Below are positions 1-64,000 of a stretch of DNA of 64,000 bases, one piece after another. How positions within the stretch are numbered: position 1 is the stretch's first letter; each line of letters begins with the position of its first letter. Under the pieces are notes generated by a model. That model was not told the origin of the DNA. It saw only the letters and a list, made by a program, of their open reading frames with translations, and did no database searches. A program made the position numbers and the translations under genes. Where the stretch lies: IMG/VR virus record IMGVR_UViG_3300021964_000020. One strand, 5' to 3'. Source of the DNA: an uncultured virus (IMG/VR IMGVR_UViG_3300021964_000020). Its lineage: Duplodnaviria > Heunggongvirae > Uroviricota > Caudoviricetes.

Positions 1-47
1 AATCTTTTACCATCAATTATTTCTTCGTATTCGTTTACAATTTCCAT
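1..47 (-). CDS. Partial hypothetical protein (5' end only; runs off the left edge)
   Basis: ATG at 47, just after the previous stop; reads MEIVNEYEEIIDGKR and is open to the window edge. Confidence 0.55.
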   Translation of the reverse strand, partial: MEIVNEYEEIIDGKR

Positions 48-49
48 AA

Positions 50-964
50 TCAAATATTATTATAATCTCTCCCATCGGTAGATTTACCAAAGAAAATCCT
101 ACTTAAACCCCAAACATGATCTTGGGGAGATTCTGTTCTCCTATTATAATTCCTTAGAATTAAAAATCTAACATATTTTGTCCCATACCTAAATGGTGTA
201 CCACTGTTTCTATTCTCTCCCGTAAATAACCCCGTTGAATATCTTGTCCATGTTGTTGGATATGTTGGAGCACCTAATGCATAATTGTAAGAACCACCAG
301 CGGCACCTCTTGCAACCGGAGTACCGGCAGGTAAGGGATAACCAACATCGGGCATTGTTGTTGGGTCTTGTACTCCTGTTGCACTACCCCTATAACTTGA
401 TAATGCCACCTCCCAATCACCTTGGGCGGTTTGTACCATAGAGTAATATGAGACGGGATTAATTCTTGTGTATTCGTGTGGTGTGGAATAATCGGGGTGT
501 GAGGGTGGGTAAAAAAGTATCCACCTAAAGTATGCTCTATTATTTGTCACATCGGCCCCCGTATACCAACCTGAACTATCAGTAAAATATGCATAACTGT
601 CACCCGGATTTAAATCTCTACTTAATGTGGTATTACCTAAACCACCACAATTTCTTAAATCAACAAAAGTGTCGTTTTTATCATAACAGGCGAACCCAAT
701 ATGTCCACCCGCATTGTTTCCTGAACTACCCGGACTAAATGTTTTAGCGTAAACAATCAGTTTATAATTGGCGGATGTGTCAACCTCAATTCGAGAACCT
801 GTCCATCCACTACCTCCACCACCGGTGATTTGTATGTATGGGTCGTTTCCGTTGGGTCCTCCTGTTGGTTGGTATGAACCTAAACTCCATTCATTTGCAT
901 TACCTTTCCTAAAATCCCCATTTGTCCATAATCCGAAATTATCGGGTCCACCTATCGTACTCAT
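50..964 (-). CDS. Putative virion/tail-associated protein with carbohydrate-binding-like beta domain
   Basis: 304-aa G/T/Y/W-rich ORF coupled to the upstream LamG gene; N-terminal GGP motif; located in the tail-fibre cassette. Confidence 0.6.
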   Translation of the reverse strand: MSTIGGPDNFGLWTNGDFRKGNANEWSLGSYQPTGGPNGNDPYIQITGGGGSGWTGSRIEVDTSANYKLIVYAKTFSPGSSGNNAGGHIGFACYDKNDTFVDLRNCGGLGNTTLSRDLNPGDSYAYFTDSSGWYTGADVTNNRAYFRWILFYPPSHPDYSTPHEYTRINPVSYYSMVQTAQGDWEVALSSYRGSATGVQDPTTMPDVGYPLPAGTPVARGAAGGSYNYALGAPTYPTTWTRYSTGLFTGENRNSGTPFRYGTKYVRFLILRNYNRRTESPQDHVWGLSRIFFGKSTDGRDYNNI

Positions 965-2193
965 TATATATTAAATCTATTTTTATACGCTCTGAAGTTT
1001 TTCTTTACTTCACTCGCACTTAATGCTTTATTATAAACCTTAAAAACGGGTATTTCACCAATCCACTCATAAGCACTTACGTTCCTTGCACCGACATCAA
1101 TATTACCATTAATATTAAATGCGGTGTAATTTTTAGTATGTACTTGAGTACCATTATCGTAAACTCTACACGTACTACCATCCATGACAATGGTTTGATG
1201 GTGGTAGTTAGTATCTTCCGCAGTTCCGTCTGACCATGATTTATTCTGACAACCAAAATTACTTCTATTCGAAGTCACTAAAGAAGAATATAATCTTTGA
1301 TTACTTCCGTTACCTTTGGTGTCTAACCACATCATCGCCTTTGAAGTAGAATCTGCCTTTACTATTGCTTCTATTGTAAATGGGGTTGTGGATGATCTAC
1401 CCCCAAATATTCCTGTACTTATATAACTGTTTGTACCATTAAAGTAGGGTAAACCATTACTATCGTAGGATAGATTGGATACGTCTATGGTGTGTGTTTT
1501 CGCCAAATCCAATAACACACCCGTACTGTCTCTTGAACTATCAGTGAATGGACTTGGCACACTCGACTGTTCCATTTTAAAGTTATCCATTAGAACATCA
1601 TAATCACCCATGTTATTACCATTGTGTCCACCTGTAAATAAGTTAATCCTTAACATGTTGTAACCTGTATAAGTTGATTGATAGGTAATACTGAATCTTT
1701 TCCATTTACCTCTACCCGGTACATTAACCGTAGTAGATGTTATGTTCGTAGCGTAGGTACCACTATCAGGACTTTTATAACCATTACCATAAATTGAGAC
1801 ACCCTCATTAAACGTATCGTCATTACCTTTTAAGATTAGATAATCAAATGAATATGAATAATAAGTACCTGACGTGTTTTGAGTACTGAATTGTTGGTTT
1901 ATCATATGATAACCCGTATCATTTGTTGATTGAAATCTTATTGTGTGAGGTCTTTTGGGTGAGTAATAATAATTTGGTGTTACTGTGGTTGCGTTCCCCG
2001 CATGGGAACCTCTATAAAGAATATCACTAACACCATTAGCACGATCAGGACCCCCACTAATTAAATTGGTTGTTTCTTTACCTCTAAAGAACCTCCTTTT
2101 CTTTAGTGAGTGGTTGAATGTTGATGATGGGTTTGTTCCCATATCATAACCCCATTCGAGTTCGTTTTTAATGATCTTAGGTCCTGAAAACAT
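964..2193 (-). CDS. LamG/concanavalin A-like lectin domain virion protein
   Basis: C-terminus FNGTNSYI...FTIEAIVK...YHHQTIVMDGSTCRVYDNG...GEIPVFKVYNKALSASEV is the typical LamG-like jellyroll ending; N-terminal GPKII motif. Confidence 0.8.
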   Translation of the reverse strand: MFSGPKIIKNELEWGYDMGTNPSSTFNHSLKKRRFFRGKETTNLISGGPDRANGVSDILYRGSHAGNATTVTPNYYYSPKRPHTIRFQSTNDTGYHMINQQFSTQNTSGTYYSYSFDYLILKGNDDTFNEGVSIYGNGYKSPDSGTYATNITSTTVNVPGRGKWKRFSITYQSTYTGYNMLRINLFTGGHNGNNMGDYDVLMDNFKMEQSSVPSPFTDSSRDSTGVLLDLAKTHTIDVSNLSYDSNGLPYFNGTNSYISTGIFGGRSSTTPFTIEAIVKADSTSKAMMWLDTKGNGSNQRLYSSLVTSNRSNFGCQNKSWSDGTAEDTNYHHQTIVMDGSTCRVYDNGTQVHTKNYTAFNINGNIDVGARNVSAYEWIGEIPVFKVYNKALSASEVKKNFRAYKNRFNI

Positions 2194-2197
2194 ATTT

Positions 2198-2410
2198 TTA
2201 CCATTTGTTTTCGGGACATGATCTATCCCTTAATAAGATTATGGTCTCACTTATACACCCACATTGAGAACAACTACCATTGTCAAAAAACTCACACGTT
2301 CCACAGATAGATAATCTTTGATCCTTTTCTTCTTGGGTACAGTAATCACTTTCTTCGTTGGTTGTGACATTATAAGTTATTCCGTTTTCTATGTATGTTT
2401 CTGTTCTCAT
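2198..2410 (-). CDS. Small Cys-rich protein (DUF6171-like)
   Basis: RLSICGTCEFF...CSQCGC...CPENKW pattern. Confidence 0.7.
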   Translation of the reverse strand: MRTETYIENGITYNVTTNEESDYCTQEEKDQRLSICGTCEFFDNGSCSQCGCISETIILLRDRSCPENKW

Positions 2411-2411
2411 A

Positions 2412-2984
2412 TTATTCGTACCAAATATTAATATCCATTATTTTTACATTGTGCCCCGTGCCACTTCCTTGACATGCGGTTGAATGGTAGATACCCGCAA
2501 GGGATCCACTATCATTTCTCCTTCTTCTCATTATAAACATTTTGGGGTCTCCTACATGGTAACTACTATGGTAAAAGTTACTACTATCATTATCACAGGC
2601 AAATGTTCTGCCATGTGATTGGAATTGTTCGTATCCCCAAGAATTAATCGATCTTTCTTCAGAAAAGAAATCATTTTGTGCAGGATCGTAAGACACTAAG
2701 TTACCGTCATACGGTCCGGGTCCCCAACCACTTCCATCGTTAAAAGACCAACATGATGCATATCCATTAATTATAAATCTACATGATATTCTATTCCATT
2801 GAATTGTATCCTTCAATTCTATATAAACACCTGAACTGTCACAACCCGCAACCGTCTTATACCCCTCAAATACATAGTAACCATCCACATCACCCGAAAC
2901 GGTTTGTTGTGTGTTATGTAGGGTTACTGAATTCACCATCGATGCAGTAACTTTTGTTGTTTTAGGACCTCTTTTAAAACCCAT
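2412..2984 (-). CDS. Hypothetical tail-associated protein
   Basis: 190-aa ORF whose start overlaps the tail-fibre stop codon; N-terminal RGPK motif; several Cys. Confidence 0.6.
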   Translation of the reverse strand: MGFKRGPKTTKVTASMVNSVTLHNTQQTVSGDVDGYYVFEGYKTVAGCDSSGVYIELKDTIQWNRISCRFIINGYASCWSFNDGSGWGPGPYDGNLVSYDPAQNDFFSEERSINSWGYEQFQSHGRTFACDNDSSNFYHSSYHVGDPKMFIMRRRRNDSGSLAGIYHSTACQGSGTGHNVKIMDINIWYE

Positions 2985-5900
2985 TACTTATTGTTTAGTT
3001 TTTTCTCTAACTCCTCAACCTTCTCAATTAATTCCTTATTCGATTGGATAAGTAGTGCTGTTAGTTTTTCATACCTAACCGCTTTATAACCATTTGATCT
3101 TGTTGTCACCACTTCAGGAAGTATTTTCTCAACTTCTTGTGCAATTACCCCAATATCGTGTCCCTCATTTTTACTTGATGAATTCCAATCGAATTCATAA
3201 CCACTAATCATTCTAATCTTATCGATTGCATTTTCAATTGGTTTAACATTATCCTTTAACCTTTCATCAGATGAATAGTATGCTATCACATCACCTGTCA
3301 CATGTAAAGTATCATCAATGGTGACAGTACCTGATGCATTAACTGTTAATATCGGAATACCTGAAATATCAGACACTTCGAATAGGTCACCCGATAAGTC
3401 ATCAGTAATTGAAAACAGTTGTCCTTGTGTACCCTGTACCTCAAAAACGGTTGATCCTGAGGTAGTACCTTCCACGTAAAGTGGTGTGGTGCTTGGTGAT
3501 GTTGTTGACTTCCCTTCACCGATACTTATTGAGGTTGAAACATTTAATCTACCATCATTAGTAAGTGCCATAACACCTTGATCGTCGGTTTGTGTTGAAG
3601 TCCCCCACCACCAACCTCTTCCGGGGGTGGTGTCCATTTGGAAAGACATCGCATATTCTCCCGATCCTAAATGACCGAAATCATATCCGTTTTTCATACC
3701 TATTGAGTATGACCCATCAGCCCAAACTCTAAGTTTATCTCTACTTTGGGATGAAGACCCATCTATAAATCCGATATTATATCTTGTGGAAGCACTAAAG
3801 ACATCACCAATAGTTCCCGTAAGGTTACCGGCATTGGTGTAATAAGATCCGTGTTGTCCGTCTAATGTATCGGCATTTCCCGCCGATGTCGCACTTCCCG
3901 CGGAATCAGCATAACCTGCCGACATTTTTCTCCATGATCCCCATGAACCTCCCTCCATGTCTCGAGCCCATAGGTAGGTATTATCACCTTGTGATTGTCT
4001 TCCCCAATATAATTGGTTTCCATAGTGCCCTGAACTACCTGTAGATGTTCCGTAATCAGAACCTAAACCTAACATTAAACCATACCATTGATCATTCTCA
4101 ACACCGGTAGGTCCATTGATCCCTTTTCTCATGTAATTAGGGCCAGGGGTCATTACCGTATTAAAATCTTGGTTAGTATCGTGTATTTGACCTTTATTGT
4201 TAAAAATTACAGTACTGACGGATGTTGAACCAGCCAACTGATATGCGTCTAACTTGTCCGAATCCGCAGCTGTTGCAGATATACCTAAGAATCTACCATC
4301 GAGATCTCTCGTCCCCACCGCAGTAACGTGACCGTTTGAGTCTACTGTTATATCTTCAATAACTACCCCGTTATTTGCACCACCATATTGACCACTTAAT
4401 GTGGATGTGTCTGCGTGTGATGTCCAATAACCCTCTGCACCATGATCACCCCATCCGTATGCGGTATTCCATTGTGATGAATCACCATGGCTTGTTGTTA
4501 TTATTGTACCATCAGTCCATATACCACTACCCAATGCAGTGTGTGTGACACCATTCATCATCAATAATAATTGGTGATTCAATCCATTTTTTGATTGTGT
4601 GTTTGAACCTACATATCCATAATCGGGGTTATAAGACCATGCAAGTCCATATAAATTACCTCCGTTACCCGACGAATCTCCATCTGCTGGAAGGTTATAC
4701 GATGTACCCATGGACCAAACGTGTTGGTATTTAGACGCATCGTATGTACCATACACACCATGACCATAGTTAGAAGCAACAAATGCCTTCTGAGTACTCA
4801 TTGTTATTGTTGCCGTTAGGCTATCAGCCGCATCACTTCTAAGAAACTGAGAACTATCCAATCCATCTAACTTATTTGAATTAGGTGATTGTGTAGTTTG
4901 AATATCAGGTGTCTTCAAATAAACACTACCATTACCTATACTTGTCCAATTAAGTACTACTAAACTAACATACCCATCTACCGGAGCGGTATACTCTCTA
5001 ACGTGGGTAATCCATGTTGTTGCAATGGCATCATTTTCATACCAACCCGTATCTCCCCTATCATCTTCTTGTACATATACACCACCAGCATCATTAGAAA
5101 CGTGTGTCTTACCATCAGGTAGGTTACCGTCGTGTTGGTATATTCTGAGATATAATCCCGCAGTACCTGCCGATGATCCTTTAACCATTACAGTAAACCT
5201 AATGGTTTCTCCCGCTTCTACTCTACGTGCCTTGTAAACCGCACCTGTGGCAGTATCTGAACTACTTTGTAATTCTAACGCATCTTCAGTTCTATTCCAT
5301 CTAACAGAACCATCGTCACTATTACTATACCCGGGTACCCATCCCCTGAGGTGGGCTAAAGTTTCGTTAAGTGTTGTATTTTGGGTATCGATTTCAGTCT
5401 CTGTATAATACCTACTATCATGGTTGTGAGACGCCGCCGCATAAAGTCCGGCATGATCACCCCAACCATATGCGGTATTCCATTGATCGGAATTACCCCC
5501 ACCAACATAAATTGCCCCTGTATTTCCCGGAACGCCCTGTGCGGTGTATTCACCAAAATGGAAATCACCTGTATAATCCATCCATATAGATCTTGAAACT
5601 CTACTTCTCCAATGGAAATTAATATTTGGTGAATATGTGTCAGACGTATCTCCATTCCCTATTGAATCCCTCTCAAGAACACTTATTGGGGAGTTTTCCC
5701 AATCCTCGTTCAAGGTTCGCGCCGTTTCAAAAGTGACCATATCACCAAAAGAACTATGAGTGTGTGATGATAATGAATATCTACCATCAATGTCAACACT
5801 ATACGTGTCACCGTCATTTCTTGTGAAAGTAATGATACCGTTACCTGTGTTGAATGTTGCCCCTGTGGTGTATTCGTTATTATATGTGGTTAAGTAACCC

Positions 5901-8900
5901 GCTTGTGAGTGATCTCCCCATCCATATGCGGTATTCCAATTACTATCATTGTATCCTGATGCGGATAATGTACCACTCGCAACAATGTTCCCACTACTAC
6001 CATCGAGCCAAATTCTCGCATCTCCATCGGCGGCAACATACATACCCCAACCACTTCCACTTGCAATCCCCATAAAAGAAGCATCAGCCCTTGTATAACC
6101 AATACCGTACATATTACCAAGAGTCGTTACTGCCGGAAGGTAGGAAGTACCTATGGTGAATATAGGGTTTGTCGCACTTGCACTTACACCTACATTATTG
6201 TAACCACCAACTAAAAATCCATTATTATGGGCACTTCTTCCAATATTTCCTGTCAACACACCACCATCTAATTGTAGGTATCTGTTGTCAATATCAACCG
6301 TCCAAGTACCACCATCGTTTCTTGTACCGGTGATAATGCCGTTACCTGTATTAAAAGTTGCACCTGTTGTGTAGTAGTTAACATCCGTATCTATTGCGAA
6401 TCCACTTACACTTACGGTGTTCCCGTCTGACTTGGTAAGGGTTAAGGTTTGATTACCACTGTTGTATGTACCACCTGTAACTGTTACGTCGGATAATGTA
6501 TTTAATAAATTAACATTGAATGTGTCTCCATCATTTCTTGTGAAGGTTAATACAGCAGTACTGCTGTTCCAACTCGCACCTGTTACATACTCATTGTTGT
6601 AAGTGGTTAAATAACCCGCTTGTGAATGGTCTCCCCAACCATATGCGGTATCCCAATTTGACGAGTTGTTTGTGAATACCCCTGAATGATAGATTTGTTT
6701 CCATGATGTCCATGTTCCACCAACATTTGTTCGGGTATATAACCCATCATCATATGTATTAAAACCTATTTGAGTTGCGTAATTGTTATTGTCATCGTAT
6801 AATTTAACATGCATTATACTCGTCCAATTCGCTTGTCCTGACCATCTATTTGTAGCACCATCATCAGAATAAAATCCTGTGACAGTTGGTGAATTCCAAT
6901 CAGTTACAGTACCTTCATATGTTCCACTACTATTACTACCTTTTAGGTAATTTTGTGTTGAGTGGTCACCCCATCCATATGCAGTATCCCAATTACTATC
7001 ATTGTAACCCGATGCCGATAACGTACCGGGTACCGATAAGTTTCCTGAACCTGCAGTAATTGATAGTATGTCTACATTATCTGTACTTCTTCTTATTACA
7101 AATTGACTTACATCATTGGCTGAAGTTGAATCTGTTTGGAATTTTAACCATAAACCAGCACCATTTCCTCTTTTTACGTTTATGAAGGATTCTTTTGAGG
7201 TATTATTCCCCCCATTAAATGTTAAATTACCCGTAAAGGTATCGGTGGTATTTAGTAAATAACCACTCAGATCTTGATCACCTGTATTTGTTCCGCTTAA
7301 ATTATTTGCGGAAATATTTCCTGTAAAAGTACCTGCACCATCTTTAGTAAATATGACCCGAGCAGTGTTGTCATGTTGGTTAGCAGTGCCAAAATTAAAA
7401 TTCAATGAGCTGTCACCCGCACCATTAGTTGTTTTTCTCGCAATACTCCACACATCAGTATTAGCCGTCGTATCCGTACCCTCAACAAGATTTATTGATG
7501 ATCCCCATGTACCATCTGAACTTGAGGTTAAATCTAATTGTGCGTCTGTTGCCTCAATAGCAACTGTGGCATATCCTGTTGAGATACCCACATTATTTTT
7601 AATAATGTTTAACTCCCCACCAATTGTAACATTTTGATTGGTATCAATCGTAATTGCGGTGGTTGAGTTTGTTTGTAAGTAAAGTTCATTTGCGGTGGTG
7701 GTTCTTATTGTACCTGTACCACTCGTAAATGAGAATCTCCTACTCGTACCATTAATATTTAAATCAGTAGATCCTTGTACATGTACATCACCACTAATTA
7801 AGAATCTTTCAGATGTTCCACTGTAAACGTGAAGTGCACCACTCGGGTTAATTTTATTAATACCGACATTACCTCCAAATGGTTGTAATGACATATCCCA
7901 ATCCGCAGTTCCCGCACCATTTGTGTACTGTAAACCAACTGAGTTACCATTATCAACCTGTGCAATCGCTAAAGTACCTGAGTTTGTTGAGTGGGGTTTG
8001 AACTTGGCCACCGCCATACTTAACATTTCTGCCTTGGTTGTTGCATCTTGTGCTGATTGGTGAGATGCTTGGAAATCACCAACAGATATTGAATTTGATG
8101 TTGTAGATCCTCTTGAGGTGACGGTATTTAAAGTATCCGTTTCACTGTAACTTGTAAGGAATCTTCCATCAATGTCTACCGTAAATGTATCCCCATCATT
8201 TCTTGTGAATGTGATAATACCATTACCTGTATTGAAAGTTGCCCCTGTGGTATATTCGTTATTATAAGAAGTAAGATACCCCGCCTGAGAGTGATCCCCC
8301 CATCCATGTGCCAAATTCCAATTCTCTATATCGCTATCTGCGATATTTGCCGAAGGTGATGCGGAGAATATCGGATCAGTTTCTGTATAACCCGTAAGAT
8401 ATCTCCCGTCTAAATCTACAGTGACATCTGACGACCCTTTAACTTTTAATGTTAGTACTCCATCTGAAGTATTAAAGGTAGATCCTGTTAAGTAGTAGTT
8501 GATGTCGGTGTCGATTGCAAACCCACTAACACTTATTGTTGATCCATCGTTTTTGGTTAACTCTAATGTTTGTGTTCCACTATCATAGGTACCACCTGTT
8601 ACTGTGACATCTGATAAGGTATCTAACAATGTCACACTAAACGTATCACCATCATTTCTTGTGAAGGTGAGTACCGCAGTACTATTATTCCACGACGCAC
8701 CTGTCACATACTCATTGTTGTATGAAGTTAAATAACCTTGTGTTGCGTGATCCCCCCATCCATGTGCTAAATTCCAATTCTCTATATCACTATCCGCGAT
8801 ATTTGCTGATGGCGATGCGGAGAATATCGGATCAGTTTCTGTAAAAGATTGTAAGTACCTTCCATCTAAATCAACGGTAAAGGTGTCTCCATCATTTCTC

Positions 8901-11900
8901 GTGAATGTGACCACACCATTAAGTTGGTTGAATGTGGCTCCCGTTACATACTCATTGTTGTAAGAGGTAAGATATCCCGCTTGTGAATGATCTCCCCATC
9001 CATGCGCCAAATTCCAATTCTCTATATCACTATCCGCGATATTTGCCGAAGGTGATGCCGAGAATATCGGATCTGTTTCGGTATAACCTGTTAAGTACCT
9101 ACCATCAAGGTCAACTGTGAATGTATCACCGTCATTTCTCGTAAATGTAACGACACCATTAAGTTGATTGAATGTAGCGCCTGTTGTGTATTCATCGTTG
9201 TACGATGTCAAGTACCTCCCATCCAAATCAACCGTAACATCCGACATACCTTTACCTACTATGGTGAGGATACCATTTGCATTGTTGAAAGTTGCTCCTG
9301 TTGTGTACCAATTAGTGTCAGTATCCACCGCAAATCCTGAAACATCAACAGTTGATCCGTCTGATTTTGTTAATCGTAGTGTTTGTGTCCCACTATTATA
9401 TGTACCACCTGTAACGGTGACATCTGATAGTGTTTCTAACATGGTAACACTATATGTGTCTCCATCGTTTCTTGTAAAGGTGAGTACTGCGGTTGTTCCG
9501 TTCCACGTAACCCCCGTTGTGTATTCATCAGTGTTAACCACTGTCTCTGTTGAAGTGGTTAATCCCGTAACATGACCATTACTATCCAATAAAATGTCTT
9601 GGATATAGGTTCTACCACTATTGTTGGATGAAGTGGCCGCAACTACATTTGGGTGTGAGGTTAAATATCCCACCTGTGAGTGATCTCCCCACCCATGTGC
9701 TAAATTCCAATTCTCTATATCACTATCTACAATATTTGCCGAAGGAGATGCGGAGAATATTGGGTCGGTCTCTGTATAACCCGTAAGATACCTACCATCA
9801 AGATCAACAGTGAATGTATCTCCGTCATTTCTTGTAAATGTAACCACACCATTAATTTGGTTGAATGTTGCACCTGTGGTGTATTCGTTGTTGTATGAAG
9901 TGAGGTATCCCGATTGTGCGTGATCACCCCATCCGTATGCGGTGTTCCAATTCTCAATATCACTATCCGCAATGTTTGCTGAAGGTGATGCCGAGAATAT
10001 TGGGTCACTTTCTGTATATCCTGTTAGATACCTACCATCGAGATCCACGGTCCAAGTACCACCATCATTACGAGTACCCGTTACAACACCGTTAATTTGA
10101 TTGAATGTGGCACCTGTTGTATAATAATCTGTGGTAGTGTAACTACCTGTAGCCGATTCCAACGATGTTAACCTACTATTTTGTGTGGTATTCGTGGTAT
10201 CATTGGAACTTGTGTATGTGTTAAAGTCTCCACGTAAATCTGTTATGTCTTGGTCAGTGGCGTATGTGTCATCAATAGATGAAGTAAAACTCTCTAATGA
10301 ATCCAATCTACCATCATGAGACCCTGAAGTCGTTTCTAATGAACCTAACCTCCCATCAATACCATTTATATTGTTATCATTAGAACTTGTATATGAATTA
10401 AAATCAGATCTAATAGAACCACTATCGGTTTCTAAAGAATCCAATCTCCCATCTAAGTTTGTAAGGTCAGTATTCGTTAAAAGTCTTTCCTCATTAGATT
10501 TTGTACCTCCTAACCAATAGTTGTTGGTTGAGTCCCATATAAGTGAACCTGAAAGTAATCCGGGTGAGGTTGTATCTCTCACTTCAATACCTGCATTTGA
10601 TGCTCCACTACCATTTAAAGAGATTATATTATCGGAAAGGTCAACAGTCGTTGAATCAACCCTTGTTTCAGTACCCTTAACCAATAAATTACCTTTTATA
10701 GTAACATTAGAACCTGTGAATTCTAATCCATTATCTACTTTAGTTTCAAAGGTTTCAAGATTCCCAATACGTGTATTGTGTGATCCACTTGTGGTTTCTA
10801 AAGAATCTAATCTATCATCGGTTGATGATGTATAAGACATGAAATTGTCCGCATTATCTTCCGTAGACGACTCAACATTAAATAACCTCTGATTAACAGA
10901 AGTAGAGAATGTGGTCTCGATAGTATCTAATCTCCCATCGAGGGATCCTGTTGTTGTCTCCAAACTATCTAACCTACCATCATGGGAACCACTTGTGGTT
11001 TCTAACGAATCTAATCTATCATCAGTTGATGAAGTGTATAGGTTTAAATCATTTCTTAAGTCAGTAACGTCCTCATCAGTGGCATATGTTTCATCAATAC
11101 TACTCGTAAATGATTCTATAGAATTAAACCTATCATTTACTGAACTTGTGTATGTTTCGAATGACCCTGTTTGGAGATATATGCTTTCTTTCCATTCTGC
11201 AAATGTTCCGTCACTATTCACTGTTAGTAATCTACCCCCATAACTCGATGATATGGCAGGTAGTCCACCACCTATAGTTGCCGTTGCAACCCCTGTTTGT
11301 GGTGAAGAGAAAGTAATAACTAATTGTGTGGAACTTACTGCTTCGATGTTCTGTGGTATAATCACATAACCATCAGAATCAAATACTGTGATTGCGGGGT
11401 ACTGTTCACCTAAACCATGATCAAAAGTCCATGTACTTGTGGCACCTGTTACTTCTAATTTTGCGGTAACACCAATACCACCTTCATTTTCTGCTGCAAC
11501 ACCGTCTAAGTATATTTTTGCAGTTCCTGTTGACGTATCACCCGATACTTTAATACCCGTGGAATCATCAAATAAGAATTGTGTAAATTGACCATCATAT
11601 GTGATTGAGTTCTCATCTGAACCTGACACATTAATTGGGACATTTCTTAGTCCTAAACCACTACCCGTAAATTCTGTTGCCGTTAGAGATCCTGTAATTG
11701 AAGTATTTACGTTGATTTGTAATCCGTTTGCATCAATAGAAGCCGTAGATGCACCACTTGAGATTTTATCTAAACTAAGACCTGTTACCCCCGATGCGGG
11801 AATATTATATAAACCACTACCGTCCCCAATAAAGGAACCTGTTAGAAAGGAACCTGATATTGATCCTACAATATCTAATGATCCTGTGTTCTGTGTGTTT

Positions 11901-12061
11901 GTGATTATTACTTCTTCGATTGACGGACCTCCTGACCCTGATTTGGCCAAGAATATTTTCCCGTCGGTTGTGTTCATTGATAACTCACCAAGTTGTAATT
12001 GGGAGTTATTTGGAACTCTACCGGATACAGCGCTTCTACGCAGTTTAACTGTCTGTCCCAT
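2984..12061 (-). CDS. Giant tail fibre with C-terminal intramolecular chaperone (peptidase S74) domain
   Basis: 3025 aa; N-terminal KLRRSAVSGRVP..LQLGELSMNTTDGKIF fibre anchor; RLDSLE coiled-coil repeats; ten GWGDH repeats; knob-like segments; C-terminal SSDERLKDNVKPI..GYEFDW..IGVIAQEVEKILPEVV..AVRYEKL. Confidence 0.92.
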   Translation of the reverse strand: MGQTVKLRRSAVSGRVPNNSQLQLGELSMNTTDGKIFLAKSGSGGPSIEEVIITNTQNTGSLDIVGSISGSFLTGSFIGDGSGLYNIPASGVTGLSLDKISSGASTASIDANGLQINVNTSITGSLTATEFTGSGLGLRNVPINVSGSDENSITYDGQFTQFLFDDSTGIKVSGDTSTGTAKIYLDGVAAENEGGIGVTAKLEVTGATSTWTFDHGLGEQYPAITVFDSDGYVIIPQNIEAVSSTQLVITFSSPQTGVATATIGGGLPAISSSYGGRLLTVNSDGTFAEWKESIYLQTGSFETYTSSVNDRFNSIESFTSSIDETYATDEDVTDLRNDLNLYTSSTDDRLDSLETTSGSHDGRLDSLETTTGSLDGRLDTIETTFSTSVNQRLFNVESSTEDNADNFMSYTSSTDDRLDSLETTSGSHNTRIGNLETFETKVDNGLEFTGSNVTIKGNLLVKGTETRVDSTTVDLSDNIISLNGSGASNAGIEVRDTTSPGLLSGSLIWDSTNNYWLGGTKSNEERLLTNTDLTNLDGRLDSLETDSGSIRSDFNSYTSSNDNNINGIDGRLGSLETTSGSHDGRLDSLESFTSSIDDTYATDQDITDLRGDFNTYTSSNDTTNTTQNSRLTSLESATGSYTTTDYYTTGATFNQINGVVTGTRNDGGTWTVDLDGRYLTGYTESDPIFSASPSANIADSDIENWNTAYGWGDHAQSGYLTSYNNEYTTGATFNQINGVVTFTRNDGDTFTVDLDGRYLTGYTETDPIFSASPSANIVDSDIENWNLAHGWGDHSQVGYLTSHPNVVAATSSNNSGRTYIQDILLDSNGHVTGLTTSTETVVNTDEYTTGVTWNGTTAVLTFTRNDGDTYSVTMLETLSDVTVTGGTYNSGTQTLRLTKSDGSTVDVSGFAVDTDTNWYTTGATFNNANGILTIVGKGMSDVTVDLDGRYLTSYNDEYTTGATFNQLNGVVTFTRNDGDTFTVDLDGRYLTGYTETDPIFSASPSANIADSDIENWNLAHGWGDHSQAGYLTSYNNEYVTGATFNQLNGVVTFTRNDGDTFTVDLDGRYLQSFTETDPIFSASPSANIADSDIENWNLAHGWGDHATQGYLTSYNNEYVTGASWNNSTAVLTFTRNDGDTFSVTLLDTLSDVTVTGGTYDSGTQTLELTKNDGSTISVSGFAIDTDINYYLTGSTFNTSDGVLTLKVKGSSDVTVDLDGRYLTGYTETDPIFSASPSANIADSDIENWNLAHGWGDHSQAGYLTSYNNEYTTGATFNTGNGIITFTRNDGDTFTVDIDGRFLTSYSETDTLNTVTSRGSTTSNSISVGDFQASHQSAQDATTKAEMLSMAVAKFKPHSTNSGTLAIAQVDNGNSVGLQYTNGAGTADWDMSLQPFGGNVGINKINPSGALHVYSGTSERFLISGDVHVQGSTDLNINGTSRRFSFTSGTGTIRTTTANELYLQTNSTTAITIDTNQNVTIGGELNIIKNNVGISTGYATVAIEATDAQLDLTSSSDGTWGSSINLVEGTDTTANTDVWSIARKTTNGAGDSSLNFNFGTANQHDNTARVIFTKDGAGTFTGNISANNLSGTNTGDQDLSGYLLNTTDTFTGNLTFNGGNNTSKESFINVKRGNGAGLWLKFQTDSTSANDVSQFVIRRSTDNVDILSITAGSGNLSVPGTLSASGYNDSNWDTAYGWGDHSTQNYLKGSNSSGTYEGTVTDWNSPTVTGFYSDDGATNRWSGQANWTSIMHVKLYDDNNNYATQIGFNTYDDGLYTRTNVGGTWTSWKQIYHSGVFTNNSSNWDTAYGWGDHSQAGYLTTYNNEYVTGASWNSSTAVLTFTRNDGDTFNVNLLNTLSDVTVTGGTYNSGNQTLTLTKSDGNTVSVSGFAIDTDVNYYTTGATFNTGNGIITGTRNDGGTWTVDIDNRYLQLDGGVLTGNIGRSAHNNGFLVGGYNNVGVSASATNPIFTIGTSYLPAVTTLGNMYGIGYTRADASFMGIASGSGWGMYVAADGDARIWLDGSSGNIVASGTLSASGYNDSNWNTAYGWGDHSQAGYLTTYNNEYTTGATFNTGNGIITFTRNDGDTYSVDIDGRYSLSSHTHSSFGDMVTFETARTLNEDWENSPISVLERDSIGNGDTSDTYSPNINFHWRSRVSRSIWMDYTGDFHFGEYTAQGVPGNTGAIYVGGGNSDQWNTAYGWGDHAGLYAAASHNHDSRYYTETEIDTQNTTLNETLAHLRGWVPGYSNSDDGSVRWNRTEDALELQSSSDTATGAVYKARRVEAGETIRFTVMVKGSSAGTAGLYLRIYQHDGNLPDGKTHVSNDAGGVYVQEDDRGDTGWYENDAIATTWITHVREYTAPVDGYVSLVVLNWTSIGNGSVYLKTPDIQTTQSPNSNKLDGLDSSQFLRSDAADSLTATITMSTQKAFVASNYGHGVYGTYDASKYQHVWSMGTSYNLPADGDSSGNGGNLYGLAWSYNPDYGYVGSNTQSKNGLNHQLLLMMNGVTHTALGSGIWTDGTIITTSHGDSSQWNTAYGWGDHGAEGYWTSHADTSTLSGQYGGANNGVVIEDITVDSNGHVTAVGTRDLDGRFLGISATAADSDKLDAYQLAGSTSVSTVIFNNKGQIHDTNQDFNTVMTPGPNYMRKGINGPTGVENDQWYGLMLGLGSDYGTSTGSSGHYGNQLYWGRQSQGDNTYLWARDMEGGSWGSWRKMSAGYADSAGSATSAGNADTLDGQHGSYYTNAGNLTGTIGDVFSASTRYNIGFIDGSSSQSRDKLRVWADGSYSIGMKNGYDFGHLGSGEYAMSFQMDTTPGRGWWWGTSTQTDDQGVMALTNDGRLNVSTSISIGEGKSTTSPSTTPLYVEGTTSGSTVFEVQGTQGQLFSITDDLSGDLFEVSDISGIPILTVNASGTVTIDDTLHVTGDVIAYYSSDERLKDNVKPIENAIDKIRMISGYEFDWNSSSKNEGHDIGVIAQEVEKILPEVVTTRSNGYKAVRYEKLTALLIQSNKELIEKVEELEKKLNNK
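4440..10140 (-). repeat. Internal repeats of the tail-fibre gene
   Basis: Recurring W(N/D)xA(Y/H)GWGDH (10x), DPIFSASPSANIxDSDIENW (5x) and TGATFN..TFTRNDGDTFTVDLDGRY units, also similar at DNA level. Confidence 0.9.
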
Positions 12062-12124
12062 ATATATGGATCTCTATTCTATGTGTAGTGGTATTTACCA
12101 CAATTATTATGACCTATATAGGTC
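12058..12124 (-). promoter_or_regulatory. Three short hairpins in the tail-fibre 5' leader; the last contains the start codon
   Basis: GACC-TATATA-GGTC (12111-12124), GTGG-TAAATA-CCAC (12088-12101), CCA-TATATA-TGG (12058-12069). Confidence 0.6.
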
Positions 12125-12156
12125 TTATATATAAATACTCCTTAATATCATTATAT

Positions 12157-12189
12157 AAAAAAAATCCCAAGATTTCTCAAGGGATTTTT
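12157..12189 (-). terminator. Intrinsic terminator, possibly bidirectional
   Basis: AAAAATCCC...GGGATTTTT stem with a U8 tract on the minus strand, downstream of the 666-aa gene. Confidence 0.75.
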
Positions 12190-12212
12190 CAAACAAATTG
12201 TATTGTATTTTA

Positions 12213-14213
12213 TTAGTACGTACCTCCGTCAATTACCGTGGAGAAACTTAGTGTACCATCCGATGATTTATAACCTAAAATACCGTCTAAAACATCAGTT
12301 CCGTTAGTAGTCGTAACAAAACCAACTTCACTATTTGAGTTCTTGAATGCCACCCATGAGGTTCTTGTTCCGTTATCGAGACCACCACCCGCTGAAAGAG
12401 TAAGGTTACCTGCGATAGTGGTTGCACCATCATCAGTTGCCACTGTGAATTTATTTGTGTTGTATGATAAAACAGATCCATCATCAGTTAATAATGAGTC
12501 TTGGATTGTATTGTCAGCACTTGCCACAGGAATGGTATTAACAGTTAAACTACTTTCAGATCCGTATGTACCCGCACTTGTACCAACCAATTTACTTGAT
12601 TGTCCTGAAGATGATACGAACATCCAATAATCTTCTTGTGAATCCCATACTAAAGATGCCGATACACCCGAAGATCCTGAGTCCATTACTTCGAAACCTG
12701 CATATCTCTCAAACGGTGAGTATGCATTTAATCTAATGATATTATCGTCAATCTCAACTGTTTGTGATTGGATCGTCACATTAGTTGCTGAACCTAACAC
12801 TTCTAAGTTACCCGATACGTATAAGTTCGATTGTAAATTAGTATTTCCTGTTACAGTTAATTCTCCATGAACATCGGTATTACCTTGTAAGTCAGAATCA
12901 CCCGTTACTGTTAGAGTATCGTCGATAGTTGTTGCACCACTAATAGATGTTGTTCCTGTTATTGATGCATTACCCTCAACATTCAAATTAGTTTCGATCG
13001 TTGCAGAACCTGTTACAATAACATTACCTGCAACACCCAAGTTACCTTTTAATTCTGAATCTGATCCTACAATTAAGTTAGAACCTACATTGACATTATC
13101 ACCAACTCTCGAAGATGCAACTGTTAATTGGTTGTTGGCCCCGTCGTATGTAAATTCCGCATCATCTTGTAATGAATCACCATCCAATGCGAATGGTACT
13201 CTATTTGCGGTTAATGGTGTCCCATTATTATCAAGTAATGTGTCACCTAAAATTCTTTGATCTAAATTATCTTTTACTAATTTATTGTTACCATCTAAAC
13301 CGATAAAAATTGAAGTGTCTCCATCAGGAATATTCGCCAATTCGATATCACCTGAGTTAACTGTAACAATATCTGCAGATGCATCACCAATGGTTACTTG
13401 TCCTTTAAGGTCAGTAGTACCTGAAACAGTTAAGTCACCCGGTAGTGCTAAACTATTAACAGATATAGACCCTTCAAGATTCAAGTCTTGGATATTCGCA
13501 GTTCCACTAACATATAAGTCTCTCCAAGACTGTGATGATGAACCTAAGTCGAATGCATTATCAACATCAGGTATAATAGAAGATGAAACGTCAGCACCGA
13601 ATTTAACAAAATCCGTAGTTGCATCACCCACTGTAATATTACCACCAAGATTAATGTTACCCGCAATATCAGCATCACCACTTAATCTTAAGTTAGAACC
13701 TGTGATATCACCCGTTACGTCGATATCACCACCCACTTCTGTATTTCCGGTCACACCTAAGGTACCACCAATAGTTTGGTTACCTGTCACAGTCACTGTT
13801 CCACCCGTAATATTGGTGTAGTCGGCATTTGTACCGTCAACATTTGTGATTGTTACATTCGTTATGGTATTACCCTCAATATTACCTGTCAAATCAAGTC
13901 TTTCATTCCCTACACCATCGTTGTTAAGAATATATAATGACTCATTTGAAGATGCATAGAAAGGTGTACCGTCTAATATTGATCCGTATGTACCAGCAGC
14001 AATTGACGGTGCATTTGTACCCGTATAGACTTTTGATGTTGGTTTAAATGCCCCCGCAACCCCCTCATCTGTCGATGCGGGTGAACCAATGAATACGAAA
14101 GGTCCTGATAAGTCAGAAATAGAACCCGAAGCAATGAGTAATTCACCGTTTCTTGTGGTTGTTGCTTTAACATCACCAATGGAACCTCTCCTGTGTTTAA
14201 TAATTTGAGCCAT
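12213..14213 (-). CDS. Tail fibre/spike-like beta-helical protein
   Basis: N-terminal IKHRRGS..GELL anchor; repeated L(T/G)V(T/S)G beta-solenoid motif; DDNIIRLN module shared with neighbours; ends IDGGTY. Confidence 0.75.
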   Translation of the reverse strand: MAQIIKHRRGSIGDVKATTTRNGELLIASGSISDLSGPFVFIGSPASTDEGVAGAFKPTSKVYTGTNAPSIAAGTYGSILDGTPFYASSNESLYILNNDGVGNERLDLTGNIEGNTITNVTITNVDGTNADYTNITGGTVTVTGNQTIGGTLGVTGNTEVGGDIDVTGDITGSNLRLSGDADIAGNINLGGNITVGDATTDFVKFGADVSSSIIPDVDNAFDLGSSSQSWRDLYVSGTANIQDLNLEGSISVNSLALPGDLTVSGTTDLKGQVTIGDASADIVTVNSGDIELANIPDGDTSIFIGLDGNNKLVKDNLDQRILGDTLLDNNGTPLTANRVPFALDGDSLQDDAEFTYDGANNQLTVASSRVGDNVNVGSNLIVGSDSELKGNLGVAGNVIVTGSATIETNLNVEGNASITGTTSISGATTIDDTLTVTGDSDLQGNTDVHGELTVTGNTNLQSNLYVSGNLEVLGSATNVTIQSQTVEIDDNIIRLNAYSPFERYAGFEVMDSGSSGVSASLVWDSQEDYWMFVSSSGQSSKLVGTSAGTYGSESSLTVNTIPVASADNTIQDSLLTDDGSVLSYNTNKFTVATDDGATTIAGNLTLSAGGGLDNGTRTSWVAFKNSNSEVGFVTTTNGTDVLDGILGYKSSDGTLSFSTVIDGGTY

Positions 14214-14263
14214 CTTCTTTTTAAGTTGTTTTTATGTTTAGTTTATTATAAATATTTGATTTA

Positions 14264-14998
14264 TTAGAAACCACCAAGGTCCATGATAGAATTATTTAAT
14301 CTATCACCTATTGAACCGAGATTTTCTATGGTTAATGACGCCTGTCTTATTTGTGCATCCAATTCATTCTTAAGGATGCTCATCGCCCCCGATATAACTA
14401 ATGAATCTTGATTAATATCTTGTGAAACCATGGTGGTTTGTCCTTCCACCCTAAGGTCCCCCTTAATTACTACGGAACCGGTTACCTGTAAATCACTATT
14501 AGCGGACCAAAAAGAACCCGAATCACCCCATATTAAGTGGTCTTTTCTTGCAATCGCAACTTCACCCCCTTGGGGACCTGCAATCCACTCGTCGTTGGTT
14601 GTATCCCACAATAGAGATCCCGACACCAAGTTTGGTTGTGTTGGGTCCTTTATTAATAAACCACCAAACGACTCTTCGGACCCATTAAGTTCTATTATAT
14701 TATCATCTAAAGTGACTGTTTCAGATTTAATCGAGGTAAATGTCCCCAAAACATTTAAATCTCCCTTAACAGTCATGTTTGATCCCGTAAATTCTAATGA
14801 TTGGGATACTGACGATGTAAATTGTTCTAAAGCAAAAAGGTTATCACCGATATAACTACTCAATTCTTGTCCATTGAGTACTATATTTTCAGTGTAGATG
14901 TTGGAAATCGATGCGGTGGGGTTACCGAGGTTGACCGTTTGTCCTGAGGTGATATCCTCCGTTGCGATCTGTTCCCAATATATTTGTTGTAATGCCAT
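14264..14998 (-). CDS. Tail fibre-related protein
   Basis: Shares the LEFTGSN(M/V)T(V/I)KG..DNII.LNGS..SGSL.WD module with the 3025-aa fibre; ends MDLGGF. Confidence 0.7.
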   Translation of the reverse strand: MALQQIYWEQIATEDITSGQTVNLGNPTASISNIYTENIVLNGQELSSYIGDNLFALEQFTSSVSQSLEFTGSNMTVKGDLNVLGTFTSIKSETVTLDDNIIELNGSEESFGGLLIKDPTQPNLVSGSLLWDTTNDEWIAGPQGGEVAIARKDHLIWGDSGSFWSANSDLQVTGSVVIKGDLRVEGQTTMVSQDINQDSLVISGAMSILKNELDAQIRQASLTIENLGSIGDRLNNSIMDLGGF

Positions 14999-15075
14999 CT
15001 AAAAAGTACTTTAACTATAAATACCTTACAAATGGATCTTTATATAAAAAAGAGATAACTTTTTTGATATCCCCT

Positions 15076-15351
15076 TTATTTTTTCAAATTATCTAAAATT
15101 TTTTTGATTAAATCGTCCTGATCGAAGACATTCACATCAGGCATAAACACCATTCCTTGTGGTGTATCGGGTTCTCTTATGAAAACTGTAGGTAAGGAGT
15201 CATCTTTTAATTCGTTTGTAATTTGACCCCATAAAATAGGATTATCATCGACATCATACTCCTCAAATAAAATGTCCATACTTGAAAGTCGTTTCTTTAG
15301 ACTCTCACAGTATGGACACCCTTTCATTGTGAACACACAAACGGTATTCAT
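15076..15351 (-). CDS. Glutaredoxin
   Basis: CPYC active site; LPTVFI cis-Pro motif; 91 aa. Confidence 0.88.
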   Translation of the reverse strand: MNTVCVFTMKGCPYCESLKKRLSSMDILFEEYDVDDNPILWGQITNELKDDSLPTVFIREPDTPQGMVFMPDVNVFDQDDLIKKILDNLKK

Positions 15352-15656
15352 TATAAACTCTCTAATATTGTAGTATAACTTTGATCAGGTTGTGCTCCCG
15401 TAATTCTACTTACTTCGGTTTCCCCGTCAAAAATAATAACCGTAGGTACACTCCTAATACCTAAACCCTGCGCATATTGACCCTCTTCATCAACATTAAC
15501 CTTAACGAATTCGATGTTTTCATATTGACCATCTAATTTTTCGAGTCTTGGGATTAATGACCTACATGGTCCACACCATGGTGCCCAAAGATCTAATAAT
15601 ACTTTCTTACCTTCTTTCTGTAGTGATACGACCTCCGCCGCTGATACGTTTTCCAT
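15351..15656 (-). CDS. trxA: Thioredoxin
   Basis: WAPWCGPC active site; KVNVDE; GIRSVPT. Confidence 0.93.
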   Translation of the reverse strand: MENVSAAEVVSLQKEGKKVLLDLWAPWCGPCRSLIPRLEKLDGQYENIEFVKVNVDEEGQYAQGLGIRSVPTVIIFDGETEVSRITGAQPDQSYTTILESL

Positions 15657-15658
15657 AA

Positions 15659-16747
15659 TTAATTAAAACCTATTTTATTTTTTCCATTTATTGATTTATA
15701 AATATCAACATCAATATTATATAAATCAGATAAGACCATTTCCTCATCAATAGTCACCTCCTTACCCAATGATTTAAGAAGTTTGTTGCCCGTTTCTACA
15801 GATAATTTATTGAATTTATACTCGGCAATTAACCTACCCTTACGTAGAAACGCTTCATCAATATTTTCCCTTTTTGTATTGAACGTTGCTATGATTTGAA
15901 TATTAAGACAATCCCCTAAAATACCATCAGTTAAATTAAGTAGGTTTGAGGTACTTTGTGAGACCCCGTTAGATGATTCTCTCGACCCTAATACCTTTTC
16001 TGCATCCTCAATAATTAATACACTATTCTTATGATCCATTAAAAAGGGTATAATAGCAGGATCCGTTAATGATTCTGCCATCATGGGAGGGACAAAAATT
16101 ATTTTCTTATCCTTAATTTCTTTAGTTAAGTATTTTATGTAAGTGGTTTTACCTGTACCGGGTTCTCCATGTAACAAAACAATTCCCTTATCATTCTCAG
16201 TGTTTAATCTTTTAACGATAATGTCGTTAATCTCTTTAAAACCATCACCATAATTAGTTTCTAAGTCAACATTGGGTTGGTTTAGTTCATAATCTTCGAG
16301 ATCCCAATAACCACCACCATGTGATCTGATTAGTGAAATATTACTCTCGGTATTAGGACTAATAGAATTTTTTAAGAAAGATAAATCCAATTGAGTTTCA
16401 ATATCACCTTTGTCTATTGAGTAGTAAATGTTCAATGTCAGTTTATTGGTTTTATTATTCTTTTTGGTTTTAATAATAATCTCTTTGGTGTCGTGGGTAA
16501 GTAGTGATTCCTCAACCTGATCCTCACTGACCTCCTTTAGAACTCCAAGTCTAAACCTTACTCTTTGTAGTGTTGTGATTTTTTTAAATCCTATGTCTTT
16601 TAATTTTTGGAGAATACCCGCATCATAAGATGTCTTATCAACTCTTGATGATGGTAATTTTTCGAATTTTATGATGTATATCTGTTCTGCGGCCATCTCT
16701 TCCGAATAACCCGTTTCGAACAGTGAATAATGTTTTGGTATCTTCAT
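15659..16747 (-). CDS. AAA+ family ATPase
   Basis: Walker A GEPGTGKT; Walker B LIIEDAE; LLNLTDG; arginine-finger region AFLRKGRL. Confidence 0.9.
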   Translation of the reverse strand: MKIPKHYSLFETGYSEEMAAEQIYIIKFEKLPSSRVDKTSYDAGILQKLKDIGFKKITTLQRVRFRLGVLKEVSEDQVEESLLTHDTKEIIIKTKKNNKTNKLTLNIYYSIDKGDIETQLDLSFLKNSISPNTESNISLIRSHGGGYWDLEDYELNQPNVDLETNYGDGFKEINDIIVKRLNTENDKGIVLLHGEPGTGKTTYIKYLTKEIKDKKIIFVPPMMAESLTDPAIIPFLMDHKNSVLIIEDAEKVLGSRESSNGVSQSTSNLLNLTDGILGDCLNIQIIATFNTKRENIDEAFLRKGRLIAEYKFNKLSVETGNKLLKSLGKEVTIDEEMVLSDLYNIDVDIYKSINGKNKIGFN

Positions 16748-17037
16748 TTAGTTATAATACGTTCAAGTCCTCTGTTATCAATGAATATCTTTGGTTCATA
16801 ATAACTATCATCCCGACTTGCAATGTGATCTATCTGTAACGTTTTTTTTACGATCTCAAATTGCTCCATAGTTAATGTTGGGTCGTTCTTTTCGTGGTAA
16901 TTTTTTATTGCAACTTCATTAACCAAATCAAAAAATTTGTTTTCATCCATGTCACCGATAAAGTGTTCATACGCTTCTCTATTGGTGTTAAGGTATTTCC
17001 TCAATTTACCTATATAGACTAAAACTTCCGCCTCCAT
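16744..17037 (-). CDS. Hypothetical protein
   Basis: 97-aa ORF coupled to both neighbours. Confidence 0.7.
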   Translation of the reverse strand: MEAEVLVYIGKLRKYLNTNREAYEHFIGDMDENKFFDLVNEVAIKNYHEKNDPTLTMEQFEIVKKTLQIDHIASRDDSYYEPKIFIDNRGLERIITK

Positions 17038-17558
17038 TAGACTTTCTGTATTTGTTCGATTGTTAATGAAACTTTAGTAGGTCTACCGAAAACTTTTACA
17101 TCCACATCTACTTTATCCCCCTCGACATTTCTCACCTCACCTTCGAATGTGTTGAATGGTCCATCAATGACTTTAACCACTTCACCAACACGATATTCGA
17201 TTCTACTTTTGACATCTTGACCTTTTTGACCTTCATTAAGGACTCTTTGAATTTCCCTATCACGTAATCTTACGGGTCTTTTATCGCCGAGAACCTTCAT
17301 AATATCGGGTAGGTATGATAGATTTTTCAACTCGTCCTGATCTAATTCGTGTTCTGCCTCAAAGTATAGGTAACCTGTATAGATCACTCTTTCCCTGATG
17401 ACTCTTTTATTCTTAATCATTTTGTATTGTTTCTCCAACGGACATACAAAACGTTTGATACCCTTTATGTCACCCAATTCAATTTCAGTATTGAATTGTT
17501 CCATAAGTTGTCTCTCTTTACCCGGTAGTACCTTTACTAAATACCAATAGGTTGCCAT
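17037..17558 (-). CDS. nusG: Transcription termination/antitermination factor NusG
   Basis: NGN domain WYLVKVLPGKE..IYTGYLYFE; KOW domain VGEVVKVIDGPFNTFEGEV..VKVFGRPTKVSL. Confidence 0.92.
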   Translation of the reverse strand: MATYWYLVKVLPGKERQLMEQFNTEIELGDIKGIKRFVCPLEKQYKMIKNKRVIRERVIYTGYLYFEAEHELDQDELKNLSYLPDIMKVLGDKRPVRLRDREIQRVLNEGQKGQDVKSRIEYRVGEVVKVIDGPFNTFEGEVRNVEGDKVDVDVKVFGRPTKVSLTIEQIQKV

Positions 17559-17582
17559 AACTTATAATAATAGAAAAGTGAA

Positions 17583-18482
17583 TTACATCTCTTCAAACAA
17601 CGATAGTTGTTCTCCCACTCTATATTTTGGTGATCCGTAATTCATTATCAGAATTTCAGTACCCTCATTTTGAGTACCGTCCTTCTTCGCGGCGGCAGAC
17701 TTCTTGAAATTCTTGTTCTGCCAATTATAATTGAAGTAAGGGAACCATTCCCTTAATAGTGGAAAATCATAGTAGGAAAGACTAAATCTACCCTCGATAT
17801 TCTTTAGTGTGTCCGCCAATCTTTCATGGTCTGTTCTATCAAAATCGTGATTTGAATAGTAATTCTCAGTTTTCCAATATGGAGGGTCCGTATAAAAGTA
17901 GGATGTCGGTGAATCATATTTTTCAATGACTTGTTGGAAGTCGAGATTCTCCACAAACGTTATTTTATCGAAATGTTCTCTATATTTTTTGTTCTTCAAC
18001 TTATCCATAAATATCAGAACTTTACAACGGTACTTACCTTTATAATCCGTGTACTTAGAGGTTTCGGGTTTTGACCCTGAAAAAACTTGAGTTAAGACGA
18101 ATACATATTTGACCGCAGCGTCGAACTCCTTTCCGGGTTCTATTACAAAAGACGGATCGAATACCTCTTTTTGACACTTATTGAAGAACTCTTCACACTT
18201 CGGAGGCGTATTCTCAACATCTCTTTTTTGTATGTACTCGTCATACTTATCAAGTTCCTCATGTAAACGATCGTAATCTTTAGAACACTTCATAAGGTTA
18301 GTATTTAACCCATTAAAGTCATTGTAGACAACCGTCTTAAGATTTGGGTATTGTTCTAAGTCCATATTGAAGAATACCCAAAACATACCTGAAAAAGGTT
18401 CTACGTATGTTTCGATATCACTCGGGATAAATGGCACAATCCACTTACCTATCCTTGCCTTTCCTCCAATATAACTTATCAT
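17583..18482 (-). CDS. D12-class N6-adenine DNA methyltransferase
   Basis: YIGGK; YVEPFSG; YND; FYTDPPY catalytic motif; LSY; EILIMNY. Confidence 0.92.
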   Translation of the reverse strand: MISYIGGKARIGKWIVPFIPSDIETYVEPFSGMFWVFFNMDLEQYPNLKTVVYNDFNGLNTNLMKCSKDYDRLHEELDKYDEYIQKRDVENTPPKCEEFFNKCQKEVFDPSFVIEPGKEFDAAVKYVFVLTQVFSGSKPETSKYTDYKGKYRCKVLIFMDKLKNKKYREHFDKITFVENLDFQQVIEKYDSPTSYFYTDPPYWKTENYYSNHDFDRTDHERLADTLKNIEGRFSLSYYDFPLLREWFPYFNYNWQNKNFKKSAAAKKDGTQNEGTEILIMNYGSPKYRVGEQLSLFEEM

Positions 18483-18509
18483 GAATTACTTCGTTAACGT
18501 TCTTTATAA

Positions 18510-18538
18510 AATATACAGAAAAAGAACGAGGAAGTCAA
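18510..18538 (-). promoter_or_regulatory. Sigma-70-like promoter upstream of the methyltransferase-nusG operon
   Basis: TTGACT-N17-TATATT. Confidence 0.7.
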
Positions 18539-18604
18539 CCACCTATGGGATTATAAGGTCACATTTTCTATTTAAAAATCCACTTATAAAGTATATATTG
18601 TATT

Positions 18605-18757
18605 ATGGCTTGCAGTAAGTGTAAAAAGAAACAACAGAGGGAGGAAATACTGAAAGAGGTTGAGAAAACGGAAAGAGTCGTTAAAGTATTTGGTTTAATC
18701 ATTCTTGGTCTATCACTATATGGTGTATTTTCCTTGATTTACAACCTCGTTACGTGA
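18605..18757 (+). CDS. Small membrane protein with N-terminal CxxC (not in the ORF track)
   Basis: MACSKCKKKQQREEILKEVEKTERVVKVFGLIILGLSLYGVFSLIYNLVT; its TGA overlaps the next GTG start (GTGA). Confidence 0.7.
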   Translation: MACSKCKKKQQREEILKEVEKTERVVKVFGLIILGLSLYGVFSLIYNLVT

Positions 18758-19401
18758 AAAAGAAGAAGAAATACAAGATTATTCTTTTCTGTAACAAGGA
18801 GAGAAAGAAGTTGGTCTATCAAACAGTTAGTCTTCCCGCAATTAGAGATCTTTGGTACGAATTAAAGACCGAAAAGAAACCCCGTTATGTAAAAGAGTAT
18901 GGGGGCAAAAGAAATCAACAATTAGATTATGAATTGGCATTGATCTATCCCGATAATAGATGGGCGAAGAAGAAAACAGTCACTAAGAGAGATGAAATCG
19001 GTCGTTTATATGAGGCGGCGGTGGATACTAAAGGTTTTAGACTTAAAGAGATAATCCCATATTGGCAAGAGGAAAAGATTTATGACCATGACAATGGTAA
19101 ACACATTAGATATCACGAATTAATGTCAATATTGGAGTCGGTGGATGAGATTGCACAAATATTCACATTAAATACCAAACTATTCCTTCAGATTGAAAAC
19201 ACGATTAGAATGTTTGGTAATAAAAATTTAAACGATTCGGACAGATTGTTTGATTTACTGAGAGAGGACCTATTAAAAAACAAAAAAGGTAATTTCATCT
19301 TTGTTAAAGACATAACTACCTCACAGAGAAAATCCCTATATAATATGTTAGAAAAAAAGGGATATAAAAGAACTGATTTATTTAGACACTATTCTTACTA
19401 A
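18754..19401 (+). CDS. Basic hypothetical protein
   Basis: 215-aa Lys-rich ORF filling a gap with no minus-strand gene. Confidence 0.75.
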   Translation: MKKKKKYKIILFCNKERKKLVYQTVSLPAIRDLWYELKTEKKPRYVKEYGGKRNQQLDYELALIYPDNRWAKKKTVTKRDEIGRLYEAAVDTKGFRLKEIIPYWQEEKIYDHDNGKHIRYHELMSILESVDEIAQIFTLNTKLFLQIENTIRMFGNKNLNDSDRLFDLLREDLLKNKKGNFIFVKDITTSQRKSLYNMLEKKGYKRTDLFRHYSY

Positions 19402-19621
19402 ACACAAAAGGTATATCACCAATCACGATTGAAAATGTACCCGAGTCGTCATCTTCCACTTGTCCTCCGTATTTCTCATTTACATAATTAAGAATCCTAT
19501 CAAACTCCTCTTCAGTTAATTCAAAGAATGCAGTTGTATTAATGGAATCAAGATTTACCTTCTCGAGTAAATCCGATACGATCGCTAATTGATTTAATAT
19601 ATCACCCTTTTTATCACTCAC
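19382..19621 (-). CDS. Hypothetical protein
   Basis: 79-aa ORF whose start overlaps the upstream stop. Confidence 0.65.
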   Translation of the reverse strand: MSDKKGDILNQLAIVSDLLEKVNLDSINTTAFFELTEEEFDRILNYVNEKYGGQVEDDDSGTFSIVIGDIPFVFSKNSV

Positions 19622-19812
19622 AACCCTAAGAGAGTTTTAATTTTACTAAATAACTTATTTACTTTTGACTTCGGCTTCGGAGTCACGAAAAGATCCTCTT
19701 TCTTCATATTCTTCAGTTGTTGAATCATCTGTTTCTTGTGATTCTCCACCTCCAACTGATCCCTCTTCATCTCCTTCTCCAACCAAGCTAAGTCTTCCTT
19801 CTGTTGGCTCAT
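19618..19812 (-). CDS. Small coiled-coil hypothetical protein
   Basis: ATG at 19812 (MSQQKEDLAWLEKE...); stop coupled to the next ATG; overlaps the 3' end of the 171-aa ORF in another frame. Confidence 0.55.
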   Translation of the reverse strand: MSQQKEDLAWLEKEMKRDQLEVENHKKQMIQQLKNMKKEDLFVTPKPKSKVNKLFSKIKTLLGL

Positions 19813-20170
19813 CGTTTTCAAATTTTAATCTTTCGAGTTGTTCAAGAGTTAATGATTCAAACATACCTCTCATTTCTCGAACCTTCTTATCGAAAAGTTC
19901 TCTTTTCTTCTCTTCCTCTAAGTTCTTCTCTACAACTTCGTTGGCACATTTAAACGTCGTGTCATATCCATTTTGGGTTGCGGAGGAAACGAAAGAGATA
20001 AGTACGTCTTTATCATTCTTATCCTGAACTTTAACTTGCAGGGTTTTATATACTGATACAATCTTCTCGTACTTCCAAGAAGATGGTAATTTCAAATCCA
20101 AACTGACATTATCTTTTATTTCTCTCAAAGAGAAGAAGTATGGTCTTAATGATTTTATAATATCGTACAC
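19655..20170 (-). CDS. Hypothetical protein
   Basis: 171-aa ORF with globular N-terminus, coiled coil and acidic tail. Confidence 0.7.
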   Translation of the reverse strand: MYDIIKSLRPYFFSLREIKDNVSLDLKLPSSWKYEKIVSVYKTLQVKVQDKNDKDVLISFVSSATQNGYDTTFKCANEVVEKNLEEEKKRELFDKKVREMRGMFESLTLEQLERLKFENDEPTEGRLSLVGEGDEEGSVGGGESQETDDSTTEEYEERGSFRDSEAEVKSK

Positions 20171-20179
20171 TATGGTATT

Positions 20180-20359
20180 TTAAATTAAAATATATGTTAT
20201 TATATATGAAATGGTAAAATAGAAAATTACCTTCTCGTATGTATTAACGGACAATGGTTTTGCGTCGGTAACAAATAACTTTACAACGAATTCCACCACA
20301 AACCTTAGAATGAAGATTATTGATAAGACAAATAAAAATAAATCAATATTATTTATCAT
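20180..20359 (-). CDS. Small two-TM membrane protein (not in the ORF track)
   Basis: 59 aa MINNIDLFLFVLSIIFILRFVVEFVVKLFVTDAKPLSVNTYEKVIFYFTISYIITYILI; fills the gap, with its start overlapping the upstream gene. Confidence 0.65.
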   Translation of the reverse strand: MINNIDLFLFVLSIIFILRFVVEFVVKLFVTDAKPLSVNTYEKVIFYFTISYIITYILI

Positions 20360-20531
20360 GTCTCTTTATTTCGTCTAAAATTTCTTTCCTGAAATCGGAA
20401 ATTAGGGTCTTAACTTGTTGAGCGTACTTACGGGCCCTGATAGATGCCGATCTATTACCTTTCTCGTATACCTTGTTAGTATCGACCGACATTTTCTCTA
20501 CGAGATCCTTAATTTTACTTAACGTTTCCAT
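20349..20531 (-). CDS. Histone H1-like (Hc1-type) nucleoid protein
   Basis: EKGNRSASIRARK..K..ISDFRK matches the KGNKAAGxRARK helical Hc1 pattern of Bacteroidota. Confidence 0.75.
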   Translation of the reverse strand: METLSKIKDLVEKMSVDTNKVYEKGNRSASIRARKYAQQVKTLISDFRKEILDEIKRHDK

Positions 20532-20554
20532 ATATTTTTACCGTTTCTGATACT

Positions 20555-20583
20555 AATATACGGAATTTTTTTTATTAGTTCAA
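20555..20583 (-). promoter_or_regulatory. Sigma-70-like promoter
   Basis: TTGAAC-N17-TATATT. Confidence 0.6.
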
Positions 20584-21030
20584 GTTCTTTTCTAATAATT
20601 TATAGATTTCCGTAAGTACTGAAAGTTCTGATCTCGTCTTCTTGTGTTTGTAATTAAATAGTTTGTATAGGTACTCCTCCACTTTAATCTCTTCTTCATC
20701 CATCTTTAAAAAATAGAATGACTCTAAGAAGAAATCCCAAAAATATTCATAGTGTATACCCCTTTTATTTAAATTGATCTTCTCTTTGGATAGATTGTCG
20801 ACCGTTTTATCCCAACACCACGTGAAATGGATTCTTTGTTCTTCTTCCGTGATAATTGCATCAGGACCTAAGTAAGTTTCGTTGATTAAGAGATAGACGG
20901 AGTTTACAAAATCATAAAACAACTCTATCTTTTCTGTTGTAATACCATAAGCACGGTACCAAACTTCCGCTTGGTAACCGTAATCTTGCTTATTAAGTAT
21001 TTCTTTGAGATTCATGTCTTTATTTCCCAT
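20575..21030 (-). CDS. Hypothetical protein
   Basis: 151-aa aromatic-rich ORF with its own promoter. Confidence 0.75.
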   Translation of the reverse strand: MGNKDMNLKEILNKQDYGYQAEVWYRAYGITTEKIELFYDFVNSVYLLINETYLGPDAIITEEEQRIHFTWCWDKTVDNLSKEKINLNKRGIHYEYFWDFFLESFYFLKMDEEEIKVEEYLYKLFNYKHKKTRSELSVLTEIYKLLEKNLN

Positions 21031-21041
21031 ATTTCTACTAA

Positions 21042-21070
21042 AATATACGAATAAAAGAAAATAAAGACAA
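21042..21070 (-). promoter_or_regulatory. Sigma-70-like promoter
   Basis: TTGTCT-N17-TATATT. Confidence 0.6.
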
Positions 21071-21075
21071 TAGTA

Positions 21076-22278
21076 TTACTGAGTCTTTTCGTTGTAAGAA
21101 GAGAGTTTTTTCATTTTTTGGATTTCCTCTTCTAACACACTTTTCTTTTCTTCTACCGTTTCAGTTAAGTCCTCTTTCGATTCTTTAACAATCTTAACAG
21201 GTTGAACATCTTTTACGTACATCGGTTTTTCTTCGTCTCTTTTCTTTCTTTTCTCCGCTGTTTTCGCAATGTTTTTACCTGTATCGGTTGGAATGGTGTT
21301 TCCTCCATCTGCATTACCCATTGTAGAGTCTCCCTCTAACGCTTTCTTAAGTCTATCTTTAAACTCGTCTGTAGGTTCGTGATCGTAATCTAAATCCAAT
21401 GGATTTTCTCCCCTTTCCATTTCCATCTCTTCGTTTTGGTCGTCAGTGTTGTGTACCACTTTCTTAGGATCCAATGTTTCAGGTCCTCCTTTACCGACCG
21501 CCTTTGGAAATTCAGGATTATCATTACCCTCGACAGATAATGCATCTTTGATTTTCTTATCTACGTTACCCATATGTTCTTTAGTTTCTTTTCCACCTAC
21601 TTTGTGTGAGTCTTCCACCGCTTTTAGTCCCGGTATCGCCTCATTCACCATTTTAGTGATCATCTCTACTAATTCAGATTCAGTCATTCTTATAACCTTC
21701 TTATTTTCAGAAATGGTTTCTGTTTCGTTCATGTCACCACATTCACAAATACCCTCACCACATTTTTCACATGTAGTTTCATCAATATCCATTTCGATTT
21801 CACCTTTTCCTTCGTCTTCTTGCATGTCCCCACACTCACATAGTTCTTTACCACATTTTTCGCAGGTACTTTCATTGGTTTCACCCTTTCTTAGTTTTGC
21901 AAGATCCGACGCTTCGATCTTACCATCGTTATCAACATCTAATTTATGTTGTCCACCATGTAATTTTTCGTCAACTGATTGATTTTCTTCCATGTTTTCT
22001 GAATCTAATTCTTCACCTAACTGATCTAATTTGTCGATTAATTCTTCTTTAGACTCGTAGGTTTCTTCTTCCACGACAAATTTCTTGTCAGGATTATTTT
22101 TATTGTATTCTTCACACTTAGAGTCTGCTTCCTCTTTAGTGTCGCAAATTTCAACGTATTCACCCTCACACTTAACACAGTATGCGGTTTTACTACCCTT
22201 ACCTTCGTTAAGGATGGTATTCTTTATCTCGTTGGAGATAGTCTCTTCGATAATTTTATTTAAGTCTGAAACTTTCAT
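21076..22278 (-). CDS. Acidic protein, putative head-internal/scaffold type
   Basis: E/K-rich; EF-hand-like DVDNDGKIEASD; two CEKCGxxxCECG motifs; IRMTESEL motif. Confidence 0.6.
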   Translation of the reverse strand: MKVSDLNKIIEETISNEIKNTILNEGKGSKTAYCVKCEGEYVEICDTKEEADSKCEEYNKNNPDKKFVVEEETYESKEELIDKLDQLGEELDSENMEENQSVDEKLHGGQHKLDVDNDGKIEASDLAKLRKGETNESTCEKCGKELCECGDMQEDEGKGEIEMDIDETTCEKCGEGICECGDMNETETISENKKVIRMTESELVEMITKMVNEAIPGLKAVEDSHKVGGKETKEHMGNVDKKIKDALSVEGNDNPEFPKAVGKGGPETLDPKKVVHNTDDQNEEMEMERGENPLDLDYDHEPTDEFKDRLKKALEGDSTMGNADGGNTIPTDTGKNIAKTAEKRKKRDEEKPMYVKDVQPVKIVKESKEDLTETVEEKKSVLEEEIQKMKKLSSYNEKTQ

Positions 22279-22279
22279 A

Positions 22280-22774
22280 TTATATAAATATGCTCTTTAT
22301 CTCGTTTATTACGATTTTCTCCACCTCATTATACGGTATTCCGTACTTTTTAGATACGTCTCTTACTGCTTCATTTAATTCTTCACTTTCATAGAATTCT
22401 AAAGCGTTTATATCACCCTCATTACAGTAAGGGAATTTCTTACATTTCTCCTTAACTTTAACAAAGACACCCTCGGGACCACCATATAATGGGAAATTAC
22501 TCTTTCTGAGTTGTTTCATCCTTTTTTTAATTGAATCAGGTCCGTCAATCTTAAGTGGATTACTCTTTCCTGTTCCAAATGGTGCATCGTATTGACCCGC
22601 CGAAGAAGTTGCAGTTGATAGGGCTTCAGTAAACTCACCCTCTTCAACCTCATCCTCGTTGTATTTCTTTTTATTGTGGATTTTATATATCTCTCTTTTG
22701 GTAATGAAGTTCATCGGTGCTTCAAAGGAACCCGCAGAACCTGACATTGTTGCCTCTTTAGTTTCTTTTTTCAT
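22280..22774 (-). CDS. Hypothetical protein
   Basis: 164 aa; two EA..S.(S)AG.(F/Y).AP motifs; CKKFPYC. Confidence 0.7.
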   Translation of the reverse strand: MKKETKEATMSGSAGSFEAPMNFITKREIYKIHNKKKYNEDEVEEGEFTEALSTATSSAGQYDAPFGTGKSNPLKIDGPDSIKKRMKQLRKSNFPLYGGPEGVFVKVKEKCKKFPYCNEGDINALEFYESEELNEAVRDVSKKYGIPYNEVEKIVINEIKSIFI

Positions 22775-23013
22775 TACTTAACGTTTTTTAATGGTCCCTC
22801 CCAAAAAGACTTACGTTGCCATAACTGTTTGAATAACTCTACAACAACCTTTGTAGATAAATCCACTACTTTTTGGTTTATGTCTCTCGTACCCATTTCT
22901 TTTTTAACCATATCAATTACGGTTTTATGTGCTTGGGTATCCTTCAAGAAATCTTTGATCTCTTTCTTGACAATAGCTTCAATTTGTTTTTTATCTGTTG
23001 CTGTTAATGACAT
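22774..23013 (-). CDS. Hypothetical protein
   Basis: 79-aa helical ORF coupled to neighbours. Confidence 0.7.
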   Translation of the reverse strand: MSLTATDKKQIEAIVKKEIKDFLKDTQAHKTVIDMVKKEMGTRDINQKVVDLSTKVVVELFKQLWQRKSFWEGPLKNVK

Positions 23014-23014
23014 C

Positions 23015-23518
23015 TTAATCTATTCTTCTTTGTGATATTACATCATTCATCGCATCTGCAAACACATCCTCAAACTTTAATAGTTTTTCAATGGACTCTA
23101 AAGACTCATAAGAGACCTTTAACATCGCAGTGTTCAGATAAACACCTTTATTTTTACCCGCAATAATAACAAAGTCAATCTCCACGTCAGGTAAATTACC
23201 GTCTAACCTAACCTGATTAGGTTGTATGGTGATGCCAGGACGAAGATCTCCTAAATCAGATACCTGAGTACCAAAATTAGAAATTACGTCACTCACGGAC
23301 TTCTTTTGTTGGTCGTTCAACTGTAAATCCTCTTCAGTAGATGCAATCATAGTGACTACAACCCCATCAACAACAGTTGATACGTTTTCCATCTTCTTTT
23401 CGGTGTTATCTTCCTGTTCGTTAAGGGATTTCTTGTTTAGTTGAGATTCATTAAGGTTTCTTAATGTATTCAACATTCTTTTTGTCTTGTCGTAGTCCAT
23501 ATGTGTTTCAAATTTCAT
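23015..23518 (-). CDS. Hypothetical protein
   Basis: 167-aa ORF; LNE motifs near the N-terminus. Confidence 0.7.
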   Translation of the reverse strand: MKFETHMDYDKTKRMLNTLRNLNESQLNKKSLNEQEDNTEKKMENVSTVVDGVVVTMIASTEEDLQLNDQQKKSVSDVISNFGTQVSDLGDLRPGITIQPNQVRLDGNLPDVEIDFVIIAGKNKGVYLNTAMLKVSYESLESIEKLLKFEDVFADAMNDVISQRRID

Positions 23519-24113
23519 CTTCTATAAAATTTTTAAAATTAAACGAAGGGTTTATATCTGTATAAATATTTGAAAAGTTGGATTTACATACGATTCCCCT
23601 AAAATTCTCTACGTTTTCTATGAATCCGTTGCCCGGAACAACCCTTTCATCTATATTATAGGTTTCGCAGAGGTATCTGCAAAGTTCCACTGTGGTTTCT
23701 TGTTGTTGTTCGGTGTATCTATCCCAATAAAATCTATCTCTCCAACTTCTAACATAAGGTTCAGACCTATGTGGGTCATTGATCCAATTACTGAAGTACC
23801 CCGTGATCGTGTTTTTTTGTAACCATCCTAAGTTTTCTATTGCAATTTTGATCTGTTTACGATCAACTTTATCATTACCGAAGGTTTTTGAGGAAAATTC
23901 AGGATCAAGGACTTTATAAACATCCCCCATTTTACTTATAATGAAATGAGGAATATCATCGTATTCCCCATTGTATCTGTACTTAATTTTATTTACGAAA
24001 TCGTCAATCCTTCTCTTAGTATCATATAAAAAGATCTGTTTCTTTTTATATTTTCTTTTAGAGTGGTTAAGTGTTTTACTATCTATTGTTTCTACGTCTC
24101 GAATTTCCAACAT
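23508..24113 (-). CDS. N-acetylmuramoyl-L-alanine amidase (Amidase_2)-like protein, probably non-catalytic
   Basis: PHFIISKMGDVY; IAIENLG; YTEQQ..L...L...YNI; TDINPSF. The zinc-ligand His positions read YDT and CKS. Confidence 0.7.
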   Translation of the reverse strand: MLEIRDVETIDSKTLNHSKRKYKKKQIFLYDTKRRIDDFVNKIKYRYNGEYDDIPHFIISKMGDVYKVLDPEFSSKTFGNDKVDRKQIKIAIENLGWLQKNTITGYFSNWINDPHRSEPYVRSWRDRFYWDRYTEQQQETTVELCRYLCETYNIDERVVPGNGFIENVENFRGIVCKSNFSNIYTDINPSFNFKNFIEDEI

Positions 24114-24357
24114 TCCTTACAATTACTTTAGATCCTACTTGAATGAAATTATTTTGGGGTGGTGGTGATTTTTCCATATATAAATCATCCACGTATTCAG
24201 TAGGTAATGGTGTTGGGAGGGGTGTTTCTGTAGGTGAGGGGGTAGAAGTTGGTATAGGGGTTACGGTTGGGCTTGGTGTCGATGTTGGGTCGGGTGTGTT
24301 AGAAGGAGTTAAAGTTAATGTCGGAGTTGGGGTTCCTGAAGGTGTTACCTCTATTAA
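24079..24357 (-). CDS. Start-less Pro/Thr-rich -1-frame extension of the upstream membrane protein
   Basis: 92 open codons LIEVTPSGTPTPT...RNVGNSRRRNNR directly after an A10 run; an in-frame TGA lies immediately before the run. Confidence 0.6.
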   Translation of the reverse strand, partial: LIEVTPSGTPTPTLTLTPSNTPDPTSTPSPTVTPIPTSTPSPTETPLPTPLPTEYVDDLYMEKSPPPQNNFIQVGSKVIVRNVGNSRRRNNR

Positions 24358-25628
24358 TTTTTTTTTTCAGGGTCTTCTTGATCCTGAATGGGTTCTCTAA
24401 CAATAAAGTTTGGTTTAGGTTGTTCTGTTGGTTCGGGTGTGGTTATTTTACCTGTTTGGATATCCAACTGTGCGGTTTCAACACTATCGGGTAATTGAAC
24501 GTCCTCTTCTTGTTCTGTTTGATCCCAAGATCTTGTTTGTACTAAATATTCCTCCAATTGTTCGTATCGATTTGCAGGTCTATTTGTTGCCGTTGGTTCG
24601 GGTGTCTCCGTTTTTACTTCAACATCAAACTCAATATTTGTGGATTCGGGTAACTCATCCAACACGACATCAATCTTTTTGATTTCTTCAGTTGTTTCTA
24701 TAACCTCTTCTTGTGGTAAGTCTTCAACCATATCATTAAGGACCTGATCCAATGCATGATCCTCATCCCATTCTTCATTCTCTAATCCGTCTTCTAACGT
24801 TGAATCCCAATCTCTGTAATCCTCCTCCGTTGGTTCAGGGATCTCATCCATCCAACTTGGTGGTTCCACTCCTCTTGCCTCATCAGGTAATGGTTCGTCG
24901 TAAAGACCAAGATCCTCATCATTTCGAATCATCTCCTTTAGGAGTTCTCTTTGTTCCTCCTTAGTAATTCTTTCTTTTGGTTCTTTTTTGATTTCGTTGT
25001 GAGGGTACTTCTTAAGTAAGTCTTCAATTCTATCCAACTCCTCTTGTGATGGTCTGAAACGAGACACCTCTGCAACCAAGTCAGATGCGTCTATCTTGTC
25101 TTCCTGTATAGTTTCGTCACCTAATTCGGAATTTTCCCGATTAACCTCTTCTTTTTTGGCATTATTCTCTTCTTGGAACTTAACCAACATATGTAAGAAT
25201 GAAAGTGAGATTAGTGGTAACATTCCACCCGCAAAAATTGCAAGGAATCGTCTATGTGATTGTAAGTCTCCCTGTTCAATACCTGAATATTCTAAAATGG
25301 GTCCAACTAATTCAACCCATGAAAGGAATTGTTCACTATCTATTTTGATATATTCAAACGCAAAAAATATGTTACCCACAAACTGAATTAAGGTAACAAT
25401 TCCAAAGGGTACATATACTTTAGACCCCATTTGTGCGGATATCGCAGCTAACGCCGACAATGCAGCAATCTCAATACCTATTGAAAGGTATACCGCCCAT
25501 GATAATGGATTAGAAATACCGTACCACTGAGTTACGTGTGATATCGATACAATTGCAACAGTAATGATTGGTACAAGAAACGCAAAATATATTATTGCCT
25601 TAAAATTCTTACTAAACCACTTACCCAT
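24354..25628 (-). CDS. Multi-pass membrane protein with long acidic tail
   Basis: About four hydrophobic segments in the first ~150 aa, then an E/D/P-rich disordered tail ending EKKN. Confidence 0.8.
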   Translation of the reverse strand: MGKWFSKNFKAIIYFAFLVPIITVAIVSISHVTQWYGISNPLSWAVYLSIGIEIAALSALAAISAQMGSKVYVPFGIVTLIQFVGNIFFAFEYIKIDSEQFLSWVELVGPILEYSGIEQGDLQSHRRFLAIFAGGMLPLISLSFLHMLVKFQEENNAKKEEVNRENSELGDETIQEDKIDASDLVAEVSRFRPSQEELDRIEDLLKKYPHNEIKKEPKERITKEEQRELLKEMIRNDEDLGLYDEPLPDEARGVEPPSWMDEIPEPTEEDYRDWDSTLEDGLENEEWDEDHALDQVLNDMVEDLPQEEVIETTEEIKKIDVVLDELPESTNIEFDVEVKTETPEPTATNRPANRYEQLEEYLVQTRSWDQTEQEEDVQLPDSVETAQLDIQTGKITTPEPTEQPKPNFIVREPIQDQEDPEKKN

Positions 25629-25631
25629 TTA

Positions 25632-25919
25632 TTATTTGAGTTGTCCTTCCAATACTTCCAACTCCTTTTCAATCTCTGTTTGTCTGTCTAAGTCGAACAT
25701 TTTTCTATCCGTAGCTTGGATCATTCTGTGTTCACTTTTAAGACCCTCTATTTTAAGTCTAAGATTGAGTTCTTCTTTGTTGAATGTATTTTCCTTTATG
25801 TCCTGTATCTCTTTTTTGATTGCGGTGAGTTCTCTACTGTCACCACAACCTCTAAAGAAGGTCAATATTAGGACCACAAAGACCACTATTGTAAAATATT
25901 TGTCTAAAAACTTCTTCAT
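25632..25919 (-). CDS. Small membrane-anchored/lipoprotein-like coiled-coil protein
   Basis: N-terminal hydrophobic helix followed by RGCG, then coiled coil. Confidence 0.7.
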   Translation of the reverse strand: MKKFLDKYFTIVVFVVLILTFFRGCGDSRELTAIKKEIQDIKENTFNKEELNLRLKIEGLKSEHRMIQATDRKMFDLDRQTEIEKELEVLEGQLK

Positions 25920-25937
25920 ATCTAAATGTTTATACCA

Positions 25938-26750
25938 TTATAAATACTTAAGTAAGGTAAAACTCTCGTTACGTAGTTTTTTCATTGCCTTCTCCTTAAG
26001 TTGTCTTATTCTTTCTTTTGTACACCCGAATTCTTCACCCAAATCTTCCAAATTACTTTGGATCCCATTTAAACCGAAGTACTTTTCGATTATCGTTCTT
26101 TCCTTTTCACTTAGGATTGAGAGTGCCTTTCTAACGTGTTTCTTTCTTTCATTCTCATTATCTAAATAGTTTTCGGGGTTAGGTGAATCTTTATTTACAA
26201 TGATATCGATCAATTGATCCCCTTCACTATTTATCTCATCACTTAAATTTACGGTTTTAGGTATTAATTGTAAAGACTGTTTTTCGTATTTCGACAAGAA
26301 ATTAGGGTCGTCCTCAGTAAATGTGAGTTTTTTATTTTTTTGATGTTCCTGAATTACGTTAGATGGTACACGGATAGTCCTTCCATTATCATTCAGGGAC
26401 GACATGATTGCCTGTCTAATCCACCAAACCGCATAGGAAATAAATTTAACTCTCTTATTAGGGTTAAACTCTTTGGCTGCCCTCATCATACCCAAATTAC
26501 CCTCAGATACAAGATCGGGTAAATCCAAACCTTGATTCATGTATTGTTTCGCAACACTTATCACAAAACGAAGATTCCCGACAACCAATTCGTTCTCTAA
26601 TTGAACTTTTTGTTCGGGAGTGATGTTTTTGTTTTTGAGTAGTTTGATAATTTGTTTAAGACGTTCGTTGGTGGTGACGGGTATCTTTTTTATGTCTTTG
26701 AGATAGAACGAGATCTCTTCGGCGTTTAGATACGAGTTTGGTTTCTGCAT
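25938..26750 (-). CDS. rpoD: RNA polymerase sigma-70 factor, RpoD/SigA family
   Basis: Region 2 NLRFVISVAKQY..DLVSEGNLG..KFISYAVWWIRQAI; region 4 LEDLGEEFGCTKERIRQLKEKAMKKLR; lacks region 1.1. Confidence 0.93.
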   Translation of the reverse strand: MQKPNSYLNAEEISFYLKDIKKIPVTTNERLKQIIKLLKNKNITPEQKVQLENELVVGNLRFVISVAKQYMNQGLDLPDLVSEGNLGMMRAAKEFNPNKRVKFISYAVWWIRQAIMSSLNDNGRTIRVPSNVIQEHQKNKKLTFTEDDPNFLSKYEKQSLQLIPKTVNLSDEINSEGDQLIDIIVNKDSPNPENYLDNENERKKHVRKALSILSEKERTIIEKYFGLNGIQSNLEDLGEEFGCTKERIRQLKEKAMKKLRNESFTLLKYL

Positions 26751-26784
26751 AGGTTGTTGTATTATAAAGTGAAAACGAGTAACT

Positions 26785-26813
26785 AATATAAAAAAATTTA
26801 TTTAATATTCAAA
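26785..26813 (-). promoter_or_regulatory. Sigma-70-like promoter upstream of the sigma gene
   Basis: TTTGAA-N17-TATATT. Confidence 0.5.
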
Positions 26814-27251
26814 ATCATCTAAGAACTTTTTTTCGTCTTTTGTTAAACTGTCGATACCCTCCTTCTTAATCTTCTCTAACACCTGATCTAAATCCAACGA
26901 TTCAATCCTACTTTGTTTAGAATATTGTATCATTAAGAATTGATCGGGCTTGTCAAGTTTAAAAATAAAGTCCTTAACTTCTTGTGGTAGGTGTGCAGCA
27001 ATTATCTCATCCTTTCTAAACAAGAAGTAAAACTTTACGTTTTGATCCAACAAGTCTTCATGTATCGACGTAGACAAGTCTGTCTGATCTTTCTTGGAAT
27101 CTAAGATGACAATTAAATTCTTATTGTTCTCTACAATGAATTTTAATTTATCAACAGCGGGGTTTTCTAATAGTACCTCGTTGCAGTAGTATTCAATGTC
27201 TTCGATATCATCAAACATACCGTAGATAAAAAGTACATAACTATTTAACAT
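26802..27251 (-). CDS. Hypothetical protein with DUF6576-like C-terminus
   Basis: C-terminal LDQVLEKIKKEGIDSLTKDEKKFLD. Confidence 0.65.
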   Translation of the reverse strand: MLNSYVLFIYGMFDDIEDIEYYCNEVLLENPAVDKLKFIVENNKNLIVILDSKKDQTDLSTSIHEDLLDQNVKFYFLFRKDEIIAAHLPQEVKDFIFKLDKPDQFLMIQYSKQSRIESLDLDQVLEKIKKEGIDSLTKDEKKFLDDFEY

Positions 27252-27941
27252 TTATTTTTTCTTGTTAAGGTTAATTTTCCAATACATTCCACCACCAACA
27301 TATGGTGACACTCCGAAATCGGGTGTTGTCTGTACCCCTAAGTTTAGTTGATACAGTCTATCTTTTTTGGTTTTCCAAATAAGACCTCCACTTGCACTGT
27401 TGAAGATATCTTGTTTGTTCATACCAATATTAAATCCATAATAAAATTGATTCTTCGGAAGATCCTTGACTATTGTTGTATTATAGACTGTAGGAATCTT
27501 AAAGAACCAATTAACATCTCTCGATTGTATTTGATTTTGGGTGATTACGTCCGTTAAAATACCATAACCCAAATCTGAAGGTGGTTTATTACCTAACGAA
27601 TCCGTAACGTTTTCAGGGAAATCGTAAGTTAGGTTAAGTGTGTCAACCACTTGGTATTTGGCAAAGTATTCTTTTAGAATTGCAGTTGTATCCACATCTA
27701 CGGGAATCTCAACTTCTAAGGTCTCTACTTTAGTTATGTATTTTGGGACGTATGTAGGTACTTCAACTGTTTTCTCAATATACACCGTATCTATTTTTTG
27801 GTCTAATAGTTCGTATTTCTTACCATCAACCTTAACGATGTCTATAGTACCATCCTGATCACCCGAACAATTTCTGAGTAAAAGGAATACACACAACCCC
27901 ACGATAATAACTGTCTTAATGTCAATATTATATCTTCTCAT
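27252..27941 (-). CDS. Membrane-anchored/lipoprotein-like protein, possible spanin
   Basis: N-terminal hydrophobic helix plus RNCSG; DTV-type repeats; amphipathic beta-strand C-terminus GGGMYWKI. Confidence 0.6.
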   Translation of the reverse strand: MRRYNIDIKTVIIVGLCVFLLLRNCSGDQDGTIDIVKVDGKKYELLDQKIDTVYIEKTVEVPTYVPKYITKVETLEVEIPVDVDTTAILKEYFAKYQVVDTLNLTYDFPENVTDSLGNKPPSDLGYGILTDVITQNQIQSRDVNWFFKIPTVYNTTIVKDLPKNQFYYGFNIGMNKQDIFNSASGGLIWKTKKDRLYQLNLGVQTTPDFGVSPYVGGGMYWKINLNKKK

Positions 27942-27970
27942 GATGGTCTTTGTGTTTTCCTATAAATACT

Positions 27971-28645
27971 CTACTTTTTCTTCTTAACTACTTTATCGAT
28001 GATACCATAATCGAGGGCTTCCTCCGCGGATAACCACATATCTCTTGTGGCGTCATTCATCACTTGTTCCGCAGGTTTGTCACAATAAGACCCAAGAAGA
28101 TCAAATAATTGTCTATTGAGTTTTTTCCACTCTGTCATATCAATCTCCGCATCTTGAATGTTTCCTCTAAACCCACCACTTGATTGGTGTAACATAGTTC
28201 GTGAGAATGATAAAGAACCTCTCTTACCTTTAGTACCTGCACCCAATAGTATTGAACCCATAGATGCTGCCATACCTGTGTTGATTGTTTGGATATCAGA
28301 CTCAATGTAATCCATGACATCTACCATTGAGAGTCCTGATTTAACGGAACCACCCGGTGTGTCAATATGCATTGTAATATCGTTGTGGTCCATACTATCC
28401 AAGAACATTAATTGTGCTTGTACGATAGTTGACATGTTATCGTTAACAGGTCCCGCAACCCAAATGATTCTCTCCATCATTAATCTTGAGAATACATCCA
28501 TCACAGTCACGTTCATTTGTCTTTCCTCAAGAATGTATGGAGTAAGACTGTTTTCTATTTGTTTGTTGTAATAATGTAGGTTAAGTCCACTTACATTTTT
28601 GTCTCTTGCGTAGAGGTCGAAATCTTTATATTCTTTTGATATCAT
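27971..28645 (-). CDS. clpP: ATP-dependent Clp protease proteolytic subunit
   Basis: MDVFSRLMMERII; TPGGSV; GMAASMG (Ser); MLHQ (His); RDMW (Asp); EALDYGIIDKV. Confidence 0.95.
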   Translation of the reverse strand: MISKEYKDFDLYARDKNVSGLNLHYYNKQIENSLTPYILEERQMNVTVMDVFSRLMMERIIWVAGPVNDNMSTIVQAQLMFLDSMDHNDITMHIDTPGGSVKSGLSMVDVMDYIESDIQTINTGMAASMGSILLGAGTKGKRGSLSFSRTMLHQSSGGFRGNIQDAEIDMTEWKKLNRQLFDLLGSYCDKPAEQVMNDATRDMWLSAEEALDYGIIDKVVKKKK

Positions 28646-28663
28646 GATTAATTTTTAGTTCTT

Positions 28664-28694
28664 CAAAGTTACACAAAATTTGCATTATTCCAAA
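28664..28694 (-). promoter_or_regulatory. Bacteroidota-type -33/-7 promoter upstream of clpP
   Basis: TTTG-N19-TAACTTTG. Confidence 0.65.
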
Positions 28695-28704
28695 TATATG
28701 GATA

Positions 28705-31050
28705 TTAAATTTTCACATTTATTGATTCTATCTTGGATATGTTGTCATCCTTCTCGATCATTAATAAGTTGTCAGACCAAGTCCTAATTAATGGGTTGTG
28801 GGATATGACAAGAATATTATCAAAATAATCTTTTATCTTTTTAAAGAATTCACCCACCATTTCAATGTTGTCATCCGCGACTTTACCAAAGACCTCATCC
28901 ATCACAACAAGGTTTGGTTTTGGTAGTGCAGAAACTTTTGTCAATACACTTCTTAATGCCAATGAAGCAATCGTTCTTTCGTATCCTGAACCCGCCATTA
29001 GAGGTTTAACTACTCGAGTCTCATTATCAATCATAACAAACCCTAAGTCGTTTTTCTCGTTGATTCTGATCTCCAATTTAAACAAACAACTATCCTCCAA
29101 CAAATGACTTAGTTCGTTATTTAAAAATGGTATCATGTCTTTAAGGATGGTCTTTGAAATACCCGATTTACCAAACGCCGCACGATACGCCTTAAACACG
29201 TCTTCAGTCTTCTTTTCCTTTTCAATTGTCTTAATCAAATCACGGTTAGTAGTGATCTTCTTTTTGAAATTATCAATCTCGTTAGTGTAACGTTCAATAA
29301 GAATGTTACATTGTTTGATGTCGGAATTTGCGGTCTCTATTTTAGTACCGTAGATCAAAAGTTGTTTATCAATTTCAAGATTGCGTTCGTGTTTCTTTTT
29401 GTTAGCTTCAAAGTATTCTAACAACTTTATTTTGTTTGATTTATCTATTTCAAACTGTTTAATTTCCAACTCATAACGAGTGTTAATTAGTTTATTTTTT
29501 TCGTATAAATCATACTCTTTTTTGAGGGTTGAGTGTTTAGTTTCTTCCGCCTTTAATTCTTTTTGATTTTTCTCTTTTTTGGTGATTTCACTTTTAATGT
29601 TTTTTATCTCACCTTTCTTAGATTTAATTTCTTTAGTATTATCTACATTCTCTAAAGGTCTATTACATGCCGAACATATACTACCATCTTCTAAGTTCTT
29701 TATCTCCTTCTCAAGTTGGGTAATATTATTATTTAAGACTTTTAGATCGAAATCTATATCCCTAATCTTGTCTTTAACCTCTTCATGGGTTTCCTCCAAA
29801 TAATACTCCTTAGGTTCTTTTACTAAGGTTTCATTTAGAACTTTATTGGTCTTAGATATCTTAGTATCAATATCTGCGATCTCGTTCTCAATGGTCTTGG
29901 GGTTGGTTTTAAATAGTGTCTCGTCAACATCCCCGTGCTTCTCACTTAGAAGTTTATCCTTTTCATCGTTGAGTGTTTTGAGTCTTTGAGTTGACTCCTC
30001 TAACTCTTTCTTAGTTTTGGTAATGTCGTTATCCTTACCTTCGATTTGTTTGTGTAGATCCTCTATTTCACTTTGTAAGGTAAACGTATCGTAATGATTA
30101 GAAACCATCTTATTAGTGAACTTATTCATCTCATCTCGGGCAACCTCATCCTTTTCTTTTAGTGCGTCCAAACCAATGAATCGAGTAAGTAGTCTTCCTC
30201 TTTCAGTTGCTGTTGAACCTATTAAGTCCTCTAAATTAGATCCTGTTGTTAAGATGGTTTGTAGGAAGTCACTCTCTGAACCTATCGCCTCTTGTATGAA
30301 AGTTTCTGTCTCACGTCTTTGTTCCCCACTTAGATTCTGATGAGTCCCATCAGGTAGTATTTTAAAGAACTCTAACTCCGCCTTAACTGTGTAGTTATTG
30401 GTTCTACCTAATTTTCTTGTAAAGTTCCGTTCAATGATATAATCATGTCCGTCAATTTCTATCACACCCTTAACCTTTACGTGGTCTTTATCACTGAATC
30501 GGTTGAAGACCTCGATATTGTTTTTGTGTTTAGTACTACTATTAAAGAATAAGAATAGTAGGGCATCGATTGTCGCTGTTGTTTTACCCCCAAAGTTTCG
30601 AGGATTTGATTCTACCGCAGTGATACCATCCAACTCAGTAAAATTAATCTTATTATTTTCACCAAACGAAAGGAAGTTAGAGTACTCAATACTCTTAATC
30701 TCCCATTTATTGTATTTTAATTTTCTCTCACCTTTCTGAGAGATGATCTCATTAACTTTCTTATCGAGTCTATCTAAATGGTCATAGTTGATGTCAGGAA
30801 AGTCGTTAGATTGTTTAACATACTCCTTAAGTAATTTATTTTGGTAGGTCAGGTCTAAAATACTTTCACTTATCTCAAGGGATTTAAGTTTTGTATCACT
30901 CTTATTACTAATAACCTTAGTATTAATAATAACGTGACGTGTATTGTATTTCTCTTTAAAGTATTCTTTTACCCTGCGAACTGACTCCTTACTAAATGCA
31001 CTTGCGGTGTCAGGCCACGTGACTTTTATGTATGCGTTTTCGTGTTCCAT
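28705..31050 (-). CDS. sbcC: SbcC/Rad50 (gp46-like) SMC ATPase with ~110-aa N-terminal extension
   Basis: NFLSFG; Walker A NFGGKTT; coiled coils; zinc hook CSAC; signature GSGYE; Walker B VMDEVFG; H-loop ISH. Confidence 0.9.
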   Translation of the reverse strand: MEHENAYIKVTWPDTASAFSKESVRRVKEYFKEKYNTRHVIINTKVISNKSDTKLKSLEISESILDLTYQNKLLKEYVKQSNDFPDINYDHLDRLDKKVNEIISQKGERKLKYNKWEIKSIEYSNFLSFGENNKINFTELDGITAVESNPRNFGGKTTATIDALLFLFFNSSTKHKNNIEVFNRFSDKDHVKVKGVIEIDGHDYIIERNFTRKLGRTNNYTVKAELEFFKILPDGTHQNLSGEQRRETETFIQEAIGSESDFLQTILTTGSNLEDLIGSTATERGRLLTRFIGLDALKEKDEVARDEMNKFTNKMVSNHYDTFTLQSEIEDLHKQIEGKDNDITKTKKELEESTQRLKTLNDEKDKLLSEKHGDVDETLFKTNPKTIENEIADIDTKISKTNKVLNETLVKEPKEYYLEETHEEVKDKIRDIDFDLKVLNNNITQLEKEIKNLEDGSICSACNRPLENVDNTKEIKSKKGEIKNIKSEITKKEKNQKELKAEETKHSTLKKEYDLYEKNKLINTRYELEIKQFEIDKSNKIKLLEYFEANKKKHERNLEIDKQLLIYGTKIETANSDIKQCNILIERYTNEIDNFKKKITTNRDLIKTIEKEKKTEDVFKAYRAAFGKSGISKTILKDMIPFLNNELSHLLEDSCLFKLEIRINEKNDLGFVMIDNETRVVKPLMAGSGYERTIASLALRSVLTKVSALPKPNLVVMDEVFGKVADDNIEMVGEFFKKIKDYFDNILVISHNPLIRTWSDNLLMIEKDDNISKIESINVKI

Positions 31051-31564
31051 TAACTCTTTGTTTAATGTATTTTCCGTTTTTTAAATCGTATGTTTCTACA
31101 TCCTCTCTTCTAAAAGACAACCATTCCTCCACCTCATTACTGTTTGAGGGTTTGAAATGTGTACGAACTAATTTTTTGGGGTCCCTAACAGTTTCGGCCC
31201 GTACAACTATAAATTGAGTGAAATCAATATTAGATCTCACAAATACATTTTTGGTGGAACTTACATTTTCCCTAAGTTTATTATAATACATAAACTCATC
31301 TTTCCAATACTTCTCTTTTCTCGCCGGTATATTCACCGTCTTAAAGTCTTGTTCCGATATGAGTGAGTACACATCATTATCCCAAAAATTACCTTCCCAC
31401 TTTCCGTGTTCGACTTCGACCCCCAATTCAGGATCTTTGACTCCCACTAAATCGATCTTATTATGAACTTCATTGTGTTTTAATAAGATCTTGAACTTGT
31501 TCTTAAAAAATTCTATTACCGCATTTCTTATCAGTGTGTCATTATATTTTGCGGGTACAAACAT
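31010..31564 (-). CDS. Hypothetical protein, possible PD-(D/E)XK-like nuclease
   Basis: IDLV...GVEVEH resembles the D...ExE/K catalytic arrangement. Confidence 0.5.
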   Translation of the reverse strand: MFVPAKYNDTLIRNAVIEFFKNKFKILLKHNEVHNKIDLVGVKDPELGVEVEHGKWEGNFWDNDVYSLISEQDFKTVNIPARKEKYWKDEFMYYNKLRENVSSTKNVFVRSNIDFTQFIVVRAETVRDPKKLVRTHFKPSNSNEVEEWLSFRREDVETYDLKNGKYIKQRVNGTRKRIHKSHVA

Positions 31565-31570
31565 TCATAA

Positions 31571-31882
31571 TCATTTTATTCTACTCTCCTCGAAGAATTC
31601 GATGATTGAGTTTATCGCCCATACGGCTCCCGCTGTAAACACCCCATCATAGAATATACCTACATACCCTACGTTAAATAATTCAGAACTAATACTACCT
31701 AATGTCGCAGACAAAAAGAAACCAACCCATGTAGATGTACATAAGGGACAATTTATTAGTTCACCGAAAAATTTAGATCTGTTTGATATCCAATTACGCA
31801 ATCCTTCGAATATGGATCCGTATACAATTATGGTCGTCATACCATACGCCATAAAAGTCCAAAAAATTAATAGTCCGATCAT
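31571..31882 (-). CDS. Membrane protein (DUF1360-like)
   Basis: IFEGLR..GELINCPLCTSTWVG plus hydrophobic helices. Confidence 0.7.
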   Translation of the reverse strand: MIGLLIFWTFMAYGMTTIIVYGSIFEGLRNWISNRSKFFGELINCPLCTSTWVGFFLSATLGSISSELFNVGYVGIFYDGVFTAGAVWAINSIIEFFEESRIK

Positions 31883-31887
31883 ATTAA

Positions 31888-31916
31888 AAGATACGGAAAT
31901 TAATTTTAAGAATCAA
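31888..31916 (-). promoter_or_regulatory. Sigma-70-like promoter
   Basis: TTGATT-N17-TATCTT. Confidence 0.55.
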
Positions 31917-31922
31917 CCCCCA

Positions 31923-32507
31923 CTACTCGTCATATAACGAACTTAGGTTGGAATTTTTAAGATATTTCGCTTTATTTAAGTTAGATAACGAAGATGTTAT
32001 TTTATCCAACTCTTCCTTAAGTTTGGTGTTTTCGTCTCTTAACTTTTCAAGTTCTGAGTCATTAACGACCTCCTTAATTACCTCTTTAGGTTTCTTTTTA
32101 AGTTTTGTTTCCAACTTAGATAGTTTTTGGGATAACCCCTTCTTCTCTTTTTCCAACTCGGCAATTTTATCTCCAAGTTCATTTACTTGTTCATCGTCTG
32201 TGATGTAGACTTCTTTCTCGACAATAACCTCAACAGGTTTCTCAACCTCTACGATTTTTTCGACTTCTTTGATTACTTCAAAAGGTACTTTGACTTCTTT
32301 TACAACCTCAACCTCTTTTATTACCTCTTTCTCTATCTCCTTTATGGTCTCTTTCCCTTTAACTATCGAGGGTGTTTCCCCGAATTTTAGAATTGCAAAT
32401 CCCCTTTTGAACGTATCTTTTGCAAGTTTATTCGGGTCTTCTATATTGTTTAGTTTACAATACTCTAAGAACTCACTATCCAATATTAAGGAGGGTTTCA
32501 GACTCAT
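31923..32507 (-). CDS. Hypothetical protein with V(I/V)KEV repeats and coiled coil
   Basis: KEVIKEVEVVKEVKVP low-complexity repeats. Confidence 0.75.
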   Translation of the reverse strand: MSLKPSLILDSEFLEYCKLNNIEDPNKLAKDTFKRGFAILKFGETPSIVKGKETIKEIEKEVIKEVEVVKEVKVPFEVIKEVEKIVEVEKPVEVIVEKEVYITDDEQVNELGDKIAELEKEKKGLSQKLSKLETKLKKKPKEVIKEVVNDSELEKLRDENTKLKEELDKITSSLSNLNKAKYLKNSNLSSLYDE

Positions 32508-33279
32508 TTTCGATATCTTTTATATCGTTTATTGAGAAATGTAAAAACGGTTGATCGTTCTTGAGATCATGAAAATCGTATTTATCGTTCTCTATATCAT
32601 AAATACCATATCCATGATGTTTTACTGTTTCACCGAAATTCTGTTGAATTAAAGATCCCACCATCACTGCACGACCACCATCAGGTAACTCGAATACTTG
32701 TCTTTTGTGGATGTCACCACAAAGTAGGATGTCTAAATCCACAAAATTAAGTGGGGAGTACCCTTCTTCAAACTCATATCCTGTATCAGTAGACAATCCC
32801 GCAATCGGACTATGGAATAAACCAACATATAACCCCTCTCCTTTTTCAAATTCAGGTCTTTGGTTGTGTTGGTACAAGGAATAGACCACCCAATTTATAT
32901 TTTCGTCCTTATATACCCCACTGTCTTTGTAATATGCAATCTTATCGTTCTGTAACATATCTACGACGGGAGTTATACTATCAACCCTTTCATGGTTATT
33001 TTCGAGAAAGTCATGATTACCCGGTATAATAACAACCCTACCCAACTCATTAGTAATATCACTTAGGAACTTGGATGTAATGACTAATTGTTCATTAGAG
33101 ATGTTGATCTTTTCATGCACGAGATCTCCCGCAATAACCACTCTAACCTCATCATATGAGTAATCTTTGATGCGTTCTTTCGCATCATCAATAAACCTTC
33201 TAAACTGTCTTTCATAGTTATCGTGGTACTTATTTCGACGTATATGTATGTCGGCTGTATGTACAATTACTTTAATCAT
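32476..33279 (-). CDS. sbcD: SbcD/Mre11 (gp47-like) metallophosphoesterase nuclease
   Basis: ADIH, AGDL, PGNHD, FH, GDIHK motifs; GSLIQQNFGE. Confidence 0.88.
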   Translation of the reverse strand: MIKVIVHTADIHIRRNKYHDNYERQFRRFIDDAKERIKDYSYDEVRVVIAGDLVHEKINISNEQLVITSKFLSDITNELGRVVIIPGNHDFLENNHERVDSITPVVDMLQNDKIAYYKDSGVYKDENINWVVYSLYQHNQRPEFEKGEGLYVGLFHSPIAGLSTDTGYEFEEGYSPLNFVDLDILLCGDIHKRQVFELPDGGRAVMVGSLIQQNFGETVKHHGYGIYDIENDKYDFHDLKNDQPFLHFSINDIKDIENESETLLNIG

Positions 33280-33709
33280 CTAATTTCATTTTTTTACGAT
33301 ACTCATCGTGTATTAAACTCTTGAATTTGGTAGTTGACCACCCATGAGATCGGTCAATCCAATGTATTGGGATGTCTAATTCATCACCCGTAAAGGATTT
33401 ATCTTTATAGTCGTCCCCTAAAAACCTAACATCGGGTTGTATGTCTTTAATAAGTGTAAGAAGGTCCTCTTCGTATGTATATGTATATATGTTTGATACA
33501 TATCGTAGTGAGAAAAGGATTTTCATTCTTTCTTGAACCGATAAAATAGGTTTTAACTTCTCTTTAGGTCTCTCTATTGAAGGGTCTGTATGTAATAATA
33601 TGATAAACTGATCACAGGTATCTGAACATTCCTTAAACATGTCTATGTAACCCGGATGAATTACATCGAAGTTACCCGCAATAATACCTTTATTATATTT
33701 TTTACTCAT
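33272..33709 (-). CDS. Cytidylyltransferase family protein (TagD-like)
   Basis: AGNFDVIHPGY; ER; LGDDY; RSHGWSTT. Confidence 0.85.
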   Translation of the reverse strand: MSKKYNKGIIAGNFDVIHPGYIDMFKECSDTCDQFIILLHTDPSIERPKEKLKPILSVQERMKILFSLRYVSNIYTYTYEEDLLTLIKDIQPDVRFLGDDYKDKSFTGDELDIPIHWIDRSHGWSTTKFKSLIHDEYRKKMKLDD

Positions 33710-34148
33710 TACCTATGTTTGGGTTTTGTTTTAATGTCTGTTTTGTGATCAAATCCTTGATTTTTGTTGTTGACCAATCGTGTGAACGAGTGGTGTAGAT
33801 CACTTCAATATCTAAATCATCACCTGTAAAGGATTTACCTATGTAATCCTCACCCAAAATCCTAACTTGGGGTTTAAAGAACTCAATAAGGTCAAGTAGT
33901 TCCTCTTCTGTTTGGTATATGAACACCTCATCTATGTATTTTATCGATGTTAGTGTTTTATACCTCTCATATATCGGAATTACAGGTTTATATTTTGATT
34001 TTCTATGGAGTGATGGGTCTCTTTGTAAGAACACAATAAACCAATCACAATGTTGTTTTGCCGTTTCAAACGTATAGATATAACCGGGGTGTAGAAGGTC
34101 AAAATTACCCGCAGTAAATCCAATTTTCTTACCCTCGTACCTATTCAT
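33702..34148 (-). CDS. Cytidylyltransferase family protein (TagD-like)
   Basis: GFTAGNFDLLHPGY; KPVIPIYER; LGEDY; RSHDWSTT. Confidence 0.85.
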   Translation of the reverse strand: MNRYEGKKIGFTAGNFDLLHPGYIYTFETAKQHCDWFIVFLQRDPSLHRKSKYKPVIPIYERYKTLTSIKYIDEVFIYQTEEELLDLIEFFKPQVRILGEDYIGKSFTGDDLDIEVIYTTRSHDWSTTKIKDLITKQTLKQNPNIGNE

Positions 34149-35002
34149 TACTTTAAAACTTTAGACATATCCATTAATAGTATTTTTTGGATTACTTCCA
34201 TTGGAACTTTATACTCCTCAAAAGTCGAATCCTCTTTAACTAAGACAACGATAGACCCTAATAACTTTTTAGATGCATATTCCGTACCCTCTAACATCTT
34301 TAATAGTAATTTACCATAGAATGGTAATTGTAGGTAGTAATGTCCAAGTGCGGTACTATCGATATTATCAAATGGTGGGTACATTTTCTTAGTATACCTC
34401 TGTTTTTTAAAATTTTCAGGTTTATTAGTTTTCCAATCAGTAATCAATATACCGTAATCAGTACCTTGTTTATTTTCAACTAACCAAACCTTATCGGGTT
34501 GTCCCACATAACCTAAATCGGGGTCACCCAATACTATTTCTGTATCAAGTAACACCGCATTTCTCTCATGCATTAAATCAAGAAAGTCCTTACCCGCATC
34601 AATCATGTTATTACTTCGAACAATCTGTTCTTCATCACATTCATATATGGGTTCCCTCACACTTTTGTAATCTCCATATTGGGAGATGAGTTCCTTCTCT
34701 AAAATGTAGTGTACTCGACTACCTTGGTTGGTGGCATATGTGCCTTTGTCTGCCCATTCTTTGAGTAATTCTTTTTGTTTTTGTTTATCACCTTTAGACA
34801 TTCTAAGAGAGATACCTTCAGCATCGAACTCCTCGTAAAACTTCTTTATGATCTTAGATACTGATGGATAATTAGATCTAATAATCCCGTTCTCATCTCT
34901 CATAAAGTATAAATGGTCTTCTTCTATAAATGATAAATCAATATTCTTCCTTCTTTTATTAAGGATTTTTCTAATCTTCTCTGATTCTTCTTTTAAATTC
35001 AT
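34148..35002 (-). CDS. PD-(D/E)XK exonuclease (RecB/Cas4-like fold)
   Basis: YPSVS; GSRVH; TE; GQPD; ITDWKT; YYLQLPFY. Confidence 0.85.
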   Translation of the reverse strand: MNLKEESEKIRKILNKRRKNIDLSFIEEDHLYFMRDENGIIRSNYPSVSKIIKKFYEEFDAEGISLRMSKGDKQKQKELLKEWADKGTYATNQGSRVHYILEKELISQYGDYKSVREPIYECDEEQIVRSNNMIDAGKDFLDLMHERNAVLLDTEIVLGDPDLGYVGQPDKVWLVENKQGTDYGILITDWKTNKPENFKKQRYTKKMYPPFDNIDSTALGHYYLQLPFYGKLLLKMLEGTEYASKKLLGSIVVLVKEDSTFEEYKVPMEVIQKILLMDMSKVLK

Positions 35003-35944
35003 TAATCAAGTTGTATTTCTTCATATCCACTTAAATTACCTCGTAAATCTGCAATGTCAGAGTTACCCTCGATTTTAATTGTCCAAACCTTACCCATTAA
35101 TTTACCCACATTCATTCTATGAAAGAGTTTCACACTATCAACCCACGCATCACTGTCTAAAACGATAACCACCTTTTTTGCGTTATCGTAGACCTTTTCG
35201 AATAAATTGTTTGTAATGAACTTACCTAACATAGGAACTGAGTTTTCTAAGAAAATACTGTCAAAAACACCCTCCACTAAGTAAATTGGTTTGTCCCAAT
35301 CAATCATATGTTCGTTCCAAATCAAAGTATTTTTATCCGCTTGTGGGTTCATATACTTTCTCTTACTATACTTAAGGTAAGATCTTGCAACGAAGTAATT
35401 CAAGTCATCGTATTCATCATACGATGGTATAATTATTCTATTTTCATAAAGACCCTCATCACAATAACCGATATTGAACTTTTTAATCATTTCATCGGTT
35501 ATATTTCTCGATCTGAGGTATTTGTATGCTTGTTTATATTTGTGTGTTAGTTTTCTACCGTATGATACGTCCGAAAAAGGGATAAATTCTTTTGGTAACC
35601 TAACTTTCTTATATGAAACTGTTGATCTTGATACGAATTCATCAGGAGTATATAATTTAAAATCCCTGATTTGTGTTGGGCTCCCGTATTTAAAAACAAG
35701 TTTATTAAGGTGTCCATGTGTATGGTGTGATTCCGCACATACCCAACACTTATAAACAAACATTTTGTAATTTATTTCTAAATTACCTTTACCATCACCT
35801 TCGTCTAAGTCCTTTATATCGTAAGAACACACAGGACAATCGAAAGTAATCTGACCCCTTACATCATTATGTGACTTACTCTCACCGAATATATCGTGGA
35901 GTACATCTACTAACGGTATAAAATCTACTTCTTGGGTCATCATA
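35002..35944 (-). CDS. dnaG: DNA primase (zinc finger plus TOPRIM)
   Basis: CPVC..CWVC zinc ribbon; YLRSR; RIIIP; KYMNP; LVEGVFD; VLDSD; DIAD. Start placed at 35944 because the longer ORF crosses a terminator. Confidence 0.88.
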
Positions 35945-35970
35945 CATAAAATATACGAAAAATTTTTGAC

Positions 35971-36006
35971 AAAAAAAAGTCCCCGAGAACACCACTCCTC
36001 GGGGAC
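35971..36006 (-). terminator. Strong intrinsic terminator
   Basis: GTCCCCGAG/CTCGGGGAC 9-bp stem followed by U8 on the minus strand. Confidence 0.85.
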
Positions 36007-36050
36007 AACCAACCAACGTATAAGAAATACATCTTATACGCCCCGTCCTG
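35971..36050 (-). ncRNA. Candidate ~80-nt small RNA
   Basis: Promoter TTTACT-N17-TATATT (36057-36085), internal hairpin CGTATAAGA/TCTTATACG, then the terminator. Confidence 0.45.
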
Positions 36051-36094
36051 TAATAAAATATAAGAAATTAAAAAGAGAAAGTAAAGTACTTGAT

Positions 36095-36700
36095 CTACTT
36101 TTCTTCAGACTTTATTTTATTAACATATCCAATTACCGCTGTTGCGGCATCACTCATATCGTAATTCTCTTTTTTGAGATTACCTGTTCTTGCATGTAAC
36201 CATTCAACTTCGGGGAATAGGTCATTAACGTGTTCCCATATAACATGTTTCTTATCTATGTCTTTAGGGTATCCACCAAATAATACTCTTCTCCCTTTGG
36301 CGTTTTCTCCAACTAAATCGGGGAATGCGAACTTACGTGCATTATATGTTGAGATGAATGTTGGGACAATCCCTAACACATCAAAACATGACTTCAATAC
36401 CATACTATTATATCTTAATAGGGTACCTACTGTATAAACATTATTCGAATTTAGTAGGGGTTCCTCAATAATGACTTTGGTGATACCCATGTCCTTATAA
36501 TTCTCCAAGTGTTTTCTGAACCCATCCGCCTTTTTGAGGAGTTCTTCTATTTTATCCTCAGGTTTGGGTTTTATTTTGGGTGAGAAATGAGTCAATTCTA
36601 ACAAATGTGAGGCCGTAATATCAAATAATGCCCATCCAATTGTTTTGGTTGATATATCTAAACCCAAAATCTTTGGTTTATTTTTAAATTTCTTGTCCAT
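36095..36700 (-). CDS. ruvC: RuvC-like Holliday junction resolvase
   Basis: ILGLDISTKTIGW; VIIEEP; YDMSDA acidic catalytic residues. Confidence 0.82.
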   Translation of the reverse strand: MDKKFKNKPKILGLDISTKTIGWALFDITASHLLELTHFSPKIKPKPEDKIEELLKKADGFRKHLENYKDMGITKVIIEEPLLNSNNVYTVGTLLRYNSMVLKSCFDVLGIVPTFISTYNARKFAFPDLVGENAKGRRVLFGGYPKDIDKKHVIWEHVNDLFPEVEWLHARTGNLKKENYDMSDAATAVIGYVNKIKSEEK

Positions 36701-36748
36701 ATAAAGTTATATGGTAATTAATAAGAAATTTTTTGGTAGAAGTAAAGA

Positions 36749-39040
36749 TTAAAAATCTATTTTAATAGAAAATACTTGAGTTCCGACGCGTTTTACGGGT
36801 GAGGATGTTTTAGCGTTAACTAAAATTTCTTTGTTTTGATCCAATAGTGCAACCTCAGTAACATATTTATCGTTGACCCTCGCGACGTTACTGTAGGTTG
36901 GGTTCTGTGTTTCATTCCATTGACTATGTGGTAAGTTCACTAAGAATCTCATCTCCTCAATATCTGTACACCTAACTAATTTCACTGACCCGGGGAATGT
37001 TTGTTCGTCACCAAACTGTGGTTCGTTTGTTGATGTTTCTGTACCTAAGTATTCATAATCTGTTGATGTATTTACTACGTGATCTTCGAAGTCAAACAAT
37101 GATCCGTTGTCAATATCTGCACCTGTGATAATAAAACTATTTTCTCTTAAGTTAGTTGGATTAATTAAATTACCAACTGTGTGATTTGGGATCATTGATG
37201 TGATATCTATCTTGGTCCATTGTGATGGATCAGGTAATTTATCGTCGTATTCCGTTGTTTCCTGTACAAGAACATAAAGTCTATCAGCAATGTACCCTTG
37301 GGTTACATCTGTGAATGATGTTTTTAAATGTTGGAAAGACCCTATCCCATTTGGATGATCAACTCCTCCCCATTTTATTGCAATGTTTGCGGGATAGTTA
37401 ATTTCACACTCACCCTCTACCACATTAACCTGTACTTTACTAAAGTTATTACATGGAAGACCATTTAATTGGGAGTCTTGGGCGTATTCTAACATATATG
37501 TTATCCAATAGGTTTGGCTTGTGGATCCACTAAATGCAGCATCCGCTATTGCACCATCACTTGGTACATGATAAACTTTAGGTGTTGGTAATGTATGTCT
37601 TCTATTACTTCTGTAATCTAATAATGTAACCATCTCTTGGTCATCAAAAACGATCACTTTTTTATCTACAAAGACTTTACCTACCTTCTCACCAATCTCA
37701 TCTAATAGGTATCTATATTTAATATATTTCGTTCTAATATCACCGGGTCTACCCGCCACTGTCGAATCTAAATAATAGTCAGTGGTATCCATTTTAAACT
37801 CGGCACCAATCGTAGTTCCCGTACCATTCTCATAATAGATGTATGGTATATAGACATTAAAGAATTCAACGTCTGTTACAATATCCTCATCGACAAGTAC
37901 TCCGTCAGTAGTTGAACTACCTATATAGTCATCATATTTAAAAAATCTATCAGGATCATCATATATGTGACCTAACTGTGAGTAATGAATTACCGCAATA
38001 CATTTTTGTTCTTCAGGAGAAACAGTTATTGTTTCCCCATATGAATTTGTGTACGTTGTTCCCGTGTTGGTAACTTGACCTTCCGATGTACCGTATCCAA
38101 GATATTCTTTTGTGGATATGTGTTTAGCACTTGTAAAACCACTAATGCTTTCGTCTGTACCATTTACGTCAGAACCAATTGGTTTTTCACTCCACACGAC
38201 GTTTAAACTCCATGGATCGTGTTGTTCACTTGGGTCTACTTGATTAGATACACAAGCATCCGCCACTTCTAAACTCAAGGGGTTTTCAATTCTACAATCA
38301 TTTTTAATTACTTGAGCAAATCCCAAAATAGATGATAAGTCAGGTGTTGATCTATCTAAATATAGGGTTGTTTGACCCGTAATTACCTCATCACAATTTG
38401 GTGTTGTTGTACTACCTGTAACTGTTGTCGATCCCGTAACTCTATAAACTAAACTCATTGAGTTACCTGAAATGACTTGATCTTCATTTAATAATTCATT
38501 TCCAAATGCCACTGTTATGTATTCAGTATCATTAAAACTATGTAGGAGTAGTAAATCTGTGTCCGTTTGAGTAACTCCACTACATGTACCATAATCAATA
38601 GTCTCTGTAAATGTGATAGTATTAGTACCTGTAAAACCTGACAGTGGTAATCTAACACTTGTACATTCTATAGTAGTTCCCGAACATTCCGCAGCATCAT
38701 ATTCTTTATACTCTGTGACAAATCCTGCGGGACCCATTCCATTCCTAATCGTTGTTGTTATGGAGTCCATAATTGGTACACCATAGGTTGTTGAATCAGA
38801 ATCGATTGTTAATTTATATGGGTATTTTACTTGGGAGTCTTTATCAAAAGGTGCAAATACATTTTGTTGTGGAGTATCCTGTACACCATCTAAAGAATTA
38901 AATGGGACAGTATAGTCAAATTCAGAATCCCCTACTTGGAAAAATTTAATTTGAAAGTTTCCCTCTGCAATGGATTTTCTACCCTTTTGGGTTAATCTTG
39001 CTGAGAGAAATTCTGCATTATTTTGACTTAGGAAACTCAT
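36749..39040 (-). CDS. Virion structural protein (tail/baseplate, collar-fibre-like termini)
   Basis: N-terminal LTQKGR..I..FQVGDSE and C-terminal VTEVALLD..ILVNAKTSSPVKR, typical of tail-collar-type proteins. Confidence 0.7.
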   Translation of the reverse strand: MSFLSQNNAEFLSARLTQKGRKSIAEGNFQIKFFQVGDSEFDYTVPFNSLDGVQDTPQQNVFAPFDKDSQVKYPYKLTIDSDSTTYGVPIMDSITTTIRNGMGPAGFVTEYKEYDAAECSGTTIECTSVRLPLSGFTGTNTITFTETIDYGTCSGVTQTDTDLLLLHSFNDTEYITVAFGNELLNEDQVISGNSMSLVYRVTGSTTVTGSTTTPNCDEVITGQTTLYLDRSTPDLSSILGFAQVIKNDCRIENPLSLEVADACVSNQVDPSEQHDPWSLNVVWSEKPIGSDVNGTDESISGFTSAKHISTKEYLGYGTSEGQVTNTGTTYTNSYGETITVSPEEQKCIAVIHYSQLGHIYDDPDRFFKYDDYIGSSTTDGVLVDEDIVTDVEFFNVYIPYIYYENGTGTTIGAEFKMDTTDYYLDSTVAGRPGDIRTKYIKYRYLLDEIGEKVGKVFVDKKVIVFDDQEMVTLLDYRSNRRHTLPTPKVYHVPSDGAIADAAFSGSTSQTYWITYMLEYAQDSQLNGLPCNNFSKVQVNVVEGECEINYPANIAIKWGGVDHPNGIGSFQHLKTSFTDVTQGYIADRLYVLVQETTEYDDKLPDPSQWTKIDITSMIPNHTVGNLINPTNLRENSFIITGADIDNGSLFDFEDHVVNTSTDYEYLGTETSTNEPQFGDEQTFPGSVKLVRCTDIEEMRFLVNLPHSQWNETQNPTYSNVARVNDKYVTEVALLDQNKEILVNAKTSSPVKRVGTQVFSIKIDF

Positions 39041-39090
39041 ACTTAAAATATATCTGTTTTAATCTTATTAATAAATATCAAATTATAAAT

Positions 39091-40209
39091 TTATTGTTGA
39101 CAATGTAAGAAATCGTTACAACCGCCAACAGGGGCTTCCCTCGATATATAAGCAGTCTCACTATCAACCGCCGCTTGGAAATTTGTATCTATTATGGTTC
39201 CACAATACGTTGCACTACCACAACCCGCACTTGCGTATATAAATTGTACAACATCCCCAACACTATAGGTATTAATAGGAATTATAAAATTACCCCCTTG
39301 ACATTGCATACCTTGGGGTGCGTGGAAATCAAATCCATTTATACAGTCTTGGATTCTATAATATGTCTCTGTTTGTGGTGGACTATATACACAATTCTTA
39401 TTTATACTACATATACCCCCATTAGGTGGTCTTTCTACTCCACTTGGGTCAGTAATTGCCGTCCCTCCACCTTGGGCATTAAAATCGTAATATAAAGGAT
39501 GGGACTCACTACACACCCCATAGACTTCACCAACCACACCATCATAAGTGGTAGGTGTGGACGTTAGATTACTAAATGGTGTGATTACAATATTTCCACC
39601 TTGGACATAATCCAAACCATATCCTGATGTATTAATAGAGTTAGGAACAAACACAAACCTACATGATTGAAGTCCCGGTGTTGATGTTGGGTCGTTAGTT
39701 GGGTTCGGAGTTGGTTCGTTTGTTGGGTTTGGTGTTGGTTCATTTGTTGGATTAGGTGTTGGGAATGGGGTTCCCTGTGGTGTGGCCGTCGGGTTTGCTG
39801 TTTTTTCAGGTGTAGGTTGTGGTGTTGCATTAGGTGTTGATGTTGGTGCATTCGTCGGTAAAATAGTTGTTGTTGGATTAGGTGTTGGGTTTGGTGTTGC
39901 AGTAGGTTGTGGTGGAACGTGTTCCATAAAAGATACACATAGATCACAATCAACTCTCGGTGATTCGATAAATATATCTTGTTCGTGACACCCATCACTC
40001 TGTAATCTTATACCGAAGGATAATAATTCATCATCAACATAAAATTCAAGAGGTGAAGTGATTACTTCAGGAAAAGATAAAACAGGTTCTTCAGTGAACC
40101 CCCAATTACTTGTGTCCCCACTTGTGGTTCCTGTATATACATTAACAGGAAAATCACTAATACTGTGATTAGGGTCTGTACTTAAACCTATTCTAATTAA
40201 CTTACTCAT
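39091..40209 (-). CDS. Pro/Thr-linker protein with Cys-rich modules
   Basis: PT linker; middle module shared with the 697-aa protein; C-terminal module shared with the 1747-aa protein. Confidence 0.75.
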   Translation of the reverse strand: MSKLIRIGLSTDPNHSISDFPVNVYTGTTSGDTSNWGFTEEPVLSFPEVITSPLEFYVDDELLSFGIRLQSDGCHEQDIFIESPRVDCDLCVSFMEHVPPQPTATPNPTPNPTTTILPTNAPTSTPNATPQPTPEKTANPTATPQGTPFPTPNPTNEPTPNPTNEPTPNPTNDPTSTPGLQSCRFVFVPNSINTSGYGLDYVQGGNIVITPFSNLTSTPTTYDGVVGEVYGVCSESHPLYYDFNAQGGGTAITDPSGVERPPNGGICSINKNCVYSPPQTETYYRIQDCINGFDFHAPQGMQCQGGNFIIPINTYSVGDVVQFIYASAGCGSATYCGTIIDTNFQAAVDSETAYISREAPVGGCNDFLHCQQ

Positions 40210-40212
40210 CTA

Positions 40213-41388
40213 TTAACAACTTGGAACGTTATATCCTAAATTATTCATTGCATTAACTATTAAGTCAGCATAGTATTGTGGGGTAGATCCCGCAATTACA
40301 TCTTGGACACCCGAGACTTCATTCTTATCACTCAATCCCGAAGTACCTGCATAATACCCAAGACCATTAAATACCGCATTTATGAAATTTTGGTACTGTG
40401 GGTAGATATCCTGTCCACCTGATAATGTATCTACTTGGAAAATTATACCTCTATGAGATGTTGGTGTTGTTGCATTTTCCAATTCGTTTCTAAGTTGTGC
40501 AATATCCGCATCACCACTTACACTACCATCGGTCCACCCACTCACAGTTATTCTTTCCGCTTCATATCTATTGTTACTTTCATCAGCAAAGGCCAAGTTC
40601 ACCACATTATACGAAGGATTTGATGGTGGAGTTGCAATCCATTGAATTGCCCTTTCATCACTTTTATTAGTAATCGTTACTCTTTGATTATATAAACTCA
40701 CGTCGTTATTATAGAATGGTAATAAACAGTTCTGTAGTATGTTATCCCTCATATTAACAAGTGGGGATAATGTTGTATTCATCGAACCTGAACTATCGAA
40801 GAATATATTAATCTCAGTTTCCGTATTAATTAAAATCGTGGGTGTTGGTGTTGGTGATGGTTGTACTGTTGATTGTGGTGTTGCCGTTGGGAATTGTGTT
40901 GGTGTGGGGTTCGGTGTTGCAAATGGTGTTGCTGTTGGTGGTGCGGTAATTTCTAATGTGGGGTATGGTGTTGGTGTTGGGCAGGTATCGGGGTCATAGA
41001 CCACTTCAAAAGATATTCTGTCATAACACTCAAAGGTCTTAGAATCATTTATATATATATTTTCAACTATATATCTTGGTGTATTGTCTCCGTCACATAC
41101 ACTAATCACATTAACGTTGTCCTCTAACTTCAACCAATACTGAGTGTCAAACTCAATATCATGAAAAATTATTTCTGAAGGTTGTGGCGTTCCATTTGTT
41201 ATTAATGGATCATTATCTCCAATGTATATGGGATAATCTCTATAATTTCTCGCATTTGATGATGGCCAAGAACCATTTGCAGTATTAGGGTTGTTCAATG
41301 GTGTAAATGGTCCATAAGGAGATAACCCAATACTTAAATCAAAGTTATTAGGTGATTCAATATCATAAACACGAATTAATAGTCCCAT
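40213..41388 (-). CDS. Pro/Thr-linker protein with C-terminal vWA-like domain
   Basis: PT linker followed by INIFFDSSGSM (MIDAS DxSxS) and LAFADE. Confidence 0.7.
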   Translation of the reverse strand: MGLLIRVYDIESPNNFDLSIGLSPYGPFTPLNNPNTANGSWPSSNARNYRDYPIYIGDNDPLITNGTPQPSEIIFHDIEFDTQYWLKLEDNVNVISVCDGDNTPRYIVENIYINDSKTFECYDRISFEVVYDPDTCPTPTPYPTLEITAPPTATPFATPNPTPTQFPTATPQSTVQPSPTPTPTILINTETEINIFFDSSGSMNTTLSPLVNMRDNILQNCLLPFYNNDVSLYNQRVTITNKSDERAIQWIATPPSNPSYNVVNLAFADESNNRYEAERITVSGWTDGSVSGDADIAQLRNELENATTPTSHRGIIFQVDTLSGGQDIYPQYQNFINAVFNGLGYYAGTSGLSDKNEVSGVQDVIAGSTPQYYADLIVNAMNNLGYNVPSC

Positions 41389-41431
41389 ACTTCATATAAA
41401 TACTTACGAATAGACTTTATATATAAAACAA

Positions 41432-41875
41432 TTAAGATAAAAGGTTAATGTATTTTAAGATCTTTTCTTTAAATTGTCCATGGTAATCGTATTTATCAAA
41501 ATCATAGTTTTCTAAAATATTTTTATAGTGACTTAGGTAACTATCTCTACTTATAATTTTAATCTCTTGATTGTTAATTATTTTAGTGATGTAGTTAGGG
41601 TAATCTATATCCAAATACACATCAATGAACTCTCTATTGGGTATCGTAATAAACATTCTTTTCTTTTCTCTAAAGGGTGTTCTCTCACCATTTTCATTTA
41701 TTTCATACTCACCCAAACTCTTTAATACATTAAAGACTACTTCATCTATAACAATAATGTCAACCTCTCTTTTCCTTGATTTTATATCAATTCCATGATG
41801 AATCATTGATCTTGACCCTACAAGGACAAAATCACCCCCAATTAAATCGTATATTTCTTTAATTAAATGATCCAT
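41432..41875 (-). CDS. Nucleotidyltransferase-like protein (Pol-beta superfamily)
   Basis: FVLVGS..EVDIIV..FIDV pattern; probable start ATG at 41875. Confidence 0.5.
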   Translation of the reverse strand: MDHLIKEIYDLIGGDFVLVGSRSMIHHGIDIKSRKREVDIIVIDEVVFNVLKSLGEYEINENGERTPFREKKRMFITIPNREFIDVYLDIDYPNYITKIINNQEIKIISRDSYLSHYKNILENYDFDKYDYHGQFKEKILKYINLLS

Positions 41876-41900
41876 AAAAAAAACCCTCATTGAGGGTTTT
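41876..41900 (-). terminator. Intrinsic terminator
   Basis: AAAACCCTC/GAGGGTTTT stem with U8 on the minus strand, after the 697-aa gene. Confidence 0.7.
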
Positions 41901-41905
41901 AATTT

Positions 41906-43999
41906 TTATTGTGGTGTTGAGGTTGGTTCAATACCTTCATTGAACGGATTCTCAGGATCTCCACCCCCACTTTCACAATCAATTGATCCAACACTAAGTA
42001 CTACACCATCAATATCAATGACTACATATTGTGGTCCAATTGATGTTTGTGACCCCGCATTTTGATTTGTACTAATAAAGTAATATCTCGATGGATTACC
42101 CTGATAAGGGGTGTTATTTGAATTGTATAGAGTTTCATCTTGTAAACCACTTATTTGTGTATTAAAACCTGTACCAAATACTAATGTACTCGCTAAATAA
42201 TTGGTATCACAGAAGTCGCTCACTGAAAATCTTGCTGATGATATAAAGAACTCATTCTCCGCAACTACCAATGTTGATGTAGGTGTTGGTGGTGGTGTAT
42301 TCGTTGGTGCTGGAGTAGTACCTGTCGAACATGGACCTTCAGCCGTAACATTTGTTGTACCATATGTTACAGATACCGTACCTGTTTGTGCACAGAACGT
42401 ACCGTATCCTCCCGGTGGGAAACTAAATGATTGTGGATTACCACTACAATCCATGTAGGATATTTGTCTGTTAGGATCACCAAACGATCCTGAATCGTCG
42501 TAAGTATATTCCGTACATGATACTGCCGCTGTTGGAGATGCGGTTGGGTTAGGGGTTGGTCGTGGTGTGGATGTAGGTCCTACTCCACCACCTGAGGTAC
42601 AATCACCCTCTAATAATATGGTAGTTGTACCATATTGTGCGGATGCTGATCCTTGTTCTGCACAGAATACACCGTATCCTCCCGGTGGGAAAGTAAATGA
42701 TTGTGCGATACCATCACAATCATTGTAGTATATTCGTCTGTCAGGGTCACCAAACGATGCTGAATCGTCGTAACTATATTCCACACACGTAATTGCTGTG
42801 GTTGGGTTAGGGGTTGCTGTTGGTTCAGGGGTTGGTGTTGCCGTTGGTGGTGTCCATACACATGGTGCTGTTGTACATGCACCTCCTTGTGGTAATAAGT
42901 TTACATCAACAGGGAATACCGATGTTGTATTACTAAATGAATCCCAATATTGAGGTGTGATTGTTGAACACACACCGAAGATTTGTGATGTACCCGTATC
43001 ATACGACATCATCTGATTAAAAGTGGATTGTTGTATACCATTCACAGGGTGGTTCCATCTAAGACCGAATCTCTCAGTATCCATTGGTGCATCATTATCT
43101 ACTTCAACAAATTCACAATATCCAACAGGTGTTAATGTTGGTGTTGATGTTGCGGTTGGTATTGGTGTTTCGGTTGGTTCAGGGTCAAACACACATTGGA
43201 TGTCTTTCGTACAAACACCACCATTACCTAAATCTTCTGTTAATACTCCATCAATAGGTGTTGTTGTATTACTTTGTTGATCCCAAACACTTGGGAATAA
43301 CGTACTACATACGGAAACAACAAATCCTTCTTGGTTGTTGTAGGTGTAAGGAACGCTAAGCATGCTACCAAACACTTGATTAGTTAATCCATTTTCAGGA
43401 TTATTCCATCTAAGACCTGTTCTTGCCGTATCAACTTCAGGTGAAACCCAAACGTTGTAACACAAACCGTTTATTTGTGCGGTTGGTGAGGGTGTCGGTG
43501 TTGGTGGTAATGCTTCAGTTAACGATGGTGTTGGTGTTGGTGTGTCTGCAGTTGGACTTGGTGTTGGTGTTAATGTTTCAGTTAACGATGGTGTTGGTGT
43601 TGGTGTGTCTGCAGTTGGACTTGGTGTTGGTGTTGGTGTGTCTGCAGTTGGACTTGGTGTTGGTGTTAATGTTTCAGTTAACGATGGTGTTGGTGTTGGA
43701 TCATTAGTTGCGGTTGGGAACGGTGTTGATGTTGGGTTTGCGGTTAACGGATATTCAACAAAATATGTTGGACAATCCGATTGTACTAATGGGTTGGTAT
43801 TAACTAAAAAGACACTCGTGGCATTATCAGGTACACTAACTAAAACACCATTTTGAACCTGTGTTAATGTTAGGTTTTCCGCCAAATCCGAGGTACCGTA
43901 TATGGTAGCAATGTTATTACTATCAATTGATGTGTGATAAATCGTGTATGGTCCTGAGTTCGTTCCTGATGTTAACGTGACCGTAAAATGTCTTGCCAT
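41906..43999 (-). CDS. Multidomain Pro/Thr-linker protein with duplicated Cys-rich modules
   Basis: N-domain paralogous to the 1747-aa protein; 2x GLRWN..VCST module; 2x C.EY.YDDS.SFGDP..FPPGGYG.FCA module; tandem DNA repeats at ~43520-43700. Confidence 0.8.
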
Positions 44000-44053
44000 G
44001 TTCTTTTTTTTTATATACTTTATAAATATCGTAGAATTATAAAATGTCCTGAT

Positions 44054-44617
44054 TTAAACAGGGTTATCGAAAAATTCTTCTATTGTCCCCACTAATTCAC
44101 AATCCAATGTTGCGGTTGGACTTGGTGTTGATGGTGGTGTTGATGTTAAAGTTGGGCTCGGAGTAGGTTCATTAAACTCAACCACCGAAATAATCATATC
44201 ACAATCTGTCTGTTCTACAACTGAGATAGTCATGTTACAATCTGTCTGTTCTACAACTGAGATAGTCATAGTACAGTCTAATGTGAACATTTCGACAACA
44301 GAGATACCAATATTACAATCTAAAGGTGGTGGGGTTGGGTTTGGTGGACATTGTTCACAATCTATGTTTAATAATTGTACCTGAAATCCACCCTGTTTTT
44401 TAGGGTTTTCCGATGGTGGTGGATCAATATGTCCATCACAGTGTTCGACAAAAACATAAAGTGGTCCCGTGTAACTACCTCCGTCCCAAGTATGTGGTAA
44501 ACTGTGTGTTCCTAATACATTGGCATTATCTATATTATATGTCGTACCCGTATATATGTTGTATTGATCACATACACCGTTATCATATAGATTTGTAATG
44601 GTAATTAGTACACCCAT
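44054..44617 (-). CDS. Small Cys-motif repeat protein
   Basis: Four tandem DCxxxISVVE units (36-nt DNA repeats), a PT linker and DCELVGTIEEFF. Confidence 0.75.
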   Translation of the reverse strand: MGVLITITNLYDNGVCDQYNIYTGTTYNIDNANVLGTHSLPHTWDGGSYTGPLYVFVEHCDGHIDPPPSENPKKQGGFQVQLLNIDCEQCPPNPTPPPLDCNIGISVVEMFTLDCTMTISVVEQTDCNMTISVVEQTDCDMIISVVEFNEPTPSPTLTSTPPSTPSPTATLDCELVGTIEEFFDNPV

Positions 44618-44667
44618 GAGTTTTTACTTCTTATTATAAATACTTTGTTAGAAGGATTACTTTAAAT

Positions 44668-44694
44668 AAAAAAACCCACCGAAGTGGGTTTTTT
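44668..44694 (-). terminator. Intrinsic terminator, bidirectional
   Basis: AAAAAACCCAC/GTGGGTTTTTT stem with a UUCG-type loop on the minus strand. Confidence 0.8.
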
Positions 44695-44713
44695 AATATA
44701 GTTGTTGTTTTTA

Positions 44714-45256
44714 TTATAATTCGTTATCACACGTTCCCCCAACCTCATAGATTGTAGAATCCGCCAAGGCGACGACATCTCGAAAGTATGTATAAATTGT
44801 ACCTTCGTATAATGAATTACCCTGATTAACGTTAATATTATCACCCACAACAGGACTTGGTGTTCCTCCTTTTTGAACCCAATCAGCATTTGAGATAATA
44901 ACAGTTTCTGGCGATTCACCATTGATGCTGTTACATTTTTGGAATTGGTGATTGGTTTGAGGGTCTTCTCCCAATGTTGGTGACGGTGTAGGTTCGGGAG
45001 TATCTCCCTCACAATTATCTAATCCCGCCCACGGAACTGAGTTAGGACATGTTCCTGTTGATGTTACGGTACCTCCTGAAATGGTATCAGCAACTTGATA
45101 CGTCACACCATTTATTAGGTCTTGTTTACTTACCCCTGTAGCAATAGTTGTATTTGCTGGGGACCCATTACAATGTATCCCTACGATTGTAAAGTTATCT
45201 GCCTCTGTGGTTCCCGTAAATTGGGACTGCATCGTAAATGTTACTTGATATGCCAT
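44714..45256 (-). CDS. Two-domain Pro/Thr-linker protein
   Basis: N-domain has IATGVSKQDLINGV, similar to the 697- and 1747-aa paralogs; short PT linker; Cys-bounded C-domain. Confidence 0.75.
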   Translation of the reverse strand: MAYQVTFTMQSQFTGTTEADNFTIVGIHCNGSPANTTIATGVSKQDLINGVTYQVADTISGGTVTSTGTCPNSVPWAGLDNCEGDTPEPTPSPTLGEDPQTNHQFQKCNSINGESPETVIISNADWVQKGGTPSPVVGDNINVNQGNSLYEGTIYTYFRDVVALADSTIYEVGGTCDNEL

Positions 45257-45329
45257 TTTAATTTATTTTTTTAATCTGTTTATTATAAATATCTCTGTTT
45301 TTAGAAATGTTTAGTTTATTATTTATTTG

Positions 45330-48300
45330 TTATTGGAAACATCTTAAATCCTCACAACCATCCATTAAATCTTGATTCGTAATTATGGCGGTGGCGTCAA
45401 CACCTAATCCTGTTTCTGAGACTCGACCACAGTAAGTTGCCTCATGAGGACAATCAGTACCATACGCGTATTGTACATAATCACCAACATTGATTTCAAA
45501 AGGATTTAGACTTAAGTTACCATCCTGACAAATTTCTATACTACTCGCATAATATATTTGGTCTGTAATACAATCTCTAATACTAATGTCTGCAATCATT
45601 CCACCTCCTCCCGGATCCTTAGTAAATGTAGATTGTATTAAACTACTCTCCGTACATCCATTCGCATCTGTGACTATCACATAGTAATAACCTTCCGCAA
45701 GGTTACTGAAAGTTTGTGTTGGGTTTGATGCTGTCACACCCGTTATTGTCGCAACTAAGCTACCACCACCAACAGTATATGGTGATGTGGTATCTCTGTA
45801 AAGTCTATATGTTTTATTCCATGTACCACCACCCGAGGTAACCGTAATAGATCCGTTCGCACCCGCAACAAATCCCGATATCAATACTGTGTTCGCCGTT
45901 GGTTGTGAAACCACAACACTATACGATTCAGTACAACCTATCATATCCCTCAAATGAACAGTATATGTACCTGATGAAAGGTTTGTATAAAAATACGATG
46001 TACTTGAGAATCCAATCCATGAACCCGTGTTAAGTCTTACTTCATATAGACTAAAAGTCCCACCTCCATTCGCACCCGTCGGATTAGACACTAAGATTCC
46101 TCCATCCGATCCGCCGGCACACGATACTGAATTTGCATTGAATGTCGCACTTGGTGCTGATTTACTTAAAGTAACACTACTTGTGGATGATAGACATGAA
46201 CTTCCATCTTTAACTCGAATACTATAAGTCCCAACACTTAAAGAACTAAATGAATTAGATGTTTGCCATGTTGACCCACCATTCTTAGAATATTGGTAGG
46301 ACCCTACACCACCTGATGCTGTCACTTCAATACCACCATCACTACCATCGTGACATGTTGGGTCTGATTTAGTTGTGGTAAAAGTAACCGCTGCTGGTTG
46401 TGTTATTGTTTTATTATAGGACCTTGTACAACCATCAGTGTCTTTAACAGTGATTGTATATGTTCCCGACGATAAATTTGAATAGGTTTTAGGGAATGTT
46501 GTTGTATAACTACCACTACCTAATTTAACACTATAAGGTACTCCATTACCCCCACTTGGGTTAGAAACCGTGATTGATCCATCAGATCCACCGTTACATG
46601 TTACATTTGATTGAGTTACAGTCGCCGCAACCGCACTTTTAGAAAGAGTAACAGTTCGGGATGCGGTACAACCATTCTGATCTGTAGCAATTAAAGTATA
46701 TGACCCTTCACTTAAGTTTGTGTGTGATAATGAAGTGGTTGCCGACCCATTTAAAGTATATGTCTTACTACCCGTACCACCGCCAACGGTGAAAGTGATA
46801 GACCCGTCAGATCCACCATCACAAGTCGGATCGGTATGACTATCAGAAATTGTTATTGCTGATGGTTGTGATATGGTGACTGAGTATGATCTCGTACACT
46901 CATCTTGGTCTCTTAGGTATACGGTATGATTCGCAACCGAAACGCCAGTAAATAGGTATGAGGTACTTGAGAAATTAATCCAAGAACCACTATCTAACTT
47001 AACTTGGTAATTAGAGAACGTTCCACCACCATTACCACCTGTTGGGTTGGATATTTCTATCGATCCTCTATCACCATTACATAGTGGATTTGATGATGTA
47101 ACCGTTGCACTTGGTTTAGATTTACTTAAAGTAAATGATACAGTATCAACACACGCATTGGAATCTTTCACATAACCCGTATATGAACCTACACTCAAAT
47201 TAGAGAAAGTGGCTGACGTGTAATATGTGATTCCGTTTATTGAATAGAGTTTTGATCCCGTACCTCCTGTCGACGAAAGAGTAACACTACCGTCACTTCC
47301 ATCCCAACATGTGGGATGGGTCACACTCGCAGATGCAACTAATGCAGTTGGTTGAGTTATTGTTCTCGTATATGTGGTTGTACATTCCTGACTATCCCTA
47401 ACACTGAAAGTATAGGTACCCGCACTTAAATTACTAAATGTCTTAGTACTGTTAAATGTGGTCCAAGTTCCTCCTTGCCATTGGTATTGGTATGTTGGTC
47501 CATTACCACCCGCAGGTGTCTGTGCTGTTAAACTACCGTTTGACCCACCGTTACAGGATACATTAGATGTTGATATACTTGAAGTTACCTGTGATTTAGA
47601 TAGTGTTCTCGATGTAGTTCCTGTACATCCATTACCATCTCTAATTGTAATTGTGTATGATCCCGTACTTAAGTTTGAGAATGTGTTTGATGTTTGGTAA
47701 CTACCACTATTTAATTTGTATTCATATGATCCATTACCTCCACTTGCATTAACAGTAATACTACCATCAGTGCTGTTATGACATAACGGATTAGAATATG
47801 TTGTTGTCGCAGTAACGGCATTTGGTTGTGTTAATGTACGATCGTATATCGTCTCACATCCGTTACCGTCTTTGACTGTAATTCTATAAGAACCTGCGGT
47901 TAAGTTTTCATGTGTGACACTTTCTTCTGATGTTAACGGTTGGTATTCTCCCCCACCTAATTTAACCTCATAATCCGCACCTGTTCCTCCCGCAGGATTC
48001 GATATAACGATAGAACCGTCTGATCCGCCGTTACATGTAATATGTGTTAAAGTAATAGTTGCACTAACCGCAACCTTACTGATGTTAACTGAAACACTAT
48101 CAGTACATCCATTCGCGTCACGAACAATAATTCCGTAAGTCCCTTGAGAAAGGTTTGAGAATGTACCTGAGGATTGGTAATTTATGAGGTCTTTCGTGTA
48201 TTCATATGGTGATGTACCACCTGTCGCGGATACTGTGATTTCACCATCAGTACTATTATGACAGGTAGGGTATGTTTTAGATGATTCTGTTACATTCAAT

Positions 48301-50573
48301 ACGTTTGGTTGTGTCACAACCGTTGTGAATGCATATTCACATCCATTTGAATCTTTTACATAAACAGTTTTAGTTCCCGCAGATAAGTTTGAATATGTTT
48401 TAGGGAATGTTGGACTCTCATAAGTACCTCCTGTACCTAACTTAACTTCATATCCACCACTACCTCCTGTTGGTTGTGCAACTGTTACTGATCCGTCACC
48501 CGAACCATTACATGTTAGGTTGGTTTTTGTTAAAGTCGTTGTAACAACAGTTCTATTTAGTGTTTTAGAAACTGATTTTAAACATCCATTTTCATCTCTG
48601 ACTCTAATTGTATATGTCCCATTAGGTAAACCTTCAAATACATTTTCGCTTTGCCAATTAACAAGGTCTTTTGAATATTCTAATTCTCCCGTACCTCCAC
48701 TTGCAGAAACCGTTATAGATCCGTCGGAGTCGGAGTTACATGTTGGTAGTGTAAAGTCTTGTATTAATATAGTAACCAATGATGGTTCTGATATCGTACC
48801 GTCTACTGTTCCAACCTCATCATTAGAATCTTTAATGTAAACTGTATAATCACCCGCAGGTCTGCTAAATGATGTGGATGTCTGATAATTAACACCATCT
48901 AATGAATATCTGTAAGGTGAATCCCCACCTGTTTGTGTTGCAACCGCAATTGTACCGTTTCCACCATTACAAAGTGGATCCGTAATAGTTAAAGTACCTG
49001 AAACAGTGATGTTTGTGATGGATATACTAACAATTTCTTCTCTATATAAACCACCTTGGTCAGTAGATCTTACCCTGATTGAATAAGAAGATTTTGTTTC
49101 GTAATCAAAAACTTCACTACTTTTAAGTACCGCCCCATCTAAATAGAAACTACCATTATCACCTGAACCCGTTCCATTTACTAATGTATAAGTAAAGGTA
49201 TTACTCGAATCGGGATCCGTAGTTGAGAACGTGCCGACTGTTGATCCTGTTGGTGTGTTTTCATCAATGGATGAGTTAGATAATGTTATATCGGTTGGTG
49301 TTTCATTAACATCCAATACTGTTATCGTAAATGTATCTGTATATGTGTTGTTACCACTGTCCGTTACGGTGACTTCTATTGTGTACGAAGATTTTGATTC
49401 GTAATTAAATACAACTGCATTTTTAAGAACACCCGTACTTGTTAAGGTAAATGATGCATTATCGTTACCACTCCCTGTGAGTGAGTATGTAAAGGTTTCA
49501 CTTGTGTCGACATCTAACCCTGTAAATGTACCGATTGTACTACCCGTAGGTTTATTTTCTTGTAGTGTGTTATTACTTAATGTTAAACCGTATGGTGTTT
49601 CATTTTGGTCTAACACATTAACATCCATGTTTTGTTGATATGAGAGACCTCCCTGATCTTCAACATCAACCATAATTTCGTATTGGTTTTTAGTTTCATA
49701 ATCAAAGACAACCGCATTTTTAAGAACACCACTACTTGACAATGAGAATGATGAGTTATCGAGTTGTCCACTAACTAAAGACCATGTATGTGTATCTCCA
49801 ACATCAGAGTCACTAACCACTAAAGTACCAATAGTAGTACCTGTTGCGGTATTTTCTGTTTGTTCTAACGGAGCTGAGGTTATACCTCTTGGTGCGTCAT
49901 TAATTTCAACATCCACTCCGAAGTCACAATTTGGTGTGGGACTTGGAGTCGGTGAGGGTGACGGAGATGGTGAAGGTGATGGACTTGGGGTTGGTGGTGG
50001 CGTTGCACTCGGGGTAGGACTTGGTGATGGTGATGGACTCGGAGTAGGACTCGGAGATGGTGATGGACTTGGTGTCGGTGATGGTGTCGCACTCGGTGAT
50101 GGTGTTGGTGTAGGTGTTGCAATATCAGTATCTACTCCGAAATCACAATTCGGTGTTGGACTTGGGGTCGGCGAAGGACTCGGAGATGGACTTGGTGATG
50201 GTGTTGGAGACGGGCTTGCCGTTGGATTAGGTGTTGGTTCAGGAGTTGGTGATGGGGTCGGTGAGGGTGAAGGTGAAGGTGATGGACTTGGACTCGGTGT
50301 TGGGGTTGGGGTTGCGGTCGGTCTTGGTGTTGGTAAAATTATTTCGTCATCAATAGAACATGAATCGTTATATAATAATACAATTGTTGCGGTATCAGGA
50401 ACTGACACCCTAACACCGTTTGTACTTGTTAGGTCTGTATATGTTACTCCTGTCGCATTTTGTCCTGTCGATACCCTTGTGGCAATATTTGATGGACCTA
50501 CTTGGTCATAGTATATGGTATATAAACTATGTGAGGTTCCTGATGTAATCTTTATGTCAAATATCCTTGCCAT
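45330..50573 (-). CDS. Adhesin-like protein: PT/PS linkers, 3 cadherin-like domains, ~14 SprB repeats, Cys-rich C-terminus
   Basis: EN..TG..(I/V)GT..D.D..F(D/N)YE(T/S)K cadherin motifs x3; C.G..DG.I.V...GG..Y.Y..F.NL..G.Y.I.V.D.NGC SprB repeats; 2x CDFGVD. Confidence 0.88.
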
Positions 50574-50612
50574 TATTAATAATATATACTTTTTATATCG
50601 TTTTTTAAATCG

Positions 50613-53600
50613 TTATACATCCGCAAAAAATTCTGTCGCTCCACCTTCGAATGTACAGTCACATAATATGTGTACATATTGTAATTCCGTCATTGTTGAG
50701 TTCCATTCTGTTATCACGAATACTGCGTTATTGTTTGTGTCTATAAATCTTATTCCTGTGTCAAATAGTTTATTAGTTCCATTTGGATTTAATGTTCCAA
50801 CTGAGTGAGAAACTGAACTAACTTGAGTTCCGACAGGAGTTACGTGTTCACCAATACATGTTGATGATGATCCACCACTATACGTTCTGTAATAGATTGT
50901 ACATGTTGTATTATCGTACCACCATTCTTTACCCGAAGTACTCACTCCTTGAGTTTCTGCACAATATCCACCCAAGTCATAAATACCCGATCCACTAATT
51001 GTCGATCCCGTACTTATGAAGATATTTTTATAAATCGCCGTACCACATTCAGGTGGACAATCCACTGATGTTGGTGATGGTGTTGGAGTAGGACTTGGCG
51101 ATGCCGTAGGTGTTGGTGTCGCAATATCCACATCTACCCCAAAGTCACAATTAGGTGTTGGGGATGGTGTTGGGCTTGGGCTCGGTGATGGTGTAGGTGA
51201 TGCCGTTGGGTTTGGAGTACTACTTGGCGACGGACTTGGACTTGGTGATGGTGTCGGTGCCGGTGTACTACTTGGTGAAGGACTTGGAGTTGGTGAATGA
51301 CTTGGTGTTGGTGTTGGTGTCGCAATATCAGTATCCACCCCGAAATCACAATTAGGTGTTGGGCTCGGTGATGGGCTCGGACTTGGTGACGGTGTAGGTG
51401 ATGGACTCGCAGTCGGGTTAGGTGTACTACTTGGTGTAGGACTTGGACTCGCAGTCGGGTTAGGTGTGCTACTTGGTGTAGGACTCGGCGATGGAGTCGG
51501 TGTAGGAGTCGCAATATCAGTATCTACTCCGAAATCACAGTTTGGTGTTGGTGAAGGACTTGGAGACGGTGATGGTGTCGGACTTGGTGATGGACTTGCC
51601 GTTGGATCAGGGGTACTACTTGGTGTAGGTGATGGGCTTGCAGTTGGGTTAGGTGTACTACTTGGTGTAGGACTCGGTGTAGGACTCGGCGATGGAGTCG
51701 GTGTAGGAGTCGCAATATCTATATCAACACCGAAATCACAGTTAGGCGTTATACTTGGTGTAGGACTCGGTGATGGTGATGGTGATGGGCTCGGAGTCGG
51801 TGATGGACTCGCAGTTGGGTTTGGTGTCGTACTTGGTGTAGGTGATGCCGTTGGATCAGGGGTACTACTTGGTGTAGGTGATGCCGTTGGTGCTGGTGTT
51901 GCACTTGGTGATGGTGTTGGTGTTGGTGTCGCAATATCAGTATCCACCCCGAAATCACAATTAGGTGTCGGAGATGGTGATGGACTCGCAGTCGGGTTAG
52001 GTGTACTACTTGGTGTAGGACTCGGCGATGGACTTGGAGTTGGAGATTGGCTTGGGGTTGGAGTTGGAGTTGCAATATTAACATCTACCCCGAAATCACA
52101 GTTAGGTGTTGGACTTGGACTTGGCGACGCAGTTGGGTTTGGAGTACTACTTGGTGTAGGACTCGGAGTCGCACTTGGTGACGGTGTAGGTGTAGGAGTC
52201 GCAATATCAGTATCTACTCCGAAATCACAATTAGGTGTTGGGCTCGGTGATGGTGTCGGTGATGCCGTTGGTTCTGCCGTAGCCGGTGGTGTTGCTGTTG
52301 GATTAGGTGTTGGTTCAGGAGTTGCGTTAGGTGTTGCTGTTGGTGTAGGGGTTGATATGTTTACATCAACTCCGAAGTCACAATCCGCAGTTGCTGATGG
52401 TGATGGGGTTGGAGTAGGACTTGCAGTTGTTGATGGTGTAGGGGTAGGAGTGCTACTTGGACTTGGTGTTGGTGTTGGAGTCGCAATATCAGTATCTACA
52501 CCGAAATCACAATTAGGAGTACTACTTGGAGTAGGACTTGCAGTAGGTTCAGGTGTGTTACTTGGTGTTGGACTTGGTGTTGGGGATGGGGATGGTGTAG
52601 GTGTTGGTGTTGTAATAATAATATCTACCCCGAAGTCACAATTAGGTGTTGGAGTAGGACTTGCGGTTGTCGAAGGAGTTGGGGTAGGAGTCGCTGTAGT
52701 TGACGAAGTCGGTGTTGGTGTTGCAATATCAGTATCCACTCCGAAATCACAATCGGCTGTTGCTGAAGGTGACGGAGTTGGTGTAGGGCTCGCAGTTGTT
52801 GAAGGGGTTGGAGTTGGTGTTGCAATATCAGTATCTACTCCGAAGTCACAGTCCGCAGTTGCCGTTGGACTTGGTGTTGGAGTAGGACTACTACTTGGTG
52901 TAGGTGTAGGAGTTGCAATATCAGTATCTACACCGAAATCACAATCTGCGGTTGCCGATGGACTTGGTGTTGGTGTTGGACTTGCGGTAGTTGAAGGTGT
53001 AGGGGTTGGGGTTGATATGTTTGTATCTACTCCGAAATCACAATCTGCAGTTGCCGTTGGGGTTGGTGAATGACTTGGTGTAGGAGTTGGTGTTGCAATA
53101 TCAGTATCTACTCCGAAGTCACAATCGGCAGTTGCTGAAGGTGACGGACTTGGTGTTGGTGTTGGAGTTGAACTTTCTGTTGGTGATGGTGATGGTGTAG
53201 GGGTCTCAATATCGGTATCAACTCCAAAATCACAATCGGCCGTTGCTGAAGGTGACGGAGTTGGAGTAGGATCTGCAGTTACACTTGGACTCGGAGTTGG
53301 AGTAGGATCTGCAGTTACACTTGGACTCGGAGTTGGAGTAGGATCTGCAGTTACACTTGGACTCGGAGTTGGAGTAGGAGTTGAACTTTCTGTTGGTGAT
53401 GGTGTTGGTTCAAAATATTCTTCAAAATCACCGTCAATGTCACAATCCTGTGTTACTGTTGGGGTTGGAGTTGGTTCAGGAGTACTTGTGCCTGTTGGTT
53501 CAGGAGTACTACTTGCCGTTGGTTCAGGAGTACTTGTAGATGTTGGTTCAGGTGTACTACTTGCCGTTGGTTCAGGAGTACTTGTGCCTGTTGGTTCAGG

Positions 53601-56600
53601 TGTACTACTTGCCGTTGGTTCAGGTGTTTCTGTTGCGGTTGGTGCCGGTGTTGCCTCAGGTGTACTACTCGCAGTTGGTTCAGGTGTTTCTGTTGCGGTA
53701 GGTTCAGGTGTACTACTTGGGGTTGGGTTTGGTGTTGCATCAGGTGTACTACTTGGGGTTGGTGTAGGTTCAGGAGTACTACTCGGAGTAGGACTCTGAG
53801 TTGGGTATGGTGTCGGTGTTGGTGTGGATGTTGGTTCGGGCATTCTTGTCTGTCCAACACAATATCTACTAATCTCATATGTGATTGAACCGTCATTTAC
53901 GATATCAATGATTTCATAACAATCATTGTTAACATATTGAATCACATTTGCACTTTGAGTGATTAATTGTATTTCAACAAAATCACCTATAGAGTAATTG
54001 GAATCGTATACCGCGTATTTTATATCACCTAAATTATAGTTACGTAATTTAAACGCGGTTATCTCATTACAATCTATGTCAAAGACAGGTCTTTCCAAGT
54101 CATTGATATGTGGTATATCCTTACAATCAAGTTCATCTTGGAAATACTGTTGTGTATTCAGATCTAAATTTTCAAACTTCTGTTCTGTGTGTTGTAATAA
54201 AATTAAATCTTCTCCATCACCGTTAAAGATAACAACAGTATCACATGGGAAATCCGTGTGTCCTGTCGGAGTATTTAATACAGTTACATTTAAATGATAA
54301 TAAAGATCTCTACTACAATAGTCCAAATCCAATGAAGTAACCTCCACCGGAAATCCAAATTCATTAATTAAGTAATCACCATTCTCATAGTAATCCTCAT
54401 CATAACTACAACATGGGTCTACACCTTCTTCAGGTCTAACTGTTAATTCTTCAGGATATTTCTCAATAAATTCAAAACGACCACTATCATTTGTTAATAC
54501 CCTTACCTTACTATTGGGAAGGACACTGAATCTATTATTAATTCTATTAACCTTAATGGACCCCATACAATCTTTATTATCGACTAAGACTGTTTGGTAC
54601 CACATAGAGAATCCATAACCCTCTATAGGTGAATCAAAGAAAGATTGTGAACCATATGGACAATCTTTGTAAGATGCCGATAGTAAGTGATCCCCAATTC
54701 TAATATCTTCTGAATTTATATATGTCGCATCCCCCGAATCAATGTGTGTTTGAATGACTCTCCAATCATCAGTTTCCCCAATGATAAGACCATCATTTAA
54801 TTTTAAGACTTTAGTATTTTGTCTAATACCATAATCGAATGTTGGTCTGTATTGAACCTTAGGATGTAATGTGTATCCAAAGTAGTTATCACAATATGTT
54901 ACTCCACTCTGAGATTCAATTGGGTTTTGATTTTCATTAGGTAAAAAAGAATCTATAGTGTAATTGAAATAATGACTCTTACCTGTGGGGTCCCACTCCA
55001 TTTTTTGTTGGAGACCTTCTATCCTGATTTTTTGATCACAGTTCGCCGCATCAGTAATGATGACATCAAAAACGTCCGTCTCTTTAACATCTCTAATAAC
55101 AAACGTACATGAATTTATACCGTTAGATACCGAACCTGAGGACCCACCCTCATCAAAGTCCGCACCCATAGCACATGGACCTAAGTATTCAACAGTGTAT
55201 CCTGTGATGGCCTCATTGTACCCACCTACACAATTCAAGAATATATTTACCGGCCAATCGGTATTGTATGGTGGACAATCAGTACATGGGTCACCGTCAT
55301 CTACAGTATCTTCATTTCCAAAAGTAATACCTGAAACTTCCAAGTAAATGTCAGAAGACAATGTACAATTATCTTCATCTTCAGGTAAAACATACATATC
55401 TCCTGTACCACGAACACTAACCTGTGGGTCACATTCGGTACTTCCTGTCAAATATGCCGATGACCAATAAAAATCAAACGTAGATGGATCGATACAATCG
55501 AAGTCAGTTTCTAAGTACTGATCACCATTGTATGGCCAATTAGGGTTTAAAGTGTAAAGTTGTACATCATATTTGTACGGTACTATCTTGATCTTTCTAA
55601 CACCATCACTATCAGTGTATATTTCAAAACTTAGTATTGGTGCAATTTCATAATCATATTGCTCACTATTAGACGTTAATTCAGTATTGAAATTTGTGTC
55701 TGTTTCAGTATTTCCCGTTGAATATTCGAACCATCCCGCATGATGAGATATCGTATCATATCCCGTGTACTTGGTTCTCTTATAGAACATTTTATTGATT
55801 TGATTATCAATAATGTCTCTAAGTTCGTTCTCCCATAAACAATCAAGTATCTCTCTCTGTGGATTCAAGTGACACTTAAAATCACAAAGAAGTGGAAGGT
55901 GTCTCGTTTTATCAAACTGAACACCATTAAAATCAACCTCCTGTATTGAGGTACAATCCGATGTTATTTCAAATGGATCAAATAATCCCGCATGTGTGTA
56001 CTGTTTTGTGATTTGATCACAAGTCATACCACTTTGTATGTTGATCGTTTCACCACTTAGGGTGATGGTATCATCACCGGTGAAAGTTAGTCCATTAAAA
56101 TCGATGTGAAGGGTATAAGTGACCCCACTAATAATTGTTAAACCTCTGAAAACATCCTTATCACCAAGGATTAGTGTTTCTAAATCTTCTTCAATTGCCG
56201 TTTCGAATTCAGGAAAAACAACATCAGTGTACTCATTAATTCGACATGGTTTTTCATAGTCATATTTTGATCTACCAAATGCATGGTTTTCAATGACATT
56301 ACCCCCTGTCCATAATGTGGTTGCGGGAACAAATTGTTCAATGATCTCAACCCAATGAGGACTAATTCTATTAATAAACTCGTTAATTGTTGGGTTACTG
56401 TATGGGTTAGGTACGGTTTCTAAATAACTTGAATAGATATCCTGTAATTGGATGTATGATTTTTGGAACCTAACCGTATGTGAGTTTCTTATTTGTTCAT
56501 TTAAAACCTGATCTAAGAATTCCGCAAACGTAAAACCTGTTTGTGGGGGTATAGTATTGGTACCAAATGATACCTCTAACTCTCTCGATTGTCTATAAAT

Positions 56601-58571
56601 GTCGTATTCAATACCCTGAGCGGAAGAAACATATATCTGTATGTTCTTTCTGTTGAGTGTTTGTGAATCTTCATCACCTAATAACTCCGCCTTTAGGTTA
56701 TCAATTGTGTTATGCAATTCATAACCGTAATCAAGACCATAAAACTGTCTATGTAAATCAAAATAATCCTCACCGTAGGTAAAGTCTTTATTTTTGGTTT
56801 TAATAATCTTAGGATTTACCGTTAAATCTGAATTTTCCTCGTCTAATTCAAGACTTGACCTGTGTTCTAAAGTTTCTTCGTACCAACCCGCACCTTTTTG
56901 GAAGAACACATCATTATCTTCACTGATGATTGGTTGTACATCACCGAATTTGGTTGTCCCTGTTAAGACTATTGGATATTCATTAGTATTGTACGATGTT
57001 GTCCCCGAAGTGACCGAAACACCATATGTAAAACCTGTTGTACTTAACTCACCTATTGTAAATGTCTTAGTACCTTGTGTAAGGTCGTAGATATCACTAT
57101 CAATGTCAATATCATTCTTTCTTACATCCTCAAATTTATAGGTGTGTTCGTTGATTTTAATCAACGGTTCAGGTGCACCAATAAATCTTAAAAAGAATTC
57201 TATTGCTTTCCTTGTACCTTTAGATTTATATATGTGGACAAGATTAATAACTAATCTTCTGTAGAACTCTATCTCCGCCTCAACGACGTTCATCCCAAGA
57301 CTTACCCCATCAAATTGACTTTCAACTCTCGAATACAGGGTTTGTTCTAATCTTTTCTCATCAAAAAGGTTTACGTTATCTAAACCTAATGTGTTGGATA
57401 GATTCTTTAATAGGGTGTCAGGTATGTTATTGATTTTATCATAACTCACATTTCTCATGTAAGCTATGTTGTCAATAAATTTCTTTATACTATCAAACCC
57501 ACCACCATAAATTTGGAATATGGACCCCATTCTTTGGTCCTCAGTATCAAATTCATTTAAAGATGCCGTGGTTAAGAACCTTGTGATGATATTGGATTTA
57601 TATTGATCTACCTCATCACCTATTGTTTTTAGTTTATCGAGATATCCCGCATATTGAGTACCTGCAATCTTAATATTCCAACCGTCTTTAAAGATCGGCC
57701 AACTTACACGTGTTATTGTGGTTTCTGTTTTTGACCCGTCTAAACTATCTTGTGGTAATTTAAATTCGATTGTGTATTTAGGGGTACTCTCTCTATCTAT
57801 AATGAGTGATTCTAAATCATCTAAACCCCCGTAGAATTCCTCCACAATTGAATCAATAGGTCTTACTAAATAACTTTGATCGTATGTTGACCCCGTAAAG
57901 GGTTTACCTTTAACTGTTAAGGTTATTAAACCATCATTACCCGCTTTTTGGTAATTGATGATATCGAATGTCTTACCCTCAACTGATAAGGTGTATTTTT
58001 TATATTTTGAAAAGAAGTTTCTAAACTCATTTATGACCTCGGGTTGTGTATTACTTTGAGGTTTATCAAGTACAATATCCAACGGATTGAATATTTTCGA
58101 CTTCTCTAATTTAAAGGTTGTGATGTGACTACCTGAATTGTAGTTAATATTCTCAGCGGTGTATTGTGAGAATGATACGGGAGTATCTGCATCAATGTAG
58201 AATCCCGCAGGAAACTTCTCAATGATTCTTTTAACCGACGCAGAAAGTCTTTTACTTAATGACCCATATAAAGTTTTGTTACCTCCGTCTTTATTGGATC
58301 TGAAAGTTACCTTCTTGTCTTTTGTTTTTTGTGATGTTGATGATTGTGTTTGTGGGGCTTCTGTTTCCTGATTTAAATCATCTAATGTTAAAAATTCAGA
58401 GAACGGAAGACTCTTAAAACTTTTATTATCTCTCTCAGGAATGGATTTTTCTACAGAAAAGTTAGTGGCAGTAAGTTGTGACGACCCATCGGTAATTTGA
58501 TTACCGACCAAGTTGTCGTTAAAGGTTTCCCTTCCACTTGCTACCTGACTTGGAACTTTTCTTTTCGCCAT
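50613..58571 (-). CDS. Baseplate-wedge-like structural protein with degenerate Hint domain and ~900-aa mucin-like repeat region
   Basis: [38 protein letters not shown] baseplate motif; Hint-like segment; P/T/S repeats with 16 CDFGVD units. Confidence 0.8.
51065..53845 (-). repeat. Coding Pro/Thr/Ser repeat array punctuated by 16 conserved ~30-bp units (CDFGVDxxI)
   Basis: Plus-strand GCAATATCAGTATCTACTCCGAAATCACAA-like units separated by variable in-frame PT linkers. Confidence 0.92.
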
Positions 58572-59485
58572 TATTCTGTGATGTCATCAAAGTTTTTAGT
58601 TTCATCAATTTCGTCCCTTTCTTCCCTCACCTCGAACAGTGTCTCGTTGAACTCATCTCTCACTTCAAACAGGTTGAATTGTTTGTAAATGTTGTTTTCC
58701 GCATCGTAAATTGTGTAGATACCGTCAGAAATAGATTTCGTTTGGTTTCCATAGAATGCGTGTGCTAAGGTTGACTCGTCGTGTTCAACCATTTCAACCT
58801 CGATCGTGGTTGGGTTAAAAAATGTATTTGATAGAATGATATTTTGTGACGGTTCACCAATAAATGGTACTGTGTTAGGTCTACTCGAAGGTGCCGAAGA
58901 TGGTGTTACCGTCAAAAACAAAAGGTTTGTTGATTGATCGGTGTATTGGTATCTAATTGCCTTTTGAGTAGTACTCGTTAGATTCGATGTGATCGGAGTA
59001 CAGTAAAATGAGGAAGTAACCACCCTATAAAAATTAGGTATTTTACTACCATCACTGTTTAAATACTCAATTCTATACCCTACTAAACCTTGGGGTGTGA
59101 ATTTATTTCTGTCATCAGACGGTACATTACTTAAATCGATAATAATACCTCTCACTGATGGTAAAGACGCAAGAACACCACAATCTGTTATAGATGTTCT
59201 AATTTGTTTTGGTCTTAGATGTAATGTGTAAACACCCAACTCATCAAAATCGGACGAGTCTAATTTTAAATTGTACATTCCACCTAAAATTTCAGTGTCG
59301 ACGGCATCAGTAGCATCTGTCGTATCTGAATTGTGAAAGACAGGTGTTAATACATCTTCTGAGTCTAATTTTTTAAGAAGGACAGGTGCCGTAGCAGTTC
59401 TTCCCGAAACGTAATGGTAGAAAATTTCTACATCCGCGGGTGATACATCTGCCGGTCTAACTGTCCCGTAACTACCTACTGCCAT
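58571..59485 (-). CDS. Putative virion structural protein
   Basis: 304-aa ORF coupled to the baseplate-like gene; preceded by the TATTTAT motif. Confidence 0.7.
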
Positions 59486-59510
59486 AATCTTTTAATTAAT
59501 AAATATTATT

Positions 59511-60425
59511 CTATTGTTTTTTAACTTGAAAAAATCCATTACCGTAGATATCTATTTCGCCTACGTTGTCTATTTCTCCAAGTCTCAAATTCATTTCTAA
59601 TACCCCTTGTTTTCCTCTTTCCACAAATACATCGGAGTAAATGTCAGGTTCGTCTATAAAACCAATAAAATGTTCGTTCCTCGTTAACATCTCATTGAAG
59701 ACCTCTTCCTTGTAAAAATTGGTGGTGGAACCTGTAATAGTCGTTGCTCCATTATTGTAATCCCTATAGGTTAAATTATCAATGGTGTATTCTGTATATG
59801 TACCCACAGAGTCAGATCCTAATGTTGTGCCTTGATATGTATTTTCACCATATCTCTTTAATTCACTTAACCTACTTCTTCCCATAGCCGCAAAGTATAT
59901 TGTTGCATCCGCATCATTATCAGTCACATCAAGGTCATTGATGTAATTCTGTGATGTGGTTATATTGGTATAGGGAATGGTAAAAGGACCAAACGTACCG
60001 TCTTGGTTAGTGACTGTTGTATTCTCAGGAACTGTAATTTTTTTAGATATTTTTCTCTGAGTCCAACTATTTTCTAATTCAATACTTACCTCGTAAGTTC
60101 CTGCAGATGGAAAAGTGTGTTGTACATATGAAAGGTTAGTACCTGTACTTACTCCAATTGTCTGTGTGTTTCCGTCACCCCAATTAATCGTGAAATTTTC
60201 ATTTCTGATTATTTTTAGTTTATCTCTATTAACAGTATTGTAAAATCTAATAGTATTACCTCCTGTATGTTGGTAGTGGAAATTGGTTATCTGTTCAACT
60301 TGTTCGATATCACCATCAAAACCAACCATACCACCCATTTCATAGGCCGTAGAACTTAAATAAACAGGTAAATTATATGTTGTACCTGTGGTTGTTTTTA
60401 ATATTTTATGGTAATTCTTTTTCAT
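59511..60425 (-). CDS. Putative structural protein with PKD-like domain
   Basis: FTINWGDG...HTFPSAGTYEVSI PKD signature. Confidence 0.72.
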   Translation of the reverse strand: MKKNYHKILKTTTGTTYNLPVYLSSTAYEMGGMVGFDGDIEQVEQITNFHYQHTGGNTIRFYNTVNRDKLKIIRNENFTINWGDGNTQTIGVSTGTNLSYVQHTFPSAGTYEVSIELENSWTQRKISKKITVPENTTVTNQDGTFGPFTIPYTNITTSQNYINDLDVTDNDADATIYFAAMGRSRLSELKRYGENTYQGTTLGSDSVGTYTEYTIDNLTYRDYNNGATTITGSTTNFYKEEVFNEMLTRNEHFIGFIDEPDIYSDVFVERGKQGVLEMNLRLGEIDNVGEIDIYGNGFFQVKKQ

Positions 60426-60426
60426 T

Positions 60427-61692
60427 TTATTGATTACTTACTGAGGTTGAAATGACTCCAAAGGAATTAGAACCGCTTATTGTTAATATTGATGTTATAG
60501 TGTATGTATATGTCCCCGTTGGAACCGTAAGTGTTGATGGTAGACTTGTTGAACTCTGATTACCTGAAACTGTCTGCGTCGATATACTACCAACACCATT
60601 TACCGAAATGGATCCATACCCTATATTGTCAAAACCCGTTTGATGGGTTACGGTAATATATAGGTTAGCAGGACCGTTAGTAACTGTCAACGTTCCCGTG
60701 GTTGTTCCTGTAGATGGATTATCGCCGGGAAGTACCTCACTATGATTCATTGAACTACCATTACTCCATGAAAGAGTCGTAGTTGTTGTAGAAGGTGTGG
60801 GGGTTAACACTACAGTAGATGATGGGGTGGGGGTTGGTGTGAGGACTGTTGTTGATGACGGGGTTGGTGTTGGGGTATTACCACTTCCAGCATTACCACC
60901 TATTTCATAAAATTTAATTGGATCGGAACTCTCTCCTCTTCTATTACCCCTTACAGTTCCCGTACTATCATAATCCCTAACTTCATAGTGATATGTTGGG
61001 GCATCATCCCTATTCATCTCTACTAAGAAATACATATCGTCTTCTTCGACGAATGTAGTTGAATCCGATACTTGTTTATTCGCAAATTGTATTTTACTAC
61101 CATCAACCGCATTATAGAACTTAGCGGTCATATAAAAAGTGGTCCCTGTTAGTGTAGTTTCTTCCAATACGGTGTCGTCATGAAACCAAAAAAGATACAT
61201 ATTCTCTTTGTTTCTAATACTCGACCCCACAAAAACGGGCACATACAGTTTTTCTAATTTTCCCGTTATCAAAACCCTCTCCCCAACAGGAGCAGATAAG
61301 TTCTTTGCAAAAACTAACCTCCTATTCGACCTGTTTGGTGGTTCGTTGTTTGGTGTTTTATAAAATTCTAACCTGAAGAAACTATTCTTTAAATCAGAAA
61401 GCAACTTATTTGTTTGGGATATACCAACAGATTTATAGTCTAAAGTGTAGTTTCCCGATTCATTAATAAAATAAAAATGGAACCATATATCTGTTTGGTC
61501 GATACCGTTAGATGATACATATGGTTTATGTATGTACCTATTAGTTTCATAGTTCTCAATAGGATTTATAATTGATTCTAATATTTCATCTTCGTAAACT
61601 TGGAAACTTTCCTCCCAACCCAAATCAGTTCTAAATGTCTGATTGTTATTTAGTATTAGATTGTTTCCCTCCGAATTAAACCTTAATTTCAT
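60427..61692 (-). CDS. Putative structural protein with PT linker and C-terminal beta domain
   Basis: 421 aa; TPTPTPSS linker; Thr/Ser-rich tail. Confidence 0.7.
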   Translation of the reverse strand: MKLRFNSEGNNLILNNNQTFRTDLGWEESFQVYEDEILESIINPIENYETNRYIHKPYVSSNGIDQTDIWFHFYFINESGNYTLDYKSVGISQTNKLLSDLKNSFFRLEFYKTPNNEPPNRSNRRLVFAKNLSAPVGERVLITGKLEKLYVPVFVGSSIRNKENMYLFWFHDDTVLEETTLTGTTFYMTAKFYNAVDGSKIQFANKQVSDSTTFVEEDDMYFLVEMNRDDAPTYHYEVRDYDSTGTVRGNRRGESSDPIKFYEIGGNAGSGNTPTPTPSSTTVLTPTPTPSSTVVLTPTPSTTTTTLSWSNGSSMNHSEVLPGDNPSTGTTTGTLTVTNGPANLYITVTHQTGFDNIGYGSISVNGVGSISTQTVSGNQSSTSLPSTLTVPTGTYTYTITSILTISGSNSFGVISTSVSNQ

Positions 61693-63438
61693 TTAACATA
61701 TAGAATCATTTTCTTCTGTGAAATTTTTGATACCGTCAGTTTTGTTCATGAAGGTTTCTTCATTTCTTAAATAGAAGTTTATGTCATTCTTGACGTAGTG
61801 TTGTCCGTTCGTAAAAGGATGGTTAGTCCCGTAACCATCGGGATCTATGTAACCATGGTCGTATAAATCTCTCCATTTCCATAAACCAATACTTTCATCG
61901 TATATGGTGTTTTCAGGTAGGTTCAATATATCATCAGTATCTGATGTTTCAATGTATGGTGACAACTCCCTTAACTTAACTCTATGGTGTGGTTGATAAA
62001 ACAAACCTTTAGGGTTTGTAGTTTTTGACCCATCATTTGGGCTAATTTGATCATGATCAAATATGATGGGGTTCATTGTGAATTTATGTAGTGATTCCGA
62101 AAGAATTGTTTCTTTAAAATCAGATTTATTATATTCCACAAACGCACCGACCATAGTGTCATCAACTTGAAGTCCTGTGCCCTGAGTAAATGTTACCCCA
62201 TTGTTTTGGAATGTTGTTGATGGTAGTCCCGTATTTGAAGATGTGAATGAGGTGTCAAATTGGTCATCCACCCAAGTATTATGAAAATTAAACTTCCACC
62301 CTAATCTTGGTGGGTAATTAAAATATCCATTACCATTTTTAAGAACCGTTGTTACATATAAATCAGTTACGGTATACCCTAAATTATTTATTAATCCTGT
62401 AATATCCACTTCATCCTTAAAATGATAGAGAACGGTTTCGGGTCTGTTTTGGACCGTATAAATATTATTTCTATTATCTGCGGTTTCGAATTGTAACTTC
62501 CTTTCTATCTCAAAGATAGGTGTTTCAAAACCCGTTCTATCAACGATACACCCATCTGAATCAGTTAATATTTTATGTTTGTGGACATAATATTGTGAGG
62601 TGGTTTCCGATATATTTTCTTTGTCTAAACACCTTTTACCAAAAACAACCCCATTAATGGATTGTGACGATGTAAAGGATGATTTTTGTACGTTTATTAC
62701 ATATTTTTCGGAATCATATATTTCATTCCCAACGGAAGAGATAGGAAAAATCCTACTCGATTCATTCCCACTGTTAATACTTGTTCCTGATAATACCACA
62801 TATTCGCCCTGAGACATATTATGTGGGATAGGACTTACCAATTCATAATGGTTGGAATAGTCATTAACCCTAAATGGTACCCCATTTGACGATGTAAAAT
62901 CATATACTGTTGATCCCGATAACGTATATCTCATTGGGTAATTATCGTCTTGATCATACACATATGACAAGTGGAAATTCCAATTTGTTGAGGCTATATC
63001 TATCTCATTTATTCCCCTGTGTGATGTATCACCCGCAATCGTTATGTTTGGGTTATAGTCCCCTACGGTAGATCCTGTTGGATTACTCACCTCTCTCAGA
63101 TAATCATTTCTTATGAACGCAAATTCGTTGTAGGGTAAGTACCCGGTAAAGTCACCATCAAGTCCATCCCCAATAACATATAGGTTATTTTTTAATGGGT
63201 CATATGTTGTAGTACCACTGTACGTATTTCTAAAAACCATGTTAGTTTTACCATAAATCCTATACTTTGTACTTTGGTTTCTTTCTTTTCTATACAACTC
63301 GGCAATGTCAAGTATAATAGTTCTATCACCTTCCCTTAATAATTCCTCGTCTCTTTCAAACCCAACTCTAACCTGTAAATCCTCAGACTCCGATTTAGCG
63401 TGTCTTTTTTCAGGATGTAAAATCTTCTTATTTATCAT
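61693..63438 (-). CDS. Putative virion structural protein
   Basis: 581-aa ORF coupled to both neighbours in the structural block. Confidence 0.7.
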   Translation of the reverse strand: MINKKILHPEKRHAKSESEDLQVRVGFERDEELLREGDRTIILDIAELYRKERNQSTKYRIYGKTNMVFRNTYSGTTTYDPLKNNLYVIGDGLDGDFTGYLPYNEFAFIRNDYLREVSNPTGSTVGDYNPNITIAGDTSHRGINEIDIASTNWNFHLSYVYDQDDNYPMRYTLSGSTVYDFTSSNGVPFRVNDYSNHYELVSPIPHNMSQGEYVVLSGTSINSGNESSRIFPISSVGNEIYDSEKYVINVQKSSFTSSQSINGVVFGKRCLDKENISETTSQYYVHKHKILTDSDGCIVDRTGFETPIFEIERKLQFETADNRNNIYTVQNRPETVLYHFKDEVDITGLINNLGYTVTDLYVTTVLKNGNGYFNYPPRLGWKFNFHNTWVDDQFDTSFTSSNTGLPSTTFQNNGVTFTQGTGLQVDDTMVGAFVEYNKSDFKETILSESLHKFTMNPIIFDHDQISPNDGSKTTNPKGLFYQPHHRVKLRELSPYIETSDTDDILNLPENTIYDESIGLWKWRDLYDHGYIDPDGYGTNHPFTNGQHYVKNDINFYLRNEETFMNKTDGIKNFTEENDSIC

Positions 63439-64000
63439 AATGGACCAAAGTTTTTAACGAATTTATTCCAAGATGATTTACCTGTTCTCAAACCAAAATA
63501 GAAGAAGAATGGTCCCCCAATTGGGATTTCAGTTGCCGAGTAATTATCGTCGTCACAATCTCTAAGTGGTGGTAAAATACTCCCATCATAATAATGACTA
63601 TTTATGTTATCGGTTGGGTCGCCCCCCGCATCGCCATATGGGTCGTTCTCCATTAATCCCGAATAAACCCAACCTCCTTGGTATTTGGTGGTATGTATCG
63701 TTCCTAAACTCCACTCTTGTTTTTCGGAATTACCACCGTTGGACCCGAATCCGTCACCTCTTTTGTTCCATTTATAATAGGGAACTTCTTGGGCGGTCTC
63801 TGTAAGGTTACCCGCGGCATTTATACATAACCTAAGTAGTGTTCCGTCTTTTTCAACAATTTCAGTATCTTCATCATCTTCCGAAAATACGAAGTCAATA
63901 CCCACAGGACCGTACCCATCGTATAGTGTCTGTCCTGACACATAATATGGACTCTCATCGTCTTCGTCATTATACCCATATATCCCTACCTGAGAATTAA
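63435..64000 (-). CDS. Partial structural protein (3' end; begins beyond the window)
   Basis: Frame stays open from 63941 to the window edge; ends FFFYFGLRTGKS...FVKNF. Confidence 0.7.
   Translation of the reverse strand, partial: NSQVGIYGYNDEDDESPYYVSGQTLYDGYGPVGIDFVFSEDDEDTEIVEKDGTLLRLCINAAGNLTETAQEVPYYKWNKRGDGFGSNGGNSEKQEWSLGTIHTTKYQGGWVYSGLMENDPYGDAGGDPTDNINSHYYDGSILPPLRDCDDDNYSATEIPIGGPFFFYFGLRTGKSSWNKFVKNFGPL

What the first reader, a model, noticed from the sequence alone, without database searches (positions are those of the whole stretch)
39091..58571. Candidate cellulosome-like branched virion appendage built from one-Cys docking strands on mucin-like linkers
Seen: the baseplate-type 2652-aa protein carries 16 copies of CDFGVDxxI (one Cys, alternating hydrophobic residues, too short to fold alone), spaced by variable P/T/S linkers. 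The same motif occurs twice in the 1747-aa adhesin. Related strands occur in the 187-aa protein (DCxxxISVVE x4) and the 372-aa protein (DCDLCVSFME). A second class, C-x-h-x-G-x-h-x-E-(F/Y)-F, occurs three times ([33 protein letters not shown]). Several neighbouring proteins start with an ~80-90-aa beta-rich domain with a Cys near its end, and the 697-, 1747- and 180-aa ones are clearly paralogous. Inference: each strand docks into such an N-domain (donor-strand complementation, possibly disulfide-locked), so the baseplate protein acts as a scaffoldin and partners with their own strands create branches displaying adhesin modules. I know of no described phage system like this.
Basis: partly seen in the sequence, partly recalled or inferred. 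Interest (0 to 1): 0.85.

Follow-up and report, generated by a model that had tools for sequence, protein, structure and literature searches.

The report
Snap-in strand docking on phage fibres
An uncultured jumbo phage seems to hang its adhesion proteins on a long flexible baseplate thread by a snap-in joint: short cysteine-bearing strands on the thread supply the one strand missing from a small domain at the start of each adhesion protein, a pilus-like trick not found described for viruses.

Summary
The motifs are real (16+2 CDFGVDxxI; 11 synonymous DNA variants of the invariant core). The N-terminal ~80-aa domain is a large unnamed family (293 representatives), nearly always at residue 1, usually with one unpaired Cys. 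AlphaFold gives a six-stranded Ig/FN3-like sandwich that aligns to solved domains only from their second strand. The three family members where the domain is internal come from two independent gene fusions, each placing a Cys strand of this family 8-9 residues before it. Folding such a fusion makes the strand the missing first strand and raises confidence (pLDDT 84 to 91). Strands and domains co-occur in relatives and are jointly absent from outgroups, though this amounts to few independent events. So the strands most likely dock as donor A-strands, and the baseplate-wedge protein acts as scaffold. The 187/372/391-aa N-termini are not demonstrably homologous. The scan saw these strands three times on other DNA and read them as self-associating; the fusions argue otherwise. 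A close relative has the bS21-phage gene layout.

The parts
50613..58571 (-). 2652-aa scaffold protein: conserved baseplate-type core (about residues 1-1585), about 915-aa Pro/Thr/Ser thread with 17 Cys strands, small Cys-containing tip domain, final strand at the C-terminus
   Evidence: relatives; no Pfam/PHROG hit, no GenBank phage hit for residues 1-1000
57117..57644 (-). baseplate-wedge-like segment (T4 gp7 / P2 gpI type; a lead, not a family assignment)
   Evidence: ESM Atlas top hit PF23786 Baseplate_wedge score 0.90, 162 shared features, also Tail_P2_I at 0.84; in relative G001 the orthologue lies five genes after gp25 and gp6-like genes
51120..53234 (-). array of 16 CDFGVDxxI strands; spacings 37,27,33,31,33,37,43,43,51,43,47,73,67,63,67 residues (widening toward the tip, all odd)
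53412..53444 (-). proximal strand [11 protein letters not shown] (small residue at position 5)
50625..50657 (-). C-terminal strand [11 protein letters not shown], same type as the strand in the natural fusions
45330..50573 (-). 1747-aa adhesin: N-domain, PT linker with two CDFGVD strands, 3 cadherin domains, SprB repeats, Cys-rich tip module shared with the 372-aa protein
   Evidence: Pfam cadherin x3, SprB x11; shared tip
50334..50573 (-). N-domain of the 1747-aa protein: six-stranded Ig/FN3-like sandwich lacking the first strand; single Cys72 (50358-50360) just before the last strand
50118..50147 (-). [10 protein letters not shown] strand 1 of the 1747-aa protein
49899..49928 (-). [10 protein letters not shown] strand 2, directly in front of the first cadherin domain (same place in homologues P0005, P0008, P0062, P0085)
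44714..45256 (-). 180-aa protein: divergent N-domain (45005-45256, Cys70), short linker, small variable tip domain; no strand of its own; candidate leaf that fills the array
   Evidence: (0 of 77 relatives carry a strand)
44054..44617 (-). 187-aa protein: unassigned N-terminal domain, four closely spaced CxxxISVVE strands (44177-44317) and a C-terminal CELVGTIEEFF strand (44069-44101); candidate secondary hub
   Evidence: N-terminus not linked to the N-domain family
41906..43999 (-). 697-aa protein: N-domain (43742-43999, Cys76), PT linkers, five small Cys-rich modules; no strand detected
41432..41890 (-). 152-aa gene inside the cluster, no family hit, probably not part of the appendage
   Evidence: same position in G001
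40213..41388 (-). 391-aa protein: unassigned N-terminal domain, strand-like CYDRISFEVVY (40996-41028), PT linker, about 200-aa C-terminal domain with a DSSGS motif (vWA-like by motif only)
39091..40209 (-). 372-aa protein: unassigned N-terminal domain, CDLCVSFME strand (39922-39948), PT linker, two Cys-rich modules shared with the 697- and 1747-aa proteins

Best explanation
A modular virion appendage joined by donor-strand complementation. The 2652-aa baseplate-wedge protein extends an unfolded Pro/Thr thread (up to roughly 300 nm if fully extended; inferred from length) that displays ten-residue amphipathic strands C-x-F-x-h-x-h-x-h. Each strand is the missing first (A) strand of an Ig/FN3-like domain that begins the 1747-, 697- and 180-aa proteins; it pairs with the domain's first strand and buries its alternating hydrophobic residues in the core. 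The lone Cys of the strand probably meets the lone Cys of the domain's last hairpin and locks the joint by a disulfide once the particle is released into oxic water. Partners carry interchangeable adhesion modules; those with strands of their own (1747, 187) add a second tier. Shown by computation: the motif, the domain family, its strand-less fold, the fusions, folding of strand plus domain in a natural fusion. Inferred: binding in trans in this phage, the disulfide, virion location, partner choice, branching, adhesion role.
For: (1) Domain at the very N-terminus in 147 of the best 150 representatives and 129 of 129 hits in 81 further loci. (2) The 3 internal cases all have a strand of this family 8-9 residues upstream; they are fusions of two genes that are adjacent and separate in relatives (56/69% and 41/39% identity) and arose twice (AU p 2e-89). 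(3) Domain alone: six strands, pLDDT 83.8, pTM 0.70; fusion: strand becomes E10-16, the domain's first strand lengthens from 5 to 11 residues, pLDDT 90.7, pTM 0.83. (4) Chains at Z>=5 rise from 1 to 111; for 8 of 8 chains present in both top-50 lists the aligned range keeps its C-terminal end and starts 15-24 residues earlier, with 10-25 more residues aligned. (5) Exactly one Cys in 123 of 141 and 109 of 110 domains, invariant in 29 of 29 across subfamilies; one Cys per strand. (6) Strands accompany the domain in 30 of 31 IMG/VR loci by pattern (the 31st by eye) and 31 of 31 metagenome loci of 10 kb or more (25 by pattern, 6 by eye); 17 of 17 distant baseplate loci have neither. (7) A strand was detected in only 13 of 150 and 0 of 77 domain-bearing proteins, so most need one in trans. 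(8) CDFGVYVQNF and CDFGAVVSNF occupy the very position of the fused strand in split relatives, tying the window's motif to the fusions.
Against: The folded fusion carries CTFSATVQNY, not the window's [10 protein letters not shown], and is in cis, where AlphaFold readily forms a hairpin; only 3 of 82 alignment rows cover the strand. All fold matches are below Z 8, which may mean only a common beta-sandwich, the two models are different sequences, and a longer model scores higher anyway. No coordinates were returned, so Cys-Cys distance was not measured. Co-occurrence reduces to one origin of the system and 1-3 changes for the arrays. Some loci have more domains than detected strands (L116: three domains, one or two strands). 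6 of 141 domains lack the Cys. Fusion of neighbouring genes puts upstream sequence next to the domain by default. No virion data exist; the baseplate label rests on a borderline Atlas score and gene order. Three earlier notes of the scan favoured self-association.
Confidence: 0.68

Rival explanations
1. Self-associating knots: the strands pair with each other, within or between copies of the thread, into small disulfide- or calcium-stabilised beta sheets that stiffen a floppy stalk; the N-domains attach somewhere else.
For: Perfect amphipathic pattern with an acidic face D-x-D-x-D in many relatives; up to 22 copies per protein with graded spacing; 12-residue period in the 187-aa protein is tight for bulky partners; favoured by three earlier notes (unchecked AI notes).
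Against: Many relatives have a single strand next to a single N-domain gene (14 of 31 loci); two independent fusions and the model place the strand in the domain; it leaves the strand-less fold and lone Cys of the N-domain unexplained. Self-association itself was not tested here.
Confidence: 0.15
2. Docking is real only for the single 'class 2' strands (small residue at position 5) and within one chain; the 1747-aa protein completes itself with its own strand, and the 16-copy array has another partner or role (for example binding a host or capsid protein by beta-zipper).
For: The fusions involve CTFSGSV/CTFSATV strands only; the 1747-aa protein has a strand 60 residues after its domain; strand 2 resembles the last strand of a preceding cadherin repeat (recalled pattern).
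Against: The two classes grade into each other at the same gene position (CDFGAVVSNF, CDFGVYVQNF, CTFNVTVVEQ); arrays go with the 180-type domain in 16 of 16 loci; most domain proteins have no strand of their own.
Confidence: 0.12
3. The N-domain is a complete six-stranded anchor that binds a fixed virion site, and the strands are selected spacers or protease/glycosylation signals in a mucin-like thread.
For: The domain alone is modelled confidently (pLDDT 83.8); no direct binding test succeeded.
Against: Alignment to solved domains starts at their second strand; fusions; strict N-terminal position; joint presence and absence.
Confidence: 0.05

Closest known systems
Chaperone-usher pili, donor-strand complementation and exchange (PMC9046445, passages read)
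   Same: Incomplete Ig-like fold with a groove completed by a strand of alternating hydrophobic residues from another chain.
   Different: There the missing strand is the C-terminal one, the donor is an N-terminal extension of the next pilin, a chaperone and usher are needed, disulfides are within the subunit and the product is a linear fibre. Here the first strand is missing, donors are repeated internally on a PT thread, no chaperone or usher was seen, and a Cys sits on each partner.
Branched phage receptor-binding systems: KP32 branching domain plus conserved peptide (PMC13352976, passages), phiKp24 hyperbranched fibres on T4gp10-like domains (PMC9700779, passages)
   Same: A baseplate-anchored primary protein offers docking sites for secondary and tertiary adhesion proteins with exchangeable tips.
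   Different: Polarity is reversed (folded docking domain on the scaffold, short peptide on the partner); rigid tailspikes with a few sites versus 18 sites on a flexible thread; no T4gp10-like or depolymerase family was detected in these proteins.
Cellulosomal scaffoldin, cohesin-dockerin (own knowledge)
   Same: Repeated docking sites on Pro/Thr linkers recruit diverse partners through one small terminal module.
   Different: No cohesin or dockerin by Pfam; sites are ten-residue strands, not folded domains.
Bacillus endospore appendages Ena1 (10.1101/2020.08.21.260141, passages)
   Same: Extracellular fibre locked by disulfides between a flexible connector peptide and lone Cys residues of another subunit's beta domain.
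   Different: Ena subunits are complete jellyrolls stacked by sheet augmentation; the authors note that pili using fold complementation lack covalent stabilisation, which is the combination proposed here.
SpyTag/SpyCatcher (engineered split CnaB domain; structures 4mli, 9oj3 appeared at Z 4.6 and 4.1, tied with many others)
   Same: Short strand completes a beta-sandwich and may be fixed covalently.
   Different: Isopeptide bond, engineered; the match is too weak to imply kinship.
bS21-encoding Bacteroidetes phages (PMC9723584, abstract and section 7 read); moraphages (PMC12619734, abstract and passages) as a possible related lineage
   Same: Relative G001 has bS21 on the reverse strand between portal and prohead protease, with T4-like terminase, portal, capsid, sheath, tube, gp25.
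   Different: The window itself does not reach that region; the parts read do not describe these tail-region proteins (no SprB, cadherin or adhesin mention in PMC12619734).

Membership tests
Donor-strand-complemented Ig-like assembly (works-like) | Acceptor is an Ig-like sandwich lacking one strand | tested here: met
   Model and fold comparison; Z values below 8
Donor-strand-complemented Ig-like assembly (works-like) | Donor has alternating hydrophobic residues and completes the fold | tested here: met
   Consensus; natural fusion folded, (in cis, class 2 strand)
Donor-strand-complemented Ig-like assembly (works-like) | Binding in trans between separate chains | not tested
Chaperone-usher pili (membership) | Missing C-terminal strand, donor at the N-terminus of the next subunit | tested here: not met
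   Aligned ranges keep the C-terminal end and lack the first strand; donors are internal
Chaperone-usher pili (membership) | Chaperone and usher genes, pilin families | tested here: inconclusive
   No such Pfam family in the 26 window proteins scanned; the rest of the genome is not held
Cellulosome (membership) | Cohesin and dockerin domains | tested here: not met
   No Pfam hit in the cluster proteins; sites are 10-residue strands
T4gp10-type branched receptor-binding systems (membership) | T4gp10-like branching domain on the primary fibre, N-terminal peptide on the secondary | tested here: inconclusive
   No Pfam/PHROG/PDB sequence hit; the scaffold core was not folded; polarity of sites appears reversed
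Baseplate wedge proteins (PF23786 / Tail_P2_I) | Wedge domain in the N-terminal core | tested here: inconclusive
   Atlas 0.90 with 162 shared features; HMM scans negative; gene order agrees
Disulfide-locked fibres (Ena-like, works-like) | Inter-chain disulfide between connector Cys and domain Cys | not testable with these tools
   One Cys on each partner; no coordinates or chemistry available
bS21-encoding Bacteroidetes phages | bS21 on the reverse strand among terminase, portal, protease, capsid genes | tested here: met
   Met in relative G001, whose 763-aa marker is 77% identical to the window's; not testable in the window itself
vWA domain (391-aa protein) | vWA fold with MIDAS motif | tested here: inconclusive
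   DSSGS motif present, Pfam negative; relative L067 has a Pfam VWA domain in the same slot but profile comparison gives 1.6%

The most novel reading that the evidence does not exclude
These phages build a two-tier, covalently locked bottle-brush: each baseplate wedge trails a thread with 18 donor strands, about a hundred sites per virion if six wedges are assumed, filled by A-strand-less FN3-like 'catchers' that snap on and are then disulfide-locked after lysis, with a sequence code (bulky versus small residue at strand position 5 matched by small versus bulky residues in the catcher's penultimate strand) directing large adhesins to the tip and small variable modules to the array. That would be a natural, orthogonal, redox-locked tag/catcher family.
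Probability: 0.35. Interest if true: 0.92.

Novelty: categorically new. Interest (0 to 1): 0.8.

Why it matters
Phage adhesion devices are known as rigid fibres and spikes joined at a few fixed sites. A flexible scaffold that recruits many exchangeable adhesins by fold completion would be a new way to build a virion surface and would explain the many PT-rich, cysteine-rich orphan genes beside the baseplate in a widespread group of aquatic jumbo phages. It assigns a testable function to an unnamed family of several hundred domains, and the test is small: an 80-residue domain and a 10-residue peptide. If the disulfide forms, the pair is a natural counterpart of SpyTag/SpyCatcher, with diverged variants that may be orthogonal.

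Tried and rejected
No whole genome held. No GenBank phage match for the scaffold core, the two N-domains, the 304-aa neighbour or two distant N-domains. No Pfam or PHROG family for the N-domain proteins' N-termini; PDB sequence hits of alignment A3 were to its PT-linker columns only; Foldseek gave nothing at E<=0.001. A scan with the C-terminal part of the 763-aa gene found nothing. Two alignments were too diverse for pattern scans. Homology of the N-domain to SprB repeats: not supported (7%). Homology of the 187/372/391 N-termini to the family: not supported; 187 versus 372 only 23%. A strict code 'class 1 strands bind only the 180-type domain': attractive in IMG/VR loci (16 of 16 versus 0 of 14) but weakened by L147/L153/L158/L206/L207 (Val at position 5, no 180-type gene) and L187/L188 (arrays without a 180-type hit within 6 kb), and by phylogeny. 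Cellular genomes: one pattern hit, rejected as chance since no profile matched; one pattern is a weak test of absence. Contigs of two RNA runs cover parts of 44000-50600 (22 and 17 of 30 bins) but cannot show transcription. The 535-aa plus-strand ORF at 51466-53073 is the antisense shadow of the PT repeats. Literature searches found no paper on such a phage system; the library lacks most subscription papers, and no supplements were opened.
Full report
Observation. The cluster 39091-58571 lies on the minus strand of a phage-like window (primase, RuvC, exonuclease, SbcC, tail fibre). Chance expectation of the hexamer is 0.0002. The invariant hexamer is encoded by 11 DNA variants among the 16 array copies, all synonymous. 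Across loci and proteins fetched, 430 isolated Cys strands in PT linkers gave 58 distinct 9-mers with consensus C-x-F-[DG]-[VI]-[DE]-[VI]-x-[VI], Phe at position 3 in 91%.

Context. No cultured relative was found. IMG/VR relatives were. One of them, record G001, has a T4-like terminase, portal, capsid, sheath, tube and gp25, a gp6-like gene, and bS21 on the reverse strand between portal and prohead protease, the layout reported for Bacteroidetes-infecting bS21 phages (PMC9723584, abstract and section 7 read). The orthologue of the 2652-aa gene follows the gp25/gp6 block. Its conserved N-terminal segment is nearest to baseplate-wedge clusters in the ESM Atlas (0.90, a borderline score), while HMM scans are negative. 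The baseplate label is therefore likely, not proven.

The N-domain. A profile of six sequences found 293 representatives at E<=0.001; of the best 150, 147 have the domain at the N-terminus. A Cys near its end is present in 141 of 146 long enough to judge (4 shorter ones dropped); it is the only Cys of residues 1-80 in 123 of 141 (fusions and proteins under 80 aa left out) and the only one in 109 of 110 proteins of a second search, and invariant in a 29-row alignment across subfamilies. What follows the domain varies widely: cadherin, SprB, and many small Cys-rich modules. The 180-aa protein belongs to the superfamily by profile comparison (96%; reversed control 0.3%); the N-termini of the 187-, 372- and 391-aa proteins could not be linked. 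AlphaFold models the 1747 domain as a small beta sandwich (pLDDT 83.8, pTM 0.70) with weak matches to FN3 and Ig domains (best Z 5.2).

The key evidence is natural fusion. In the three representatives where the domain is internal (P0102, P0114, P0150) it is preceded, 8-9 residues upstream, by DCTFSGSVVDY or DCTFSATVQNY. A wider scan gave 454 of 460 redundant hits at the ORF start; the other six were these three, two cases of an upstream in-frame Met, and one domain with a 13-residue PT leader. In 81 further loci 129 of 129 hits were N-terminal. P0150 matches two adjacent separate genes of L117 (56% and 69%), P0102 two adjacent genes of L078 (41% and 39%); in the split form the strand is followed by a PT linker and a tip module, which the fusions have lost. 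A tree of the downstream protein (29 rows) puts the fusions in two places and rejects their monophyly (p-AU 2e-89). At the same position split relatives carry CDFGAVVSNF, CDFGVYVQNF and CDFNGSITPF, so the window's CDFGVD motif and the fused strand are one family.

Folding the P0150 segment (strand plus domain, 106 aa, 82 rows of which 3 cover the strand) gave pLDDT 90.7 and pTM 0.83; the strand is E10-16 and the domain's first strand grows from 5 to 11 residues. Chains at Z>=5 rose from 1 to 111. For the 8 chains in both top-50 lists (2dru, 1ccz, 3gdb, 2w92, 5lsp, 8pmu, 2csp, 3zk0) the C-terminal end of the aligned range stays and the start moves 15-24 residues earlier, with 10-25 more aligned residues. 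The reading is that the free domain starts at strand B and the Cys strand is strand A. This also explains why the domain is confined to the N-terminus. Limits: all Z are under 8, the two models are of different sequences, the strand was in cis, and it was not the window's own strand. From the recalled FN3 topology the start of strand A lies beside the FG hairpin, where the domain's Cys sits, so a disulfide is geometrically plausible; no distance was measured.

Distribution. Seventeen of 17 distant baseplate loci with a complete ORF and at least 4 kb downstream have neither strands nor domains (plus-strand ORFs only; the fragmented L064 was left out and is also negative). Among 31 hand-chosen IMG/VR loci with a domain, 16 have arrays of six or more strands and all 16 have a 180-type gene; 14 have one detected strand, one 1747-type gene and no 180-type gene; L100 has a 180-type gene and a few strands seen only by eye. 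All 31 metagenome loci of 10 kb or more carry a strand (25 by pattern, 6 by eye). On a tree of the 763-aa neighbour (30 rows) the system arises once and the arrays need 1-3 changes, so this agreement is weak as statistics. Against a tidy picture: L116 has three domains and one or two strands, and single-strand loci with Val at position 5 lack a 180-type gene, so partner choice for the 16-copy array is open; the 180-aa protein is the best candidate, and its penultimate strand has Gly-Gly where the 1747 type has bulky residues. A strand was detected in only 13 of 150 and 0 of 77 domain-bearing proteins (the pattern under-detects), so most must get the strand from another chain if they need one.

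Mechanism. Shown by computation: selected strand motif, strand-less fold, two fusions, completion of the fold in a fusion. Inferred: the wedge protein trails an unfolded thread; domains of the 1747-, 697- and 180-aa proteins clamp onto its strands in the cytoplasm; the lone cysteines oxidise after lysis; the 1747- and 187-aa proteins offer further strands, giving a second tier; tips bind host or particle surfaces. I put strand-into-domain docking as a family property near 0.75, the full picture for this phage at 0.68, the disulfide near 0.55 and real branching near 0.5.

Comparison. It works like donor-strand complementation of chaperone-usher pili (PMC9046445, passages) but lacks the first rather than the last strand and uses internal repeated donors. 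Known branched phage fibres use a folded T4gp10-like site on the primary fibre and a short peptide or domain on the partner (PMC13352976 and PMC9700779, passages), the reverse polarity. Ena fibres use connector disulfides without fold complementation (10.1101/2020.08.21.260141, passages). The cellulosome comparison is from my own knowledge and is one of layout only. Eight literature searches (listings seen) found no description of this system; the library is incomplete and no supplements were read. The scan's earlier notes e1-5322299, e1-6089541 and e1-5405696 report the same strands in other genomes and prefer a self-associating stalk; I did not test self-association directly, but single-strand loci and the fusions argue for docking.

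Verdict. Observation confirmed; interpretation supported at its core, unproven in trans binding, covalent lock, virion location and branching. No known family fits; the architecture appears undescribed. Interest 0.8.

Noticed in passing
window 51120-53234 and orthologues in L067, L068, L072, L073, L111, L118, L129: Spacings between strands are almost always odd (15 of 15 in the window array) and widen from baseplate end to tip in most relatives (Spearman 0.8-0.96 in several). Parity may just follow from X-Pro dipeptide indels; the gradient is unexplained.
   Followed up: partly
window 40213-40830; L071, L073, L079, L129 baseplate C-termini: The 200-aa DSSGS-motif domain of the 391-aa protein is fused to the end of the baseplate scaffold or of other thread proteins in relatives, and is replaced by a true Pfam VWA domain in L067: tip modules are shuffled among carriers.
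   Followed up: partly
window 49899-49928; P0005, P0008, P0062, P0085: One strand always sits flush against the first cadherin domain, where the last strand of a preceding repeat would be, so a docked domain could stack rigidly on the cadherin rod.
   Followed up: no
window 41432-41890: 152-aa gene inside the structural cluster with a nucleotidyltransferase-like look by eye (GS...DID-type motif, recalled); no Pfam or PHROG hit; same position in G001.
   Followed up: no
window 15351-15656: Thioredoxin (Pfam E 7e-22); probably serves nucleotide reduction, but relevant if disulfides must be kept reduced during assembly.
   Followed up: no
window 2984-12061: 3025-aa tail fibre with internal repeats and a C-terminal Peptidase_S74 chaperone: the phage has a conventional fibre besides the strand-docked appendage.
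   Followed up: no
L089 416-631 (record G001): Ribosomal protein bS21 on the reverse strand between portal and prohead protease genes.
   Followed up: yes
L028 13439 onward and L100 3-5573 (record G005): The PT thread is a separate gene of roughly 2,700 aa with a different 65-aa Cys-ending N-domain and almost no strands; that N-domain class recurs in L118/L123.
   Followed up: partly
fold search of the N-domain model: Best viral structural matches are several uncharacterised proteins of Virus NIOZ-UU157, two of them stand-alone 77-aa proteins (TM about 0.66, E 0.002-0.02): possibly bare caps of the same family in another phage group.
   Followed up: no
window 44054-44617; L071 18503-18973: Strands with only 12-16 residue period; if each is occupied, domains would stack end to end along an extended chain.
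   Followed up: no
window 60427-61692: The 421-aa baseplate-region protein also has a PT linker and an added C-terminal beta domain, absent from the 266-aa orthologue in L067.
   Followed up: no
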